From Mucilaginibacter sp. (lineage in GTDB: Bacteria; Bacteroidota; Bacteroidia; Sphingobacteriales; Sphingobacteriaceae), in NCBI RefSeq assembly GCF_035492695.1, contig NZ_DATJJC010000026.1:12846-76845 (forward strand): 64,000 nucleotides of DNA, given 5' to 3'. Position 1 is the first letter of the stretch; the number at the start of each line of letters is the position of its first letter. A model generated the notes under the pieces. It was given only the letters and a program-made list of their open reading frames with translations. It was not told where the DNA came from and did not search any database. A program made the position numbers and the translations under genes. Below, in pieces: positions 1-64,000 of this stretch.

Positions 1-1
1 G

Positions 2-616
2 GTTATTGGTTTGCCGGGAACTATAGATAACGATCTTGCCGGTACTGATTTTACTATAGGATATGATACAGCCATCAATACAGTTATCAATGCGGTGGAT
101 AAGATACGTGATACGGCCGAATCGCATGATCGCCTTTTTATTGTGGAAGTTATGGGCCGCGATTCGGGCATGATAGCCTGGCGCACCGGCATGGCAACGG
201 GCGCCGAAGGCATTATTATACCCGATGCAAACATAGGTGTAGATAAACTATTTGACCGGCTTGAAAACGGCCGCAAGAATAAAACGTCGCGTATTGTTAT
301 TGTTGCTGAAGGCGAGGGTGAAGAAAGTGGCGCTTTTGAAATAGGGCGCCAGGTAAAAGAAAAATTTCCGCATTTGGATACCCGCGTTTCTATATTGGGC
401 CATATTCAGCGTGGCGGCAGCCCAACCTGTATGGATAGGGTGCTGGCATGCCGGTTAGGTGTTGCTGCGGTTGAAGCGTTACTTGAAGGCTATAAAGGCG
501 ATATGGCAGGGATCATCAATAACCAGGTGGTATTTACCCCGTTCGAACAAGCTATCAAACATAACAGCGAGATTAACCCCAACCTGCTGAGGATAGTAGA
601 AATGCTTTCCTTATAA
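2..616 (+). CDS. pfkA: 6-phosphofructokinase, C-terminal part (5' end outside window)
   Basis: PGTIDND, GYDTA, EVMGR and LGHIQRGG motifs of ATP-PFK; the frame is open from base 2. Confidence 0.95.
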   Translation, partial: VIGLPGTIDNDLAGTDFTIGYDTAINTVINAVDKIRDTAESHDRLFIVEVMGRDSGMIAWRTGMATGAEGIIIPDANIGVDKLFDRLENGRKNKTSRIVIVAEGEGEESGAFEIGRQVKEKFPHLDTRVSILGHIQRGGSPTCMDRVLACRLGVAAVEALLEGYKGDMAGIINNQVVFTPFEQAIKHNSEINPNLLRIVEMLSL

Positions 617-2392
617 AGAAAATTTATTGTCGATGAATGTTTTATTGACGATCAGGCGTATCACATCGTCTATCTCCTGGGTTACCGTAAACAGGTGCTT
701 GATAATTTGCTCGTTTTCAGGATTGCTGAAGTTCTCATAGTCCATAATATTCATCAATCCAAGCATACTGGCAACCGGGCGGCGCAACTCGTGCGAGCTA
801 AGCGAAGCTATATTTCTCAAGCGTTCATTCTGGTCGAGCAATGCTTCCTCGGTCTTTAACATTTCGGTGATATCCCTGGCGAAGCAACCTACGCCAATAA
901 TCTCGTCCTTAGACTGTTTATAAATCGGATTGAAACTTACCTCGAAAAAGGTATGCTCTCCCGTTATAGGATGGGGGCTGTCGTGGCGTGTAACGTATCT
1001 TTCACCTGAAAGGGCTCGTTCATAAAATTGATGCCATTCGTCCCGGACCTGTTCCGTTTGGCCCGAGTGTATATAGGCATCGTCGCCTTCTTTGGGTATT
1101 GCGCCCATATTATTTTCTATCCGTTTCCGGTAGGCGGTATTCATGTATACATACCGCCCTTCCCGGTCTATCGACCAGATAAAGTTCTCTGTATTGTTGA
1201 TAAGCGCCTCGAGGTTGTTTTTGGTCCAGGCTATCTCTTCTGCTGCGTTCAGGGCATTAACTTCTATTTCTGTGGCTGAGGTCAGGTCCTGGCCGACGCC
1301 CTGTATCTCCGTCACCTTGCCCTCCTTGCCGGTTATGGAAATAAATTCCCATTTGGTTTGATGTACCTTTCCTTCCTTGTCAAGCTTACCATGTTCGAGC
1401 CGGATGACCTTCCCGGGGTTTTTGATACAACTCTTTAATGCATTTTCGCAAAGCGGTATGTCGTCAGCAGGCGTTATGACAGAGAAATGCTTACTGATGA
1501 TCTCAGATTTTTTATACCCCAGTAATTTCAAAAATTGCTTGTTGGCAAAGGTGATCACACCCGATGTATCTATCCTTAACAGGAAATTGGTTTGTGAATC
1601 TATCAGCGAGGTCAGGAACTGTTCACGCCGTTTCATTTCTTCCTGCTGCGTTACTTTTTCGGTAACATCGAGGGCAATGATCACCCGGCAGCTATGGTTA
1701 TCGTATTTAATCTCGTGCCCGGTCACTTCGGCATAAAGTATATCACCTTTTTTGTTCTGATGACGCCATACGCCGGCGCTGTTAAACCCGTCGAGCCTGC
1801 TTTCGGGTATGCCCTTTTTGTATAGATATTCGTTGAATTTTGCCAGATCGAACCGCGGGCGTATGTCGCGTATGGTCATACTCAAAAACTCCTGTTCGCT
1901 GTAACCATAATGACGGACTGCCGCCGCATTAACCTTTAATATGCGCAATGTGGGCAAATCGTATATCCACATCGGTGTAGGGTTGTCATTGAACAGGATG
2001 TTAAAGTCGCCCAGCGAATCCTGCATCCTGTAATTAATTGCCTTTTGGTCCGAAACATCTTTGATCACATTCAGAATCACCTCATGCCCGTGCGAACTGT
2101 CGCTCAAAAGCCGGCGTTTGTGATTTATCCATTTGATCTTGCCGCTTTTGGCAACTGCGCGGTAAGTAAGGTCGAGCCATTCATCCGTAGTGGCTTTGTG
2201 TATCTTTTCAACCACTTCATCATGGTCGCGCATATCAATAATTCCGATCCAGAAATCTTTGCTTTGAGCGATATCTTTTGGCGAGTACTCCAGGATAGTT
2301 TGTACGCTCGGGCTGATAAACAGGTAAGTTTGCGTAGTTTCATCAAAGGCCCAGACACAATCGTTAAGCGCCGCAAGAAGATCAGTAAGCAT
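611..2392 (-). CDS. Multi-PAS/PAC sensor protein ending in a HisKA-like helix pair, with no HATPase domain
   Basis: Repeated PAS/PAC segments (e.g. PMWIYD...ILKVNAAA) and H-box SHELRRP; the protein stops about 55 aa after the His. Confidence 0.8.
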   Translation of the reverse strand: MLTDLLAALNDCVWAFDETTQTYLFISPSVQTILEYSPKDIAQSKDFWIGIIDMRDHDEVVEKIHKATTDEWLDLTYRAVAKSGKIKWINHKRRLLSDSSHGHEVILNVIKDVSDQKAINYRMQDSLGDFNILFNDNPTPMWIYDLPTLRILKVNAAAVRHYGYSEQEFLSMTIRDIRPRFDLAKFNEYLYKKGIPESRLDGFNSAGVWRHQNKKGDILYAEVTGHEIKYDNHSCRVIIALDVTEKVTQQEEMKRREQFLTSLIDSQTNFLLRIDTSGVITFANKQFLKLLGYKKSEIISKHFSVITPADDIPLCENALKSCIKNPGKVIRLEHGKLDKEGKVHQTKWEFISITGKEGKVTEIQGVGQDLTSATEIEVNALNAAEEIAWTKNNLEALINNTENFIWSIDREGRYVYMNTAYRKRIENNMGAIPKEGDDAYIHSGQTEQVRDEWHQFYERALSGERYVTRHDSPHPITGEHTFFEVSFNPIYKQSKDEIIGVGCFARDITEMLKTEEALLDQNERLRNIASLSSHELRRPVASMLGLMNIMDYENFSNPENEQIIKHLFTVTQEIDDVIRLIVNKTFIDNKFSL

Positions 2393-2452
2393 AGAGTTTT
2401 ATCATATTCCGGAACACTATAAAGTTATATCTTTTATTGCAAAAAACCCTGT

Positions 2453-2983
2453 TCAGAGTAATTTATCGGCAATTTCGGCCCAGTTATTTGCCCGTTCATA
2501 TTCGGTTACCAGGTGATTGTGTGGCGAAGAGAACAGGATGGGGCGACCATGAAAACCTGCGAAATTGCGGATTCGGTCATCGATCATGATTCCCACGTCG
2601 ACTATTTTGTGGCCGCAAAAAATAATGTTTTTCCAGCCGATATAGGGAAAGTGGTCGCCCAGCCAATCAAGCTTATCTACCAGTGAGTTCTTAAATTCCA
2701 TGGCGGCCGAAACAATATAAACATCATATTTATTGCATAATTCCTTCACCACATCCTGGCTGCCCGGCATCACTTTAAGATCGCGGAAAAACCCCGGCGC
2801 ATTTACATAAGTACGCCAGCTTTCGTTCAAAGTGTCGGGCAGCAATTCATGAAATTCCTTGCCGCTCATTTCTTCAAGCAATATTTCGGTTTGATGGTCC
2901 TGCCGGTAAACTTCGATAAACTTATCTATGGTATCGGCCAAAACCTCGTCCATATCAATGGCCAGGCGTATTTTTTGTTCCAT
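2453..2983 (-). CDS. 5'(3')-deoxyribonucleotidase (NT5C-type HAD)
   Basis: IDMDEVLAD HAD motif I and MIDD motif; start moved to the ATG at 2983 (MEQKIRL). Confidence 0.85.
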   Translation of the reverse strand: MEQKIRLAIDMDEVLADTIDKFIEVYRQDHQTEILLEEMSGKEFHELLPDTLNESWRTYVNAPGFFRDLKVMPGSQDVVKELCNKYDVYIVSAAMEFKNSLVDKLDWLGDHFPYIGWKNIIFCGHKIVDVGIMIDDRIRNFAGFHGRPILFSSPHNHLVTEYERANNWAEIADKLL

Positions 2984-3071
2984 AATATATCCGCCACAAG
3001 TTGCCAATAATTTTTAAAATCCGCCTGAACTTTAATTATTTATAAGATTTAGAATTTAAAATATATTTTTT

Positions 3072-3079
3072 TACCTTTG
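3072..3079 (+). promoter_or_regulatory. Bacteroidota housekeeping -7 promoter element for rpsP
   Basis: TACCTTTG matches TAnnTTTG, about 55 nt upstream of rpsP. Confidence 0.65.
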
Positions 3080-3132
3080 CATCCCCGCAGAAGGAGACTC
3101 CGGGGATAATGTTGGATACATAAAAACAAAAA

Positions 3133-3714
3133 ATGGCAACTAAGATCAGACTGCAAAGACATGGTAAAAAAGGGAAACCTTTTTACTATATCGTAGTGGC
3201 AGACGCGCGTGCTCCAAGAGATGGCCGCTTCATTGAGCGTTTAGGTTCATACAACCCAAACACCAATCCCGCTACAATTGACATTAATTTTGACAAAACC
3301 CTTGATTGGGTAAACAATGGCGCACAGCCAACCGATACCTGCCGTGCGATATTGTCGTACAAAGGTGTTTTGTACAAAAAACATTTACAGGGCGGCCTTA
3401 AAAAAGGTGCTTTGACCGAAGAACAGGTTGAGTCTAAATTCCAGACCTGGCTTGATCAGAAAGAAGGCAAGATCACCGGTAAAAAAGAAAGCTTAACGAC
3501 TGCAAAGCAAGATGCCCGCAAAGCTGCTTTAGCTGCTGAGGCTAAAAAGAAGGAAGAAAGAGCTGCTGCAATAGCTGCTAAAAATACTCCTCCGGCTGAA
3601 GAAGCAGAAGTTGCTGAGGAAGAAACCGAAGCACCAGTTGCTGAGGCCGAAACGGAAGCTCCTGCAGCTGATACCGAAGCTGATGCATCGGCAGAAGCCG
3701 AAAGCGCTGAGTAA
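3133..3714 (+). CDS. rpsP: 30S ribosomal protein S16 with an acidic Ala/Glu-rich C-terminal tail
   Basis: [35 protein letters not shown]. Confidence 0.98.
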
Positions 3715-3797
3715 TCGGATAAAACTTAAGAGATAGCGAAGTATTGAAAAGTACTTCGCTATTTTTGTTTGCTACCGGGCAACAAGAGGAAAAGGAT

Positions 3798-4325
3798 ATG
3801 ACGATAGAAGATAGCTTCAAAATAGGCACCGTTTTAAAGACCAAAGGTTTAAAGGGCGAACTGCAAATGTACGTGGCCTTTGAGGACCTGGACATGATCG
3901 ATTTCAACGCGATATTTGTCGATATGGCCGGAAAGCTGGTACCCTACTTTGTTGAGTCGGTTAAATATCAAAGCCATAATAATACCGCCAATCTTTTCCT
4001 GGAGGACATAGATACTATCGAGAAAGCATCCAGACTGGTTAAGAAAGATGTTTACCTCCCCAATAAATTAAAACCCAAAAAGAAAAAAGGCGATTTCACC
4101 CTGGCAGACCTTTTAGGGTTCACCGCTGTTGACGAAAATGAAGGCGAGCTGGGCGAGATCACCCACATCCAGGAATTGCCACAGCAATTTATAGCCACCG
4201 TTCATTATAAAAACTGCGAAGTGCTTTTCCCGCTCAACGAAGAGATCATCAAAAGCATCGATGTGGTGAAAGGTATTGTTTTGGTCGATCTGCCCGAAGG
4301 CCTGCTGGATATCTACCTCGAATAA
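3798..4325 (+). CDS. rimM: Ribosome maturation factor RimM
   Basis: IGTVLKTKGLKGEL N-terminus and PRC-barrel C-terminus (LPEGLLDIY); follows rpsP; ATG 3798 preferred over TTG 3744. Confidence 0.93.
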   Translation: MTIEDSFKIGTVLKTKGLKGELQMYVAFEDLDMIDFNAIFVDMAGKLVPYFVESVKYQSHNNTANLFLEDIDTIEKASRLVKKDVYLPNKLKPKKKKGDFTLADLLGFTAVDENEGELGEITHIQELPQQFIATVHYKNCEVLFPLNEEIIKSIDVVKGIVLVDLPEGLLDIYLE

Positions 4326-4556
4326 AATAGGGTCCACTTTTAAGTGCTTTCTATCTAATGGTATTAGATCTGCCGTGCAAAATGCTCATTGATCTTCGTG
4401 GGCTGTAACTGGTGTGGCAAACATACCCGATGTGTAAAAAACATGTTACACATTTTGCGGAAAAAAATAAACGGTTCGCTATCGTAAAGATCCAATGCAG
4501 CTTAAGAAACAATATGGCATTGTAATTGCCTTAGTCGCAACGTATTAATTACTCGC

Positions 4557-4700
4557 ATGAAAAGAATCAAACAGTCCTTTGTTGAAGTAGTGGCCGGTGA
4601 GCCGCGTAAAGAACATTTTATTAATGTTTCTATTGTTATTCTCGCAGTTTCCGTTGTAGTTTGGGTGCTTTTGGAATTCACACAATTCGGGAAGGTATAA
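4557..4700 (+). CDS. 47-aa single-TM small protein (not in ORF track)
   Basis: Hand translation MKRIKQSFVEVVAGEPRKEHFINVSIVILAVSVVVWVLLEFTQFGKV; clearly similar to the 4915-5070 ORF. Confidence 0.65.
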   Translation: MKRIKQSFVEVVAGEPRKEHFINVSIVILAVSVVVWVLLEFTQFGKV

Positions 4701-4914
4701 GAAGTAAAGCATGATGATTTTGGCCGTTATACCGGCAGAACCGTTGTACACCTGCATTGTAAACTGTTTACTAAACTGCACGCTTCGAAAGAAGTAATCT
4801 ATTCGCTGCTGAATAAAAAATTAGCTGTTGCTCAATGGTTTAATATTGGATTATCCCGGCTATGCCAGCACTGGCACCGTTGTTGTATTATCGTCTGTAT
4901 TAAAATTATTTCTT

Positions 4915-5070
4915 ATGGAAAAAATCAAACAATCTTTCATAGCGATAGTAGAAGGTGAACCAACGCGGGAGCACTATACCAACTTCTTAATTTTCTTTCT
5001 CTGTTTATCAGCTCTGATAACAATAGTCTATTTCGCAACCGGTATGAACCACATGGCGCCGAAATATTAG
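4915..5070 (+). CDS. 51-aa single-TM small protein, paralog of 4557-4700
   Basis: MEKIKQSFIAIVEGEPTREHYTNFLIFFLCLSALITIVYFATG...; the ATG at 4915 aligns with the paralog start. Confidence 0.65.
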   Translation: MEKIKQSFIAIVEGEPTREHYTNFLIFFLCLSALITIVYFATGMNHMAPKY

Positions 5071-5288
5071 GAAAGGAAGTTCCTTAATTTTTGCCGAATT
5101 TATTGGGCATCATGTCAGATGGGATAACTGTGTCTTATAATACTCGCTCAGAGAATGCCATTTACAAATAGCACTATGCATACCAGGCCTGTAATTACAA
5201 TAAACAGGATCGACAATAGATAATACCTTAGAATTTCTTTCCCGATAATTACAGGGTTACATTAAAGGTGGAAAAGATGATCGTGAAA

Positions 5289-5334
5289 AAATGTAAAATA
5301 AACTTGACATTATAAAAAGTATGTTTTACATTTG
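5289..5334 (+). promoter_or_regulatory. Putative promoter/operator of the membrane protein-XRE operon
   Basis: 10-bp inverted repeat AAATGTAAAA (5289-5298) / TTTTACATTT (5324-5333) overlapping TACATTTG (5327-5334, TAnnTTTG). Confidence 0.55.
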
Positions 5335-5355
5335 GTCAATCAAAATTGACAAATC

Positions 5356-6267
5356 ATGAGATCACGTTTTTTACTACCCAACCTGGTTCGGCCCTTTGGC
5401 TGGATCATGGCCCTGCCGGGATTCGTGTTAGGTTACCTGGTGGTTTATAACGACTATAAGATTCCCGGTTTTGGCATAACCGTTCCGCCGCCAACCCGGT
5501 TCTTTCACGCTCCGTTTTACCAGGACCTTACCAAAACTCTGGCACTTGCACTGGTTATTATCGGCTTGTTTTTGGTAGCCTTTGCCCGCGAAAAAAAGGA
5601 AGATGAACTAACGGCACGCATCCGGTACAATGCCTTATACTGGGCGGTTTTGGTTAATTATATTATCTATATGGTTTGGCTTGTCTTAACCGTGGCTATC
5701 GAATTACTGAAATTGGACAAAGGTGCGCTTGGTTCCTTTGCCGATATTATGGGGATATCAACCTATAACTTATTTACGCCTTTATTGATATTTATAGCAC
5801 GCTATTATTACTTGCGCTACAGCAAGAACGGCGAATATAAGTTGGATAAACTAGTTTACCTGCCCGAGCGGCCATATAAAATGATCGGGCAGGCCGTCTC
5901 GGTACCGCTGTTAGTGATCATCCTGATCGCATTCGTAGGTTCCTGGTTTTTTAAAGGCAATACCGAACCGAAAGACTGGATAGAAACCATGTTTTTACTT
6001 CTGCCGTTCAGCCTGATGATATGGGGATATAGCAAAAGGCACAACGAAGATGAGTTTGTATCAACACTTCGCCTCGAGTCGATGCAACTGGCGGTTTATA
6101 TTAACTATGCCGTTCTGCTGCTTGCCAACTTTTTCTTCTACTTTTTCGATTTCATGATCGTGATGTTCCTTAACCTGGGTACCATAGCGCTGTTTTTTGT
6201 GCTGCGCTTTAACTATATTCTTTGGAAGTACAATAAACAAAACGGCAAAGGGGAGCTGGCCTTATGA
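5356..6267 (+). CDS. Membrane protein with two internal copies of an EDE...IR..SL.WA..NY domain
   Basis: Multiple TM segments; AREKKEDELTARIRYNALYWAVLVNY and SKRHNEDEFVSTLRLESMQLAVYINY. Confidence 0.75.
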   Translation: MRSRFLLPNLVRPFGWIMALPGFVLGYLVVYNDYKIPGFGITVPPPTRFFHAPFYQDLTKTLALALVIIGLFLVAFAREKKEDELTARIRYNALYWAVLVNYIIYMVWLVLTVAIELLKLDKGALGSFADIMGISTYNLFTPLLIFIARYYYLRYSKNGEYKLDKLVYLPERPYKMIGQAVSVPLLVIILIAFVGSWFFKGNTEPKDWIETMFLLLPFSLMIWGYSKRHNEDEFVSTLRLESMQLAVYINYAVLLLANFFFYFFDFMIVMFLNLGTIALFFVLRFNYILWKYNKQNGKGELAL

Positions 6268-6698
6268 AAAATCGTTTTTTGTTTCCTTACTGGTTCCGCT
6301 ACTTGGGCTGGGGGCTGGTTATAGTGCATGTACCTTTAAGCATGCTTGGACGTTCGCATGGTATGATCAATATCATGGATGCACAGCCTACCAATGGCGG
6401 GCCATTTTCGGGCGAACATTTGTTCTTCATTTGCACTTCATTGGTTATGGCAACGGGGTTATTCTTTGTCGCTTTTGCTAAAGAAAAAATGGAGGACGAG
6501 CAGATATGGCAGATCAGGCTCGATTCCCTGCGATGGGCTATATACATTAACTACATCATCCTTATCGCCAGCCTCGTTTTTATTGAAGATGTGGGTCACA
6601 TGCTCGAACTAAACCTGTGGGTTCCCCTTATATTTTTCATCATCCGTTTCCGCTGGGTTATTTTCCGGCTGAACCGTTCGTTAAGCCGGGAGGGATAG
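6264..6698 (+). CDS. Membrane protein with one copy of the same domain
   Basis: AKEKMEDEQIWQIRLDSLRWAIYINY; 4-nt ATGA overlap with the upstream gene. Confidence 0.75.
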   Translation: MKNRFLFPYWFRYLGWGLVIVHVPLSMLGRSHGMINIMDAQPTNGGPFSGEHLFFICTSLVMATGLFFVAFAKEKMEDEQIWQIRLDSLRWAIYINYIILIASLVFIEDVGHMLELNLWVPLIFFIIRFRWVIFRLNRSLSREG

Positions 6699-6700
6699 CT

Positions 6701-6901
6701 ATGAAAAATAATATACGTGTGGAACGCGCCATTAAAGATATTACCCAGGCCGACCTGGCCGAAGCGGTGAATGTATCGCGCCAAACCATCAATACTATCG
6801 AAAGCAATAAATACGTACCTTCAACGGTACTGGCACTAAAGATAGCCCGGGTTTTTGGCAAACCGCTTGAAGAGATATTTATATTAGAGGAAGACGACTA
6901 A
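6701..6901 (+). CDS. XRE/Cro-C1 family HTH transcriptional regulator
   Basis: MKNNIRVERAIKDITQADLAEAVNVSRQTINTIESNKYVPSTVLALKIARVF; real start is the ATG at 6701. Confidence 0.9.
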   Translation: MKNNIRVERAIKDITQADLAEAVNVSRQTINTIESNKYVPSTVLALKIARVFGKPLEEIFILEEDD

Positions 6902-6932
6902 CAAAATCAATAATCAAACCAAGACATTCGAT

Positions 6933-7334
6933 ATGCAGTCAAAACCTATTTTTGCGCCTGAGTTAACAATTCCCAACGGCGTTACCGATGTTGAATTTTA
7001 TAAAAATGCGTTTGGCGCCACAGAGCTGCGCCGTTTTAGCAATGATGATGGTACCATACATGTATCGGAATTGGAAATTAACGGCGCCTTATTTCATTTA
7101 CACGAAATAACTCAAAATTATAGCCTCAGTCCGGATAAAGCCGACGGAACTACGGTAACGATCGGCTTATTTGTCGAAGATGTAGATGCGGTCATTAACC
7201 AGGCAATACAAGCCGGGGCAAAATTAAAATCGCCGGCGCAGGATTATTTTTATGGCTACAGGCAGGGTTCATTTGTTGATCCTTTTGGTCACCATTGGCA
7301 AATACAAAAAACAATACCTCAAACAAATGAATAG
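6933..7334 (+). CDS. VOC/glyoxalase (PhnB-like) protein
   Basis: FYKNAFGA and DYFYGYRQGSFVDPFGHHW. Confidence 0.85.
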   Translation: MQSKPIFAPELTIPNGVTDVEFYKNAFGATELRRFSNDDGTIHVSELEINGALFHLHEITQNYSLSPDKADGTTVTIGLFVEDVDAVINQAIQAGAKLKSPAQDYFYGYRQGSFVDPFGHHWQIQKTIPQTNE

Positions 7335-7719
7335 TTATAAGGCAGCCATTATACCCACCTTATCGGTAAGGAATGGCGCAGCAGCCGTTGATTTTTATAA
7401 AAAAGCTTTTGACGCCGAAGAGTTGATGTGTATTACGGGCGATGACGGTTCGGTAGTGGCCGAGCTTTCCATAGGTGGTGCACGATTTTTCCTGGCGGAT
7501 GAGTCACCCGAACACGGCAATTTTAGTCCCGAAAGCCTGGGCGGCATTTGTATAAGGATAGGCTTGCTGGTCGAAGACCCCGATGCAGTTGCAAAAAAGG
7601 CCGTTGAAGCCGGCGCCAGGGAAGTTTATCCGGTTGCCGACCAGGACTACGGCTATCGCTTAGGGCTGGTGATTGACCCCTTTGGCCACCATTGGGAAAT
7701 TTGTAAGCCGTTACATTGA
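7327..7719 (+). CDS. VOC/glyoxalase (PhnB-like) protein, tandem paralog
   Basis: FYKKAFDA and DQDYGYRLGLVIDPFGHHW; the ATG at 7327 overlaps the upstream stop. Confidence 0.85.
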   Translation: MNSYKAAIIPTLSVRNGAAAVDFYKKAFDAEELMCITGDDGSVVAELSIGGARFFLADESPEHGNFSPESLGGICIRIGLLVEDPDAVAKKAVEAGAREVYPVADQDYGYRLGLVIDPFGHHWEICKPLH

Positions 7720-7788
7720 ACCGCAATCTGGAGAGTTAAAGCAAAAAGCTTTGAACTTTCTGCTTTTAGCTTTCCGCTCAAAGAAAGC

Positions 7789-7796
7789 TATCTTTG
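7789..7796 (+). promoter_or_regulatory. -7 promoter element immediately before trmD (near-leaderless)
   Basis: TATCTTTG, 4 nt before the ATG at 7801. Confidence 0.6.
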
Positions 7797-7800
7797 CGCC

Positions 7801-8475
7801 ATGCGCTTTGATCTGATCACTGTTTTACCGGGCTTGCTCGAAAGCCCTTTCGCCCATTCTATTTTACAGCGTGCGCAAAAAAAGGGCATAGCCGAAATAG
7901 TAGTGCATAATCTGCGCGATTATGCTACCAACAAGCATAAAAGTGTGGACGATTATCCGTTTGGCGGAGGCAGTGGTATGGTGATGACCATTGAGCCGTT
8001 TGCCGCATGTATCGAAAAATTAAAGAGCGAACGTGAATATGACGAAGTGATCTTTATGACACCAGATGGTGAAACGTTGAACCAGCCGATAGCCAACCAG
8101 TTGTCCATCAAAAAAAACATCATTATCCTTTGCGGGCATTATAAAGGCATCGACCAGCGCATACGCGACCTGTTTGTAACCCGCGAGATATCTATTGGCG
8201 ACTATGTGCTTTCGGGCGGAGAGCTGCCCGCGGCAGTTTTAGTAGATGCTGTGATCAGGCTGATACCCGGCGTACTAAGCGACGAGACTTCGGCCTTGTC
8301 CGATTCTTTCCAGGACGACCTGCTGGATGCGCCGGTTTATACCCGCCCGGCCGACTGGAACGGTAACCGGGTACCCGAAATATTATTGAGCGGCAATACC
8401 CCCGAAATAGAAAAATGGCGCTTTGAGCAAGCCGTGGAACGGACGAAGCAGCGGAGACCGGATCTGCTGAAATAG
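7801..8475 (+). CDS. trmD: tRNA (guanine37-N1)-methyltransferase
   Basis: [41 protein letters not shown]. Confidence 0.98.
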
Positions 8476-8490
8476 TTCAATAAACTGTAT

Positions 8491-8607
8491 GTAATTTCGA
8501 TGAGCATGCGGTGGGAATAGCGTTGGAGCGAAGAGAAATCTTATATACCTGATATCGTCTACCGTGCGTGTCGTACAAGATTTCTCCTCGCACCTCGTCG
8601 AAATGAT
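8491..8607. repeat. REP-like palindromic element, copy 1
   Basis: GTAATTTCGATGAG...GAGAAATCTT...AAGATTTCTC...CTCGTCGAAATGAT nested inverted repeats. Confidence 0.75.
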
Positions 8608-8777
8608 ATTCGGATTATTAGTTGTTTGAGTTATCAAATAGCCTCCTATCATCTAAAAATGTTAACATTTGGCAAAATGTGGAAATTTTTAAATCTTACT
8701 TTTTAAATTAAAATAAAATCCCTATTATTGCAAGCCGATTTTTACGGGTTAAAAATTGCGTTTAGAGCTTAGAAATC

Positions 8778-9125
8778 ATGGATTTAATAAAATTTGTCGA
8801 AGAGCAATCAGTAGAAAAAAAGCAACTTCCTGCATTTAAAGCAGGTGATACTGTTAGCGTACACTATAAAATCAGAGAAGGAAACAAGGAACGTGTCCAG
8901 GTTTACCAGGGTGTTGTTATCCAGCGTAACAGTGATGGTAACAACGAAACTTTTACTGTACGTAAGGTTTCAAATGGTATCGGCGTTGAGCGTATTTTCC
9001 CTGTAAATTCGCCAAATATCGATAAAGTGGATGTAAACAGCCGTGGTAAAGTTCGCCGTGCCAAACTGTTCTACCTGCGCGAATTGACCGGTAAAGCAGC
9101 CCGTATCAAATCAAAAAGAGTTTAA
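8778..9125 (+). CDS. rplS: 50S ribosomal protein L19
   Basis: [22 protein letters not shown] and [13 protein letters not shown]. Confidence 0.98.
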
Positions 9126-9150
9126 TTTCCCTCGCGGGATAACAAAATAT

Positions 9151-9183
9151 AAAGCCTTCCTGTATTTTCAGGAGGGCTTTTTT
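9151..9183 (+). terminator. Intrinsic terminator after rplS
   Basis: AAAGCCTTCCTG-TATTTT-CAGGAGGGCTTT followed by a T-run. Confidence 0.8.
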
Positions 9184-9207
9184 ATGCGTTTTATTCTATA
9201 AGAACTT

Positions 9208-9298
9208 GTCATTTGAGCAACAGCGAAATCTTAAACGACTTGAATATCCGCGCGGCGTATGACGTACAAGGTTTCTCCTCGTACCTTGTCGAAAAGAT
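9208..9298. repeat. REP-like palindromic element, copy 2 (degenerate)
   Basis: GTCATTTGAGC...GAAATCTTA...AAGGTTTCTCCTCGTACCTTGTCGAAAAGAT. Confidence 0.6.
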
Positions 9299-9314
9299 AA
9301 TCTTGGAGTAGGAA

Positions 9315-10022
9315 TTAAACGGCTTTCGTTTTTGAAGTTGTTTTAGCTACTGGCTTAACCGGTTCAACCAATTCAGCCAACACTGTACGTCCTCCTTTTA
9401 CCACCTCACCGATCTCTACATTGATCTTTGTTCCCAACGGAAGGAAAACATCCACCCTCGAACCAAATTTGATAAACCCGAACTGCTGTCCCTGGTCCAC
9501 TTTGTCGCCTTCCTTCACATACCACACAATGCGGCGCGCCAGTGCACCAGCTATCTGGCGGAATAATACAGGTACGCCCTTGCTGTTTTCAATAACAACG
9601 GTGGTACGCTCGTTCTCGGTTGATGATTTTGGGTGCCAGGCCACCAGGTATTTGCCCGGGTGATATTTAAAATATTTAACAACGCCTGCGATCGGGTTGC
9701 GGTTTACGTGCACATTGATAGGAGACATGAACACTGATATTTGTATGCGGCGGTCCTTGAGGTATTCGGTTTCGTCGGTTTCCTCTATCACTACAACCTT
9801 GCCATCAGCCGGACAAAGTACGCTTTTTTCATCCGTGGTAATATGTAGCCGAGGGCTGCGGAAAAACTGCAGGATGATAATGAACAAAAGTCCGGACAGT
9901 ATGTAGACGATCCACTTCAGCGTATGCGCCGAAGGGTAATAGAATTGTATCAGGGCGTTCGACACGAATATCAGCAACACGCAAAGCGCTATAGAGGTAT
10001 ATCCTTCTTTATGAATGGTCAT
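9315..10022 (-). CDS. psd: Phosphatidylserine decarboxylase proenzyme
   Basis: CPADGKVV, ISVFMSPINVHVNR and FGSRVD self-cleavage motif; start at the ATG 10022 (MTIHKEG). Confidence 0.92.
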   Translation of the reverse strand: MTIHKEGYTSIALCVLLIFVSNALIQFYYPSAHTLKWIVYILSGLLFIIILQFFRSPRLHITTDEKSVLCPADGKVVVIEETDETEYLKDRRIQISVFMSPINVHVNRNPIAGVVKYFKYHPGKYLVAWHPKSSTENERTTVVIENSKGVPVLFRQIAGALARRIVWYVKEGDKVDQGQQFGFIKFGSRVDVFLPLGTKINVEIGEVVKGGRTVLAELVEPVKPVAKTTSKTKAV

Positions 10023-10044
10023 GTACTGGAAATTTTGTACAAAA

Positions 10045-10866
10045 TTACAAATTTGTAACGAAGTAGAGGTAGGTATAAACAATTGGAGCAGCCAGCAGCA
10101 GACCGTCGAACCTGTCGAGCAGGCCTCCGTGCCCGGGTAATATGTTACCGGAGTCCTTTACATTGATGCTGCGTTTGAACATCGATTCGACCAGGTCGCC
10201 CAAAGTACCAAAGCAGCCTATAAGTCCTCCAACGGTTACCCATTGGTACCAGGGCAGTTCAGCATAAAAAAGGCTCAATATATACCCGGCCAGGCAGGCT
10301 ATCAGCACACCACCGATAAAGCCCTCCCAGGTTTTTTTGGGCGAATGCCGCTCGAAAAGCTTGGTCCGGCCGAAAAAATAACCGCTTAAATAAGCGCCTG
10401 TATCATTAGCCCACAGCATAATGAAAAAACCCAGCGGGATGTGGAAACTGTAATCGCCCAGGAGACGGGTGTAACCCAAAGCATGAAAAAAAGAAAAAGG
10501 TACTACCACGAATATTACTCCCAAAAAGGTGTAGCCGATATTGGCGAACGGCGCAGCCGACTTGCGGTAAAGTTCCTGTATAAATACGGCGGCCATAACA
10601 GGTACCAGCAGCAGCATAAGGCTATGAACTGGCAGATCGGGATCAAAAGAGCCCATCAGTACGCTTGTCAAATAAACCAATATCCCGGTAAATACGCCTA
10701 AAAGCTGTGCCGGCGATGAACCACTGCCCTTCATCAGCCTGTAAAATTCTATAAGCGACAATATGGCCAAAATCAGGTAAAAAGCGTCGAATACCCGCCC
10801 GCCAAGTAACATGGAGCCAAGCATAACTATAATAAAGAAGAAGCCGGTAATGGCGCGTGTTTTCAT
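10045..10866 (-). CDS. cdsA: Phosphatidate cytidylyltransferase
   Basis: HSPKKTWEG and KDSGNILPGHGGLLDRFD. Confidence 0.95.
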   Translation of the reverse strand: MKTRAITGFFFIIVMLGSMLLGGRVFDAFYLILAILSLIEFYRLMKGSGSSPAQLLGVFTGILVYLTSVLMGSFDPDLPVHSLMLLLVPVMAAVFIQELYRKSAAPFANIGYTFLGVIFVVVPFSFFHALGYTRLLGDYSFHIPLGFFIMLWANDTGAYLSGYFFGRTKLFERHSPKKTWEGFIGGVLIACLAGYILSLFYAELPWYQWVTVGGLIGCFGTLGDLVESMFKRSINVKDSGNILPGHGGLLDRFDGLLLAAPIVYTYLYFVTNL

Positions 10867-11075
10867 GGATTGATCTGGTTCAGGATCATCGCTTCAATGG
10901 CATCGCTGAAGTCTTTCTGATGGATGTAGACCTCAATTTGCCCAAAGGTGCGGTGCGACGAGTCCTGTTTATTAAGTAGTACGGTATCTATCTGGTGTTC
11001 AATAAGCATCTGCTTCACTATCTCGGCCTGGTAGTAATTGGTTGACGAAAAAATTTTAATCCAGTTCTTCTCCAT
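10863..11075 (-). CDS. Small DUF2007-like putative signal-transducing protein
   Basis: AEIVKQMLIEHQIDTVLLNKQDS pattern; coupled to both neighbours. Confidence 0.65.
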   Translation of the reverse strand: MEKNWIKIFSSTNYYQAEIVKQMLIEHQIDTVLLNKQDSSHRTFGQIEVYIHQKDFSDAIEAMILNQINP

Positions 11076-12009
11076 GATGAGCAGCCTGCCATTTGTCTGA
11101 AATATACTTATAAAAAAACAATAATAACATCGTTGCTAAAAAACTTGCAACGAAGATGACATTGCTGAATAGCTTTTGTTTGTCGGGGTCAAGGTTGGTT
11201 ATGTTGTTTTGCAGCAGGTAGGTCCACACTACCGCGGTTCCATTATTTACAAAATGGGCCAATATCGCCGGCCATATACTCCCGCTCCAGGCTGTAAAAT
11301 ACCCAAAGAGCAGCCCCAGCGCCAGCCGTGGCAGAAAGCCATAAAACTCCTGGTGAAAGGCGCTGAACAGGATAGCAGTGATCCAGATAGCCACATGTAT
11401 ATGTTTGGTCCAGCGGAAAAATACGGTCTGGAAACATCCCCTGAATAATATTTCTTCCACAATCGCCGTCAGCAGGCCGATAAAGAGCAGATCATATATC
11501 ATGCTCCAAAAGGTTGGCATCCGCATCATGGTGTCCGATAGTTTTTGTGCTTCGTCCTCGCTTTGGCGCATCCAGTGCTCCACCCCCTTCAGCGCTTCGG
11601 GCAACACCATTTTTGAATTGAGGTCGCCCAGGTATTGTATAAACGGAAATACAGCCAGCATCGCCACAAAAACTACCGCCATCAGCATCCGGGGATAATC
11701 AAAATGATGTTTTATATAATCATCCGGATCGTGAACGATACGATAGGCAAAAATGATAGGCGTGACCAGAATAGGCAGCGTAGTGCCAATAAACTGGATG
11801 GTCCATAACGAGCTTTGCACCTGCTGCGAACCAAGTTTCAGATTAGCAATATCGAGTAAAGTGTCAGTACCGTATCTTACGACGACAATGGCCCCGGCAA
11901 TAAAGTTGCCCGCAATGATGGTTGCTATCAGTATCCCCATTAATATCAAAAACTGTAATCCGGGATGTATTTGCTTGTGTGGTATGGGGTTAGAAGAGCC
12001 TTCTGTCAT
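11056..12009 (-). CDS. CPBP (Abi/CAAX) family intramembrane metalloprotease
   Basis: EEILFRG, FSAFH and AHFVNN motifs; start at the ATG 12009. Confidence 0.88.
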   Translation of the reverse strand: MTEGSSNPIPHKQIHPGLQFLILMGILIATIIAGNFIAGAIVVVRYGTDTLLDIANLKLGSQQVQSSLWTIQFIGTTLPILVTPIIFAYRIVHDPDDYIKHHFDYPRMLMAVVFVAMLAVFPFIQYLGDLNSKMVLPEALKGVEHWMRQSEDEAQKLSDTMMRMPTFWSMIYDLLFIGLLTAIVEEILFRGCFQTVFFRWTKHIHVAIWITAILFSAFHQEFYGFLPRLALGLLFGYFTAWSGSIWPAILAHFVNNGTAVVWTYLLQNNITNLDPDKQKLFSNVIFVASFLATMLLLFFYKYISDKWQAAHHGEELD

Positions 12010-12052
12010 AATTTGGGGTAAAATTCGTAATTTTGCCACGTCAAAGATAAGG

Positions 12053-13045
12053 ATGTCTGTACAAATAGGAAATATTGACTTAGGGGAATTCCCGCTGCTG
12101 CTGGCGCCAATGGAGGATGTGAGCGATCCGCCTTTCCGTTACGTGTGCAAGCAAAACGGCGCGGATATGATGTATACCGAGTTCATCTCGAGCGAGGGAC
12201 TGATACGCGATGCAGCTAAAAGCCGGCAGAAACTGGATATTTTTGAGTACGAACGTCCCATCGGCATACAAATATTCGGCAGTGATATCGAACACATGCG
12301 CGAAGCAACGGAAATTGCGAGCCAGGTTAATCCCGACCTGATCGATATTAACTACGGCTGCCCGGTTAAAAATGTGGCCTGCCGTGGCGCTGGCGCAAGT
12401 TTATTGCAGGATATAGATAAAATGGTAGCCATGACCAAAGCTGTTGTGGAAGCTACGCATCTCCCTGTAACCGTTAAAACACGCCTCGGTTGGGACGATA
12501 ATACAAAAAATGTATACGAGGTGGCCGAACGCCTGCAGGATGTAGGGATTAAAGCCTTAACTATACACGGCCGTACCCGCTCACAGATGTACAAGGGTGT
12601 TGCCGACTGGACTTTGATTCGCGAGATCAAGAAGAATCCGGGAATAAAAATCCCCATTTTTGGTAACGGTGACATCGATTCGCCACAAAAAGCTGCCGCC
12701 TGGCGCATGGAATTTGGTGTCGACGGAATGATGATCGGTCGTGCGGCGATAGGATATCCCTGGATTTTCAGAGAAATTAAACATTTTTTCAACACCGGCG
12801 AATTCCTGGAAAAACCCACCATTGCCGAACGTGTCGAAGTTTGCCGCATTCACCTGGAAAAATCCATCGAGTGGAAAGGCCTTAAAACGGGCGTTTTTGA
12901 GATGCGCAGGCACTATTCCAACTATTTTAAAGGTATCGACCACTTTAAAGAATACCGCATGAAACTGGTAACTGCCTCAACTTTTGAGGAGATCAACGAA
13001 ATATTATTTGAAGTGGCTGACAATTATAGCGCAGAAGTGGCGTGA
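12053..13045 (+). CDS. dusB: tRNA-dihydrouridine synthase DusB
   Basis: LLAPMEDVSD, DINYGCP, TVKTRLGW, IHGRT and GNGDI; start at the ATG 12053, TAATTTTG promoter at 12028-12035. Confidence 0.93.
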   Translation: MSVQIGNIDLGEFPLLLAPMEDVSDPPFRYVCKQNGADMMYTEFISSEGLIRDAAKSRQKLDIFEYERPIGIQIFGSDIEHMREATEIASQVNPDLIDINYGCPVKNVACRGAGASLLQDIDKMVAMTKAVVEATHLPVTVKTRLGWDDNTKNVYEVAERLQDVGIKALTIHGRTRSQMYKGVADWTLIREIKKNPGIKIPIFGNGDIDSPQKAAAWRMEFGVDGMMIGRAAIGYPWIFREIKHFFNTGEFLEKPTIAERVEVCRIHLEKSIEWKGLKTGVFEMRRHYSNYFKGIDHFKEYRMKLVTASTFEEINEILFEVADNYSAEVA

Positions 13046-13089
13046 TATTTGAAATGGTAAATACATATTAGAATCATTCACAGTTTGCT

Positions 13090-13476
13090 ATGATAACTAC
13101 AATTACCGACGGCGTCAAAGTTTCTGTAGAAACCATCTACCAGCCAGAATACTCCAACCCTGCCAACGATCATTATATGTTCGCTTACAAGATCAGCATC
13201 GAAAATGTTGGACACAATGCAGTACAGTTAATGCGCAGGCACTGGGAAATTTTCGATTCGAACGGTGCAAAAAGAGAAGTTGAGGGCGAAGGCGTTGTAG
13301 GTCAGCAACCGATTATTGAACCGGGTAGCACCCACGAATATGTATCGGGCTGTAACCTGAAAACTGATATGGGCAGCATGAGGGGGCAATACCAGATGAC
13401 CCGTTTAATGGACAATGCCGCATTTGACGTACAGATACCGGAATTTTATTTGATAACTCCTTACAGGATGAATTAA
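13090..13476 (+). CDS. apaG: ApaG domain protein
   Basis: FAYKISIEN, RRHWEIFD and VEGEGVVGQQP. Confidence 0.93.
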   Translation: MITTITDGVKVSVETIYQPEYSNPANDHYMFAYKISIENVGHNAVQLMRRHWEIFDSNGAKREVEGEGVVGQQPIIEPGSTHEYVSGCNLKTDMGSMRGQYQMTRLMDNAAFDVQIPEFYLITPYRMN

Positions 13477-13496
13477 AAAATCGATCCACTCAAGAT

Positions 13497-13528
13497 AAAA
13501 AGGCTGCCGTAATTCAGGCAGCCTTTTT
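13497..13528. terminator. Bidirectional intrinsic terminator
   Basis: AAAAAGGCTGCC-GTAATTCA-GGCAGCCTTTTT between convergent genes. Confidence 0.8.
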
Positions 13529-13614
13529 CATTGGCGCATATTTAATAAAATAAGAAGCCCCACCTGTAAACACAAGCGGGACTTAAGACTTGGTACTCAA
13601 GATTTTCGACTTAC

Positions 13615-14343
13615 TTAATTTCTCCTGTTAAATAAAAACGATGCATAGTAAAGCAGCGTAGCCAGCGAACCTAGCGCAGCAACTACATAGGTCATGGCGG
13701 CCCACCAAAGCGCATCTTTGGCCTGGGTATGCTCCTCGCCTGTTTGCATAACGCTGTAATTGTTATTCAGCCATGCCAGGGCCCTGCGGCTGGCATCGAA
13801 CTCAACCGGCAGTGTTATAAAACTGAACAGCGTAACCAGCGCCAAAGCGGCAACACCGACGGCCAATACCAAAGGATTGTGCGTAAAGAAAAGCAGCATT
13901 ACGCCGATGAACAGTGTCCATTGGGTAAGCGTCGAAGCAACGTTGACAACCGGCACCAGCGATGAACGCAGGCTGAGCCACGCGTAAGCTTTTGCATGTT
14001 GCACCGCATGCCCGCATTCGTGAGCAGCGACAGCCGCCGCGGCAATGCTGCGACTATAGAACACGTCGGGGCTAAGGTTAACTGTTTTATCCGCAGGGTT
14101 GTAGTGGTCGGTCAATTGACCTTCGACCGAAATAACCTTCACGTCGGTAATATTATTATCCCTTAGCATCCTTTCGGCGACTTCCTGTCCCGACATGCCG
14201 GATGATAAACCGATCTGTGCGTATTGATTGAACTTGCTTTTAAAACGCCACTGCACGATAAAACTCACCACCGCGATGACGATCATCAGCAGCCATGCCG
14301 AGTTTAGCGTGATATATCCTGTAATGAATGATAAATGATCCAT
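13615..14343 (-). CDS. Membrane zinc metallopeptidase (YugP/Zn_peptidase_2-like)
   Basis: LTDHYNP, AAHECGHAVQH and LPVEFDAS; start at the ATG 14343. Confidence 0.88.
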   Translation of the reverse strand: MDHLSFITGYITLNSAWLLMIVIAVVSFIVQWRFKSKFNQYAQIGLSSGMSGQEVAERMLRDNNITDVKVISVEGQLTDHYNPADKTVNLSPDVFYSRSIAAAAVAAHECGHAVQHAKAYAWLSLRSSLVPVVNVASTLTQWTLFIGVMLLFFTHNPLVLAVGVAALALVTLFSFITLPVEFDASRRALAWLNNNYSVMQTGEEHTQAKDALWWAAMTYVVAALGSLATLLYYASFLFNRRN

Positions 14344-14397
14344 AGTAATATGATTTAAACTGGGTATTTCAAAAATTATTCCACCTAATTTATACTT

Positions 14398-15540
14398 TTG
14401 GGCTTGGAGCATACATTTTCATACTGGGAACGTACCGCATTTACGGATAATGCCGATGTCATTATCATCGGCAGCGGCATAGTCGGTTTAAGTGCGGCTC
14501 TGCACTTAAAACGGCAGCAGCCATCACTGAAAGTTACTGTGCTCGAACGTGGCTTTCTCCCCAGCGGCGCAAGCACCAAAAACGCGGGTTTTGCCTGTTT
14601 CGGCACGCTTTCCGAGCAGATGGAATATCTCAAACGGTCCTCAGAAGAAGAGGTTTTGAGGCTGGTGGATTACAAATGGCGCGGACTACAGCGCCTACGG
14701 GCCAACCTGGGCGATGCTAACATCGATTTTCACCAGTATGGCGGCCATGAACTCTTCATGGATAATGAAGCAGACAAGGCCGAAGAAGCGCTCGATCATT
14801 TAACGTATTTTAACAATTTGCTGGCAAAAGCCATCGGGAGCGCTGACATATATGCAGTTGCCGATGCCAAAATAGCTGATTTTGGCTTAAAAGGGGTCAA
14901 TCGTATCATTTATACACCTTACGAGGGCCAGCTGCATACCGGTAAAATGATGCGTACGCTGCTCAACCGGGTTTATGAGCAGGATATTTTGGTGCTGAAT
15001 AATTGCAGCGTCAATCAAATTGAAAACGAGGATGATAAAATCCGTCTCCAAACTTCGCAGGGTGATTTTATTGCCCCGAAAGTAATACTGGCCACCAACG
15101 CTTTCGCCGCCCAGTTGTACCCGCAACTGGATGTCATCCCCGGTCGCGGGCAGGTATTGGTGACTAAACCAGTGCTAGGTTTAAAGCTTAAGGGCACCTA
15201 TCACTTCAACGAAGGTTACTACTATTTCCGCAATATCGACGGCCGCGTGCTGTTCGGCGGCGGGCGCAATATTGATTTTAAAAAGGAAGAAACCTGGGAC
15301 TTCGGCCATACTGAAAAAGTAAAGGAGCAATTGACAACCTATCTTAACGAAATGATCCTTCCCGGGCAAAACGCGGAGATCGATTATTGGTGGAGCGGCA
15401 TCATGGGTTTTGGCGAAGATATCAGCCCTATCGTAAAGGAAGTACAGCCTAATATTTACTGTGCTGTGCGCTGTAATGGCATGGGTGTAGCTATGGGAAG
15501 CCTGGTTGGAGAGGAAGTAGCCCGGTTAGTGTTACAATAA
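14398..15540 (+). CDS. FAD-dependent oxidoreductase (DAO/DadA family)
   Basis: IIGSGIVG Rossmann motif, GASTKNAG and CNGMGVAMG. Confidence 0.85.
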   Translation: MGLEHTFSYWERTAFTDNADVIIIGSGIVGLSAALHLKRQQPSLKVTVLERGFLPSGASTKNAGFACFGTLSEQMEYLKRSSEEEVLRLVDYKWRGLQRLRANLGDANIDFHQYGGHELFMDNEADKAEEALDHLTYFNNLLAKAIGSADIYAVADAKIADFGLKGVNRIIYTPYEGQLHTGKMMRTLLNRVYEQDILVLNNCSVNQIENEDDKIRLQTSQGDFIAPKVILATNAFAAQLYPQLDVIPGRGQVLVTKPVLGLKLKGTYHFNEGYYYFRNIDGRVLFGGGRNIDFKKEETWDFGHTEKVKEQLTTYLNEMILPGQNAEIDYWWSGIMGFGEDISPIVKEVQPNIYCAVRCNGMGVAMGSLVGEEVARLVLQ

Positions 15541-15658
15541 AGTGTTCACGCAAACGCCGCTTGCCAAGCTTTAAACCGGTTCAACTGTTTGATTATCAGT
15601 GTTTCCAATTTTTGGCTATCCCAAAAAGTGCCACAAAATTGACCATTGCGTGAACACC

Positions 15659-16012
15659 TTAGTGTATGTTTTCCTGGTAAGCTTTCAATTGGGTTTTGGA
15701 GGCTCGGTCCATCCAGGCTTTGATCAGTAATATTTTCAGTTCCTCCGGATCAACTTTTGGCAGGTTAACCAGCAGGCAGGGATAATTGCGGTAGTGATCG
15801 GTAAAGAAATAGGTATCAGGATCCTTTGCTATCCATTTGTCGCGTTCATCGGTCCGTATTACCAGCACTTCACCATTTTCCCATAACCGGCAAAGCATTT
15901 TTTTTTGCACATAAAAAGCAGGCGTCCCGTGGCTCAAACCTTCGGTTGTACCCGGCAGCGCCGCCATGGTATTGCGGATAAATTGGAGGTATATGAAGGG
16001 GTCAGTAGTCAT
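15659..16012 (-). CDS. MmcQ/YjbR family protein
   Basis: HGTPAFYV...DPDTYFFTDHYRNYPCLLV pattern. Confidence 0.75.
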   Translation of the reverse strand: MTTDPFIYLQFIRNTMAALPGTTEGLSHGTPAFYVQKKMLCRLWENGEVLVIRTDERDKWIAKDPDTYFFTDHYRNYPCLLVNLPKVDPEELKILLIKAWMDRASKTQLKAYQENIH

Positions 16013-16037
16013 TAGATCCTTATTTGTAATTCCTGTT

Positions 16038-16126
16038 GTCATTTCGAACGACAGAGAGAAATCTTATACACCTTGCAAATCCGCCTGCATCTTCGAAAAG
16101 ATTTCTCTGCGCTCGTTCGAAACGAC
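16038..16126. repeat. REP-like palindromic element, copy 3
   Basis: GTCATTTCGAACG...GAGAAATCTT...AAGATTTCTC...CGTTCGAAACGAC. Confidence 0.8.
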
Positions 16127-16157
16127 ATGTTGGAAGAAAACCAATTATAAAAGCCCT

Positions 16158-16254
16158 GTCATTTCGAGCGTATGCGAGAAATCTTAAACGCTTTACATGC
16201 GTTCCGCCTGTCTGTTCGAAAAGATTTCTCCTCGCTGCGCCCGTTCGAAACGAC
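16158..16254. repeat. REP-like palindromic element, copy 4 (tandem with copy 3)
   Basis: GTCATTTCGAGCG...GAGAAATCTT...AAGATTTCTC...CGTTCGAAACGAC. Confidence 0.8.
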
Positions 16255-16267
16255 AGAGTATATTAAT

Positions 16268-17593
16268 TCAAAACAACTCCACCAGCCTCTCCAGTGCCAT
16301 ACCGCGCGAACCTTTGATCAATACGGTAGATTCTTTTATAGGTTCGTCTCTTAAAGCAGCTATAGCCTGTTCTACTGTAACATAAAATTTAACAGTATCC
16401 GGCTTCCGGCTTCCGGCTTTCGCCTTCTGACTTCCAAATTCACCTCCGATAAAAATCACCTCATCCACTTCCGTATCCAGCGCTTTTCGTATCACCGCAG
16501 CATGTTCTGCAGCCGATTCTTGCCCCATCTCGAACATATCGCCCAAAACTAAAACCTTGCGTTTGGCTGTTAACTTGCCCAGGTTTTCTATCGCAACAAA
16601 CATGCTGCTCGGGTTGGCATTGTAGTAATCACATATCAGTGTATTCGTAGCTGTTTGCGTTATCTGCGACCTGTTGTTTTTAGGCTGATAGCCGCTGATT
16701 CCCGCATTGATCTGTTCCGGTTTCAGTTTGAAATAAACCCCGATGCAAATCGCCGCTAATATATTATCCAGGTTATAGGCGCCGGTCAACTGCGACCTGA
16801 CATCATAACTTTCGCCGGTTTGGTTATTGGTCCATTGCAGGCTCAGGTAGGGCGAATTTTCCGTTAGTTGGCCCGAAACCAGGTTTTCCAGGTCGATACT
16901 TCCATACATCACCACGTTTTTCAGCGATCGCGCATACTGCATCGCCATCAGATCAGTACTGTCACTGTTTACAAAAGTGATACCGTTTGTCGCCTTCATA
17001 TAGTCATAAAGTTCGCCTTTACCTTTTTTCACGCCCTCAACGCCGCCAAATCCCTCCAAATGCGCCTTGCCTACATTGGTTATCAACCCATGTGTTGGTT
17101 GCGAAATGGTACAAAGCAGCCCGATCTCCTTTTGATGATTGGCGCCCATTTCTATCACCGCCGCCTCGTGAGCCGAATTAATAGATAAAATGGTAAGCGG
17201 TACACCGATATGGTTATTCAAATTACCCTGCGTGGCATAAGCATTGAAATGTTGCGATAATACCGCACTGATCAGTTCTTTAGTGGTGGTTTTTCCATTG
17301 GTGCCCGTCAATCCAATAACAGATATGGTCAATTGCCGGCGGTGGTGCCGGGCCAGGTCCTGCAGTGCCGTCAATACATCGTCAACTAAAATATATTGCT
17401 CGCCAAGCCGGTAGGCAGCATTATCGATAATGGCATAGGCCGCGCCTGCGGCTATGGCCTGTCCGGCAAAGCTATTGGCATCAAACTTATCACCTTTCAA
17501 TGCGAAAAACAGGCTGCCCGGTGTAATTTTGCGGGTATCCGTGCTTATGACGGGGTGTTTTAAATAGATCTGGTATAGTTGTTCGGTTGTCAT
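16268..17593 (-). CDS. murF: UDP-MurNAc-tripeptide--D-Ala-D-Ala ligase
   Basis: TDTRKI, GTNGKTTTKE, NNHIGVPLT, DYYNANPSS, LGDMFEMG and LIKGSRG. Confidence 0.96.
   Translation of the reverse strand: MTTEQLYQIYLKHPVISTDTRKITPGSLFFALKGDKFDANSFAGQAIAAGAAYAIIDNAAYRLGEQYILVDDVLTALQDLARHHRRQLTISVIGLTGTNGKTTTKELISAVLSQHFNAYATQGNLNNHIGVPLTILSINSAHEAAVIEMGANHQKEIGLLCTISQPTHGLITNVGKAHLEGFGGVEGVKKGKGELYDYMKATNGITFVNSDSTDLMAMQYARSLKNVVMYGSIDLENLVSGQLTENSPYLSLQWTNNQTGESYDVRSQLTGAYNLDNILAAICIGVYFKLKPEQINAGISGYQPKNNRSQITQTATNTLICDYYNANPSSMFVAIENLGKLTAKRKVLVLGDMFEMGQESAAEHAAVIRKALDTEVDEVIFIGGEFGSQKAKAGSRKPDTVKFYVTVEQAIAALRDEPIKESTVLIKGSRGMALERLVELF
16398..16439. repeat. Six 7-mer units (42 bp, in frame) inside murF
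   Basis: TCCGGCT x3, TTCGCCT, TCTGACT, TCCAAAT. Confidence 0.7.
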
Positions 17594-17608
17594 TTCAATA
17601 GTAAGGAT

Positions 17609-17700
17609 GTCATTTCGAACGATAGTGAGAAATCTTATACGCCAACCAGGGCGCCGGTTTCGCTTGTTTAAGATTTCTCCTCGTACCTCGTCGAAATGAC
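17609..17700. repeat. REP-like palindromic element, copy 5
   Basis: GTCATTTCGAACG...GAGAAATCTTA...TAAGATTTCTC...CGTCGAAATGAC. Confidence 0.8.
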
Positions 17701-17708
17701 AAAGTGGT

Positions 17709-19865
17709 TTAATTATTGTTTTTATTCATCCACCCAATCACCGCCTTAATTTCGCCATAAGTATAGTTATCTCCCAGCACTTCCTTCAATGGCGCTAATC
17801 TTTCGTACCCATAGCTGTCAACGGCGTCCTTTATAGCAGGAATTTTGCTTTCATTCACAATCTCCGTAACCTCTATTTCGCCAGACTGGATAAAATAACC
17901 CAAATGGCTTTCAACCGTCATCGGCGATAAGCTGCGTTCGGCGGCAATTTCCATCACACTTTTACCTGCGCGAAATAAAGTAAAACTTGCCAGCCGTGTA
18001 TCCGAAGATCGTAATTTTCCGTTGTTCCGCGCTTTGGGGGCCTTCCGCTCCTTTTTAGCAGATTTTTGCGCCATGCGAGATGTCAGTTCATGCTTACCGC
18101 AATAATTTTTAACCGGTATCAAAAAATCGCGCCCGTATTTTGCCAGCTTCACATCGCCAAAACCTGATATTAAACGCAGTTCGTCCAGTGTTTGCGGCAG
18201 GTAAGTGGCCATTTCCTGCAAAGCGGCGTCCGAAAGGATAAGATAAGGCGGCACATTTTGATTGGCGGCAATGTCCCTGCGGATAAGTTTCAGCTCGCTC
18301 AGCAAGCCGGCTTCGTAAGGTATAATTTCGGGTTCGCGTTCTTCCGTAGTTTGTGTTGCTATCAGTTCAACCTTTTGCAGCCCTTTTAATACCGCGTCGC
18401 TTTTATCGGTCAGTTTTAAAACCGGGTATTCGTCGTCCGTAGTTTGCAAATATCCTAAGGTAACCAGCTCGCGGATGTAACGGAACCAGTCGGCGCGATG
18501 AATATCAGCGCCAACGCCATAGGTTTTTAGTTGTTTATGTTCCTCGCGTATCTTTTCCCGTTTCGATCCCCGCAAAAAATCGATCACGTAAGTATTGCCG
18601 AACCGTTCCTTCAATCTTGCTACCGCCGAAAGCGCTTTTTGGGCGATAAGCGTGCCGTCGAATTTCTCCACCTCGCTCAGGCACACATCACACGATCCGC
18701 AGTTATCCGGGAAATCCTCATCAAAATAGCGCATCAGGTATTGCCGGCGGCAAGTTTGCAGCTGGCTGTATTTCACCATATCGTCCAGCTTTTTCAGCAT
18801 AATGGCGCTTTGTTCCTCGTTGCCGTCAACTTTGGCAAAACCCTTCAGCTTCGTCGCATCACCATACGAATATAAAAGCAGCGTATCCGATGGAAGGCCA
18901 TCACGGCCGGCGCGCCCTGTTTCCTGGTAGTATCCCTCGATATTTTTAGGCAGATCGGCGTGCACCACATAGCGAACGTTCGATTTATTGATACCCATAC
19001 CAAAGGCAATGGTAGCCACAATTATCCTGACATCATCACGTAAAAATGCCTCCTGGTTGCGAGCCTTGTCGGCATGGTCCATACCGGCGTGGTAGGCCTC
19101 TGCGGCATAACCTTCAGCCTTCAGGTCGGTCGCCAGTGCCTCTGTAGATTTACGTGACAGGCAATAAATAATGCCCGAATCCTCTTTGCGGTTCTCCAAA
19201 AAATCCAGCAGCTGGTTAAAACTATCCTTTTTGGGCAGTACGCGATAGGTTATATTGGCCCGGTTGAATGAGGAAACAAATTCCGATGGGTTCTTCAGGT
19301 CTAATTTTTCAAGAATATCCTTGCGGGTAAGTTTATCCGCAGTAGCGGTAAGCGCCACAACCGGGATATTAGGAAAGTCGTTTTTCAAACCCGCCAGCAT
19401 CAGATACTCCGGCCGGAAATCGTGTCCCCAGTGCGATATACAATGCGCTTCGTCAATAGCTATCAAACAAACCGGCAGCGATCTCAAAAAATTGATGAGG
19501 TTACTGCCCGAACCAAACAAACGCTCCGGCGCCAGGTAAAGCAATTTGATCTCGCCTTTTTTCAGCTTTTCAGTTATCCGGGCCTGCTCATCCGGCGATT
19601 GTGATGAATTTAGAAAAGCAGCCGGTATACCATTCAGGTTCAGGCTGTCCACCTGGTCCTTCATCAGGGCGATGAGCGGAGAGATCACAATGGTCAAACC
19701 ATCCATCAGAACCGCCGGCAACTGGTAACACAGCGATTTACCGCCACCTGTAGGCATCAGCACCAAAACATCCTTGCCGGCCAGAATATTCCGGATAATA
19801 GCCTCCTGCTGGTGCCGGAATTCGCTGTATCCAAAATACTTTTGTAAGGCTTGTATTGGTGTCAT
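17709..19865 (-). CDS. recQ: ATP-dependent DNA helicase RecQ
   Basis: MPTGGGKSL, DEAH, QETGRAGRDG, Cys-rich RQC, HRDC and a C-terminal HTH; start at the ATG 19865. Confidence 0.96.
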   Translation of the reverse strand: MTPIQALQKYFGYSEFRHQQEAIIRNILAGKDVLVLMPTGGGKSLCYQLPAVLMDGLTIVISPLIALMKDQVDSLNLNGIPAAFLNSSQSPDEQARITEKLKKGEIKLLYLAPERLFGSGSNLINFLRSLPVCLIAIDEAHCISHWGHDFRPEYLMLAGLKNDFPNIPVVALTATADKLTRKDILEKLDLKNPSEFVSSFNRANITYRVLPKKDSFNQLLDFLENRKEDSGIIYCLSRKSTEALATDLKAEGYAAEAYHAGMDHADKARNQEAFLRDDVRIIVATIAFGMGINKSNVRYVVHADLPKNIEGYYQETGRAGRDGLPSDTLLLYSYGDATKLKGFAKVDGNEEQSAIMLKKLDDMVKYSQLQTCRRQYLMRYFDEDFPDNCGSCDVCLSEVEKFDGTLIAQKALSAVARLKERFGNTYVIDFLRGSKREKIREEHKQLKTYGVGADIHRADWFRYIRELVTLGYLQTTDDEYPVLKLTDKSDAVLKGLQKVELIATQTTEEREPEIIPYEAGLLSELKLIRRDIAANQNVPPYLILSDAALQEMATYLPQTLDELRLISGFGDVKLAKYGRDFLIPVKNYCGKHELTSRMAQKSAKKERKAPKARNNGKLRSSDTRLASFTLFRAGKSVMEIAAERSLSPMTVESHLGYFIQSGEIEVTEIVNESKIPAIKDAVDSYGYERLAPLKEVLGDNYTYGEIKAVIGWMNKNNN

Positions 19866-20058
19866 GCTGATACGTGAATGTGCAGATATGCAAATGTGCA
19901 GATTTTTGATTTGATGCAATAGTGAAATGCTTAAAATTTTAGCATTTTGTTATTTATTAGATTTGAAACCACCTCTGTAACTGCGGGATGCTATAGGGCA
20001 TGAAGACGGTGAGCCGTAGGCTCTACCTATTTGTAGAAAAAACGACGAATGAAATTTA

Positions 20059-20149
20059 TGCCTCGTAGAGGCTACCCATCCGCAAGATAGGTAACAAGCC
20101 TTTCCTTCCATGCCTTAAATGACGGCGAAGGGTAGCCTCTAACGAGGCA
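20059..20149. repeat. GTAG-type REP-like long inverted repeat
   Basis: TGCCTCGTAGAGGCTACCC (20059-20077) pairs with GGGTAGCCTCTAACGAGGCA (20130-20149) with one bulge. Confidence 0.7.
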
Positions 20150-20363
20150 ATAATCGTTTAATTTTCCGTTTGCTACAAACAGGTATACCCTATGGGTCAT
20201 ATTAAAATATAATACAGATATGTACTGAGAAAACAAAGATGCGATATGCATATCACGTAGAGCCCTTCTTTTCTTAGGAAGGAATCGTGCAAGGTCGGTT
20301 CGGTTTTAAAAACTTATTCATATATTCAAGCCACCTAGCAAGCACTTACTTATCTAATATGAT

Positions 20364-20720
20364 GTGAAGAAAATATTGCTTACCAGAATGGCCGTGTCAC
20401 AAGGTGATGATGCATTTGACAATAGATTGGAACTAGAAATAGATGAAGGTTGGGAATTACCGCAAATTATTGATAAGATTTTACGGCTAAATTACCTGCC
20501 AAAAATAAGCGGTGGAAAGGCTACATGGAGTGTTGCTTATGACCAACCATTAGGAGTGATTGCCCAACAATGGGAAAAGCCAAAATTGATTAGTAGCCGA
20601 TTTCCGTTTTCCATCAATGACAAGTACAAAGATTTCGATAGTTTACATTTTAATTATCATGCTCAAAAAGATCCTGATATTGTTTACGAAGTTTTGTCTC
20701 GTTTCAGAACAGTTTGTTAA
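20364..20720 (+). CDS. Hypothetical protein (AT-rich orphan)
   Basis: 118-aa ORF with globular composition in an AT-rich interval; GTG start. Confidence 0.6.
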   Translation: MKKILLTRMAVSQGDDAFDNRLELEIDEGWELPQIIDKILRLNYLPKISGGKATWSVAYDQPLGVIAQQWEKPKLISSRFPFSINDKYKDFDSLHFNYHAQKDPDIVYEVLSRFRTVC

Positions 20721-20798
20721 CCCTAATTAATAACAGATACTGCCTAATAGGCACATGTTGTGCTATTCAAAATTTTATTTTTAGCTTAGCTAATCACT

Positions 20799-23294
20799 AT
20801 GCTGAAAAAACTACGCTTATCATTTATTTTACTCCTATGTGCCGCGCCGGTTTTAGCGCAGCAGATGCAGTCGCCGTCCGAGTTTTTGGGCTATAAACTG
20901 GGTTCGCAATTTACCCCACACACCCGTATTGTAGATTATTTTAAATATGTGGCCGGCGTATCAAAAAACGTCAGGCTACAGCAATACGGTACCACTAACG
21001 AGCGCCGCCCGTTGATGGTCATGTTTATTGCATCGGACGAAAATATCAACCGATTACCCGAGATCAGGCAGCATAACCTATCACTGGCAGGTCAGGGCGA
21101 TAGTAATTCATCATTAAAAAACGCCCCGGTTATTGTATGGTTAAGCTACAACGTACATGGCAACGAACCCAGCTCGAGCGAGGCATCCATGCAGACGCTT
21201 TTTGAACTGGCCGATCCGGCTAATACCCGTACAAAACCGTGGCTGGCAAATACGGTAGTCGTTATCGACCCCTGCCTGAATCCTGACGGGCGCGAACGGT
21301 ACATTAATTTTTATTGCTCGGTAGCAGGAGTTACACCTGATGCCGACCCTGTTGCACGCGAACATAGCGAACCATGGCCGGGTGGCAGGATAAATCATTA
21401 TTATTACGACCTGAACCGCGACTGGGCCTGGCAAACGCAAAAAGAAACTAAAGCAAGGGTCGCCTTATTCAATCAATGGCTGCCCGAGGTCCATGTCGAT
21501 TTTCACGAACAGGGCTATAATTCCCCGTATTATTTTGCGCCGGCTGCCGAGCCGTTCCACCGCGACATTACCGCATGGCAAAAGGAGTTCCAGGTGATCA
21601 TAGGCAGGAATAACGCCAAATATTTCGATCAGCAAGGGTGGCTGTACTATACAAAAGAAGAATATGACTTGCTTTATCCATCTTACGGCGATACTTACCC
21701 CATCTATAACGGGTCCATCGGCATGACATACGAGCAGGGCGGAATAGGGGCCGGGCTGGCCATAGCCACGCGCAGCGGCGATACTTTAACGCTTGCAGAT
21801 CGTATCTCGCACCATCTTTCCAATAGCCTGAGCACTGTCGAAACCGTTTCGGCAAACGGTGCAAAAGCTTTGGAGGAGTTTAAGAAATATTTTGATAACA
21901 GCCGGGCCAACCCACCGGGCGACTATAAAACATACGTCATCAAAAACGACAACCAGGATAAGATCGGTATGCTGGGTGCTATGCTTTCCCGTAACGGCAT
22001 TAAATATTCCTTCGGCGTAAAAGAGAAAAGCAACGGCTATAACTACGTCACCGGGAAAACAGAGGATTTTGAAATAGGGGAAAAGGATATGGTAATAAGC
22101 GCCTACCAGCCCAAGGCTGTCCTGGTAAATGTACTGCTTGAACCTAAAACTTTTGTGGCCGATTCCAACACCTATGATATTACCGCCTGGGCGTTGCCCT
22201 ATGCCTATGGGCTGAAGGCTTACGGGATTAAAGAGGGGCTTAAAAATGACCTTGCCAAAGCAAGCAGTATGCAGGCAGTTAGGGCTGGCAATCCACATGC
22301 TTATGCCTACGTGTCTCCCTGGAGGTCGTGGTATGATGTTAAGTTTTTGGCCGGACTGCTGCGCAATAACATCAAAGTTCGTTATTCTGAAAAGCCATTC
22401 GAAGCGGCTGGTAAGAAATTTGCAGCAGGGTCATTGATTATTAGCAGGGCCGGCAATAGTGAGAATTTTGATGAAACAGTTCAAAAAGTCGCCGCTGACT
22501 GTAACCGCGAACTGACACCCCTGAGCTCGGGTTTTGCCGATAAAGGTGTCGACCTGGGTTCGCATGCGGTCAAATTTATCCGTGCACCGCGCGTGCTGCT
22601 TGTTTCCGGCGAGGGCGTTTCCGCAGAAGCGATGGGCGAGATATGGTTCTATTTTGAAAAGGAGATCAATTACCCGGTTACAATAGTAACATATAAAGAC
22701 CTGGACCGAATAAAATGGAACCAGTTTGATGTTGCTATATTTCCTGATGGTTATTACGAGGACCTGCCGGTCGACAAATTGCAAAGCTGGGTGCACGATG
22801 GCGGTAAATTGATAGCTATGCAAAATATCATTTCGCTTTTGACCGATAAAAAAGGTTTTTCCATTAAGGCCGTTAAGGACGATAAAAGCGATACGACAAA
22901 GGACCGGTCGGACCTGGTAAGATCCTACGCCGACCGTGATCATGAAGCCATACGCTCAAATGTACCGGGCGCTATCTACAAAGTGGATATGGACAATACC
23001 CATCCGCTTGGTTTTGGACTCGATAAATATTATTTCAGCCTTAAACTCGACGACGATCTGTACAAATATCTTGATGACGACGGATGGAACGTTGGTACCG
23101 TGGGCAAGAACGGATATGTCGAGGGTTTTGTGGGCCAAAAGGCTAAAGAAAAGATAAAAAACGGTCTGCTGTTCGGCGTGCAGAATTTGGGGCGTGGCTC
23201 GGTAGTCTATATGGTTGATGATCCGCTGTTCCGCAGCTTCTGGGAGAACGGCAAACTGCTTTTTGGCAACGCGGTGTTTATGGTAGGACAGTAA
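20799..23294 (+). CDS. Exported M14-family zinc carboxypeptidase
   Basis: Signal peptide; HGNE, DLNRD and DFHEQ motifs. Confidence 0.88.
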   Translation: MLKKLRLSFILLLCAAPVLAQQMQSPSEFLGYKLGSQFTPHTRIVDYFKYVAGVSKNVRLQQYGTTNERRPLMVMFIASDENINRLPEIRQHNLSLAGQGDSNSSLKNAPVIVWLSYNVHGNEPSSSEASMQTLFELADPANTRTKPWLANTVVVIDPCLNPDGRERYINFYCSVAGVTPDADPVAREHSEPWPGGRINHYYYDLNRDWAWQTQKETKARVALFNQWLPEVHVDFHEQGYNSPYYFAPAAEPFHRDITAWQKEFQVIIGRNNAKYFDQQGWLYYTKEEYDLLYPSYGDTYPIYNGSIGMTYEQGGIGAGLAIATRSGDTLTLADRISHHLSNSLSTVETVSANGAKALEEFKKYFDNSRANPPGDYKTYVIKNDNQDKIGMLGAMLSRNGIKYSFGVKEKSNGYNYVTGKTEDFEIGEKDMVISAYQPKAVLVNVLLEPKTFVADSNTYDITAWALPYAYGLKAYGIKEGLKNDLAKASSMQAVRAGNPHAYAYVSPWRSWYDVKFLAGLLRNNIKVRYSEKPFEAAGKKFAAGSLIISRAGNSENFDETVQKVAADCNRELTPLSSGFADKGVDLGSHAVKFIRAPRVLLVSGEGVSAEAMGEIWFYFEKEINYPVTIVTYKDLDRIKWNQFDVAIFPDGYYEDLPVDKLQSWVHDGGKLIAMQNIISLLTDKKGFSIKAVKDDKSDTTKDRSDLVRSYADRDHEAIRSNVPGAIYKVDMDNTHPLGFGLDKYYFSLKLDDDLYKYLDDDGWNVGTVGKNGYVEGFVGQKAKEKIKNGLLFGVQNLGRGSVVYMVDDPLFRSFWENGKLLFGNAVFMVGQ

Positions 23295-23363
23295 CTTAGT
23301 TGGCAGTTTGCAGCGGCCTCTATAAAACTGCCAACGGCAAACTGCCAACTAATAACTGCAAAC

Positions 23364-25817
23364 TTAATTCGCCCCTTTCACCCTGTTATTCAGGTCATCC
23401 GCGCCGGTTTCGTGCTTGCGCATTTTTATCTTGGTGCTTCCGAAATTGTAAGTAAATGTCAGTCTTGCGATGCGTGTTTCGCGTTTCTGCCTGATATCAA
23501 AGTCAACGCTCTGGTACTTACTGGTAACGTCGTTGCGGCGCATGTTAAATATATCGCTCACCGAGAATTTAAGGTTTGCCTTTTTGTTAAGGAACGAATG
23601 GCTCACCCCGGCATCTACGCTATATTGCGGTTTTACATAAAACAATGCATAGGTCAACGCTGATTGGTAATTGCCTGTCAGTTCAAACCTGTAGCCTTTT
23701 ATCGGGGTGAATGTTTCGTTGGCCCTTATTTGATAAGCTGTCTGGCCGCGGTCGAGGTTTGCACCTTCTAATCCATTCGATTTAAAGCCCAGGTAGAATA
23801 CCGTAACGTTCGCATTACCACTCCACCATTTGTTAATGGTATATGGTGCAAACAGGTTGGCGCTGTAATTTATCTGCGTTTGTAAGTTCTGGCTGGTCAC
23901 AAAACCGATCTTTGTTTTGGGGTCGGCCCCGGGTATCTCAGATATTACGTCCGTGGTACGGCTATAGCCCAGGCTTAAATTGATACTCTTATTATAGGTA
24001 TAGTTCAACTCGAAGTTGTTGGTATACTGCGGTTTCAAATAAGGGTTGCCTTTTTGATAGGTATATGGGTCCAGGTGATACACAAACGGGTTCAGGTTAT
24101 CATACTGCGGGCGGTCGATACGGCGGCTGTACGAAATACCGATCTCGTTCTTATCATTAATAGTATGATTAATAAACACACTTGGGAACAGGTTGAAGTA
24201 ATGCCTTGATACAACCTGGGTTACATTCAGCGAGTCGCCGGTTGCGTTTGAACTGGTGTACTCGCCGCGCAAGCCCAACTGCACAGATGTGTTTTTATAA
24301 TCCTTTGAGAAATTGATATAACCTGCATCTATCTTTTCATCGTAAATAAAATGGTTCACGCTAAGGTATTGCCCGCCCTCAACCACAGATTGCTGCAGAT
24401 CATTATCCGTTTTTACGTCACTCAGTTTCACACCTGTTTCAAATTTTACTGATTTGGTGATGGGCAGGGTATAGTCAGCCTTTGCGGTGTGGATATCGAT
24501 ATTCGATGGTGTCAGGTTTCCCAGAAATGCTGCGGGATGTTGCTGGCTACCATCGGCCAGGAAAAAGTTGGTCATATAATAGGCGTTCGAATTATTTTTG
24601 AATTTCGAATAGTCCAGGTCGATATTCAATTGCTGCCCGGCGGTATCCAGTTTCCAGGTATCATTCAGGTTAACAGCAATATTATGATAGCTCTGGTTGA
24701 AAACGGCTGCTGTCGTCAATGACGAATCCACCTGGCTAAAGTTCGGGCCAATATGCGTTGTGTTGGTATTGTTGTCCACTTCCGAATTGAAATAGCCGCT
24801 AACTACAAAGCCTACGGTGTTTTTGTCCGAGATATCGTAATCAGCCCCTACGCGGTAGCTGTTGTTATGATTGGTTTGGGGTAGTTCGCTGAATTGGTCA
24901 AAAAAGGTTTGTCCACCCACACTATCGGTAACAATACGTTTGATGCCGATATTCTGGTATCTTTTGTTATCGTTGTGGCTAAACGTACCAAACAGGTTTA
25001 ACCTGCCTTCTTTATGGTTCAATTGAAAGGTCTCGTTATCCTTGCCATTTTTTCCGTAACCAACGCCGGCAGTTATGCTGCCATTGGTGCCGGTTTGCCT
25101 GTTCTTTTTAAGCTTGATATTGATAATACCCGAATTTCCCGAAGCATCATATTTAGCCGACGGGTTCGAAATGATCTCGATCGATTGTATCGTATTGCCG
25201 TCTGTTGAACGCAATAAAGTAGCTAATTGGGCGGACGTGAGGTAGGTTAATTTATCGTTCAGCATTACGGTTACACCCTGTTTGCCTTTCAGGCTGATAT
25301 TATCGTCCTTATCCACACTCACACCGGGCGCCCGCTCCAATATATCCATTGCCGAATTGCCTGCTGCCAGCACACTACCGGCTACGTTCAAAACTACCCG
25401 GTCCGACTTCTGCTCAATCAGCGGCTTGCTGGCCACAATATTTACCGTACTTAAATTATGATCGTTCGGTTGCATAGCTATCTGTGGCACAGTGACGCTT
25501 TTTGATGCCTGACTAATGGTGAAGGGCTTGCTCGTGGCCTTGTCGTAACCAACGGTAGTGGCCTTTACCAGGTATTGCCCGTCTTTAATATGCTCAAACA
25601 CATAAACACCTGCGTCGTTGCTTATGGCTCCTTTTACAATTGTGGAGTCTTTTGCATTTAACAGGCTGGTGGTGGCAAACATCATTGGCTTTCCGTGCTC
25701 GTCGAGCAGCGTGCCTGATATGCGCCCGCCGGGTACGGAAGTTTGCGCCAAAGCGGCGCCCGATATTCCAAGAATAAAAAGGAAGGTGTAAAATATTTTG
25801 AGGATAGCTGGTTTCAT
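23364..25817 (-). CDS. TonB-dependent/outer-membrane beta-barrel protein with an N-terminal carboxypeptidase-regulatory-like domain
   Basis: Signal peptide; plug-like IEIISNPSAKYDASG; barrel strands ending in TFTYNFG. Confidence 0.85.
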   Translation of the reverse strand: MKPAILKIFYTFLFILGISGAALAQTSVPGGRISGTLLDEHGKPMMFATTSLLNAKDSTIVKGAISNDAGVYVFEHIKDGQYLVKATTVGYDKATSKPFTISQASKSVTVPQIAMQPNDHNLSTVNIVASKPLIEQKSDRVVLNVAGSVLAAGNSAMDILERAPGVSVDKDDNISLKGKQGVTVMLNDKLTYLTSAQLATLLRSTDGNTIQSIEIISNPSAKYDASGNSGIINIKLKKNRQTGTNGSITAGVGYGKNGKDNETFQLNHKEGRLNLFGTFSHNDNKRYQNIGIKRIVTDSVGGQTFFDQFSELPQTNHNNSYRVGADYDISDKNTVGFVVSGYFNSEVDNNTNTTHIGPNFSQVDSSLTTAAVFNQSYHNIAVNLNDTWKLDTAGQQLNIDLDYSKFKNNSNAYYMTNFFLADGSQQHPAAFLGNLTPSNIDIHTAKADYTLPITKSVKFETGVKLSDVKTDNDLQQSVVEGGQYLSVNHFIYDEKIDAGYINFSKDYKNTSVQLGLRGEYTSSNATGDSLNVTQVVSRHYFNLFPSVFINHTINDKNEIGISYSRRIDRPQYDNLNPFVYHLDPYTYQKGNPYLKPQYTNNFELNYTYNKSINLSLGYSRTTDVISEIPGADPKTKIGFVTSQNLQTQINYSANLFAPYTINKWWSGNANVTVFYLGFKSNGLEGANLDRGQTAYQIRANETFTPIKGYRFELTGNYQSALTYALFYVKPQYSVDAGVSHSFLNKKANLKFSVSDIFNMRRNDVTSKYQSVDFDIRQKRETRIARLTFTYNFGSTKIKMRKHETGADDLNNRVKGAN

Positions 25818-26193
25818 GTCTGTTGTGTGTTTAAAAATTTGGGCAATAAATGACCCATAGGGGGTTTTCCCTTATTTTTTGGTTTGTTAAATAAGTTGCC
25901 TGGTTTACCGGTTATTCAACCGTTGTTATGGATGAGTAACGGGTGTTATTTGTATCTGCTTTGTTCTTTCTCCATTTGTAGTTCTCGTACGTTTGGGCAA
26001 TAGTGCTCCCTTCAGAGTATTTCTCTCTTTTTTTAGTAAACCTTTAAAATGAGGCTTGCGGATATTGCCGCGGTTATTATTTTGTTATTTGTATTAAGAT
26101 GCAGTAACGGGTGGATTGGTTACAGCCATTTTTGCGTTTTTCGGCGAAAAGTGATATTTGCATACGCGAATGGCCTGTTTTTGTCGGTGAATG

Positions 26194-26496
26194 TCAATTA
26201 AAGTTTTTTAATGCCGGCGCCACACCGCTTATCACGTCTTTAAATAACGAAAATCCGCTTTCGTTTAGCCCGGTTTGCTCTTGTTTGTCTCCATCACCCT
26301 GATTTTTATTCAAATAAACATCAGTTCCTTCCTCCGGTAAATATTTTTTGACCAACGGCCCGCCGTCTTTGACCATTGGACGAACCTGGCCGGGTTTAGC
26401 AATACTGGCCGATCCTTTGTGTGTATAGTAAAAGAGAAGTATAAGTCCGCACAATAGCAGCAGGCTTATATAGGTCGATGGCATTTTCATGAGCAT
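26194..26496 (-). CDS. Small hypothetical protein with an N-terminal TM/signal segment
   Basis: YISLLLLCGLILLFYY hydrophobic stretch; same strand as its neighbours. Confidence 0.5.
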   Translation of the reverse strand: MLMKMPSTYISLLLLCGLILLFYYTHKGSASIAKPGQVRPMVKDGGPLVKKYLPEEGTDVYLNKNQGDGDKQEQTGLNESGFSLFKDVISGVAPALKNFN

Positions 26497-26517
26497 GCTT
26501 TTTTGGTATGAAGTAAA

Positions 26518-26554
26518 TCATGAGCTGCCTTATTCCATTACCGGCAGCTCATGA
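26518..26554 (-). terminator. Putative terminator after the PspC-domain gene
   Basis: 12-bp inverted repeat TCATGAGCTGCC / GGCAGCTCATGA followed by TTTACTT on the minus strand. Confidence 0.6.
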
Positions 26555-26565
26555 ATCTTTATATC

Positions 26566-28224
26566 TTATTTGATCTTCGAACTGTCAACCGGCAGGTGCT
26601 TTCTTATTATAGTGTCGGTTACCAGCGTATCTACTTTACATTGTATGCCGTTGTCAGTCATCACAAAGGTGGCGTCGGTTACTTTATCATAATCCTTTTT
26701 ATTGATCTCGTTGCAATCATGAATACTGAAGTTCGCAATCCTGTCCACATCGTGATCAATAACCACTTTGGCATTTTTAGGTAGCTTGAGCGTAAGATCG
26801 ATTTCTTCGTCGTGCCACAATTCGTCGTTTTTTCCATAAAAGCGCTGATCGAATTTGAGTATCGTATCTTTCTGGCTGAATATGTATTTGATGTTACGTG
26901 CATTATTAAAGGCGTCTTCGTAATAAGGCCCCCTTGCACGTGAGGATTTGATCAGCACCGGCTGGCCCGAATCGCTTGTCTCGATATTGAGCCTGATATT
27001 TCGGTGCGAGAAACTTTGAAAGTCATTATCGTCGTCATCGGCAACCTTCATATTCGGCGATAGGTTTTTGATGTTTAATCTTACGCTGTCTTCGGCCGAG
27101 AAATATTTAAGGTCGTTCAGCTTTATATAGTATACATTGTCTTTTGTTGGCTGAAGTGCTATAGTTTCGACAACGCTGGCATGGGACTGGAACTCCGAAG
27201 CAATGCCAACCGTATTATATACCAGCGCGCCCACGGCACAAAGCCATATGATCAATGCGGCCGTGCCACCTGAGCGGCTAATGCTTCCCACATTAAATAT
27301 GCTTTTAAGCACCAGCATCATAATACTGATAAGCGGAACTACTGCAACTATGTAGCCTGCAATAAATATATAGTCGGCATGATGGTGGCGTAATATCTGA
27401 TAGGGCAGCTCGTGAAACGGTCCGAAATAACCCACGCTCAGCAAAGCGATGAATGCAACAGTAAAGAAAACCAGGAACCCGGCGCAGGTTAATATAAGGG
27501 CAATTCCGATAAGTTTTAAAAGTACCTTGGCCGCTCCGTTAAAGAACGTACCGAGGTGATGCACAAAGTCGCCTGTAAAGTCGCGCGCCTTGTAAACAAA
27601 CGGCCGCGCCTCGTGGTGAAGGTTTGACAGGTTGTTGCGCATGCCGCCCAGTTCTTCTTCAAAATTCTTTTTAAAACCCTGAAGGTTCAGCTTTTCGCCC
27701 TTCATAGCCATACGGTCGGCGCGGGTAACCGCTTTGGGTATCACTATCCATAATATGATGTATAGTATAATGCCCGTACCGGCAAACAGGAACGAAAGGG
27801 CGAACGCCAGGCGTATCCACACCACGTCGACATCAAAATAATTGGCAATGCCTGCGGCTACGCCGCCCAACAGGTGGTCATCCGGGTCGCGGAACAACCT
27901 GCGCGAGCTGGTACTGTTATAATAGGTATCGCTGAAAGTGGGTTCTGTATCCATTTCAGATTTCTCAAAATCTTCAACTGTCCCCATCTGGCCGATAACC
28001 GAATTTACGTCCTGCTCCACAATAACCTGTTTGTTTTCGCCAGCAAGCAGTTCGTTAAACATTTCGGCAATGCGGTTTTCTATATCGGTAGTTATTTCCA
28101 GGCTGTCGGCCGAATTCATAAAATGACGTTTTACATCCGTCATGTAGTTTTTCAGTATTTCATAGGCATCTTCCTCGATGTGAAATACTATGCCGTTTAT
28201 ATTTATGATAATTGTTTTGTTCAT
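26566..28224 (-). CDS. PspC domain-containing membrane protein
   Basis: RRLFRDPDDHLLGGVAAGIANYFDVDVVWIRL is a PspC signature. Confidence 0.88.
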   Translation of the reverse strand: MNKTIIININGIVFHIEEDAYEILKNYMTDVKRHFMNSADSLEITTDIENRIAEMFNELLAGENKQVIVEQDVNSVIGQMGTVEDFEKSEMDTEPTFSDTYYNSTSSRRLFRDPDDHLLGGVAAGIANYFDVDVVWIRLAFALSFLFAGTGIILYIILWIVIPKAVTRADRMAMKGEKLNLQGFKKNFEEELGGMRNNLSNLHHEARPFVYKARDFTGDFVHHLGTFFNGAAKVLLKLIGIALILTCAGFLVFFTVAFIALLSVGYFGPFHELPYQILRHHHADYIFIAGYIVAVVPLISIMMLVLKSIFNVGSISRSGGTAALIIWLCAVGALVYNTVGIASEFQSHASVVETIALQPTKDNVYYIKLNDLKYFSAEDSVRLNIKNLSPNMKVADDDDNDFQSFSHRNIRLNIETSDSGQPVLIKSSRARGPYYEDAFNNARNIKYIFSQKDTILKFDQRFYGKNDELWHDEEIDLTLKLPKNAKVVIDHDVDRIANFSIHDCNEINKKDYDKVTDATFVMTDNGIQCKVDTLVTDTIIRKHLPVDSSKIK

Positions 28225-28276
28225 GATCTTTGTTTCTTAAATGTCATTGGGTCATTAGTAGTTAAGCGCATTGCTT

Positions 28277-28624
28277 TTACCTTTCTGTTTTCACCTTTCT
28301 CTCACCGATAGATGTTTGGACGGCAAATGCCAGTTCCTGCCAGGTTTTGTCCAATTGTTCCAAAACATTTTTGCCTTCGTCCGACAGGACGTAATATTTT
28401 CGCGGCGGCCCCGAGGTTGACTCGACCCAATTATAGCTGAGGAGTCCATTGTTCTTTAATCGGGTTAGTAAAGGATACAAAGTTCCCTCTACAACAAGCA
28501 ATTGGGCCTTCTTAAGTTCAGCAATGATATCTGAAGCATATATTTCGCCCTTTGCTATAATGGAAAGAATGCAATATTCCAAAACACCTTTCCTCATTTG
28601 CGTTTGTGTATTTTCGACAATCAT
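28277..28624 (-). CDS. PadR family transcriptional regulator
   Basis: QMRKGVLEYCIL, EGTLYPLLTRL and GPPRKYY. Confidence 0.92.
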   Translation of the reverse strand: MIVENTQTQMRKGVLEYCILSIIAKGEIYASDIIAELKKAQLLVVEGTLYPLLTRLKNNGLLSYNWVESTSGPPRKYYVLSDEGKNVLEQLDKTWQELAFAVQTSIGERKVKTER

Positions 28625-28628
28625 ATCA

Positions 28629-28664
28629 CAAAGATATATGTTTTAAATTGTATTATGCAATACA
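28629..28664 (-). promoter_or_regulatory. padR promoter (-7 element) and probable PadR operator
   Basis: TATCTTTG on the minus strand at 28629-28636; palindrome TGTATT-ATGC-AATACA at 28649-28664. Confidence 0.55.
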
Positions 28665-28808
28665 TAGTACTAAAATTATTAATTTTTATATACGAAAGAG
28701 TCTTTTTTTCTGAAAAAACATGTTTTTGTTAGATTTTATTTGACTTTTTAATAATGTAACACTACTTTTATCTTTAATTAACTATTAACTGATCTTATTA
28801 TTAACGAA

Positions 28809-31800
28809 ATGAAAAAACTTCTACTAGTAAGTTTGTGCTTTCTGATGTTATGCGTAACGCAGGTATTTGCACAAAACCGTACTATTACAGGTACGGTTAC
28901 GGCCAAAGAGGATGGCCTTCCCATTCCGGGAGCCACAGTAAAGGTGAAGAATTCGACTGTAGTTACAGTATCTAACTCAGCCGGTAAGTATTCACTAAGT
29001 GTGCCACCAGGTTCCTCAATCCAGGTATCCTTTGTGGGCTACACTACCCAAACAATTGCCGTAGGCAATCAATCCACCATTAATGTGGTATTGGTTTCGT
29101 CCGCAAATCAATTGGGCGAGGTTGTTGTAACCACCTCACTGGGCATCAGGCACCAGGCAAAAGAATTAGGTTACTCAGCAGCAACCATTACTCCTAAGGA
29201 GTTGACCCAAACCAACGTAACTAACGTTGCCCAGGGTTTAACGGGTAAGGTTGCAGGCTTGGGTATCTATACGCTTGACAACGGTGTCGACCCTCAGATC
29301 AACGTTAACCTTCGTGGTTTCCGTTCATTGGAAGGTAACAATGGTGCACTGATTGTTATTGATGGTGTTCCCGTGCCGAGCCAAACCATCGGTGCCATTA
29401 ACCCTAACGATATTGCTGACGTTACCATCCTGAAAGGTGCGGGCGCTGCGGCTTTGTATGGTTCACAGGCATCAAACGGCGCTATATTGATCACCTCTAA
29501 AAGAGGAACAGGCGATGGTAAACCACAAATCATTTACCAAAACTCGTTCCAACTTGAAAGGGTAGCATTCTATCCAAAATTACAAAGCAGTTTCGGCCCT
29601 TTCGGTGGTGAGCCAAACTACCTTGATCCGATAACCGGCGCTTCACAGTACGTTCCTTATGAGAACCAGTTGTACGGGCCACGTTTCGATGGATCGATCG
29701 TGCAAGTAGGCGCGCCTTTGGATAGTGCCAATGGTACTGTTATTAAAGTCCCTTATTCTGCGTTAAAAACAAACCCAATACAGCAGTTCTTCCAAACAGG
29801 TATAACCGAACAGAATGATATCTCTTACTCACAGGGTGATGCCAAAAACTCGTTCTATATGTCGGCGCAAAATGCCTACAGGAAAACTGTAGTGCCTGAC
29901 GACAAAAACATTAAGGATGCGTTCAGTGCCAGAGGACACCGTACTTACGGTATATTCTCGGCCGATTACTCTATCAGCTATACAAAAACCGATGTTAGCA
30001 CTTATGTGCATAACAGTAACAACTTTAGCAACCAGTTCCAAAACCAGTTTGGTGGCGTACCCGGAAGCTTTGTGACAAATGCAGGCGCCAATGACTTGTA
30101 TTCATCGGTATTACAATGGCCGGCTTTCCTTGATATCAAAAAATATTCAGATCCTGACTCTGATATAGGTAATGCAAGCAACTTCTATGATGCTTATGCT
30201 ATCAACCCATACTGGATCATCAAACATACCAGGGACAATTATACAAGGGACCAGGTATTATCGCAATTGAAATTGAAATTGGAACCTACTGATTGGTTAT
30301 CTGCAAGCTACCAGGTTTCTAACAACTTTGGTGTTTACCGCGAAAGAATGACCAAACAGGAAGTTGACTTTACAGACTACGGCATCAGCGACTATTGGGG
30401 CGCCGGTAATACTGCATCAGGTTTTACCACCGGTAAAGCCTTAGGAAGTGTTTATGACCTGTATAACTTTGGTGACGGTACCGCGTTCGGAGCCAACCGT
30501 ATTGAAGGTGACGCTGTTATCGATCTTCATCATAACTTCTTCAAGGATTTCAAAACAGAGTTGATCGTAGGTAATACCATTTATCAAACGTATAGCAAAC
30601 AGCAAGCTACCGGCAGCAATCAATTGCTTATCAAGGACTTGTATAACATCAATTACATTGGTGGTTTGATCCAGGCCGCCGAGCAGGAATTCAGACAGCG
30701 TCAGATCGCTTTCTTTGCTGACTTAAACATCAGTTATAAAGGATGGTTAAACCTGGAGGCAACGTTCCGTAACGAACAGGATTCTCGCCTTTCAAAAGCA
30801 CAACGGTCATTTAACTATCCTTCGGCTAAATTGTCATTCATACCAACAGATGCCTTCGCAGCTTTAAGGGACAATAAAATTCTCAGCTTTCTGAAAGTTT
30901 ACGGATCGGTAAGCCAGGTGGGTAACATCAACATCGGAGATTACCAGATTTATAACAACTTTAACCTTGCTCCTGGCTTCCCTTACGGATCGTTGGGTGG
31001 ATTGACGGCAAGTACAACCAATTTTAGTGCAGGCTTGAAACCAGAGTTAACCCGTGAGATCGAGTTTGGTACCGAAATAGGTTTGTTCAGCAACCGTTTG
31101 TATTTCAACTATAGCCACTATCAGCAAAGGGATAAAAACCAGACTGTTTATATAGGTACCTCCATCGCGACAGGTTATAGTTCAGACTTGATCAACATTG
31201 GTGAAACACAGTCGACTGGTAACGAACTCCAGGTTAAAGGAGAGATACTTACACAGGCACAAAATAATTTTGGTTTTACAATGGAGGTTAACTTTTCTCA
31301 GAATGAGTCGAAAGTTGTTTCATTACTTCCCGGTGTTAACCAATTGTCCCTTGGTAATAACCAGTATGCTATCGTAGGTCAGCCGTTCCCGCTGTTAAGG
31401 GGTACTGACTTCGTTCGCGATCCTCAGGGTCATGTAGTTGTAAGCGGAACCACAGGTTATCCAATTCAAAATGGTTCAAACTTAACCACCTTTGGCAGAA
31501 CGACACCTGAATATATCGTTGGTGTGCATCCAACATTTAGTTACAAGTTTGTTAGCTTATCAGGATTATTTGAATATCGTGGCGGTGATGTGGTATTTAA
31601 CCAGATCGGAGGTACAATGACTTTTGCAGGTTCATCTTACCAGTCTGCATCAGCAGGCCGTCAGCCTTTCATTTATCCAAATTCAGTAATTCAAACTTCA
31701 CCAGGTGTTTACACTGCTAATACCAATGTGAACGTTGTAAATGGTAACTACGGTTTCTGGCAAGGTTCTGCTTTCCCAAGCACAAACAGCCCGTTTGTAT

Positions 31801-32066
31801 CAAGCGGCGCTTTCTGGAAATTGCGTGAAATTAACCTGTCGTTCAAGCTAGATCAGTTTATTAAGCAAAGTAAATATATAAAAGGAGCAACGCTTGCATT
31901 TACAGGTCGTAACCTTTTCGTTTGGGTTCCGAAAAGCAACCCTTGGACAGATCCTGAATTCTCAAACCAGGGCCCAACCGGGAACGGTAGCACTCCAGGT
32001 GTAAATAACGTTAACCAATTGCCGGGCACAAGGATATTTGGGGCTGATCTTAAATTAACCTTTTAA
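28809..32066 (+). CDS. SusC/RagA family TonB-dependent transporter
   Basis: Signal peptide; INPNDIADVTILKGAGAAALYGSQASNGAILITSK plug signature; C-terminal Phe. Confidence 0.95.
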   Translation: MKKLLLVSLCFLMLCVTQVFAQNRTITGTVTAKEDGLPIPGATVKVKNSTVVTVSNSAGKYSLSVPPGSSIQVSFVGYTTQTIAVGNQSTINVVLVSSANQLGEVVVTTSLGIRHQAKELGYSAATITPKELTQTNVTNVAQGLTGKVAGLGIYTLDNGVDPQINVNLRGFRSLEGNNGALIVIDGVPVPSQTIGAINPNDIADVTILKGAGAAALYGSQASNGAILITSKRGTGDGKPQIIYQNSFQLERVAFYPKLQSSFGPFGGEPNYLDPITGASQYVPYENQLYGPRFDGSIVQVGAPLDSANGTVIKVPYSALKTNPIQQFFQTGITEQNDISYSQGDAKNSFYMSAQNAYRKTVVPDDKNIKDAFSARGHRTYGIFSADYSISYTKTDVSTYVHNSNNFSNQFQNQFGGVPGSFVTNAGANDLYSSVLQWPAFLDIKKYSDPDSDIGNASNFYDAYAINPYWIIKHTRDNYTRDQVLSQLKLKLEPTDWLSASYQVSNNFGVYRERMTKQEVDFTDYGISDYWGAGNTASGFTTGKALGSVYDLYNFGDGTAFGANRIEGDAVIDLHHNFFKDFKTELIVGNTIYQTYSKQQATGSNQLLIKDLYNINYIGGLIQAAEQEFRQRQIAFFADLNISYKGWLNLEATFRNEQDSRLSKAQRSFNYPSAKLSFIPTDAFAALRDNKILSFLKVYGSVSQVGNINIGDYQIYNNFNLAPGFPYGSLGGLTASTTNFSAGLKPELTREIEFGTEIGLFSNRLYFNYSHYQQRDKNQTVYIGTSIATGYSSDLINIGETQSTGNELQVKGEILTQAQNNFGFTMEVNFSQNESKVVSLLPGVNQLSLGNNQYAIVGQPFPLLRGTDFVRDPQGHVVVSGTTGYPIQNGSNLTTFGRTTPEYIVGVHPTFSYKFVSLSGLFEYRGGDVVFNQIGGTMTFAGSSYQSASAGRQPFIYPNSVIQTSPGVYTANTNVNVVNGNYGFWQGSAFPSTNSPFVSSGAFWKLREINLSFKLDQFIKQSKYIKGATLAFTGRNLFVWVPKSNPWTDPEFSNQGPTGNGSTPGVNNVNQLPGTRIFGADLKLTF

Positions 32067-32079
32067 TTGAAGTAAAGAG

Positions 32080-33561
32080 ATGAAAAAATATATTTTAATT
32101 GTAGCAGCATTTTTTACGGCGGGAATTTCCGGATGTAAAAAAGACTATTTGAGCCTTGAGGTGAACCCCAACGTTCCATCGGTCACTACACCGTCGCTTA
32201 GTTTGTCAGCAGCGTTAAATGCTACAGCTTCTTCGGTGGTAAATCAATATGCCGCATATGGTGTTTGGGCTGGTTTTTGGACCACCAGCGGTAACTATGT
32301 CCCTAATCAAACGGTTAATCAATTTAACCTGACTACCGGTTCGTTAAATAGCGACTGGGCTGATTTTTACGGACAACTAACAAACTACAACACTTTGGAA
32401 AATTTGGCCGCGGCAGATCCAAGCCAGGTTAATTTTCAGGCGATTGCTAAAATTATGAAAGCCTATGGTTTTCAGCATTTGGTAGATGAGTTTAATGATG
32501 TACCGTATTCACAGGCCTTCCAGCCTTCTACAATTCTTTTCCCGGCCTATGATAAGGGAACAGATATTTACGAGGACCTTGGCAAACAACTTGACGCAGC
32601 CATCGCACTGATCAAGGGAGCGCCTAGCACCGCGGCCAATCCGGGGACTGCCGACATTGTTTTCGGCGGCGATATGACAGGATGGCTGAAATTTGCAAAT
32701 TCCCTGAAATTACGTTTAGCTATGCGCGTTAGCACCAAGACTCCAGGTGATCCTTTAGTAACAGATCTTGCTTCTACCCAGGCGGACGGTTATCTTGATG
32801 GTGATACGTTCGCAGCAGCGAATCCTGGTTATTCAAATACTACTGGTAAACAGAATCCATTTTATGGTACGTATGGATTTGATGCTTCGGGAAACCCGGT
32901 TTTTGGTAATGTTTATTACAGGGCTAATGACTTTTCAGTAAAGACACTTACCAACTTCAATGATCCGCGCCTTAATGTGTTATACACCAAGGTTCCTACA
33001 TCGAGCACCGACGCTACATTGGTAATTCAAGGTAATATTTTCGGCGATCCGGGTGTTAAATCTAACTCTTATACCAGCGCTATCGGTGCCGGTTTGCTGA
33101 AATCACCATCCCAGGATGCCATATTGTTTTCTGGTGCAGAATCGTTATTTCTGCAGGCTGAAGCAGCAAATAAGGGATTTATCAACGGGAATGCTCAAAC
33201 CCTGTATGAGGCAGGCATAACCGCCTCATTTGAGGCACTGGGACTAACCGCAGGCCAGGCTTCTACTTATTATGGCCAAACTCTGCCCAATGTAGGCTGG
33301 GCCTCTTCACCAAATAAAGAACAGGCCATACTTACGCAAAAATGGATAGCGCTTAACGGTTATTTCAATTTTGAAGCCTGGAATGAATATCGCAGAACTG
33401 GTATACCGGCGCACCCGTCATCAATTGACCCAGCCGCTATCAGTGCAACATATCCAACCAGGGTACTATATCCAACATCTGAGTTAAGCACAAACCCAAC
33501 CAATTTAGCTAAAGAAGGAACGATAGACGTGTTCACAAGCAAAATATTCTGGGCCCAATAA
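32080..33561 (+). CDS. SusD/RagB family lipoprotein
   Basis: Lipobox ISGC, DPRL, ESLFLQAEA and EAWNEYRRTG. Confidence 0.93.
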   Translation: MKKYILIVAAFFTAGISGCKKDYLSLEVNPNVPSVTTPSLSLSAALNATASSVVNQYAAYGVWAGFWTTSGNYVPNQTVNQFNLTTGSLNSDWADFYGQLTNYNTLENLAAADPSQVNFQAIAKIMKAYGFQHLVDEFNDVPYSQAFQPSTILFPAYDKGTDIYEDLGKQLDAAIALIKGAPSTAANPGTADIVFGGDMTGWLKFANSLKLRLAMRVSTKTPGDPLVTDLASTQADGYLDGDTFAAANPGYSNTTGKQNPFYGTYGFDASGNPVFGNVYYRANDFSVKTLTNFNDPRLNVLYTKVPTSSTDATLVIQGNIFGDPGVKSNSYTSAIGAGLLKSPSQDAILFSGAESLFLQAEAANKGFINGNAQTLYEAGITASFEALGLTAGQASTYYGQTLPNVGWASSPNKEQAILTQKWIALNGYFNFEAWNEYRRTGIPAHPSSIDPAAISATYPTRVLYPTSELSTNPTNLAKEGTIDVFTSKIFWAQ

Positions 33562-33572
33562 TTTAAAAAACA

Positions 33573-34532
33573 ATGAAAAAGAGATTATATTTTATTTCCA
33601 CGCTACTTTTGGCCGCGACGGCGCTTAGTTTAAGCTCATGTCTTAAGGACCCACGGTATGTAGATTTCAGCAAGGCTGGAAATGTGGTTAATATGCCTTT
33701 TAGCGGTCAGGCTTATTTTGGCAGCGATGCCATTACCGAAGCGCCCGCTGATGATGCTAACGGGACTATTGTAAGGCAATTTTCTGTCAACGTGGCGACT
33801 GCTAACCCACCGACTACTGATACTAAAGTTACGTTAGCCGTTGACAATTCGTTGGTTGATACCTACAACGCTTTGGGTGGCCCGGTTACTTATGAAGCAA
33901 TGCCTGCCGAAGCTTATTCGTTTACAACCACTGAGGTTACTGTACCTGCAGGAAAGCAATATGCAGTTACATCCGTAACTTTTTATAAAAACCTGCTTGA
34001 TCCTTCAAAAAGCTATATGCTGCCTATTAAGATAGCAAGCACTACGGGAGGATACACCATTAGCGGTAACCTTGGTGTACATTACTATCACTTTATAGGT
34101 AACGACTTTGCCGGTGTTTATGAGCACTTTTATACCCGGTGGAATGTGGCTGATTCTACAACAGCAGCTCCATCTACTCCGCGTACAGACGAAGGAACGG
34201 ACATAATCAATCCGGTTACCCCAACTGAATTTACGGTGGTAACGGATTATTTCACCCAACCTCGTTATGATGTTACGTTCACTAAAACCGGCACTGGAGC
34301 GTCAGCTACTTACTCAAACTTCCAGATAGGATTTTATGGAACAGATGTAGCTGATTTGTTTACCCCGAACGGAGTTTCGGTGGGTACACAGCCTCAGATA
34401 TTGCCTGCCGATTATCATACGAATCCCTACGATCCTAACAAGCAATACACTTACGCGGAAGCGTTAAAGCTGTTCAGGTTTTATTTCACCACGGCCTCAA
34501 GGTCGATTATCGACGAATTTATCAAGCCGTAG
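33573..34532 (+). CDS. DUF1735 (BT_3987-like) lipoprotein
   Basis: Lipobox LSSC; LVDTYN...YMLPIKIAS pattern; follows susD. Confidence 0.75.
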   Translation: MKKRLYFISTLLLAATALSLSSCLKDPRYVDFSKAGNVVNMPFSGQAYFGSDAITEAPADDANGTIVRQFSVNVATANPPTTDTKVTLAVDNSLVDTYNALGGPVTYEAMPAEAYSFTTTEVTVPAGKQYAVTSVTFYKNLLDPSKSYMLPIKIASTTGGYTISGNLGVHYYHFIGNDFAGVYEHFYTRWNVADSTTAAPSTPRTDEGTDIINPVTPTEFTVVTDYFTQPRYDVTFTKTGTGASATYSNFQIGFYGTDVADLFTPNGVSVGTQPQILPADYHTNPYDPNKQYTYAEALKLFRFYFTTASRSIIDEFIKP

Positions 34533-34551
34533 TAGTTATTACAAAATACTT

Positions 34552-34585
34552 AAGCCTCCCGGTAAAACCGGGAGGCTTTTTTTTT
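34552..34585 (+). terminator. Intrinsic terminator of the susC/D operon
   Basis: AAGCCTCCCGG-TAAAA-CCGGGAGGCTT followed by a T-run. Confidence 0.85.
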
Positions 34586-34693
34586 GACTGGGGCGTGAAG
34601 ATATTATGTAACATAATTGTTAGAGATAAATGAAAACTAAACTTTTGGGAAATAAATCTGAAATACTATTTTAGCCCAAATGATAATTAATTT

Positions 34694-35665
34694 ATGAAAA
34701 AAACTATTCTATCGTGCCTTTTAGCCTTATCAATGGCACAAATAGCATCCGCACAGGAGACCGCAGCGAGTGGCTCGGTAAAAGATGACAATGGAACGCC
34801 CCTCCGTTATGTATTTATATTGGATGCGCAAAGCAAATCTGCCGCCCTTACTGATTCGCTCGGAAATTTTAATATCAAGGCGTCAACTGATTCCAAATTA
34901 CAATTTGCGTTACCCGGATACAAAGATGTGGCAATGCCTGTTAATAAAAGTGGTGCAGGTTTGCAGGTGGTCTTAAAGGAAACTAATCCTGGTGCTGTTA
35001 AGGCAACAGACAGCGTAGGCGCGAACCTAACTAACCGGATCGAAAAAACGGATGTAACGTCATTACGCATGGGCGGACAGATTGCTCCTGGTCATCAGAA
35101 GGGCAATTTGGTTGGAAGCCAGTATTTTTTTGACACCTTTGCGCATGGATTTATTGTGGAACCATCGGGCAATATTGTTTACAGTTCTGATAACCTGCTA
35201 AATTTTGATAAGATAAGAGGGGGGCTTTTATTAGCCAAAGACCCCAAAAATATTGAACTGGTAGATTGGGATCGCGTGAAAGGGTTCACGTTATACAGCC
35301 CGGCAGGTGTTCGTTTTGATTTTGAAAAGGACACCACTATTAACCCAACCCATTTTTTGCAGGTGATTGCTACCGGTCCGAAATATAAAATTTACAAGCT
35401 TATAAAAACCAGGTTCGTTCGGTCTGATTACGTGAATAACGGAGCTGCACCGCATGGGCATGATTATGACGAGTTTGTGGATGATGCCGATTATTTCGTG
35501 GTAGATGTGCAGGCAAACAAGCATATGGAATTATCACTTAAAAAGAAATCACTTAAAGCAGATTTTGCTAAGGAAGGTGATAAGATAGAAAAGTATTTGA
35601 AAGATAACTCCGGAAGAATTGATGATGCTTATTTGAGTAAACTGGGCGACTATATGAACCAGTAA
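34694..35665 (+). CDS. Exported hypothetical protein with a carboxypeptidase-regulatory-like N-terminal domain
   Basis: Signal peptide; SGSVKDDNGTPL...TDSLGNF beta-sandwich pattern. Confidence 0.7.
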   Translation: MKKTILSCLLALSMAQIASAQETAASGSVKDDNGTPLRYVFILDAQSKSAALTDSLGNFNIKASTDSKLQFALPGYKDVAMPVNKSGAGLQVVLKETNPGAVKATDSVGANLTNRIEKTDVTSLRMGGQIAPGHQKGNLVGSQYFFDTFAHGFIVEPSGNIVYSSDNLLNFDKIRGGLLLAKDPKNIELVDWDRVKGFTLYSPAGVRFDFEKDTTINPTHFLQVIATGPKYKIYKLIKTRFVRSDYVNNGAAPHGHDYDEFVDDADYFVVDVQANKHMELSLKKKSLKADFAKEGDKIEKYLKDNSGRIDDAYLSKLGDYMNQ

Positions 35666-35684
35666 TTAAAAATATATCCCTTTG

Positions 35685-35725
35685 AAAACAGCAAGACGCG
35701 GCCCCGAAGCCGCGTTCGCTGTTTT
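35685..35725. terminator. Hairpin between convergent genes
   Basis: AAAACAGC-AA-GACGCGGC-CCCGAA-GCCGCGTT-C-GCTGTTTT. Confidence 0.6.
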
Positions 35726-35735
35726 AGGTAAAAAG

Positions 35736-36143
35736 CTATTTTTTATCGGCGCTGTACTTACCTGGCCCCAGGAAAAGGAGCCCGGCAAACATAACAGCGG
35801 TTTCAATAGCTTGCGCGGCATCGCCCAGGCCACCGCCGTTGCCAAAATGAGAAAAAGCGGCAACTACAAGGGTTATCACAAATAACAGGCAGACGAGCCT
35901 GAAAGCTAATCCGATGATCACAAGGAAACCGCCAACAGTTTCAACAAGTGCCGCCAGCAGGCCCCATACAACCGGCAGAAAATGAATGCCAACATATTTT
36001 GTCGACTCTCCTAACCCTTCCCAGGTTTTTACACCCCCGGTAAGCAGCGGCCAGCCATGATAAATAAACATACCGCCCAGGCCAAGGCGTATAATCAATA
36101 ATCCAAAATTTTTGTAATTCCCTAAAGCGCCAAATAATGCCAT
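35736..36143 (-). CDS. DoxX family membrane protein
   Basis: GLLIIRLGLG...HGW, ETVGG and GPGKYSAD. Confidence 0.88.
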   Translation of the reverse strand: MALFGALGNYKNFGLLIIRLGLGGMFIYHGWPLLTGGVKTWEGLGESTKYVGIHFLPVVWGLLAALVETVGGFLVIIGLAFRLVCLLFVITLVVAAFSHFGNGGGLGDAAQAIETAVMFAGLLFLGPGKYSADKK

Positions 36144-36192
36144 TGTTTTTAATAATTAAATGTGTTAAAATAGATGTAGTTGCAGATGAACT

Positions 36193-37119
36193 TTAAGATA
36201 AGGCATAAAAGGCCTCCGCCTGTTTTTCATGTACCGATAAAGCGAGCGTTTTCCCAAATATCAGCGACTGGTTATCGGGTATGTGCCCGGCCGGAAAATC
36301 GAAACAAACGGGATAATTATAGTTTTTTACCACTTCCATCACAATTTCGGGGACAGTTTGGCCGAATGGGATATCATTATCCTTCAATTCGGTAAATCCT
36401 CCAACTATAAGCCCTGCAAGGTTTTTCAATTTCCCTGCCCGGTCCAGTGTACGCACCATGCGGTCCACTGAATACAGGTACTCGCCAACGTCCTCAATAA
36501 AAAGTACTTTCCCGTTATAGTCATAGTCAGATACTGAACCCAGCACGGCTACCAGCAGGCTCAAATTTCCGCCAGCCAGGATGCCCGTACCCGTTCCACT
36601 CCGATTTAATTGATGTGATTCGAATTTGTAGCCAAACTCCTCGCCAAACAATGCCTTTCTGAGCGTTTCCAAAGAGTATTTTGAAGCATCCGGCACGGTT
36701 ACCGGCATTTGCCCGTGAATAGTTTGGGTGTTATAATTTTGATGAAGGTGCGCATGTAAAACAGTGATATCGCTGAAGCCGACCAGCCATTTTGGATTAT
36801 TTTCGAAACGGCTGAAATCAACCTTGTCGATCATGCGGATAGTGCCGTAACCACCCCGTGCGGCTATAATAGCTTTAATGCTATCATCGTAGATAAATTT
36901 TTGCAGATCGCGTGCGCGCAGGTCGTCATCCCCGGCAAACTGGTGGTAAGATGCGCTCAATGTTTCGCCCAATACTACTTTAAGTCCCCACGACTCTAAC
37001 AGGGCCACGGCATCGTCCATAGGTTTGGGTAGCTTTTTTGCAGGACAGGTAATAGCAACTTTGTCGCCTTTTTTCAGAAATGGCGGCGAGATCCCGGAAA
37101 TGACCGACGGATTATTCAT
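36193..37119 (-). CDS. LD-carboxypeptidase (S66)
   Basis: ARGGYG, GFSDIT, LFIEDVGE and PAGH. Confidence 0.9.
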   Translation of the reverse strand: MNNPSVISGISPPFLKKGDKVAITCPAKKLPKPMDDAVALLESWGLKVVLGETLSASYHQFAGDDDLRARDLQKFIYDDSIKAIIAARGGYGTIRMIDKVDFSRFENNPKWLVGFSDITVLHAHLHQNYNTQTIHGQMPVTVPDASKYSLETLRKALFGEEFGYKFESHQLNRSGTGTGILAGGNLSLLVAVLGSVSDYDYNGKVLFIEDVGEYLYSVDRMVRTLDRAGKLKNLAGLIVGGFTELKDNDIPFGQTVPEIVMEVVKNYNYPVCFDFPAGHIPDNQSLIFGKTLALSVHEKQAEAFYALS

Positions 37120-37225
37120 TATTATTAATTAAAAACTTGCGGACTTTCCGACTTACGGACTTTCCGACACAAATCAATTATCTTTGCAATCCGTCAACCA
37201 GGCGGATCGGACGCAATTTAACACA

Positions 37226-39298
37226 ATGTCACAACTTAATAAATTTAAACGCTATACTATAACTTCGGCTTTGCCGTACGCTAATGGTCCGCTGCACATC
37301 GGCCACCTGGCAGGGGCATATTTGCCCGCCGATATTTTTGTACGTTACCTGCGCCTTAAAAAGCAGGACGTGGTTTATATCTGCGGTTCCGATGAGCATG
37401 GTGCGGCTATTACCATTAAAGCAAAAAAAGAAGGCACTACGCCACAGGCGATAATTGACAAATATCATAAACAGATAAAGCAAAGCTTTGAAGATTTCGG
37501 CATCGCGTTCGATATTTATCATCGCACGTCATCGCCCATTCATCACGATCTGTCGCAGGAATTTTTCCTGAACCTGTACGAAAAGGATGAATTTGTAGAG
37601 AAATTTTCGGAACAATATTTTGATGAGGATTTTCAGCAGTTTTTAGCCGACCGTTATATCACCGGAACCTGCCCTAACTGCAGTAACCCGAATGCCTATG
37701 GCGACCAATGCGAAAACTGCGGCACATCGCTCAACCCGACAGACCTGATCAATCCGGTATCCACATTAAGCGGTAAAACGCCGATCTTAAAACCAACCAA
37801 GCATTGGTATTTGCCATTGGATAAATACCAGCCCTGGCTGGAAAAATGGATAGACGAAAAGGAAGGTGAATGGAAAGTTAACGTATTCGGGCAATGTAAA
37901 TCGTGGCTCAAATCGGGCCTGCAGCCACGCTCGATGACCCGCGACCTGGATTGGGGTATCGATGTTCCGCTGGAAGAAGCGAAAGGCAAGAAGCTTTACG
38001 TGTGGATGGACGCGCCGATAGGCTATATTTCGGCCACTAAACAATGGGCGCTCGATCATGATAAAGACTGGAAATTATACTGGAAAAAACAGGCTAAGGA
38101 AGAAGACAATGCCTGCCTGATACATTTCATTGGCAAGGATAATATCGTTTTCCATTGTATTATTTTCCCGGCCATTCTGCGTGCGCACGGCGAATATATT
38201 TTGCCGCAAAATGTCCCCGCCAACGAGTTTCTGAATTTGGAGGGCGATAAGCTTTCTACCTCACGTAATCATGCAGTTTGGCTGCACGAATACCTGGAGG
38301 AATTTCCGGGCAAGCAGGACGAGTTGCGCTATGTATTGACATCTATTCTGCCCGAAACAAGCGACAGCGAATTTACCTGGAAGGATTACCAGGCCAGGGT
38401 GAACAATGAGCTGGTGGCTATCCTGGGCAATTTTGTGAATAGGGTGATGATCCTGATGCACAAATTTTTTGACGGGAAAGTGGAAAGTGCCGCGGGTAAA
38501 ATTGTATTGGACGAACCGGTTATCGACACGGAACTTTGCCGGCTTTATGATGAATTGGAACGCGGCCTCGAAACCTACAAATTCAGGCAGGGCATGCAAA
38601 CCGTTATGGATATAGCACGCATCGGCAATAAATACCTGACCGAAAAAGAGCCCTGGAAGACCATAAAAACGGATCCGGACGACGCCCGCAAAACTTTGCA
38701 CAATTGCCTGGTGCTGATAGGTCACCTGGCCGCATGCCTGCAGCCGTTTTTACCGGCAACTGCTAAGAAAACGTTGCACATGCTGAATTGGCCTGCCGAC
38801 CAGGTAGGTTTTGATGAAGAAATGGCCTTCCCGTCAGGACATCAGCTGAACCCGGCTGCTTTGCTGTTTGAAAAGGTTGAAGATGGCCCTATAGAAGCGC
38901 AAATAGCAAAACTGGAATCAAAAAAACAGCAGTCGGCCCAGGCTAAAAGTATTCATGTGCCCGAGCCTAAAGAGAATATCAGCTATGAAGCTTTCGCGAC
39001 GATGGATATCCGTGTAGGTACAATACTGACGGCGGAAAAGGTTGCTAAAACCAAAAAGTTGCTGAAACTAACCATCGATACAGGTATCGATCAGCGTACG
39101 GTAGTGTCAGGACTGGCCGAGCAATACGAACCCGAAGCCATCATCGGTAAAAGGGTAAGCATACTGGTAAACCTGGAGCCACGGGAAATTAAAGGCATCC
39201 TGTCGCAAGGCATGATCCTGATGGCCGAGGACAGTGAAGGCAAGCTAAGCTTTGTACAACCTGCCGACGACCTGCATAATGGTTCTGTTGTAAGATAA
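37226..39298 (+). CDS. metG: Methionine--tRNA ligase
   Basis: TSALPYANGPLHIGH (HIGH), Zn knuckle, KLSTS and a C-terminal tRNA-binding domain; ATG 37226, TATCTTTG promoter at 37179-37186. Confidence 0.97.
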   Translation: MSQLNKFKRYTITSALPYANGPLHIGHLAGAYLPADIFVRYLRLKKQDVVYICGSDEHGAAITIKAKKEGTTPQAIIDKYHKQIKQSFEDFGIAFDIYHRTSSPIHHDLSQEFFLNLYEKDEFVEKFSEQYFDEDFQQFLADRYITGTCPNCSNPNAYGDQCENCGTSLNPTDLINPVSTLSGKTPILKPTKHWYLPLDKYQPWLEKWIDEKEGEWKVNVFGQCKSWLKSGLQPRSMTRDLDWGIDVPLEEAKGKKLYVWMDAPIGYISATKQWALDHDKDWKLYWKKQAKEEDNACLIHFIGKDNIVFHCIIFPAILRAHGEYILPQNVPANEFLNLEGDKLSTSRNHAVWLHEYLEEFPGKQDELRYVLTSILPETSDSEFTWKDYQARVNNELVAILGNFVNRVMILMHKFFDGKVESAAGKIVLDEPVIDTELCRLYDELERGLETYKFRQGMQTVMDIARIGNKYLTEKEPWKTIKTDPDDARKTLHNCLVLIGHLAACLQPFLPATAKKTLHMLNWPADQVGFDEEMAFPSGHQLNPAALLFEKVEDGPIEAQIAKLESKKQQSAQAKSIHVPEPKENISYEAFATMDIRVGTILTAEKVAKTKKLLKLTIDTGIDQRTVVSGLAEQYEPEAIIGKRVSILVNLEPREIKGILSQGMILMAEDSEGKLSFVQPADDLHNGSVVR

Positions 39299-39368
39299 GA
39301 GATAAATTTGCACCTTTGCAGCTTAGAATATGCATATCTGCACATCCACGCATTTGCACATTCGACAA

Positions 39369-39440
39369 GGTCCCGTAGTTCAACGGATAGAATAGGAGTT
39401 TCCTAAACTCTAGATATGAGTTCGATTCTCGTCGGGACCA
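39369..39440 (+). tRNA. tRNA-Arg (anticodon CCT), CCA not encoded
   Basis: Cloverleaf: acceptor GGTCCCG/CGGGACC, anticodon arm GGAGT-TTCCTAA-ACTCT, T-loop TTCGATT. Confidence 0.93.
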
Positions 39441-39446
39441 CTAAAA
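39425..39446 (+). repeat. attL core (3' end of tRNA-Arg)
   Basis: ATTCTCGTCGGGACCACTAAAA, identical to 53599-53620. Confidence 0.92.
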
Positions 39447-39479
39447 ACGCAGTTCTTCCCTATAAGAGCTGCGTTTTTT
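39443..39479 (+). terminator. Terminator after tRNA-Arg
   Basis: AAAAACGCAG...CTGCGTTTTTT. Confidence 0.65.
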
Positions 39480-40120
39480 GCTTAATGGGGCGAATAATAG
39501 GTAAAGTTCGCAAGGCTCGAATTGAATCTAAATAAACTTTTGAGCAAATCTAAATTGCTTTTCTTCAAACAATTTTCTGGTGATCAAAGCGATATTTTGG
39601 ACTTTGATGGCATTTTCAAAAGCGCCTTGAGGTCTGTTTTATAATGGGATTTAATTCTCAAAGTTCTCATACCTTGCCCCCTTGGGGGAAAGGTTGAATT
39701 TTAAGAGGGTACAGTAATTGTCTGATGAACTGTATTAAGCTGTTTGGTGATTCAAAGGAATATCACTTGGTGATGAATTCAAAGCAAAAACAAGGCTCAA
39801 GCGAATAAACGAGGAAATCACTGAAAAGCATGGTGAGCCCTGATGAAAAGCGTAAAGTATTGCGCAACGATTTATAGTGGTGGACAGCGGAACGTGGTAA
39901 ATATCATAAAAGCATGGACAAATATGAACAGGTGTTGTGCGATGAGATAAGCAGGATTGTAGAAATTGTCGAAGACGCACTTTTTATGCTTTGAGGCAAC
40001 TTATTTAAGTTAAACCTCACTTACCCTCACCTATCCCCAAGATCGTTGAACTCTCAAAAGAAAACGCCAAAGAAAACGCAAGAATTTCCTCGGAAAGTCT
40101 AGGTCGATTTAAAAAGCGGG

Positions 40121-40684
40121 TTATTTTTTAATGTGACATTTATAAATGTACATTCGAGAGCTTGACGATAGGTTGGCATCGTATTTTCCGAATATATGCG
40201 TGGTGTCACCGACAGCTATTTGAGCGACTTCATCACGCCAGCCATCTTTATTTTGAGGACAGTTTGAAAATTCTATGGACTCATAAGGATTATCCGCTGA
40301 TTGCATAACAATCAAAGCGCATCCAAAATCGGTTTTTATCTCAGTAATCCTACCAATAACATCAATGGTATTGCCATCGTATTTATTGTCAAATGACACT
40401 TTGTTAGATTTAAAATTATTAAACCAATCTTCTACTGAATAATTTTGAACAAAATCATTTAGACCTACTTCGCCGTCGACCGTTTCAACGCTATCAGATT
40501 GTTTGATAGCATTTGTAATTTGCGCGGTATCATTCAGGTCGTCAGAAATTTTGTGTTTCCATCCAAGTTTTTGACATGCCCATGGTTCTGTTATTACGAC
40601 AATTACTGTAACAACAATTGTTGCAATAACCAATACCAGGGTTCTTAATGTTTCATTACGAAAACGTTTAGGCGTTGAATTCAT
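40121..40684 (-). CDS. Membrane-anchored OB-fold protein (tRNA_anti-like)
   Basis: TM segment, then FKSNKVSFDNKYDGNTIDVIGRITEI...VGDTTHIFG; ATG 40684 preferred. Confidence 0.6.
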   Translation of the reverse strand: MNSTPKRFRNETLRTLVLVIATIVVTVIVVITEPWACQKLGWKHKISDDLNDTAQITNAIKQSDSVETVDGEVGLNDFVQNYSVEDWFNNFKSNKVSFDNKYDGNTIDVIGRITEIKTDFGCALIVMQSADNPYESIEFSNCPQNKDGWRDEVAQIAVGDTTHIFGKYDANLSSSSRMYIYKCHIKK

Positions 40685-41140
40685 TTGAAGGTCTTTAGTC
40701 ACCTTCAGTTCCAAAAGGTATTTAAAAAAATCAAGCGTGGAACTGTAGCCTACTGCGATCAAGGTACTGGTATACCCAAGGACAAATAGACTAAGCCCAC
40801 GCCTGTAGCGTGAGCGTTAATCTTCATTCCTTGTCCTTTTAAAAATTACCAGTTTTTGACAGCAAGTGTGAAGCTAACGCTAAATCGTTATTTCAATATT
40901 TTTTTAATTCTTTATGTTTCCAATAAGCCAAATGGTTAAAGTAAGGCGCTAAGTTCCAAATTATTTTTCAACATTTTTCTATCAGCTCGAAATAGTGCTT
41001 TCTCGTTGTAAACCGAACAAAACCGAACGGTATCTAAACTAAATTTTTCTCAAAATGTGAATAATATTTCCAGGATTTTGAGTTTGCCGTATTTCATGGG
41101 AGTTAATAGGGTCAGGCGGAGCCCTATAAAAAAATTAAAA

Positions 41141-41746
41141 ATGAAATACAATTACTACAACGAAGCACTTTATGTGGAAGTTAAAACCTTAAGTATTCCT
41201 GAATACTATAACAAAAAGGAAATTGAAGGAGAAAATGAAAAATTGCTATTCGATTGCTTTGAAAATGATGGCATCAAAGAACCTTTGATTATTAACAGCC
41301 ATCCCAAAAGATTGGGCAAAATTATCAATGGCGTTAAGCGATTCGAGTATGCAAAGAGAAAGGGTATTGTTGACGTTCCGGTTTATTTTTTATATCTGGA
41401 TGAAACAGACGAAAAGCGAATACACTATGAATTAAGTATTGTAACACGTGAATATTGTATAGCCGAAATAATAGAATATCTACAGCAAAAATGCCTTACC
41501 TACATTATTCCGAACGATTCGCAATCAAGAGAATTTGATGGACTCTTAAGACAGGCGCACAAAAAGTACGAGGCGGCACCAGAGGACAATCAAATCCGAA
41601 AATCCACATTTCCTTTGAGGCTATCCAGCGAATTCAAAAATTATCCTGAAAAGCTACAAAAAATGTACGGCTCTAAATCACAAAACGAAGCTATTGTCAA
41701 GCTTTTGACCGACGCGGTGGAAGGGAGGATTGTGATATGTTATTAA
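41141..41746 (+). CDS. ParB/Srx-like N-terminal domain protein with a possible C-terminal RHH-like domain
   Basis: GIKEPLII...IINGVKRFEYAKRKGIVDVPV resembles the ParBc GxxR motif; ATG 41141 preferred. Confidence 0.7.
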   Translation: MKYNYYNEALYVEVKTLSIPEYYNKKEIEGENEKLLFDCFENDGIKEPLIINSHPKRLGKIINGVKRFEYAKRKGIVDVPVYFLYLDETDEKRIHYELSIVTREYCIAEIIEYLQQKCLTYIIPNDSQSREFDGLLRQAHKKYEAAPEDNQIRKSTFPLRLSSEFKNYPEKLQKMYGSKSQNEAIVKLLTDAVEGRIVICY

Positions 41747-42522
41747 GAGAATTTGACTTAAAACTAATAAATATACTCGGTACTGAATTGATAGGTCAGC
41801 CAGTAAGCAACAACTCCTACAATATTTTGATCAAAGAAAGTAGCTTCATAAACTTAGAAAAGCATAAACCAATAGTCTACCTCGACTTAAACCATCAAAA
41901 ATTTGACGAATTGGTACCCTTATTGGAAAAACTCGAATTTCAAAAATCAACTCGGAAAACGCTCGGCGATCGGAATGAAAGTATCCTGTTTGGAGCAGTA
42001 ACAGCTAAAATTAACCATGACAATTTTTGTAATGTCGGTGCGACAATTTTACGGTCACCAAAGCTCAATCAATTGCTAAAAATAAAATATAGCACCATTG
42101 CTAATGAGATAATGAAAACATATTTAGAACAATGGCAAAAAATAGGAATGTCTGTATTTAAAAAAAGCGGTATTCATACAGATTGGCAAATGGCTGATAC
42201 TTTTTGGACCAGCGGCATAATCAACAAAAACAGTCCACATAATTTTCACCTTGACAACGACAATTCAAGAAACGGTTATTCAGCAATGATCACATTAAAG
42301 CACAATATGTCAGGAGGATATATAGTGTTTCCTGAATATGCTCTTGCAGTTGAGGTATCCAACCGATCATTGATTTTCTTTTGCGGAAAAGATATTGTTC
42401 ATGGTGTTTCTGATATTAATCTCAAAAAAGGAGGTTTTCGGTACAGTATGGTTTACTATACGACCGCAGATTTGAAATATTGTGACTCTTATGCCAATGA
42501 AATGAAGAAGGCTGAGATATGA
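41737..42522 (+). CDS. TET/JBP-like 2OG-Fe(II) dioxygenase (phage gp2-type)
   Basis: WTSGIIN, FHLD (HxD), GGYIVFPEY, VHGV (second His) and RYSMVYY (RxS), with the spacing of the TET/JBP fold. Confidence 0.8.
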   Translation: MLLREFDLKLINILGTELIGQPVSNNSYNILIKESSFINLEKHKPIVYLDLNHQKFDELVPLLEKLEFQKSTRKTLGDRNESILFGAVTAKINHDNFCNVGATILRSPKLNQLLKIKYSTIANEIMKTYLEQWQKIGMSVFKKSGIHTDWQMADTFWTSGIINKNSPHNFHLDNDNSRNGYSAMITLKHNMSGGYIVFPEYALAVEVSNRSLIFFCGKDIVHGVSDINLKKGGFRYSMVYYTTADLKYCDSYANEMKKAEI

Positions 42523-42839
42523 GAAAGTCTACTATAAGAAACCAGCATAAAGTTATCCGGGAGTTGATAGCCAAAAATTTCAATGTATGCGAAGCCTGCT
42601 CAAGTGCCAAGATCGGTAGAACTCAATTTTACGCTTGGCTAAAAACTGATGAAAATTTCTGCAATGCCATTAATAATGCTATGAACATCCATTTGGGTAT
42701 AGTCCAAAATCTGCATTTGCTAAAGGTATTTCAAAACGGCACGGTGCCAGATACCCAAAACCTCTTGTCACAAGTCGGAATTCAGATGAAAAGGTTCAAA
42801 AAATTACACAACCATTTGATTAATAATATTTTAAATTAA
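42519..42839 (+). CDS. HTH protein resembling a phage terminase small-subunit N-terminus (phBC6A51-like)
   Basis: NVCEACSSAKIGRTQFYAWLKTDENFCNAINNA matches the NVS.AC...GI.R.T.Y.W...D..F pattern; ATGA coupling. Confidence 0.65.
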   Translation: MRKSTIRNQHKVIRELIAKNFNVCEACSSAKIGRTQFYAWLKTDENFCNAINNAMNIHLGIVQNLHLLKVFQNGTVPDTQNLLSQVGIQMKRFKKLHNHLINNILN

Positions 42840-42897
42840 AAAGTACTTTAAAAAACAAAAAGTTCGCTGGAGATTAGCGAACCTAAATTAACAAATC

Positions 42898-44082
42898 ATG
42901 AGACTTACATACTCTATAAAAACGGTATTGAGGCCTGACAAAATCAAGGCTGACGGGATGGTGCCTATATATTACTCTGTAAGAGTTGGGCCGTCTACAA
43001 CTCGAATCCCAACTGGCAAGACCATTCTTTTGAAAGACTGGAATAAAGCAAGTTCATCACCAAAATTGAACTGTAAATTAAATGAATTATTGAATTCGTA
43101 CTTATCAGCAGAAATGACAAAATGGAGAGTTTTTATGATGAGCCGGGAAAGTTTAAGCCAGGCAATCACCTTTACCATTGCAACATCCTATTTTGATCAA
43201 AACGCAAAACTAACATTTTTCACTTTTTGGGAACAACAACTTGATTTGTGGAACAACAGCAAGCGAGACAATACCTTAAAATCTTATCGTTCAGCTTTGA
43301 AGATGCTAAAATCATTTAATGGCAAACTGAACTTTGGAGACCTTACATATGACACAGTGCAGAAGTTGGATTTGTATATGGCGAATGTAAAGGGTAATGC
43401 AGTTGGCGGCAGATTCGTAAAGCACAAATGCCTGAAAGCAATGTGTAATGAAGCGATAAAAAAAGGGTATTTGACCAAGAACCCCTATATCCATTTCAAA
43501 ATCAAAGCCTCCACCGGCAAAAGAAATTTCTTGAGTATTTCAGAAGTAAGACAATTGATGAATTTGGATGTCCCGGCAGAAGAGGTATTTCAACACAAAA
43601 CTAAAGACCTGTTTCTGTTCAGTTGTTTTACAGGGTTACGTTACAGCGATGTGATGAATTTAAAATGGGAAGATATTAAAAATGACCCTTACACCATAAC
43701 GCTCAAGATGACCAAGACTTCAAAACAAATAACCATACCTCTAACCGCTAATTCAAAAGCAATCATTGAAAAATATGGGAAACATATTATCAAATCACCA
43801 CAAACAAAGGTTTTCCCTCAAATCGCAAATCAGGTACTAAATCGAAACATAAAAGACATTATGAAAAATGCAGGGATCAACAAGGACATCAGCTACCACT
43901 GTTCCAGGCATACTTTTGCATCCAATTTAATTGAAGCTAACACCAATATACTATTTATTAAAGATTTGATGGGTCATTCCCGTATCACCGAGACACAGGT
44001 ATATGCCAAAGCTTTGGAAGCTGACTTGGTCAATTCGATTAATAATATGTCGGACATCTACAATTTTAGCCATGCAATTTGA
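42898..44082 (+). CDS. Tyrosine recombinase/integrase (Bacteroidota Arm-DNA-bind_5 type)
   Basis: VPIYYSVRV arm domain, TGLRYSD, HCSRHTFA and MGHSRITETQVY give a complete R-K-H-R-H-Y set. Confidence 0.95.
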   Translation: MRLTYSIKTVLRPDKIKADGMVPIYYSVRVGPSTTRIPTGKTILLKDWNKASSSPKLNCKLNELLNSYLSAEMTKWRVFMMSRESLSQAITFTIATSYFDQNAKLTFFTFWEQQLDLWNNSKRDNTLKSYRSALKMLKSFNGKLNFGDLTYDTVQKLDLYMANVKGNAVGGRFVKHKCLKAMCNEAIKKGYLTKNPYIHFKIKASTGKRNFLSISEVRQLMNLDVPAEEVFQHKTKDLFLFSCFTGLRYSDVMNLKWEDIKNDPYTITLKMTKTSKQITIPLTANSKAIIEKYGKHIIKSPQTKVFPQIANQVLNRNIKDIMKNAGINKDISYHCSRHTFASNLIEANTNILFIKDLMGHSRITETQVYAKALEADLVNSINNMSDIYNFSHAI

Positions 44083-44083
44083 C

Positions 44084-44746
44084 ATGGCGACAACTGCATC
44101 ATCAAATAAATTAATCCATGCGACACATATCTACAAGAATCGAAACTCTAACCATGAAATTAAATCAATTATGACACCTCAAACGGCAACCAAAGCAAAA
44201 TCACCATGTCAGACCCAGCTTACTCACCAGTTCAAAAGACAGCTTGAAAAAAAGTTAAAACGAATATATATCAACAAAGAATTTATTGAATTCATTGAAG
44301 AAACAATCAAAAAATTTCCGGTGAGAGATAAACTCGCCGCACTTTACTTTTTCAAAAAATTGGCAGTTCAACTATTGAGAGCACCTGATCCAGACCATTA
44401 TAAAGCCTTTAAAGATGATTATGATAATGAACTCTCAGAAATAGTAGATGAGCAAAAGCATTATAATCCTGTAAGGTGGCTTAATGCAGAGATTGAATTT
44501 ATAACAAATACAGCCGAGCGTTTGACAGCTGAAGATGTAAATGAACGGTTAAACGTAATGCAACATGCTAAACAAAGGTTATCTAAGCCCTGGCTGACCA
44601 AAGAAGATGTTATGGATCTGTTCAATATCAGTAAATCAACCTTGAACAGACGTGTAGCAGACGGCATGCCTGCCCACAAGAATGGGAAATTTGTTTATTT
44701 CTATTTGGAGGAAGTCAACGAATGGATGAAGCAAGAAGCAGCCTAA
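44084..44746 (+). CDS. Excisionase-like HTH_17 protein with an N-terminal extension
   Basis: C-terminal WLTKEDVMDLFNISKSTLNRRVADGMPAHKNGKFVYFYLEEVNEWM; start at ATG 44084 or 44171. Confidence 0.75.
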   Translation: MATTASSNKLIHATHIYKNRNSNHEIKSIMTPQTATKAKSPCQTQLTHQFKRQLEKKLKRIYINKEFIEFIEETIKKFPVRDKLAALYFFKKLAVQLLRAPDPDHYKAFKDDYDNELSEIVDEQKHYNPVRWLNAEIEFITNTAERLTAEDVNERLNVMQHAKQRLSKPWLTKEDVMDLFNISKSTLNRRVADGMPAHKNGKFVYFYLEEVNEWMKQEAA

Positions 44747-44771
44747 GTCCGAACGGAACTTAGGCTTTTTT
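44742..44771 (+). terminator. Terminator after the integrase/xis unit
   Basis: AGCCTAAGTCC-GAAC-GGAACTTAGGCT followed by a T-run. Confidence 0.75.
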
Positions 44772-44899
44772 CATGCTTTTTAATGACGAGGAGGAATGAT
44801 CGTAACCTAAAATGAACGAAGGGCCAGGCGCGTAATTAAAGTATCACCCTCAACAAATTTCAGTGCTAAAAATGAATTTATACACTAAAACCATAAACA

Positions 44900-45271
44900 A
44901 TGAAAAAAGCAAAAACACCACAAAACAAAGAGCACGCTAAACAGCAGCACTGTCCGACCTGTATTCGTTACGTAAAGTACAATGAGCGTTACCGGGATTA
45001 CGTTTGCGATAAATGTATTAAACAAGCAGTAGACAAAGACGGAAATTCGATAGCGTTCTTTAATATCACGGAAAGCGGCCACGGAGTTCAAGGAAAATAT
45101 ATGGAAGGCGAGAAACTTTACAGGTCAACTCTTTGCATCATCAAAGGCGTTAAGTGCAATGCAGAAGAAGCCTACTTTGGGGGCATTGTTATAAGACCTG
45201 TAAAGAAGGAAAAAGGCAGCAAAACCCCCTCAGCTAAAGAAGTTGACAAAAAAGGTCTATCTGAAGCTTGA
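44900..45271 (+). CDS. Cys-rich small protein, probable Zn-binding
   Basis: CPTC...CDKC, two further Cys and a FGGIVI motif. Confidence 0.65.
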   Translation: MKKAKTPQNKEHAKQQHCPTCIRYVKYNERYRDYVCDKCIKQAVDKDGNSIAFFNITESGHGVQGKYMEGEKLYRSTLCIIKGVKCNAEEAYFGGIVIRPVKKEKGSKTPSAKEVDKKGLSEA

Positions 45272-45499
45272 TCCCGTAGCCGGAAGTTATTTTTCGGTTC
45301 ACAGTTAAGAGGAGAAAAGGGGGATGGGGGGAAAAGTGGTGTTTGCGCCGCAGGCAGCCCTACTCTCTTCTCTCTCTCCGAAAAGTAAGAATATTTCTAA
45401 ACCCTTACTGAAGAAGTGTGTTGAAAAAGGTTTATTAAGTGCGCGGAGCGTTCCTGTTAAAGCGCAAATCAGCTTGAAGTTCCTTAATGGCTCGAAATG

Positions 45500-46537
45500 T
45501 CAAAGCATAAACTGAAAACCATTGTTGCTTGCAATAGTAATTAATGGTTGAACCTGGTCAAAGAACCTTTCTTGGGTAAAATAATGTGGACTTAAAGCGG
45601 GGAACAAAGTCAAATAGTCTTCAAGAAAGCGATTCTTTGGTGACTTATAACGGATAATATCAACGGCCTCTTTTTGAAGCTTGAAGAATGGCAAAAAATG
45701 TTTGTCCAGAATTGGTAAACGATCACTCTTGCTACTATTGAAAGAACGATCCGCAGGTATCAAATTCCAAATCAGATCGTGAGAAACAAAAGCGTAAGGG
45801 ACAAAGTGTTCAACAGCATAATCACCAAAAACAAGCTTTTTGTTGGTGTAAATGCAATCAACGCTACCAAGCTCACGAATAACAATATCCCAAAAATTTC
45901 TGCGCTGTTCAACCAATGCCTTTCTAACCGGCAGTTTAATTAGCTTGTTTGGTATGTCAGGCACATTGGGATTCTTGGCTTGTAGGTACATAGCCAAATT
46001 CCAGTAACAGAAATCTTTGAGCACCCGTGCGTTTGTTCGAAGGTATTCAATCCACGCCGGATTGATCTGAATTTGATCTTTGCTCAATGCATACAGACAA
46101 CAGTTTGTAAAAGTCTTGGATAGATGATATGCTTCTTTCAAGTCATCTGCTTTGAACCAAGGGCTTAAAAAACGATGTGGGACTTCAGAGTTGAAATATT
46201 GTAATTCATGGATTGAACCTTTATTCTTTGATGTTGATAAGGTTTCCAAAATCATCTGCCTGGGCGCATCAATCGTCAAACCTTCAATTGTTTTCAAATT
46301 TTCTATGGCTTGTTGCAGTTTATCCTGCTTACCAAAAGAAACGTGGAAATAATTGACGGTAAACCAAGATTGCGCGATCATATCAGCGAAAAGCTCATGC
46401 TTTTGAATGGTTATCTTTCCATGCTCAACCTGATTAATTATTGATAAAAACCAATAGAATTTGTAGGTAGCTGATGTTTTGTTAAAACATGCCGCGAGTA
46501 GATTTATGGGTAAACTCTGATAATCAGGAAGATTCAT
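45500..46537 (-). CDS. HNH endonuclease with an N-terminal helical domain
   Basis: CIYT...VEHFVPY...IWNLIPADRSFNSSKSD HNH core; N-terminal ATYKFYWF. Confidence 0.85.
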   Translation of the reverse strand: MNLPDYQSLPINLLAACFNKTSATYKFYWFLSIINQVEHGKITIQKHELFADMIAQSWFTVNYFHVSFGKQDKLQQAIENLKTIEGLTIDAPRQMILETLSTSKNKGSIHELQYFNSEVPHRFLSPWFKADDLKEAYHLSKTFTNCCLYALSKDQIQINPAWIEYLRTNARVLKDFCYWNLAMYLQAKNPNVPDIPNKLIKLPVRKALVEQRRNFWDIVIRELGSVDCIYTNKKLVFGDYAVEHFVPYAFVSHDLIWNLIPADRSFNSSKSDRLPILDKHFLPFFKLQKEAVDIIRYKSPKNRFLEDYLTLFPALSPHYFTQERFFDQVQPLITIASNNGFQFML

Positions 46538-46653
46538 TAAGTAAAAATACAGCTTAAATAAGATAACCTTAATGCGAGATCAAAATAGGGTGAAAACACG
46601 GGTTGACAAGACCAATCCATAGAGTTAACTTATTCGCCATTATCCAAAACCAA

Positions 46654-47490
46654 ATGTCACAATTATTGAAGCGCCTAATTACAGTTAATGTAATCTTATT
46701 TGTTTTTAAGTTATCGGTTTTTGGCCAACAAATTCAACCGAAGACTCATCTGGATAGCCTTTACGTCACATATCCCTTAAAACCAAATTCAAAATGGCCT
46801 GAATTCCTTGAGTGGGACAATCCATATTTTAAGGCTATCATAGACCCAAAATTGCGTCAAAGTGTAGTTACTTATGGCGTTTTCACGGTACAGGAAGATG
46901 CAATGGTCACCAACCTCAAAATTCCCAGAAAAGGTAAATATGCCCGTTGGCATCCTTTCTTTGGTTATCCCAATGAAGATGCTTTTTATAAAGACATAAA
47001 CAAAACACTCGTTAAACCTGACGAGTATTCCAAAGGGCATTATTCAGGATGGGAATTAAATGCCTACGCCGTAAACGGTGTTTTGTTGTCGGACACGTAC
47101 GATTTTAATGAGGGGATCGAAAGACAGGCTCAAAATGAAGGAACTGAATTGCAAGTCGAATATCTCACCAGAGCTTTGGTAGGAAATAAAATGTTCGCAA
47201 AAAGAGTGCGCTATATTGGTCCTTCCTTTCCCCAGGTGCAGTATTGGAAAGGCTCGTGGGGTTCATTCAAACTTTTTAACGTTGACGGCATTTCTAAAAA
47301 CTACAGTGCAGTTTATTGGAATCTAATCAAATATGGTAACGAGCTTCATGCGTATTGGTTTCCAAATGATCTGACTGCGACCGCCAAATTGGGTTATCAG
47401 CATTTTGAAATTCCGGTTGATTCATCTGATGTCAACAATAAGGGGCTGATTCAACGGCTCGGATTTGATCCTCAACAAGTTTTAAATTAA
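46654..47490 (+). CDS. Exported DNA/RNA non-specific (Serratia-type) endonuclease-like protein
   Basis: Signal peptide; YSKGH corresponds to DRGH, followed by QAQNEG (metal-binding Asn) and GP; ATG 46654 preferred. Confidence 0.6.
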   Translation: MSQLLKRLITVNVILFVFKLSVFGQQIQPKTHLDSLYVTYPLKPNSKWPEFLEWDNPYFKAIIDPKLRQSVVTYGVFTVQEDAMVTNLKIPRKGKYARWHPFFGYPNEDAFYKDINKTLVKPDEYSKGHYSGWELNAYAVNGVLLSDTYDFNEGIERQAQNEGTELQVEYLTRALVGNKMFAKRVRYIGPSFPQVQYWKGSWGSFKLFNVDGISKNYSAVYWNLIKYGNELHAYWFPNDLTATAKLGYQHFEIPVDSSDVNNKGLIQRLGFDPQQVLN

Positions 47491-47584
47491 CGATTTTAAT
47501 GTTTCAAACCGATAGAAATTTTACCCATTGCTTTACCTCGCAGATGGAAATTACGCGTTTATACAGGAAAGTAATGGAAAAAAG

Positions 47585-47601
47585 GATTCCGGATAGGAAT
47601 C
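47585..47601 (-). terminator. Terminator of the AbiJ-like gene
   Basis: GATTCC-TATCC-GGAATC on the minus strand followed by CTTTTT. Confidence 0.5.
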
Positions 47602-47638
47602 GAACCCACTTACAGTAAGGGTCATATAAGTCTTGTTA

Positions 47639-48691
47639 TTAAATTCGCCCCTCTATCGTCCCAATTAAATTAATAATTGAAATTGTAGCGCTTGCACATA
47701 AACTTGCATCTTTTTTTGAAGCGGTTCTTTTATGAGTTAATTCATTTGCCAAATCTAATGTCGCTTTGGCGTATCTTCTTAATGTTTCATTAGATGAGCC
47801 GGCAAACTCGACGTTGATATATGCTTCCAACATTCTTTTTGCGTCTGTCTTGCTGATGTCGGTTCCGTCAGTACTTGGATGCTTTTCTTTATTAAATACA
47901 GCTTGTGCTAAAGTGATAATTGTTTCCCTGCTCAATAGGCCGATGACCTGAAATTGCTCCTCTGTCTTGGCATCAAGTTGTCTAACCCTGATCTCATTTA
48001 TAGCTCGCTCAATTCGTTCCCAATCTGATAAATCAACTGTTATATTTAATGAGTTTTGAGAAGGCGATTCAGTTAGCGCTCGCATCAATGTATCATACAT
48101 TTCGGTAATAAACAAGCGCCTTTCGTGATATTTTGAAAATGTAGTACTCCATTTTGCATACCATTCCCATAAGTCCTGATATGGATTTGGATTTTTGCAG
48201 TTAAGTTTCTGTAACGCTTTATCAACAGCAACAAACTTAACTTTGTAAGCATCATTTACTTCTTGGATGCGTTGGCCACCTGTCGATACAGATATCATGG
48301 TATTTTTAAGGGATTCAACCTCCTTTAAGAGGGTCTCTTTGGTTGTGCTTCCATTGATTTTTCCCCAATCAATATTTTGTTGTGCTTTAGGCACTATCAA
48401 AATGCTCGTAATTTGCGCATGATCGATATGCCGAGTCGCTATATCAAATTTCTGGAGCAGCGTTGTTTCTAACTGCTGAATTCTGTCTCTTACTTTGACG
48501 AACACCTTCACCTCTAAGCTGACAAAAAGAGTAAAATAATCGATTCCTCCGTTCCAATTGTCGTGCCCAGTTTGTTCGACTGTAAGATTAGCACTTGAAA
48601 GAAGATTGTTTAATTCTGCAAGGTTATCAGCTTTTAATATTTCAGAAACAGTATAAAGTATTGGTCTAAAGTTATCTTGGTTGTCGAACAT
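47639..48691 (-). CDS. AbiJ-like abortive-infection protein (NTD3-like plus Abi_C-like)
   Basis: DNWNGG; VSTGGQRIQEVNDAY...NPNPYQDLWEWY..W; FQVIGLLSRE...DAKRML...LANELTHKRTA. Confidence 0.7.
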   Translation of the reverse strand: MFDNQDNFRPILYTVSEILKADNLAELNNLLSSANLTVEQTGHDNWNGGIDYFTLFVSLEVKVFVKVRDRIQQLETTLLQKFDIATRHIDHAQITSILIVPKAQQNIDWGKINGSTTKETLLKEVESLKNTMISVSTGGQRIQEVNDAYKVKFVAVDKALQKLNCKNPNPYQDLWEWYAKWSTTFSKYHERRLFITEMYDTLMRALTESPSQNSLNITVDLSDWERIERAINEIRVRQLDAKTEEQFQVIGLLSRETIITLAQAVFNKEKHPSTDGTDISKTDAKRMLEAYINVEFAGSSNETLRRYAKATLDLANELTHKRTASKKDASLCASATISIINLIGTIEGRI

Positions 48692-48825
48692 CTCTTATTT
48701 CTTACCCTAATTTATTCAATAAATTTAACATAAAATCCCTATAAAATACCGTTAAAACACGGGTTGCAGCATAACGGCATAACTGGTAGATTAGGCAAGT
48801 TATAAACCTTTTTATCACATTTATC

Positions 48826-50142
48826 ATGTCATATAAATTTGTAAAACCTAGAGGACGGGGTGGATTCGGAATAGTAAACGTGGTGACGGATAATGCCGGA
48901 ACCGAATGGGCTCAGAAAATTTTTAATTTTGATAAAACGCACCCCCTTTATAGTAATGCTTTAAGGAGATTTAAGAGAGAGGCAAAATATCAAGAGTCAA
49001 TAGCCAATAAGAATATTGTTCCTGTAATTAGTCGCGACCTCGATACCGATCCACCATCATTTGTGATGCCTCTCGCAGAGGCATCTTTAGAGGAAGATAT
49101 GAAAAATGGTATCGTTAACGCATCCAATTTTTTGGATGTCATCTTTGATATAATGTCAGGTTTAGAGGCAATCCATATACTTGGAATTTTTCATCGAGAT
49201 TTGAAACCAAGCAATGTTTTGAGGTTTAAAGATCCATCTGGTGGAAGAGATTACTATGCACTTAGTGATTTTGGGATGATGTCCGTTAAGGAAACCAGTG
49301 TAACAACCATCACCGAGACCCAAATGCGTAAATTAAGCGATAGTTATACTGCCCCAGAGGTAGCAAATAGCTTAAAGGCGGCATCCGTACAGTCAGACAT
49401 ATACTCATTGGGGTGTATTATTCATGATTTTGTAGGTGGCAACAATAGGCAAATGGGCCACGAGATCAATGAAGGAGGGGCATATGGCGGAATTATGCTA
49501 TCGTGCACGCGAGGTGATGTTTCTAAGCGATTCAAAAGTATTGCGTCAATGAGAGATTCTTTCAGTGATGTCGATCATGTAGCATACACTACCTCAACGC
49601 CAATTGGCCAGAAACTAAGTGAGCTACTTGCTCAAAATGACCCTTTATTATTGACCGAAGAAACTGTTGGCGAAATTGCTGATTTTTTAGAAAGGAAAAC
49701 ACCCGATTCGGTGGCTGTGTTTCATATGATGAATATACCGCTGATAGAGAAAATGATTACATTCCCTTATCAGGCACGACGGATCGCATTAATGTACGCA
49801 ACTTATGTTAATCACGCGTCATTTGATTTCGCATATTGCGATATTGCTGCAAATAGGCTTAAGACCTTCATGGACAATTTAGAAATTGATGTAAAAGTGC
49901 AAGGTCTCTTAGCGTTACTTAAGATGGGAACCCGGCACAATCGATGGTTCGTTGAAGGGATATTTCAACGAGCATTAGACCACCGCGCCGATCAAGAACT
50001 CGTTCAACGAATGTGTATCGAATTTAGAATTAATGAAGATGAGTTTTGTCACTACATAAAGCATTTAATTCATTCTTTATCTACCTCGGTAAGTTCTTTT
50101 AATCCTAAATTAGCAGCGCTAATTCAGAGTAAATGTTACTAA
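48826..50142 (+). CDS. Hanks-type Ser/Thr protein kinase with a C-terminal helical domain
   Basis: GRGGFG, AQK, RFKRE, HRDLKPSN, DFG, YTAPE and SDIYSLG are all intact. Confidence 0.93.
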   Translation: MSYKFVKPRGRGGFGIVNVVTDNAGTEWAQKIFNFDKTHPLYSNALRRFKREAKYQESIANKNIVPVISRDLDTDPPSFVMPLAEASLEEDMKNGIVNASNFLDVIFDIMSGLEAIHILGIFHRDLKPSNVLRFKDPSGGRDYYALSDFGMMSVKETSVTTITETQMRKLSDSYTAPEVANSLKAASVQSDIYSLGCIIHDFVGGNNRQMGHEINEGGAYGGIMLSCTRGDVSKRFKSIASMRDSFSDVDHVAYTTSTPIGQKLSELLAQNDPLLLTEETVGEIADFLERKTPDSVAVFHMMNIPLIEKMITFPYQARRIALMYATYVNHASFDFAYCDIAANRLKTFMDNLEIDVKVQGLLALLKMGTRHNRWFVEGIFQRALDHRADQELVQRMCIEFRINEDEFCHYIKHLIHSLSTSVSSFNPKLAALIQSKCY

Positions 50143-50850
50143 GTGTTAAAGTCGTATATTAAATCTCTTACTGGTCCAAGACAAAATAACGAAGACTATC
50201 CTCTTTTGCGCGATTTTGGAGCACTTACGATAGCTTGTATCGCGGATGGGGTAGGCGGCAACAACTGTGGTGAAATAGCTTCTAAGTTATCCGCGGACTT
50301 GTTTTTTTCAGCTCTAAAGACGGCTGGCGCTGTTGATAATTTAAAAAACCTAATAATTGACATTGATGCCCAACTAAAGGATTATTCAAAAAGCCATCCC
50401 CTGTGTAGTGGAATGGCTACGACGCTATCGGCGTGTATAATTCAAGATCATTTTTTAAAAGGAGTTCATGTCGGAGATTCACGAGTGGTGATCTTGAGAG
50501 GAAACGGATTAAAACAGCTGACAGATGAGCATACTGAATCGGCAAGGCTTTTGAACGCAGGCATTATAACGAAAAGTGAATTTGTTGAACATCATCAAAG
50601 AAATATTTTAACAAGTGCTCTTGGCAGCAGTAGGGCTTTGGTTATACAGGAATTTGAATTTAAGCTTAATAGCCGAGATCGAATTATTTTAAGCTCAGAT
50701 GGGTTTCATGAGGTCATAGGAAAATTAACGTTAAGAGACTTGTCACTGGCAAATATTAATATAGATGAATTTGGACAAGCTATACTTGATTTTCTCGAGA
50801 ATAGTAAATTAAAGGACAATTGTACCTTCCTGCTATTAGAGGTAGAATAA
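50143..50850 (+). CDS. PP2C/PPM family Ser/Thr phosphatase
   Basis: RQNNED, IADGVGG, GMATT, VGDSR, SDG and DNCT; the GTG directly abuts the kinase stop. Confidence 0.92.
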   Translation: MLKSYIKSLTGPRQNNEDYPLLRDFGALTIACIADGVGGNNCGEIASKLSADLFFSALKTAGAVDNLKNLIIDIDAQLKDYSKSHPLCSGMATTLSACIIQDHFLKGVHVGDSRVVILRGNGLKQLTDEHTESARLLNAGIITKSEFVEHHQRNILTSALGSSRALVIQEFEFKLNSRDRIILSSDGFHEVIGKLTLRDLSLANINIDEFGQAILDFLENSKLKDNCTFLLLEVE

Positions 50851-50851
50851 T

Positions 50852-51271
50852 TTAATGCTTGATCAATGCTGCAATTACGTTTTCAATTGTGTGTTCAATC
50901 CTTGAGGCACGCAGCTCGCATTCAAAAACCGTTATCACATTCCAATCGATAGAAGAAAGCTTTTGATTATTTGTACGATCGCGAAGTGTATTTCTTTCAA
51001 TTTTATTAAGCCAATATTCTTTGTTAGACTCCGGAAGTATAGATCGTTTACAATTCTGATGGCCATGCCAAAAACATCCGTGAACGTTGATGACTGCACG
51101 ATATTTCGGAAGCACTATATCTGGTGTTCCAGGTAGTTTCTTCTGATGCAATGTGAATCGAAACCCCAGTTTATGTAAACGATGTCGTAAGGCGAGCTCA
51201 GGCTTAGTGTTGAAGCTCTTAACCCGGCGCATTATATCGCTGCGTTTCTCTTTTGAAAAAGTGTCAGCCAT
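50852..51271 (-). CDS. vsr: Very-short-patch repair endonuclease
   Basis: MADTFSKEKRSDIMRRVKSFNTKPE, LPGTPD, VHGCFWHGH and VFECE. Confidence 0.95.
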   Translation of the reverse strand: MADTFSKEKRSDIMRRVKSFNTKPELALRHRLHKLGFRFTLHQKKLPGTPDIVLPKYRAVINVHGCFWHGHQNCKRSILPESNKEYWLNKIERNTLRDRTNNQKLSSIDWNVITVFECELRASRIEHTIENVIAALIKH

Positions 51272-51297
51272 ATATTAAAACTTATTATGTAATTTCG

Positions 51298-52221
51298 CTA
51301 TATCGCAACGTTAAATCTAACGATGTTATTTTCATTGTAGACATTGATCGCTTCTCCTACAAATTTCGCGAGGTTAACAGGCACGGCATTGCCAATAAGC
51401 TGTTCAAGCGTCGACTTGTTGGTGACAACCCATTTGAAGTCCTTTGGAAAGGTTTGTATTCGAGCCCGTTCATGGGCAGTAAGTGGCCGTACCTTCGAAA
51501 CATCCTTTATGGCATCTCCATCATGGAACTGATATTTAGGCGGAATGGGGCGGTTTACGCCTCTTATAGTAGGGCTTGGTTCATCTACCGAAAAAATACC
51601 TCTGCGGGAATAGCTACGGGCGTGACGATAGTAATATTCGATTGGTAATTCTTCGCCAAAATATTCACGAATGGTCATGCTTTTCGCTCTCAAAGAATGT
51701 TCTAATGCTGGTTTGAGATAATCGTCTTGCTCATTCAACTTTCCGATTAGAAACATTCGTTTCCGCTTTTGTGGTACATTGCAATAACTGGCATCGAGAA
51801 CAATTTCGGTTAATCCATACCCAGCGGATTTAAATAACCGTTTGGCATTTTGATAAATCTGACTTTTGTTAATGCGTTCAACGTTCTCCATTAAAAACCA
51901 TTCGGGTAAAATTTTGGTCACAATCTTTGCATACGATTGAGTTAAATCGCCCCTTCCTCCATTTTCGTTGCGTTTACCGGCACTTGAAAAGTCCTGACAT
52001 GGTGGGCCGCCTGCAATTAAGTCGGGTCTGAATTGTTTAATATGCGTAACTGCAGTATTAACATCACTTAAATCAAAATCAAATATCGGGTGGCTAAAAT
52101 TTTCATTATAAACTGCAATAGCAGATTCCCATTTTTCATAGGCCGCTACAACATCCATACCTGCTTTAGAAAGGCCTAAGCTTAATCCACCGCAACCTGC
52201 AAATAAGTCAACTGTTCTCAT
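51298..52221 (-). CDS. DNA (cytosine-5)-methyltransferase
   Basis: DLFAGCGG, GGPPCQDFS, ENV, QKRKR, ARIQTFP and IGNAVP; ATG 52221. Confidence 0.96.
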   Translation of the reverse strand: MRTVDLFAGCGGLSLGLSKAGMDVVAAYEKWESAIAVYNENFSHPIFDFDLSDVNTAVTHIKQFRPDLIAGGPPCQDFSSAGKRNENGGRGDLTQSYAKIVTKILPEWFLMENVERINKSQIYQNAKRLFKSAGYGLTEIVLDASYCNVPQKRKRMFLIGKLNEQDDYLKPALEHSLRAKSMTIREYFGEELPIEYYYRHARSYSRRGIFSVDEPSPTIRGVNRPIPPKYQFHDGDAIKDVSKVRPLTAHERARIQTFPKDFKWVVTNKSTLEQLIGNAVPVNLAKFVGEAINVYNENNIVRFNVAI

Positions 52222-52240
52222 TTTCGCGAATATTAAAAGC

Positions 52241-53314
52241 CTAATTAAATAAATTTGCCGCACTAACTAAAACCGCGTCAAATCTTCTTTCCGGCGACAA
52301 CAATAATTGACCATCGCCAAGTATAATATTTCTGATTTCTTCTTTGGTGATCCTTGGTTTTATAAGCTCTTCCGAGAGCATCAGACGATTAGTCTTTTTA
52401 CCTGGAACAGAAAAAGCCTTGTCATTTTTCATTGTATATGTTAATTTCTGCAGAATATCGTCATGATGAAATGTTCCTTTGATAGATACCTCATTCAACA
52501 TAAAAAAAAGCTGTATTAGTGCTCTCATCGGTCGACTGATTTCAGTAGTAACATCAGCTGGCACCGCCGCCGCTTCACTCATAAAAAGTTTAGTAAAAGC
52601 TAAGTCCGACCAAACGAACACATCTAAACAATTATCCGCTAAGGTTGACGATTTACCAATAGTCTTCCAAATAGGCTGAATTAGCGCTGGTTTTTGAAGT
52701 GATGTGTTTTCCTTTATAAGGGCGCTCATTCTTTCCCAAATGTCCCCTAACCGAGGATTGACTTGTGCGGCTTCCATATAGCTTCCAACATTACCGAATC
52801 CGTTTTTGCCAAAGTACTTTCTAAGCCCTTCATGTCGATCTTTATACATAGCGGCCAAACTGCAAGCCAAAAAGTGTATTGAAGGCATTCGTATGACTAA
52901 TTCGCTGCCCCACTGATCCTCACTAAACCTGAATGTGCTTTCGTCGGGTAACGTTGTCAATTTTACCTCGTATCCCGCTAAAATCTCTGATGTCGAATTA
53001 TTCATTAGCATCAAATCTACCCGTGGAGGCGATCCAATCGAATAAGTCTGATACGGAGTATATGGGGATTCAAAGGAATAAAATAAATTATCGTCCACTG
53101 GACTTAACTGAAATAACGCCTCACCACTTATATAGTCTTTCACCAGGTTCCCATTTTCATCGAGCTTTAGATAAACACACGGCATTTTCTTGCTGTCCAT
53201 ATATGCAATTAGTCCTGCCGGAAATGATGAGTTGAAGTTGTTCTTACTCCAGCTATCTTTATCAGTAAAATCTCGATTGGAGTGCTTTATACCGAACAAC
53301 GATGGTTTAGCCAT
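52241..53314 (-). CDS. HindVP-like type II restriction endonuclease
   Basis: PSLFGIKHSNRDF...W.KN.FNSSFP, EVKLTTLPD and MKNDKAF recall the HindVP family; directly upstream of a C5-MTase and vsr. Confidence 0.8.
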   Translation of the reverse strand: MAKPSLFGIKHSNRDFTDKDSWSKNNFNSSFPAGLIAYMDSKKMPCVYLKLDENGNLVKDYISGEALFQLSPVDDNLFYSFESPYTPYQTYSIGSPPRVDLMLMNNSTSEILAGYEVKLTTLPDESTFRFSEDQWGSELVIRMPSIHFLACSLAAMYKDRHEGLRKYFGKNGFGNVGSYMEAAQVNPRLGDIWERMSALIKENTSLQKPALIQPIWKTIGKSSTLADNCLDVFVWSDLAFTKLFMSEAAAVPADVTTEISRPMRALIQLFFMLNEVSIKGTFHHDDILQKLTYTMKNDKAFSVPGKKTNRLMLSEELIKPRITKEEIRNIILGDGQLLLSPERRFDAVLVSAANLFN

Positions 53315-53598
53315 TAGAAATATATTTGTTACGAAGATAATTTGTATCAGGCCTTCCGTGCAATCGATTTGTTTGCCTAAATATCAACATCAGCCAACTT
53401 GCTAACAAGGGGAAAACCGCTGCAATGATACTAATAAATTTAGTAATTTAGATGATGGATCACATTATTGCCCTCTTTCATCGAATAAGCCGTACGATGG
53501 TAAGTAATGGGTAAAATTCGACTGACATCGGATGCTTTTTCTTTGACGCGATTTGAGTCAGAATGGCCTCAAAACCCGGTAAAAAACATTAAATCGAT

Positions 53599-53620
53599 AT
53601 TCTCGTCGGGACCACTAAAA
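53599..53620 (+). repeat. attR core
   Basis: ATTCTCGTCGGGACCACTAAAA, identical to 39425-39446. Confidence 0.92.
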
Positions 53621-53639
53621 TCAATACCAAAAAATGATA

Positions 53640-53670
53640 AAAACCTGCAAATCAAATGATTGCAGGTTTT
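53640..53670 (+). terminator. Hairpin/terminator after attR
   Basis: AAAACCTGCAA-ATCAAATGA-TTGCAGGTTTT followed by T-runs. Confidence 0.65.
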
Positions 53671-53697
53671 TGTTTTTTGGTCAAAACGCCAAAATAT

Positions 53698-53737
53698 GCA
53701 CCAAAAGGCACCAAAAAGGTGAGTAATTCGGTGAGTA
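53698..53737. repeat. Paired short direct repeats, candidate integrase arm-binding sites
   Basis: GCACCAAAA x2 (53698, 53708) and GGTGAGTA x2 (53718, 53730), between att and the integrase. Confidence 0.5.
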
Positions 53738-53867
53738 CTTTTAGGCGAGACTACTACTCAACGAATTTCGTCTTAACGTCTTGATATTCAATTTGTTCAA
53801 TTGATGAACATCTTGATACCGATTAGCTGCAAGCCTACATTTGTTTAACTTTTTAATGCTTGTAATT

Positions 53868-54260
53868 ATGAAAATGAATTTCAGTTTGCTTTTTTACTTG
53901 AAAAAGCAAAAAATCTATGAGTCGGGTTCTAAGCCTATTTATATGCGCATTACCGTTAATGGCAAACGCGTAGAAGTCTCTGCGGGGAGAGATTGCGAGC
54001 CGTCCGTATGGAATAGTCATGCGGGTCGGGGAATTGGCAGTAAATCAGAAATAAGGGCTTTAAATGGCTATTTGGATACCCTGCAGGCTAAGGTATTTAA
54101 CGCACACCAACAATTGATAGCTGCTGGAGAAGATGTCTCTGCGGACAGGTTACGGGATCAGTTCATTGGCCGTTCCGAAAAGACAAATTTTATTGTTGAA
54201 TTATTCAATGAGCATAAGACCCCGAAAATTTCGGGGTTTTTGTTAAAAAATACCCCATAA
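53868..54260 (+). pseudogene. Truncated tyrosine integrase (arm-binding domain only)
   Basis: MKMNFSLLFYLKK...PIYMRITVNGKR arm domain; similarity ends near FNEHK, with no SAM-like core or catalytic domain. Confidence 0.85.
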
Positions 54261-54855
54261 ATGCCCTCAAAAACATAGCTTTCTCAATTTGACTGAACCC
54301 ATACTGACGAAGGGTCGTTAATAAAAAAAAGTCCCACCGGTGGGAGTGAATGTACCGTGTTACAGACATCGATACTTAAATTAAATTTGAAATGAAGATG
54401 CTAAAATCCGCGGCAATCAGCATACTGAATATCAAAACGAGTAAGGATAAATAAAGAAAACCGCCACCGGTGGCAGTGAATGGAGCATGTTATAGAACTT
54501 TGCTCCGCCAATAAATCAAATTACCGGTAATCCATCTCTCAGCCAAGGTAGCCAGCCATTTTAAGACGCGCCCTGCGGGTTTCCAAAAGACTACGGCAAA
54601 ACCCTCAAGCCCTTCATAAAAATTAAACAGTAGGCTTGTTTGCCCACGCAAACCAAATCAAAAGACACTTCGCCCGCGCTCACTGACTTGTGACCAGGCC
54701 CAAGCCACCTGTTTAATTTTAGGCATTTCTAAATCTTAAAATTCGCACTTTAGGTTGCTTACAACGGAACTGGGGTTCAACAAGCTTGGTAATATTTTTT
54801 TGCAAGAATAAATTATTTAAATACCTTTAGCTTTACCAATTTTACCCTATACTAA

Positions 54856-55410
54856 TTGAAAAAGCTATTCGCCATATTTATGGTTGTTGTTGTACTGTTT
54901 AACGCAGGCGGCTACGAGCTTTTTTTTCAATACCTGGTGTACCGCTCCGATAGCCGGATCATCGAAAGGATAAATCATAACCATTACCGGAGCTCCGATT
55001 TTGTTGAAGTAAAAGTGCCTGTGGATCTGCCGGCACAGGCTCCGCAGGAATACTCGGGGGAGTATGTGCCAATTGCCGGGCAGATCAAGATCAGTAATAA
55101 CATCTACGATTACGCCGAGATCAAGATAACGCACGATACGTTGTACCTGCATGTTATCCGCAATACCGAACTGAGCAAGCTGGTTAAGGCCAGAGGACTG
55201 TATGGCAAACTGGTGAATGATCTGCCAGCTTCGAATACGAAGCACTCCGGCAACTCGTTCGCCAAAAAGAGCTTAAGCGAAAGCGAATATCTGGCCTTTA
55301 ATTATAACCATTCGACAGGAGTCAAGGTTAAAAAGGTTAGCCACCGTTTTGAAATTTACAATATCCTCAAACCCGCTCTCGAGGTAGGCGGCCAGCCACC
55401 CGAAGCTTAA
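54856..55410 (+). CDS. Exported hypothetical protein ending in QPPEA
   Basis: N-terminal hydrophobic signal; 184-aa ORF heading the downstream operon. Confidence 0.7.
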   Translation: MKKLFAIFMVVVVLFNAGGYELFFQYLVYRSDSRIIERINHNHYRSSDFVEVKVPVDLPAQAPQEYSGEYVPIAGQIKISNNIYDYAEIKITHDTLYLHVIRNTELSKLVKARGLYGKLVNDLPASNTKHSGNSFAKKSLSESEYLAFNYNHSTGVKVKKVSHRFEIYNILKPALEVGGQPPEA

Positions 55411-55603
55411 TACAATCCCTTCTTATTCATTTTGACGCGGGTATGGGCATGTATTGCCTATGCCGTAATTTTGCCGATGTGCATTTTATGCACCCGCATC
55501 GGTTCCGCACAAACCTGCCTGCTTCAGAATGAATGCTAAACGCACCGGATGATTGGCGTACTTGCCATATTATCCGCTTTTATCACTTAAATATTTCTAA
55601 AAA

Positions 55604-56182
55604 ATGCCACACATTAAGGTAAATGAAGATTTACCGGGTATCAGGTCATTAATGGCCTTTAGCCCGGAAACCGCTGAGCCTATGGGCGTACTAGCTAACC
55701 TGCTTTTACGTACCAACGAGGGCCTCACCATGGCCGAAAGGGAGCTTATTGCCACCCATGTTTCGCACCTGAACGATTGTTTTTATTGCCAGCATTCGCA
55801 CGGCGCTATTGTCACCTGTTATCTCCACGATAATAATGAACTGGTGGACGAGGTGATCCGAGACCCGGAGCACGCATCGCTATCTGACAAAATGAAAGCT
55901 TTACTGGCCGTAGCAGGCAGCGTACAGAAAGGCGGTAAACATGTGACTGCCGAACAAGTGGAAAGGGCAAAGCAATCGGGCGCATCGGATAAGGATATCC
56001 ACGATGCGGTGCTGATAGCGGCAGCATTCTGCATGTTCAACCGCTATGTGGACGGGCTGGCTTCAAATACGCCGACGGACATGTCTTCGTACCCGCTAAG
56101 GGCACAGCAGATAGCCGATAACGGTTATGGCAATCACATTTTCACTAACAAACAGCCGGTTGCCGATGAGCAGCACGGTTGA
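55604..56182 (+). CDS. AhpD/CMD-family peroxidase-related protein, copy 1
   Basis: ERELIATHVSHLNDCFYCQHSH (CxxC..H) and FNRYVDG. Confidence 0.88.
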   Translation: MPHIKVNEDLPGIRSLMAFSPETAEPMGVLANLLLRTNEGLTMAERELIATHVSHLNDCFYCQHSHGAIVTCYLHDNNELVDEVIRDPEHASLSDKMKALLAVAGSVQKGGKHVTAEQVERAKQSGASDKDIHDAVLIAAAFCMFNRYVDGLASNTPTDMSSYPLRAQQIADNGYGNHIFTNKQPVADEQHG

Positions 56183-56223
56183 AAATTAAAATCAACTAAC
56201 AAACCATTCACAAGATCAAAACC

Positions 56224-59157
56224 ATGAGAAAAAAACTACACTATATCATGACTTGTCTTCTGGTAATCGTACTGCCGTTTTCGCTTTTCGCGCAACACAA
56301 GACGGTTACAGGAACGGTCACCACCACCCAAAACGACCCGATACCCGGTGTTACGGTCTCGGTAAAGAGCGGGAGCCAGGCCGCCACTACGGACGCGAGC
56401 GGAAAATTCTCGATCACCGTACCGGGCAACGCTTCATTGGTGATAAGTTCCTTAGGCTATAAAACACAAACTATCGATGTTTCCGGCAAATCAACCCTCA
56501 GTATTAAAATGGATGAGGACGTTTCCCGGCTCGACGAGGTTGTGGTAACAGGCCTCGCCACATCGGTAAAGAGAAAGAACCTGGCGAACTCCGTTGCCGT
56601 TATAGGCGGGAAAGAGCTTAACGGCGTTGCGCCCGCGCAAACCTTTGATGCAGCGCTCGAAGGGAAGATTTCCGGCGCTTACGTTAATGCCAACTCGGGC
56701 GCACCCGGCGGCGGTATTTCGGTAAAGCTGCGCGGTGTTACATCAGTATTCGGCAATACGCAGCCCTTATTTGTTGTCGACGGTGTTTATCTCGACAACT
56801 CGGCTACTTCAGGAGGTTTAAATGCGGTGACTTTAGCAGGAAACACCGGCCCTACATCTACCCAGGACAACCCCTCCAGCCGTATCGCCGACCTCCGCCC
56901 CGAGGACATTGAAAATATCGAAATATTAAAAGGCGCATCTGCGGCCGCTATTTACGGCTCTAAGGCTGCTGCCGGCGTGGTTATCATCACGACCAAAAGA
57001 GGCAAAACAGGCAAAACCAGTGTTACCATATCGCAGGACGTGGGCTTCAGCAGCGTGATCAAACTATTGGGCACACGCCAGTTTACAGCTCAAACTGCCG
57101 CGACATTGCCGGGCGACTCCGCAACGCTCGTTAATATGTTTAACGCAGCACAATCCGGCGGACACATATACAACTACGAAAAGGAAGTATACGGCCATAA
57201 GCCACTTACCACCAATACGCACGTAAGCATGGTTGGCGGATCTGATAAAACAGGTTTTTACTTTTCGGCGGGCCGCGAGGACGATGGCGGCATTGTGGAT
57301 CGCACCGGGTATAACAATACCAACGTAAGGCTGAACCTGGATCATAAGCTGACCAACGACATCAAATTCGGCCTAACAACCAATTATATTAACTCATCGG
57401 CCGACAGGGGTATTTTTGGTAACGACAACTCGGGTACCAGCATCGGGATAGCGCTGTCGTCAACGCCTGATTTCGCCCAACTGCATCCGGATGCATTGGG
57501 TAATTATCCCAACAACCCGTTTGCAGCGTCGAATCCGTTACAGACCATCGCTTTGATGACGAACAACGAGACAACCAACCGCTTTTTGATGGGGGCTAAT
57601 CTGGACATCAGCCTGCAAAAAAGCGATAAGAGCAATACCAAGTTCATTGCAAGGGGCGGGTTCGATTTCTACAACCTGGAAACCAACGTGCAGATGCCGA
57701 GTGTACTGCAGTTTGAGGCCATCAATAAAGGGCAATCGATACAGGGTTTTACCAAAAACCTGAACACTAACTTCATCTTTTCGCTGGTGAATACCTGGTC
57801 AGCTTCAAGGGATATTTCTTTAACATCTTCCGCAGGCTTTACGCAGGAAACGGGTGACTACAACAACCTGCTGGATGTAGCCAGCCAGGTTATTTCGGGA
57901 CAAACGGATGTAAACCAGGCCGGGTCGCTGAACGCTACGCAATCCCGGACCAAATATCTTAATAGCGGTATATTTCTACAGGAAGAGGCCTTGATAGCCA
58001 ACGCCATCACGCTAACCGGCGGTATACGTTTCGACCGGTCGAGCAATAACGGCGACGTTTCCAAGTATTACCTGTATCCAAAGGCCGGTGTTTCGTGGAA
58101 CCTGACGGATATGGGCATCATTAAACCGGGCTTGTTTGAAAGCATCAAGTTGCGTGCGGCTTATGGCCAGGCTAATAACGTGCCGGCCTATGGCAGCAAA
58201 TTTTCGGCATTCAATATTGCCAATATCTCTGGTAATCCGGGTCTGCTCGTAAGCACGGTGGAGGGCTCGGCAGACATTAAACCAGAACGCCAGACCGAGT
58301 TTGAAACCGGTGTAGACTTTAGCTTACTAAAGGGTAGACTTGGTTTTGAAGTGACTTATTATACCAAAGGAATCAAAGACTTCCTCCTGCTCACTACGCC
58401 GCCACCATCATCAGGCTTTGCGCAGCAATGGATCAATGCCGGCGACTTGACCAACCATGGTGTGGAACTGGGCATTAATGCCAGGCCGGTTGAAATGAGA
58501 AACATTACCTGGAACACTTCGCTCAATTTCTGGTTCAACCGCTCAAACGTCACCAAGTTGCTGGTTCCACCGGTTCAGCTAGGCGGATTAGGTGGTGTGC
58601 TGTTGGGTACTTACATGATACAGGAAGGCAAATCGGCTACGCAGATCATCGGTCTTAATGGCCAGGGCGTGGGCGTGTTAGGTAATGCCGAACCAAGGTT
58701 CCAGATGAGCACTTATAACGAGATCACGTTCTTCAAAAACTGGAGCCTGAGGTTCCTGCTGCACTGGAAATACGGCGGTCAGAACGTGGATGTAACTTAC
58801 CTGGAAAATGTGTTTGGCAGCAACAGCGCCGACTTCGATAAACCAACACCATCGGGCCTGCCATTGGGTATTACCCAATTAATGAAGATAGGGTCGGATG
58901 CGCATCAAACGGTTGAGAACTCTTCGTACCTGCGCTTCAGGGAGATAGGCTTGTACTATACCATCAATAAGCTGCCGGTTTCGTTCATCAAATCGGCCAA
59001 TGTTGGCGTATCGCTCCACAATTATTTCACGATAACCAAGTACAGAGGCTACGATCCTGAAGTTTCAAACTTCGGCACAGGCTTCTCGTCGGGTATCGAT
59101 GTGGACCCATATCCATCGAGTAAGCAGGCGGCACTCCATGTTTCACTTAATTTCTAA
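56224..59157 (+). CDS. SusC/RagA family TonB-dependent transporter
   Basis: LRPEDIENIEILKGASAAAIYGSKAAAGVVIITTK; GYDPE; C-terminal Phe. Confidence 0.95.
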   Translation: MRKKLHYIMTCLLVIVLPFSLFAQHKTVTGTVTTTQNDPIPGVTVSVKSGSQAATTDASGKFSITVPGNASLVISSLGYKTQTIDVSGKSTLSIKMDEDVSRLDEVVVTGLATSVKRKNLANSVAVIGGKELNGVAPAQTFDAALEGKISGAYVNANSGAPGGGISVKLRGVTSVFGNTQPLFVVDGVYLDNSATSGGLNAVTLAGNTGPTSTQDNPSSRIADLRPEDIENIEILKGASAAAIYGSKAAAGVVIITTKRGKTGKTSVTISQDVGFSSVIKLLGTRQFTAQTAATLPGDSATLVNMFNAAQSGGHIYNYEKEVYGHKPLTTNTHVSMVGGSDKTGFYFSAGREDDGGIVDRTGYNNTNVRLNLDHKLTNDIKFGLTTNYINSSADRGIFGNDNSGTSIGIALSSTPDFAQLHPDALGNYPNNPFAASNPLQTIALMTNNETTNRFLMGANLDISLQKSDKSNTKFIARGGFDFYNLETNVQMPSVLQFEAINKGQSIQGFTKNLNTNFIFSLVNTWSASRDISLTSSAGFTQETGDYNNLLDVASQVISGQTDVNQAGSLNATQSRTKYLNSGIFLQEEALIANAITLTGGIRFDRSSNNGDVSKYYLYPKAGVSWNLTDMGIIKPGLFESIKLRAAYGQANNVPAYGSKFSAFNIANISGNPGLLVSTVEGSADIKPERQTEFETGVDFSLLKGRLGFEVTYYTKGIKDFLLLTTPPPSSGFAQQWINAGDLTNHGVELGINARPVEMRNITWNTSLNFWFNRSNVTKLLVPPVQLGGLGGVLLGTYMIQEGKSATQIIGLNGQGVGVLGNAEPRFQMSTYNEITFFKNWSLRFLLHWKYGGQNVDVTYLENVFGSNSADFDKPTPSGLPLGITQLMKIGSDAHQTVENSSYLRFREIGLYYTINKLPVSFIKSANVGVSLHNYFTITKYRGYDPEVSNFGTGFSSGIDVDPYPSSKQAALHVSLNF

Positions 59158-59169
59158 AACCTTAACACG

Positions 59170-60477
59170 ATGACAATGAAACGAAATATTAAAATATACT
59201 TAGCCCTGTTCTCCGTCTCGCTCCTGCTCTTCGCCGGGTGTAAAAAAGACTATGGAGACCTCAATGGCGAGACCATCGAAGACCTGACCAAAGACGCAAC
59301 AGCCGCACAGCTTAACAACCTGGTTACCGGCACAGAATCGGGCATGCGCACTGCGCTCAGCTTTTACCTGGATGATGTGAGTATTATTGGTCGCGAGACT
59401 TACCGCTTCTCCAATTCCGAGCCACGCTACGTGCTGGATATCCTGGGCGCTAACGATGCAACACTTAATGGAGCCAATTTTTACATTTCGCTACCCTGGG
59501 CCGCAAGGTATAGCGTGGTGAAGAATTGTAACATATTGATACAGGCGGCCAACAATTCTTCGAAGATCACAGCCGCTCAAAGGGCTGGTTACATCGGGTT
59601 CGCGCGTACTGTTAAAGCTTACCAGCTTTTGATGAATCTTAACCTGACCTATACAAACGGTATCCGGGTTAATGTTGTGGACCCTAATCACCTGGGACCG
59701 ATCGTTGACAACACTGCCGGCCTGGCTGCTATCAGCTCATTGCTCGATTCAGCTAAAAACGACCTGGGTGGCGCACAAGTATCCTTCCAGTTGGCAGGTT
59801 TTGCCGGCTTTGGCGACGCGGCTGGTTTAACCCAGGTTAACCGCGCGCTGGCCGCACGTGTGGCCATTTACCAGCAGCAATGGCAGACAGCACTGACTGA
59901 TCTCGACGGATCGTTCTTTAGCCTGAACGGTAATTTCAATACAGGCGTTTACCACGAATTTGGTACAGGATCAGGCGATCAGCTGAACCCGCTGTTCATC
60001 CCGCAAAATCAAACCGGCGAGATCAGGGTAGCCCATCCTTCGTTTGCTGCCGATATTACGGCTGGTGACGACCGTATTAACAAAACGTCGCTCAGAACCT
60101 CGACCGCATCGCTTAGCGGCTTATCAAGTAACCGTGATGTGTGGTTGTATACTTCGAGCACGGCGCCTGTGGGCATCATTCGCAACGAAGAATTGATACT
60201 CATCTATGCTGAAGCTAACATTCAATTAGGTAACTTGAACACGGCGGTGAGCGCACTTAATGTGATTCGCAACGGACACGGTTTGGGCAATTACTCGGGC
60301 GCAGCAACCCACGATGCTTTGATTACCGAAATGCTTAACCAGCGCCGGTATTCGCTATTTTTCGAGGGACATCGCTGGATCGACCTGCGGAGGTACAACC
60401 TGCTGGGCACTTTGCCTATCGATCGCACTGGCGACGACGTTTGGTCTGAATTCCCGCTGCCGGTAACAGAACATTAA
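59170..60477 (+). CDS. SusD/RagB family lipoprotein
   Basis: Lipobox FAGC, IIRNEELILIYAEA and FEGHRWIDLRR. Confidence 0.92.
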   Translation: MTMKRNIKIYLALFSVSLLLFAGCKKDYGDLNGETIEDLTKDATAAQLNNLVTGTESGMRTALSFYLDDVSIIGRETYRFSNSEPRYVLDILGANDATLNGANFYISLPWAARYSVVKNCNILIQAANNSSKITAAQRAGYIGFARTVKAYQLLMNLNLTYTNGIRVNVVDPNHLGPIVDNTAGLAAISSLLDSAKNDLGGAQVSFQLAGFAGFGDAAGLTQVNRALAARVAIYQQQWQTALTDLDGSFFSLNGNFNTGVYHEFGTGSGDQLNPLFIPQNQTGEIRVAHPSFAADITAGDDRINKTSLRTSTASLSGLSSNRDVWLYTSSTAPVGIIRNEELILIYAEANIQLGNLNTAVSALNVIRNGHGLGNYSGAATHDALITEMLNQRRYSLFFEGHRWIDLRRYNLLGTLPIDRTGDDVWSEFPLPVTEH

Positions 60478-60488
60478 AAAAAGATATA

Positions 60489-61952
60489 ATGAAACGGATC
60501 AACAAAACCTTATTATTAATTTCTGTGTCCATGGTCTGCCTGCAGGCCATGGGCCAGAAATTTACGGCGAGCTTTACAACCGCCGGGTCAGGCGACTTTT
60601 CGGGCAGGGTGCTTTTATACCTTTCAAAAGAGTCCAAATCGCCAAAGGATGATATGCCGGGGGTGTTTAGCTTTCCATGCTTCTCCATTGATGTTAAAGA
60701 CGTGAAGCCAGGTCAGAAAGTGGTATTTGACGATGCTGCGGTTTCTTATCCTGCCGCTTTATCCGATATCGAAAGAGGAATCTATTATGCACAGGTGGTT
60801 TGGGACCGTAATGAAGGCGGCAGAGCAATAGGCGGAAGCCCGGGAAATATGTATAATAAGGCGATTGTTGCCAGTATCACCAAAGACAGAACGAAGTCGT
60901 TTGACATAGTTTGCAGCGAGGTGATTAAAGAGGCATCGTTCACAGAAACTCAGTTTGTGAAAGAGCTTAAATCGCCATCGGCTTTATTGACGGCTTTTTA
61001 TAAACGAGCCACGTCGGTAAATGCCGCTGTTATTTTGCCAAAGGAGTATTTTAGTCAGCCCAACCGTAAGTTCCCGGTGCTTTACTGGGTGTCAGGTTAT
61101 GGCGGAGATTATCATAATTACTCGGGGCGGAATATTACTTCCGACCCGATAGATACCACGCAATGTATCCGGGTTTTCCTTGATGGCAATTGCCCGGGAG
61201 GGCACAGCGTTTACGCCAACAGCGATAACAACGGTCCGTGGGGTGATGCGCTCACAAAAGAGCTTATACCGCTGGTGGAAAAAACTTATCGCACCAATGC
61301 GGCGCGTTTGCTCACCGGGCATAGCAGCGGTGGCTGGACGGTGCTTTGGCTGCAAACCCATTATCCCAAGGTATTTAACGCATGCTGGTCGAGCTCGCCT
61401 GACCCGGTCGATTTCAGGAGCTTTCAGCAGGTCGACCTGTACCGCGAGAAGAATTTATACTATGCAAAAGACAGCACGATGCACATGGCGGCTACCGTTG
61501 CAGGGCGCTATCCATGGATTAGTCAAAAAATTATGTGCTCGATGGAGCATGTGATCTATCGCGGCGAGCAAATGCATTCCTTCAATTTTGTGTTTAGCAC
61601 CAGGAACCCCGATGGTACCCCCCGCGGTATGTGGAACGATGTGACTGGTGAAATCGATCCGGTAATCGTTGAGCATTGGAAAAACTATGATATATGCTTG
61701 TACCTGAAAAATAACTGGCAACAGGTAAAACCTGATCTGCAAGGGAAGATACGCGTATCTGTAGGCGAACAGGATAACTTTTTGCTCAACTACGCGGTGC
61801 ACCTGCTGGATGGCGAGATGAAAAAAGTGGACGCGGGCTTTGTGTTTGGATATTATCCCGGCGATCACTTTACGGTTTCAACGCCGGAATATAAATCGGC
61901 CGGTCATCGTTTCCTCGAACAAAAATATAATGAGTTAGGCATCAAAAACTAA
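60489..61952 (+). CDS. Exported alpha/beta-hydrolase (putative esterase family)
   Basis: Signal peptide; GHSSGG nucleophile elbow; C-terminal GDH. Confidence 0.82.
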   Translation: MKRINKTLLLISVSMVCLQAMGQKFTASFTTAGSGDFSGRVLLYLSKESKSPKDDMPGVFSFPCFSIDVKDVKPGQKVVFDDAAVSYPAALSDIERGIYYAQVVWDRNEGGRAIGGSPGNMYNKAIVASITKDRTKSFDIVCSEVIKEASFTETQFVKELKSPSALLTAFYKRATSVNAAVILPKEYFSQPNRKFPVLYWVSGYGGDYHNYSGRNITSDPIDTTQCIRVFLDGNCPGGHSVYANSDNNGPWGDALTKELIPLVEKTYRTNAARLLTGHSSGGWTVLWLQTHYPKVFNACWSSSPDPVDFRSFQQVDLYREKNLYYAKDSTMHMAATVAGRYPWISQKIMCSMEHVIYRGEQMHSFNFVFSTRNPDGTPRGMWNDVTGEIDPVIVEHWKNYDICLYLKNNWQQVKPDLQGKIRVSVGEQDNFLLNYAVHLLDGEMKKVDAGFVFGYYPGDHFTVSTPEYKSAGHRFLEQKYNELGIKN

Positions 61953-61964
61953 AAATACATACCT

Positions 61965-63020
61965 ATGAAAACTATACCCACGGAACCGATCGGCAGCATC
62001 CCAAGGCCGGATGCGTTAATCGATGCCATCACCGGCAAAAATAGCAGTACGCCTATAGACGTGCTTTATGCCGAGGCCGTGAACGATACGCTGAGCCAGT
62101 TTATAAAGACGGGTTCGCCTGTAATAACGGACGGCGAGCAAACTAAATCGAGCTTTGTAACCTACCCATTGGAAGGGCTGACCAACCTGGCATCCAACGG
62201 TATGACAATCAACTTTGAAGACGGTCATACCCGCCAGTTGCCCTTACTTACCAGTGGACCGTTCCGCTATGGTAACTACGCCGTTAAATACCTCGACGCT
62301 GCAAAAAAGAAAACAAACTTACCCGTAAAGCAGGCCATCATATCGGCATCCGCTTTGAGTTTGATTTATCCATCGGACGGTATACCCGGCTATAGCCAGA
62401 CTGAGTTTATGGAGGACCTGCTCAACGAGTGTGAAAAGGATATCCGTCAATGCCTGGATCACGGTGCGCATAAGGTACAAATGGATTTTACGGAAGGGCG
62501 CCTATCACTCAAGCTCGATCCATCAGGCGGCGTATTGAAACATTTTATCGCGCTGAATAACCAGGTTTTTGATCGTTTTAGCAAGGAGGACCGGAAAAAG
62601 TTGGGTGTACATGTGTGCCCCGGCGGGGACCATGACTCGACCCATAGCGCCGATATCGATTATGCCGATTTTTTACCGGAGCTTTTTAATTTGCACGTGG
62701 GCAATTTCTACCTACAGCTAACAAGCGAACCGGATAGAGTTAAAGTGCTTAAAGTGATCAAACAATACCTCAAGCCGGATCAAACGGTATTTGTAGGCGT
62801 GATCGATGTACTCGATCCGGTAATCGAAACCAAAGAAATGGTGCGGGACAGGGTGCTGGAAGCCGCTGAATACATACCACTGGCACAACTTGGCACTACG
62901 GACGATTGCGGATTTTCGCCTTTCTGCGATGACGTATCAACCAAACGCGAGACGGCATTTGCCAAGATCAAAGCGCGTGTTGACGGCACCAAACTCGCCG
63001 AAGAAAAATTGTATAACTGA
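61965..63020 (+). CDS. Cobalamin-independent methionine synthase II-like (MetE C-domain) Zn enzyme
   Basis: IGSIPRP, ITDGEQ, VHVCPG (HxC), GVID and DDCGF. Confidence 0.82.
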   Translation: MKTIPTEPIGSIPRPDALIDAITGKNSSTPIDVLYAEAVNDTLSQFIKTGSPVITDGEQTKSSFVTYPLEGLTNLASNGMTINFEDGHTRQLPLLTSGPFRYGNYAVKYLDAAKKKTNLPVKQAIISASALSLIYPSDGIPGYSQTEFMEDLLNECEKDIRQCLDHGAHKVQMDFTEGRLSLKLDPSGGVLKHFIALNNQVFDRFSKEDRKKLGVHVCPGGDHDSTHSADIDYADFLPELFNLHVGNFYLQLTSEPDRVKVLKVIKQYLKPDQTVFVGVIDVLDPVIETKEMVRDRVLEAAEYIPLAQLGTTDDCGFSPFCDDVSTKRETAFAKIKARVDGTKLAEEKLYN

Positions 63021-63033
63021 TAATCAAAAAACT

Positions 63034-63594
63034 ATGCCACATATAGAACTCGAATCGCATTTGCCCGGCATTACCGGCCTTTTGGAATACCGCAAGGACA
63101 CTGGCCAGCCCATCCGCGACCTGACACAAATACTGATGCGCGGGGAATCGACACTGACCGAAGCTGAACGGGAATTGATCGCAACAATTGTTTCGCACGG
63201 TAATCAATGTCGCTTTTGCGTTACGGCTCATGCCGCTGCCGCCGACTTGCTTTTGGGCGAAAAAACGACTACACAAGCAATCAGAGATGATATCGAATCG
63301 GCGTCGGTGAATGAAAAAATGAAGGCGCTGCTAACTATCGCAGTTGCAGTAGGAAGGAACGGACGACTGGTTAGCCCCGAAATGGTAGCACGGGCAAAAG
63401 CCGAAGGCGCGACCGATGCTGAGTTGCACGATACCGTACTGATTGCCGCGCTATTCAGTCTTTACAACCGCTACGTGGATGGTATGGCAACCACGATGCC
63501 CGATAACGATGCCTATTTTGACACGCTGGCCGACAGGATCGTGCATCATGGTTATCAGCGTTTGCCGCAAGGATATGATCATTTAAAAAAATAA
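63034..63594 (+). CDS. AhpD/CMD-family peroxidase-related protein, copy 2
   Basis: ERELIATIVSHGNQCRFCVTAH and YNRYVDG; the ATG at 63034 aligns with copy 1 (MPHI). Confidence 0.88.
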   Translation: MPHIELESHLPGITGLLEYRKDTGQPIRDLTQILMRGESTLTEAERELIATIVSHGNQCRFCVTAHAAAADLLLGEKTTTQAIRDDIESASVNEKMKALLTIAVAVGRNGRLVSPEMVARAKAEGATDAELHDTVLIAALFSLYNRYVDGMATTMPDNDAYFDTLADRIVHHGYQRLPQGYDHLKK

Positions 63595-63598
63595 GTAC

Positions 63599-64000
63599 AT
63601 GGAAACCCTATTACCTCCAAAAACTATCGACACCAAAACGGCATCCGGCAAGCTTGTCTCGTTGTTTATCATCTGCTTTATCGGTAACATGTTTACCGGA
63701 GTCGTATCCACGCTGATGTCAGTTTATTTACCTGTGGTAGTGAAAGACCTGCAGGGCGGACAAACCGATGCCGAGTTTAACGACATGAGCGGGTTCATTA
63801 ACTCCATGTTTATTTTCGGATGGGCGGCGGGCGGTTTTCTTTGGGGCGTTATTGCCGATAAGACGGGCCGTAAAAAGTCGCTTTTATTATCTATCGCCTG
63901 CTTTGGATTGTTTACCATGCTTATTAGCATGGCCGGTCAGTGGTGGGAAATTGTGGCGTGCCGTTTCCTGAGCGGTTTTGGAACCGGGGGATTACTAGTG
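63599..64000 (+). CDS. MFS transporter, N-terminal part (runs off window)
   Basis: Hand translation: ...GGFLWGVIADKTGRKKSLL (MFS motif A)...CRFLSGFG. Confidence 0.85.
   Translation, partial: METLLPPKTIDTKTASGKLVSLFIICFIGNMFTGVVSTLMSVYLPVVVKDLQGGQTDAEFNDMSGFINSMFIFGWAAGGFLWGVIADKTGRKKSLLLSIACFGLFTMLISMAGQWWEIVACRFLSGFGTGGLLV

Follow-up and report, generated by a model that had tools for sequence, protein, structure and literature searches.

A gene trio for ParB-like, TET/JBP-type dioxygenase, and shortened TerS-like proteins on possible phage satellites of the Sphingobacteriaceae

The 64,000-nucleotide stretch of Mucilaginibacter sp. DNA analyzed here (the window) contains a 14.2-kb, low-GC island in which the genes for a ParB-like protein, a TET/JBP-type dioxygenase, and a relative of the phage terminase small subunit (TerS; the island version is written TerS') stand directly in front of those for an integrase and an excisionase-like protein. 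Our preferred reading, to which we give a probability of about 0.4, is that the island is a satellite-like hitcher of phages that carry a ParB-...-dioxygenase-TerS-TerL block, with the trio serving as a ParB activator, a dioxygenase converting thymine (T) to 5-hydroxymethyluracil (5hmU), and a short TerS. The enzyme pair adds a member to a kind already known, the ParB-dependent 5-methylpyrimidine dioxygenases characterized in phages in 2025-26 (PMC13229309); the system is thus not undescribed, as the initial annotation had proposed, and it is the context that is new. The main features of the island, in window positions, are as follows.

39369..39441, + strand: tRNA-Arg (CCT), the integration target, whose 3' end is the left att repeat (ARAGORN; Rfam tRNA, 63.8 bits)
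39425..39446, no strand: attL, the left of two exact copies of a 22-nt direct repeat, ATTCTCGTCGGGACCACTAAAA (repeat search)
40121..40762, - strand: membrane-anchored OB-fold (tRNA_anti-like) protein, divergent from the cassette (Pfam PF12869, E 6.5e-10)
41141..41746, + strand: ParB-like protein, 201 aa, ATG at 41141 (Pfam ParB_N; six PHROG ParB-like families)
41737..42522, + strand: 5-methylpyrimidine dioxygenase (TET/JBP, 5mYOX), 261 aa (Pfam Tet_JBP; phrog_6059; fold)
42519..42839, + strand: TerS-derived HTH protein, 106 aa (phrog_4044, "terminase small subunit")
42898..44082, + strand: tyrosine integrase with Arm-DNA-bind_5, SAM_5, and catalytic domains (Pfam), 58 nt downstream of the cassette
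44084..44746, + strand: excisionase/AlpA-like HTH_17 protein (Pfam HTH_17; TIGR01764 excisionase domain), starting 1 nt past the integrase stop
44900..45271, + strand: conserved Zn-ribbon protein, 123 aa, a backbone member with no family match in Pfam, PHROG, or NCBIfam
45500..53314, no strand: variable cargo (Pfam; PADLOC)
53599..53620, no strand: attR, the right-hand copy of that repeat (repeat search)

The two att copies are 100% identical, lie 14174 nt apart, and mark the ends of the island at tRNA-Arg(CCT), and the GC content of the island (0.35-0.39) differs from that of its flanks (~0.45), bearing out the att-bounded element that had been described. Its cargo comprises an HNH_4 nuclease (- strand), unknown proteins of 295 and 350 aa, a PD-T4-6-like Ser/Thr kinase with a PP2C phosphatase, and Vsr, C5-MTase, and HindVP-type REase genes (all on the - strand). 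Pfam thereby upholds the C5-MTase, Vsr, type II REase, and HNH nuclease named in the initial annotation, while its "non-specific nuclease" is not borne out: the 295-aa ORF (46603-47490) has no match in Pfam, PHROG, or NCBIfam, and in pairwise comparison it resembles only weakly (E 2e-4) a part of one Endonuclease_NS protein from a related island. The window island was found to have no TerL, portal, or capsid gene, as had also been stated, and there are no head/tail PHROG matches; no replication gene (primase/rep) was recognized in it with Pfam, PHROGs, or NCBIfam. The OB-fold protein has a weak PHROG Sie-like match and homologues in three related islands (L008, L057, and L141), and is possibly superinfection-exclusion-like.

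From the ParB-like gene to the HTH_17 gene, successive gaps measure -10, -4, +58, and +1 nt; the first two are the overlaps (ParB-like/dioxygenase, and an ATGA between the dioxygenase and the HTH protein) on which the trio had been called translationally coupled, and the ORFs are as described. The array is probably co-transcribed. No Bacteroidetes-type promoter pattern was found near the cassette, nor any enrichment of it, and repeat scans of the region upstream gave no decisive result.

By its predicted fold and its catalytic residues, the 261-aa protein is a TET/JBP-type nucleic-acid dioxygenase. Against Pfam PF12851 (Tet_JBP) it scores 30.7 bits (E 2.2e-7; cut-off 34.9), and its homologue from L054, an island of a second type (type II), scores 56.5 bits; it matches phrog_6059 over its full length (E 3.7e-24). 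For the AF2 model (pLDDT 76), the 26 best PDB fold matches are all to TET-family proteins (CMD1, CcTet, NgTET1, and TET2), and not to a non-nucleic-acid 2OG oxygenase, the outcome that would have spoken against the original assignment. Sequence matches in the PDB are likewise to the TET family only, and the model aligns with models of phage TET proteins at a TM of 0.81. The HxD...H...RxS motif, which had been reported as intact, corresponds to H171-x-D173, H222, R235, and S/T237, and these residues are invariant in 10 close homologues and in the phage relatives. The superfamily is only 1.5% bacterial (PMC13229309); a TET-pattern scan of GTDB representative genomes returned only two distant actinobacterial matches, a plasmid collection yielded one distant match, from Prescottella, and NCBIfam gave no informative match for either the TET protein or the HTH protein.

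The ParB-like protein consists of the ParB N-terminal (CTPase-fold) domain and ~100 more residues. It matches Pfam ParB_N below the cut-off (E 4.5e-4), and its family profile matches the N-domains of ParB, Spo0J, and Noc in the PDB (E 1e-14); a longer form beginning at a GTG at 41057 is possible. Judging by length, 201 aa would not accommodate a dimerization domain in addition to a canonical HTH DNA-binding domain. A word-indexed homologue search with this protein returned only itself. All ten islands have a ParB-like gene upstream of the TET gene, as do almost all of the 40 viral loci closest to them, where it mostly abuts the TET gene and otherwise stands a few genes away. The protein is accordingly predicted to be the activator of the adjoining dioxygenase, and the pairing of a TET/JBP dioxygenase with a ParB-like gene, followed by a small-terminase relative, agrees with the first description of the cassette.

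The third protein of the trio is, as its sequence family indicates, homologous to the first two-thirds of the TerS of a Bacteroidota phage and lacks the C-terminal tail. All ten members of the island family match phrog_4044 (best E 1.8e-9), a TerL homologue is immediately next in 62 of the 66 viral loci that carry a homologue of the HTH protein, and the homologue in Flavobacterium phage 1/32, which is linked to the island protein via the phage family, is annotated as TerS. The assignment draws on the phage family profile and on synteny, and a tblastn search of the window protein against cultured phages gave no match. The island proteins (about 93-119 aa) stop or diverge ~25-30 residues short of the C-terminus of the ~118-aa phage proteins, and because these C-terminal residues are missing, TerS' may not engage TerL directly. 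A TerL homologue is absent from all of the islands, in which the gene after TerS' is the integrase.

The trio occurs in ten distinct elements (about ten were examined, mostly from metagenomes), in each case directly upstream of the integrase and the excisionase-like protein and mostly also of the Zn-ribbon protein, and because the same gene order recurs in this way, the association is more than chance. Hosts are Sphingobacteriaceae, integration is at tRNA-Arg(CCT) or tRNA-Glu(TTC), and the islands measure ~12-14 kb where both ends are seen. The integrase is 41-62% identical in all related elements; the HTH_17 protein, with 26 homologues, combines a helical N-domain with an excisionase-like C-domain, for which the best match of the model is the RdfS excisionase, at a weak E of 0.03; and homologues of the Zn-ribbon protein occupy the same position in L008, L010, L054, L056, L058, and L059. 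The cassette is the front end of this ParB-dioxygenase-TerS'-integrase-excisionase-like-Zn-ribbon array and not part of the cargo, which across the related islands includes R-M, CBASS, kinase, ImuB/DnaE2, bacteriocin, GmrSD-like, and KAP NTPase genes. An HTH_36 protein is encoded upstream in some of these islands; the reading that it stands in for the trio (L056, L057) was rejected, and it is taken to be an additional upstream gene, as L141 has both.

Comparison of the window island with L054 separates the trio from the backbone: the integrase, HTH_17, and Zn-ribbon proteins are 58-63% identical between the two, while the TET proteins share 28% and the ParB-like proteins 25%, and the L054 TET is nearer to that of a phage locus, L014 (37%). 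These identities indicate that all three genes of the trio are swapped together, on a backbone that is conserved. The subfamily was found only in virion-less islands, contrary to the possibility, raised with the first description, that such cassettes occur only inside complete prophages.

The enzyme pair most likely oxidizes thymine, by analogy with the published family and with the neighbor genes of its phage relatives. ParB-dependent pairs from phages oxidize T to 5hmU on double-stranded DNA, and their ParB proteins have no DNA-binding domain (PMC13229309). Among the 40 viral loci closest to the island enzyme, the amino acid:DNA transferase (AADT) of the thymine pathway is present in 10, and the gene order of L014 is ParB-GATase-AADT-TET-TerS-TerL. 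In actinophages, gp1 is the ParB and gp2 the TET protein, and in cluster B mycobacteriophages such as Phelemich these are followed by AADT (gp3), an FAD oxidoreductase (gp4), TerS (gp5), and TerL (gp6). The order of ParB, dioxygenase, and TerS is thus common to the island, the Phelemich-type cluster, and the L014 block, with TET proteins ~24-31% identical, and the TerS of L014 and the island HTH protein are homologous; in the phages, however, TerL, portal, and head genes come next and hypermodification enzymes are present, whereas the island has an integrase, an excisionase, and a shortened TerS.

Of the characterized enzymes, the island pair probably most resembles those of clade C1 of the 5mYOX family (for example 5mYOX176/ParB176; O'Toole et al., PNAS 2026, PMC13229309), which likewise has no adjoining C5-MTase and whose relatives lie beside thymine-hypermodification genes and terminases. 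It differs in being chromosomal, virion-less, and next to an integrase (that study makes no mention of integrases, prophages, or satellites), and in having no kinase, AADT, GATase, or glycosyltransferase downstream. The ParB-dependent enzymes also have a C-terminus extended past the last conserved Cys (PMC13229309); about 25-45 residues follow this Cys in the type-II islands and the phage relatives, whereas in the window type only 12 follow it (C249, which is conserved).

Satellites that possess their own TerS or a TerS-binding protein include SaPI/PICI elements (TerS), E. coli PICIs (Rpp), marine VEIMEs (Eppley et al. 2022), and PICMIs (PMC10803314), and a precedent is offered by marine virion-packaged integrative elements, of which some carry TerS genes and some are integrated in Flavobacteria genomes (10.1101/2022.07.26.501625). 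The island is like satellites in its small size, tyrosine integrase, AlpA/excisionase-like gene, defense cargo, and lack of virion genes, and in encoding a packaging-related TerS relative that most closely resembles those of co-occurring phage lineages; unlike most known satellites, it has no recognized primase/rep gene and no known helper. A DNA base-modification module is not mentioned in the published satellite descriptions considered (SaPI/PICI, VEIME, and PICMI), and no described satellites of Sphingobacteriaceae were found in the literature.

Under the satellite reading, the cassette would be a phage-derived module of a ParB-like activator, a ParB-dependent dioxygenase, and a C-terminally shortened TerS homologue. 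Upon induction, the array would be expressed as a unit, and the integrase and excisionase would excise the island. The ParB-like protein and the dioxygenase would then give the island DNA the thymine mark of the helper by oxidizing thymine in double-stranded DNA to 5hmU, with 5mC as a possible secondary substrate, and the TerS-derived protein would bind either the island DNA or the helper's TerS, such that the helper terminase packages the island. No helper phage, excised form, virion-derived read, or transcript was found for the islands: IMG/VR held no island-type copy, and the sequencing runs found comprised no RNA runs and one soil metagenome, in which no att-junction joints were seen and coverage was thin and fragmentary.

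Among the alternatives, the one that we take most seriously, while still considering it unlikely, is a resident epigenetic or regulatory device that needs no helper, in which the same enzyme pair would set 5hmU at specific island or host sites, and the HTH protein would bind DNA at particular sites or regulate transcription, controlling int/xis expression, for example, or marking self DNA. It would suit an HTH protein that lacks the TerS C-terminal tail, a cassette directly upstream of int and xis, and islands with no replication or virion-interaction gene found. The published enzymes, moreover, select for particular sequences (YTY, NTR) and leave a share of the thymines unmodified, and the authors who characterized them suggest epigenetic-like regulation, the choice between defense and such regulation being speculation (PMC13229309). 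However, this device leaves unexplained why the three genes of the trio never part company and are replaced jointly, on the same backbone, by the version of a different phage lineage, and if the trio is co-expressed with int and xis, a constitutive mark would be incompatible with stable integration. An anti-phage module, with the truncated TerS as a decoy that would block the pac site or disable the TerS ring of phages of the donor lineage as they enter, and with the ParB-like protein and the dioxygenase altering the DNA of phage or host to disturb modification-dependent steps of the phage, is less probable again. The islands' cargo is mainly defensive (R-M, PD-T4-6-like kinase, CBASS, GmrSD-like, and KAP NTPase genes), TerS' is without the tail that follows the HTH and helical core in phage TerS, and satellites are known to block helper packaging by means of TerS-binding proteins (Rpp of E. 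coli PICIs). The cassette nevertheless occupies a backbone position by int and xis and not the variable cargo, which argues for a role in the life cycle; none of the three proteins (ParB-like, dioxygenase, or HTH) has a matching PADLOC model, and a thymine oxidase would also hit host DNA.

The remaining two alternatives are improbable. In one, the 5mC made by the island's C5-MTase (HindV-type R-M) would be oxidized to 5hmC as a second self mark, the functional coupling that had been put forward when the cassette was first noted. Both the ParB-dependent and the ParB-independent phage enzymes do act in vitro on 5mC roughly as well as on T (PMC13229309), and the window island and L001 do encode a C5-MTase, but the other eight of the ten trio islands have none within the flanks examined, and the window's methylase is 8.8 kb distant and on the other strand, within the variable cargo and accompanied by its REase and Vsr. 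The nearest phage relatives, too, keep company with thymine-pathway genes and not with C5-MTases (1 of the 40 closest viral loci). The phage 5mC dioxygenases proper form separate clades with an adjoining C5-MT (PMC13229309); those of clades A/B share the superfamily and post-replicative action on DNA with the island enzyme, but have a C5-MTase and glycosyltransferases immediately beside them and no ParB (Burke et al., PNAS 2021, PMC8256090). That the oxidase is tied to the island's cytosine methylase is therefore not supported, we regard this reading as very unlikely, and the other option in the initial annotation, that the substrate is T and the enzyme decoupled from the methylase, becomes the better one. 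Least credible of all is a decaying prophage remnant, with three functionless genes left beside an integrase. The genes are of phage origin, virion genes are gone, and some relatives do decay (L005 has a split integrase, and L055 lacks the ParB and TET genes); yet the gene order is intact in ten elements, across which the TET proteins share 48-76% identity and retain every catalytic residue, the backbone carries differing cargo and has had its trio replaced as a block, and TerS adjoins the integrase, not TerL, every time, which independent decay would not give. The suggestion of a prophage relic thus finds little room.

We put forward, as a tentative and rather doubtful extension of the satellite reading, that these islands are the first phage-satellite family in the Sphingobacteriaceae, and that their ParB-activated thymine dioxygenase and TerS' together effect DNA-modification mimicry, with the block swapped to suit each helper lineage. 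If true, this would make mimicry of DNA modification a satellite strategy, with the DNA of the island wearing the base mark of its helper and being recognized by the helper's packaging apparatus. The analysis also corrects a tempting link between the oxidase and the cytosine methylase of the island. In these islands, the enzyme pair occurs without any hypermodification enzymes and is joined with an integrase and a relative of a terminase, in the chromosomes of cultivable soil bacteria (for example Mucilaginibacter sp. KACC 22063, CP117877, which has a type-II trio), and may therefore offer a simple genetic system in which to study the effect of 5hmU alone, ParB targeting, and whether islands copy the mark of the phages that they exploit.

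The three genes described as a coupled cassette have exactly the coordinates claimed in the initial annotation, overlapping by 10 nt (ParB-like/oxygenase) and 4 nt (oxygenase/HTH protein), and are followed directly by an integrase and an excisionase-like HTH_17 protein:

41141-41746, +, ParB-like gene (ORF analysis)
41737-42522, +, oxygenase gene, 261 aa (ORF analysis)
42519-42839, +, HTH protein gene, 106 aa (ORF analysis)
42898-44082, +, integrase (Pfam)
44084-44746, +, HTH_17 protein (Pfam)

If translation began at an in-frame GTG (41057), the ParB-like protein would gain 28 residues; its homologues begin at the ATG position. About 115 nt upstream of this start codon, in a 378-nt divergent intergenic region, lies a tandem direct repeat, AAACCGAAC A AAACCGAAC (41010-41028), a possible operator. 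The proposal of an att-bounded element is borne out by an exact 22-nt direct repeat flanking the island (39425-39446 and 53599-53620), the left copy of which forms the 3' end of tRNA-Arg(CCT); GC content is 0.35-0.39 within the island vs about 0.45 in the flanks. Low GC runs on past attR to about 54500, and just beyond attR a 139-aa ORF (53841-54260) retains nothing of an integrase except the N-terminal Arm-DNA-bind_5 domain; it resembles a remnant of a previous insertion into this tRNA-Arg gene region (tandem accretion). The island is virion-less, as had been stated: no head, tail, portal or large terminase (TerL) gene was found in it.

Pfam confirmed the C5-MTase, Vsr, type II (HindVP-type) restriction enzyme and HNH (HNH_4) nuclease, together with a Ser/Thr kinase and a PP2C phosphatase. 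The supposed non-specific nuclease was not confirmed; it is a 295-aa ORF without a family match, weakly similar in pairwise comparison to part of an Endonuclease_NS protein from a related island. The HindVP-type enzyme (E 6.6e-115), overlapping C5-MTase and Vsr form a self-contained R-M unit (50852-53314, - strand) that is part of the variable cargo and not of the cassette. At 48826-50850, a PD-T4-6-like kinase (438 aa; assigned to PD-T4-6 by PADLOC) is followed by the phosphatase, whose start codon lies 1 nt past the kinase stop, and this is likely an anti-phage cargo pair. The HNH_4 domain is Cas9-like and occupies residues 228-275 of a 345-aa protein (45500-46537, - strand), for which PADLOC returned no match; the N-terminal region of this protein has no family assignment.

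The assignment of the oxygenase to the TET/JBP family is upheld by structure. The first structural matches of its AlphaFold model (pLDDT 76, pTM 0.77) are TET-family proteins (CMD1, CcTet, NgTET1, and TET2) rather than a non-nucleic-acid oxygenase, with AlkB-type enzymes ranking after them; predicted phage TET/JBP proteins match the model at TM 0.81, and profile matches in the PDB sequence set are weak, every one being TET-family. The catalytic residues H171, D173, H222, and R235 are intact, and are kept in ten close homologues (48-76% identity) and in phage relatives. A HMMER scan of 1.84 billion representatives recovered 1166 relatives with a sharp score step: six full-length representatives of the island subfamily exceed 260 bits and one fragment scores 186, while the remaining relatives fall below 180 bits.

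The likely substrate is approached through the ParB partner; a profile built from the ParB-like family finds ParB, Spo0J, and Noc by their N-terminal domains (E about 1e-14). Phage ParB-dependent 5-methylpyrimidine dioxygenases convert thymine to 5hmU post-replicatively on dsDNA, require a cognate ParB with nucleotide-binding and C-terminal domains and without a DNA-binding domain, are associated with thymine-hypermodification genes, and also oxidise 5mC in vitro (PMC13229309). The pairing is therefore not an undescribed modification system, as had been suggested. Of 40 IMG/VR loci with the closest viral oxygenases (25-43% identity), almost all have a ParB-like homologue upstream of the oxygenase gene, in most cases directly adjoining or overlapping it; 10 carry an amino acid:DNA transferase (AADT) homologue and one a C5-MTase. 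The phage with the best-matching TET and small terminase (TerS), L014, has the order ParB-GATase-AADT-TET-TerS-TerL, and that of cluster B mycobacteriophages is gp1 ParB, gp2 TET-like, gp3, gp4, gp5 TerS, gp6 TerL. In Mycobacterium phage Phelemich (810-2548) and many other actinophage records, gp2 is labelled "queuine tRNA-ribosyltransferase" or "DpdA-like", apparently an annotation error passed on from record to record, and the "hypothetical protein" gp3 of Phelemich is an AADT (PF18724, E 2e-21). In view of the published class and the AADT and C5-MTase counts at the viral loci, the window enzyme is best read, from homology and context, as a ParB-dependent dioxygenase with thymine as its main substrate, with the caveat of its short C-terminal extension. 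Oxidation of 5mC made by the island MTase, the coupling originally envisaged, is poorly supported, as a C5-MTase occurs in only 2/10 elements, within the flanks inspected, besides that single viral locus.

The 106-aa protein is evidently TerS-derived. All ten family members match PHROG 4044 ("terminase small subunit"); in 62 of the 66 IMG/VR loci with enough downstream sequence, the stop codon of the homologue and the start of a TerL homologue are no more than a few nucleotides apart; and the cultured-phage relatives are a Riemerella phage protein and, in Flavobacterium phage 1/32, the product annotated as TerS (TerL next). The terminase-small-like label stands as to homology, but two hallmarks of a working TerS, an adjacent TerL and full length, are absent: the island proteins (TerS') stop or diverge some 25-30 residues short of where the roughly 118-aa phage proteins end.

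Every inspected locus with an island-type TET has the constant order ParB-like, TET, small HTH, integrase, HTH_17 protein, in most with a Zn-ribbon protein next, and tRNA-Arg(CCT) or tRNA-Glu(TTC) adjoins all those with a visible flank. Searching with the HTH_17 protein located further elements: L054 of Mucilaginibacter sp. KACC 22063 (complete genome), which shares the window island's MetRS/tRNA-Arg site; two additional trio-bearing elements (L058, L059); two relatives without the trio (L056, L057); and a decayed one (L055) with the HTH gene alone and a broken integrase. The integrase, HTH_17, and Zn-ribbon proteins of L054 are 58-63% identical to those of the window, as close as any relative, whereas its TET and ParB are only 28 and 25% identical and the TerS' proteins can scarcely be aligned; the L054 TET has a closer counterpart in phage L014 (37%). 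Judged from these identities, the trio has been replaced as a block by another phage lineage's version on a retained backbone. Conserved order and block exchange show that the three genes are a unit kept together, belonging to the core of the element rather than its cargo, and they contradict the earlier alternative of a decaying prophage, which is poorly supported.

The cargo varies from element to element: C5-MTase with HATPase_c_3 and PP_RS20740; CBASS and MksE; ImuB/DnaE2 cassettes; lanthipeptide or bacteriocin genes; and FRG, Schlafen-like, HNH_5, and GmrSD-like genes. Four islands (L005 13322-18731; L056 11819-17253; L059 11792-17226; L141 6779-12240) carry a 241-aa protein with ImuB-like (IMS) and DnaE2-like error-prone polymerases, which makes an SOS mutasome part of the mobile cargo. 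The trio-bearing L058 carries a GmrSD_N-type gene (modification-dependent restriction; 14701-15670), noteworthy given the neighbouring base-modifying module. An HTH_36-type protein, which may serve the island in replication or regulation, is encoded upstream of the integrase, with the trio in L141 (1672-2118) and without it in L056 (8365-8787) and L057 (7782-8240). In the related island L010, four 71-nt repeats (5638-5921) copy part of the adjoining tRNA-Met region, and eight 87-nt tandem repeats (15492-16400) are arrayed inside a 448-aa cargo ORF.

The gaps in the window array ParB/TET/TerS'/Int/HTH_17 (-10, -4, +58, +1 nt) suggest one transcription unit, and the combination of integrase, excisionase-like protein, DNA-marking enzyme, and a relative of a packaging protein is consistent with an element that is induced to excise. 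Since the block comes from phages and is exchanged as one piece, and the island has neither TerL nor virion genes, this content leads us to favour a putative helper-phage-dependent island. Once the array was switched on, the island would leave via its integrase and excisionase-like protein and would mark its DNA at thymine as the helper does; through the TerS-derived protein it would either be recognised by the helper's terminase or redirect that terminase. Satellites that encode a TerS have been described; among them are elements of marine bacteria that are packaged in virions, some found integrated in Flavobacteria genomes (10.1101/2022.07.26.501625), and PICMIs illustrate how small satellites can be (PMC10803314). 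The shortened TerS' and the lack of a recognised replication gene in the island count against helper dependence. So do negative results on excision and packaging: IMG/VR yielded no island-type copy, and one thinly covered soil metagenome no att-junction joint. A resident epigenetic or regulatory module is a less likely competitor, at about one chance in four, and an anti-packaging decoy is less probable still.

The enzyme pair is a further member of the kind described in 2025-26 (PMC13229309). Its setting appears undescribed: in virion-less Sphingobacteriaceae islands, a bare ParB and dioxygenase, with no hypermodification genes, make up an exchangeable core together with an integrase and a shortened TerS. 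The published account mentions no integrase, prophage or satellite and puts the bacterial share of the TET/JBP (5mYOX) superfamily at only 1.5% (PMC13229309). These islands offer a tractable bacterial system for asking what 5hmU and the ParB partner are for.
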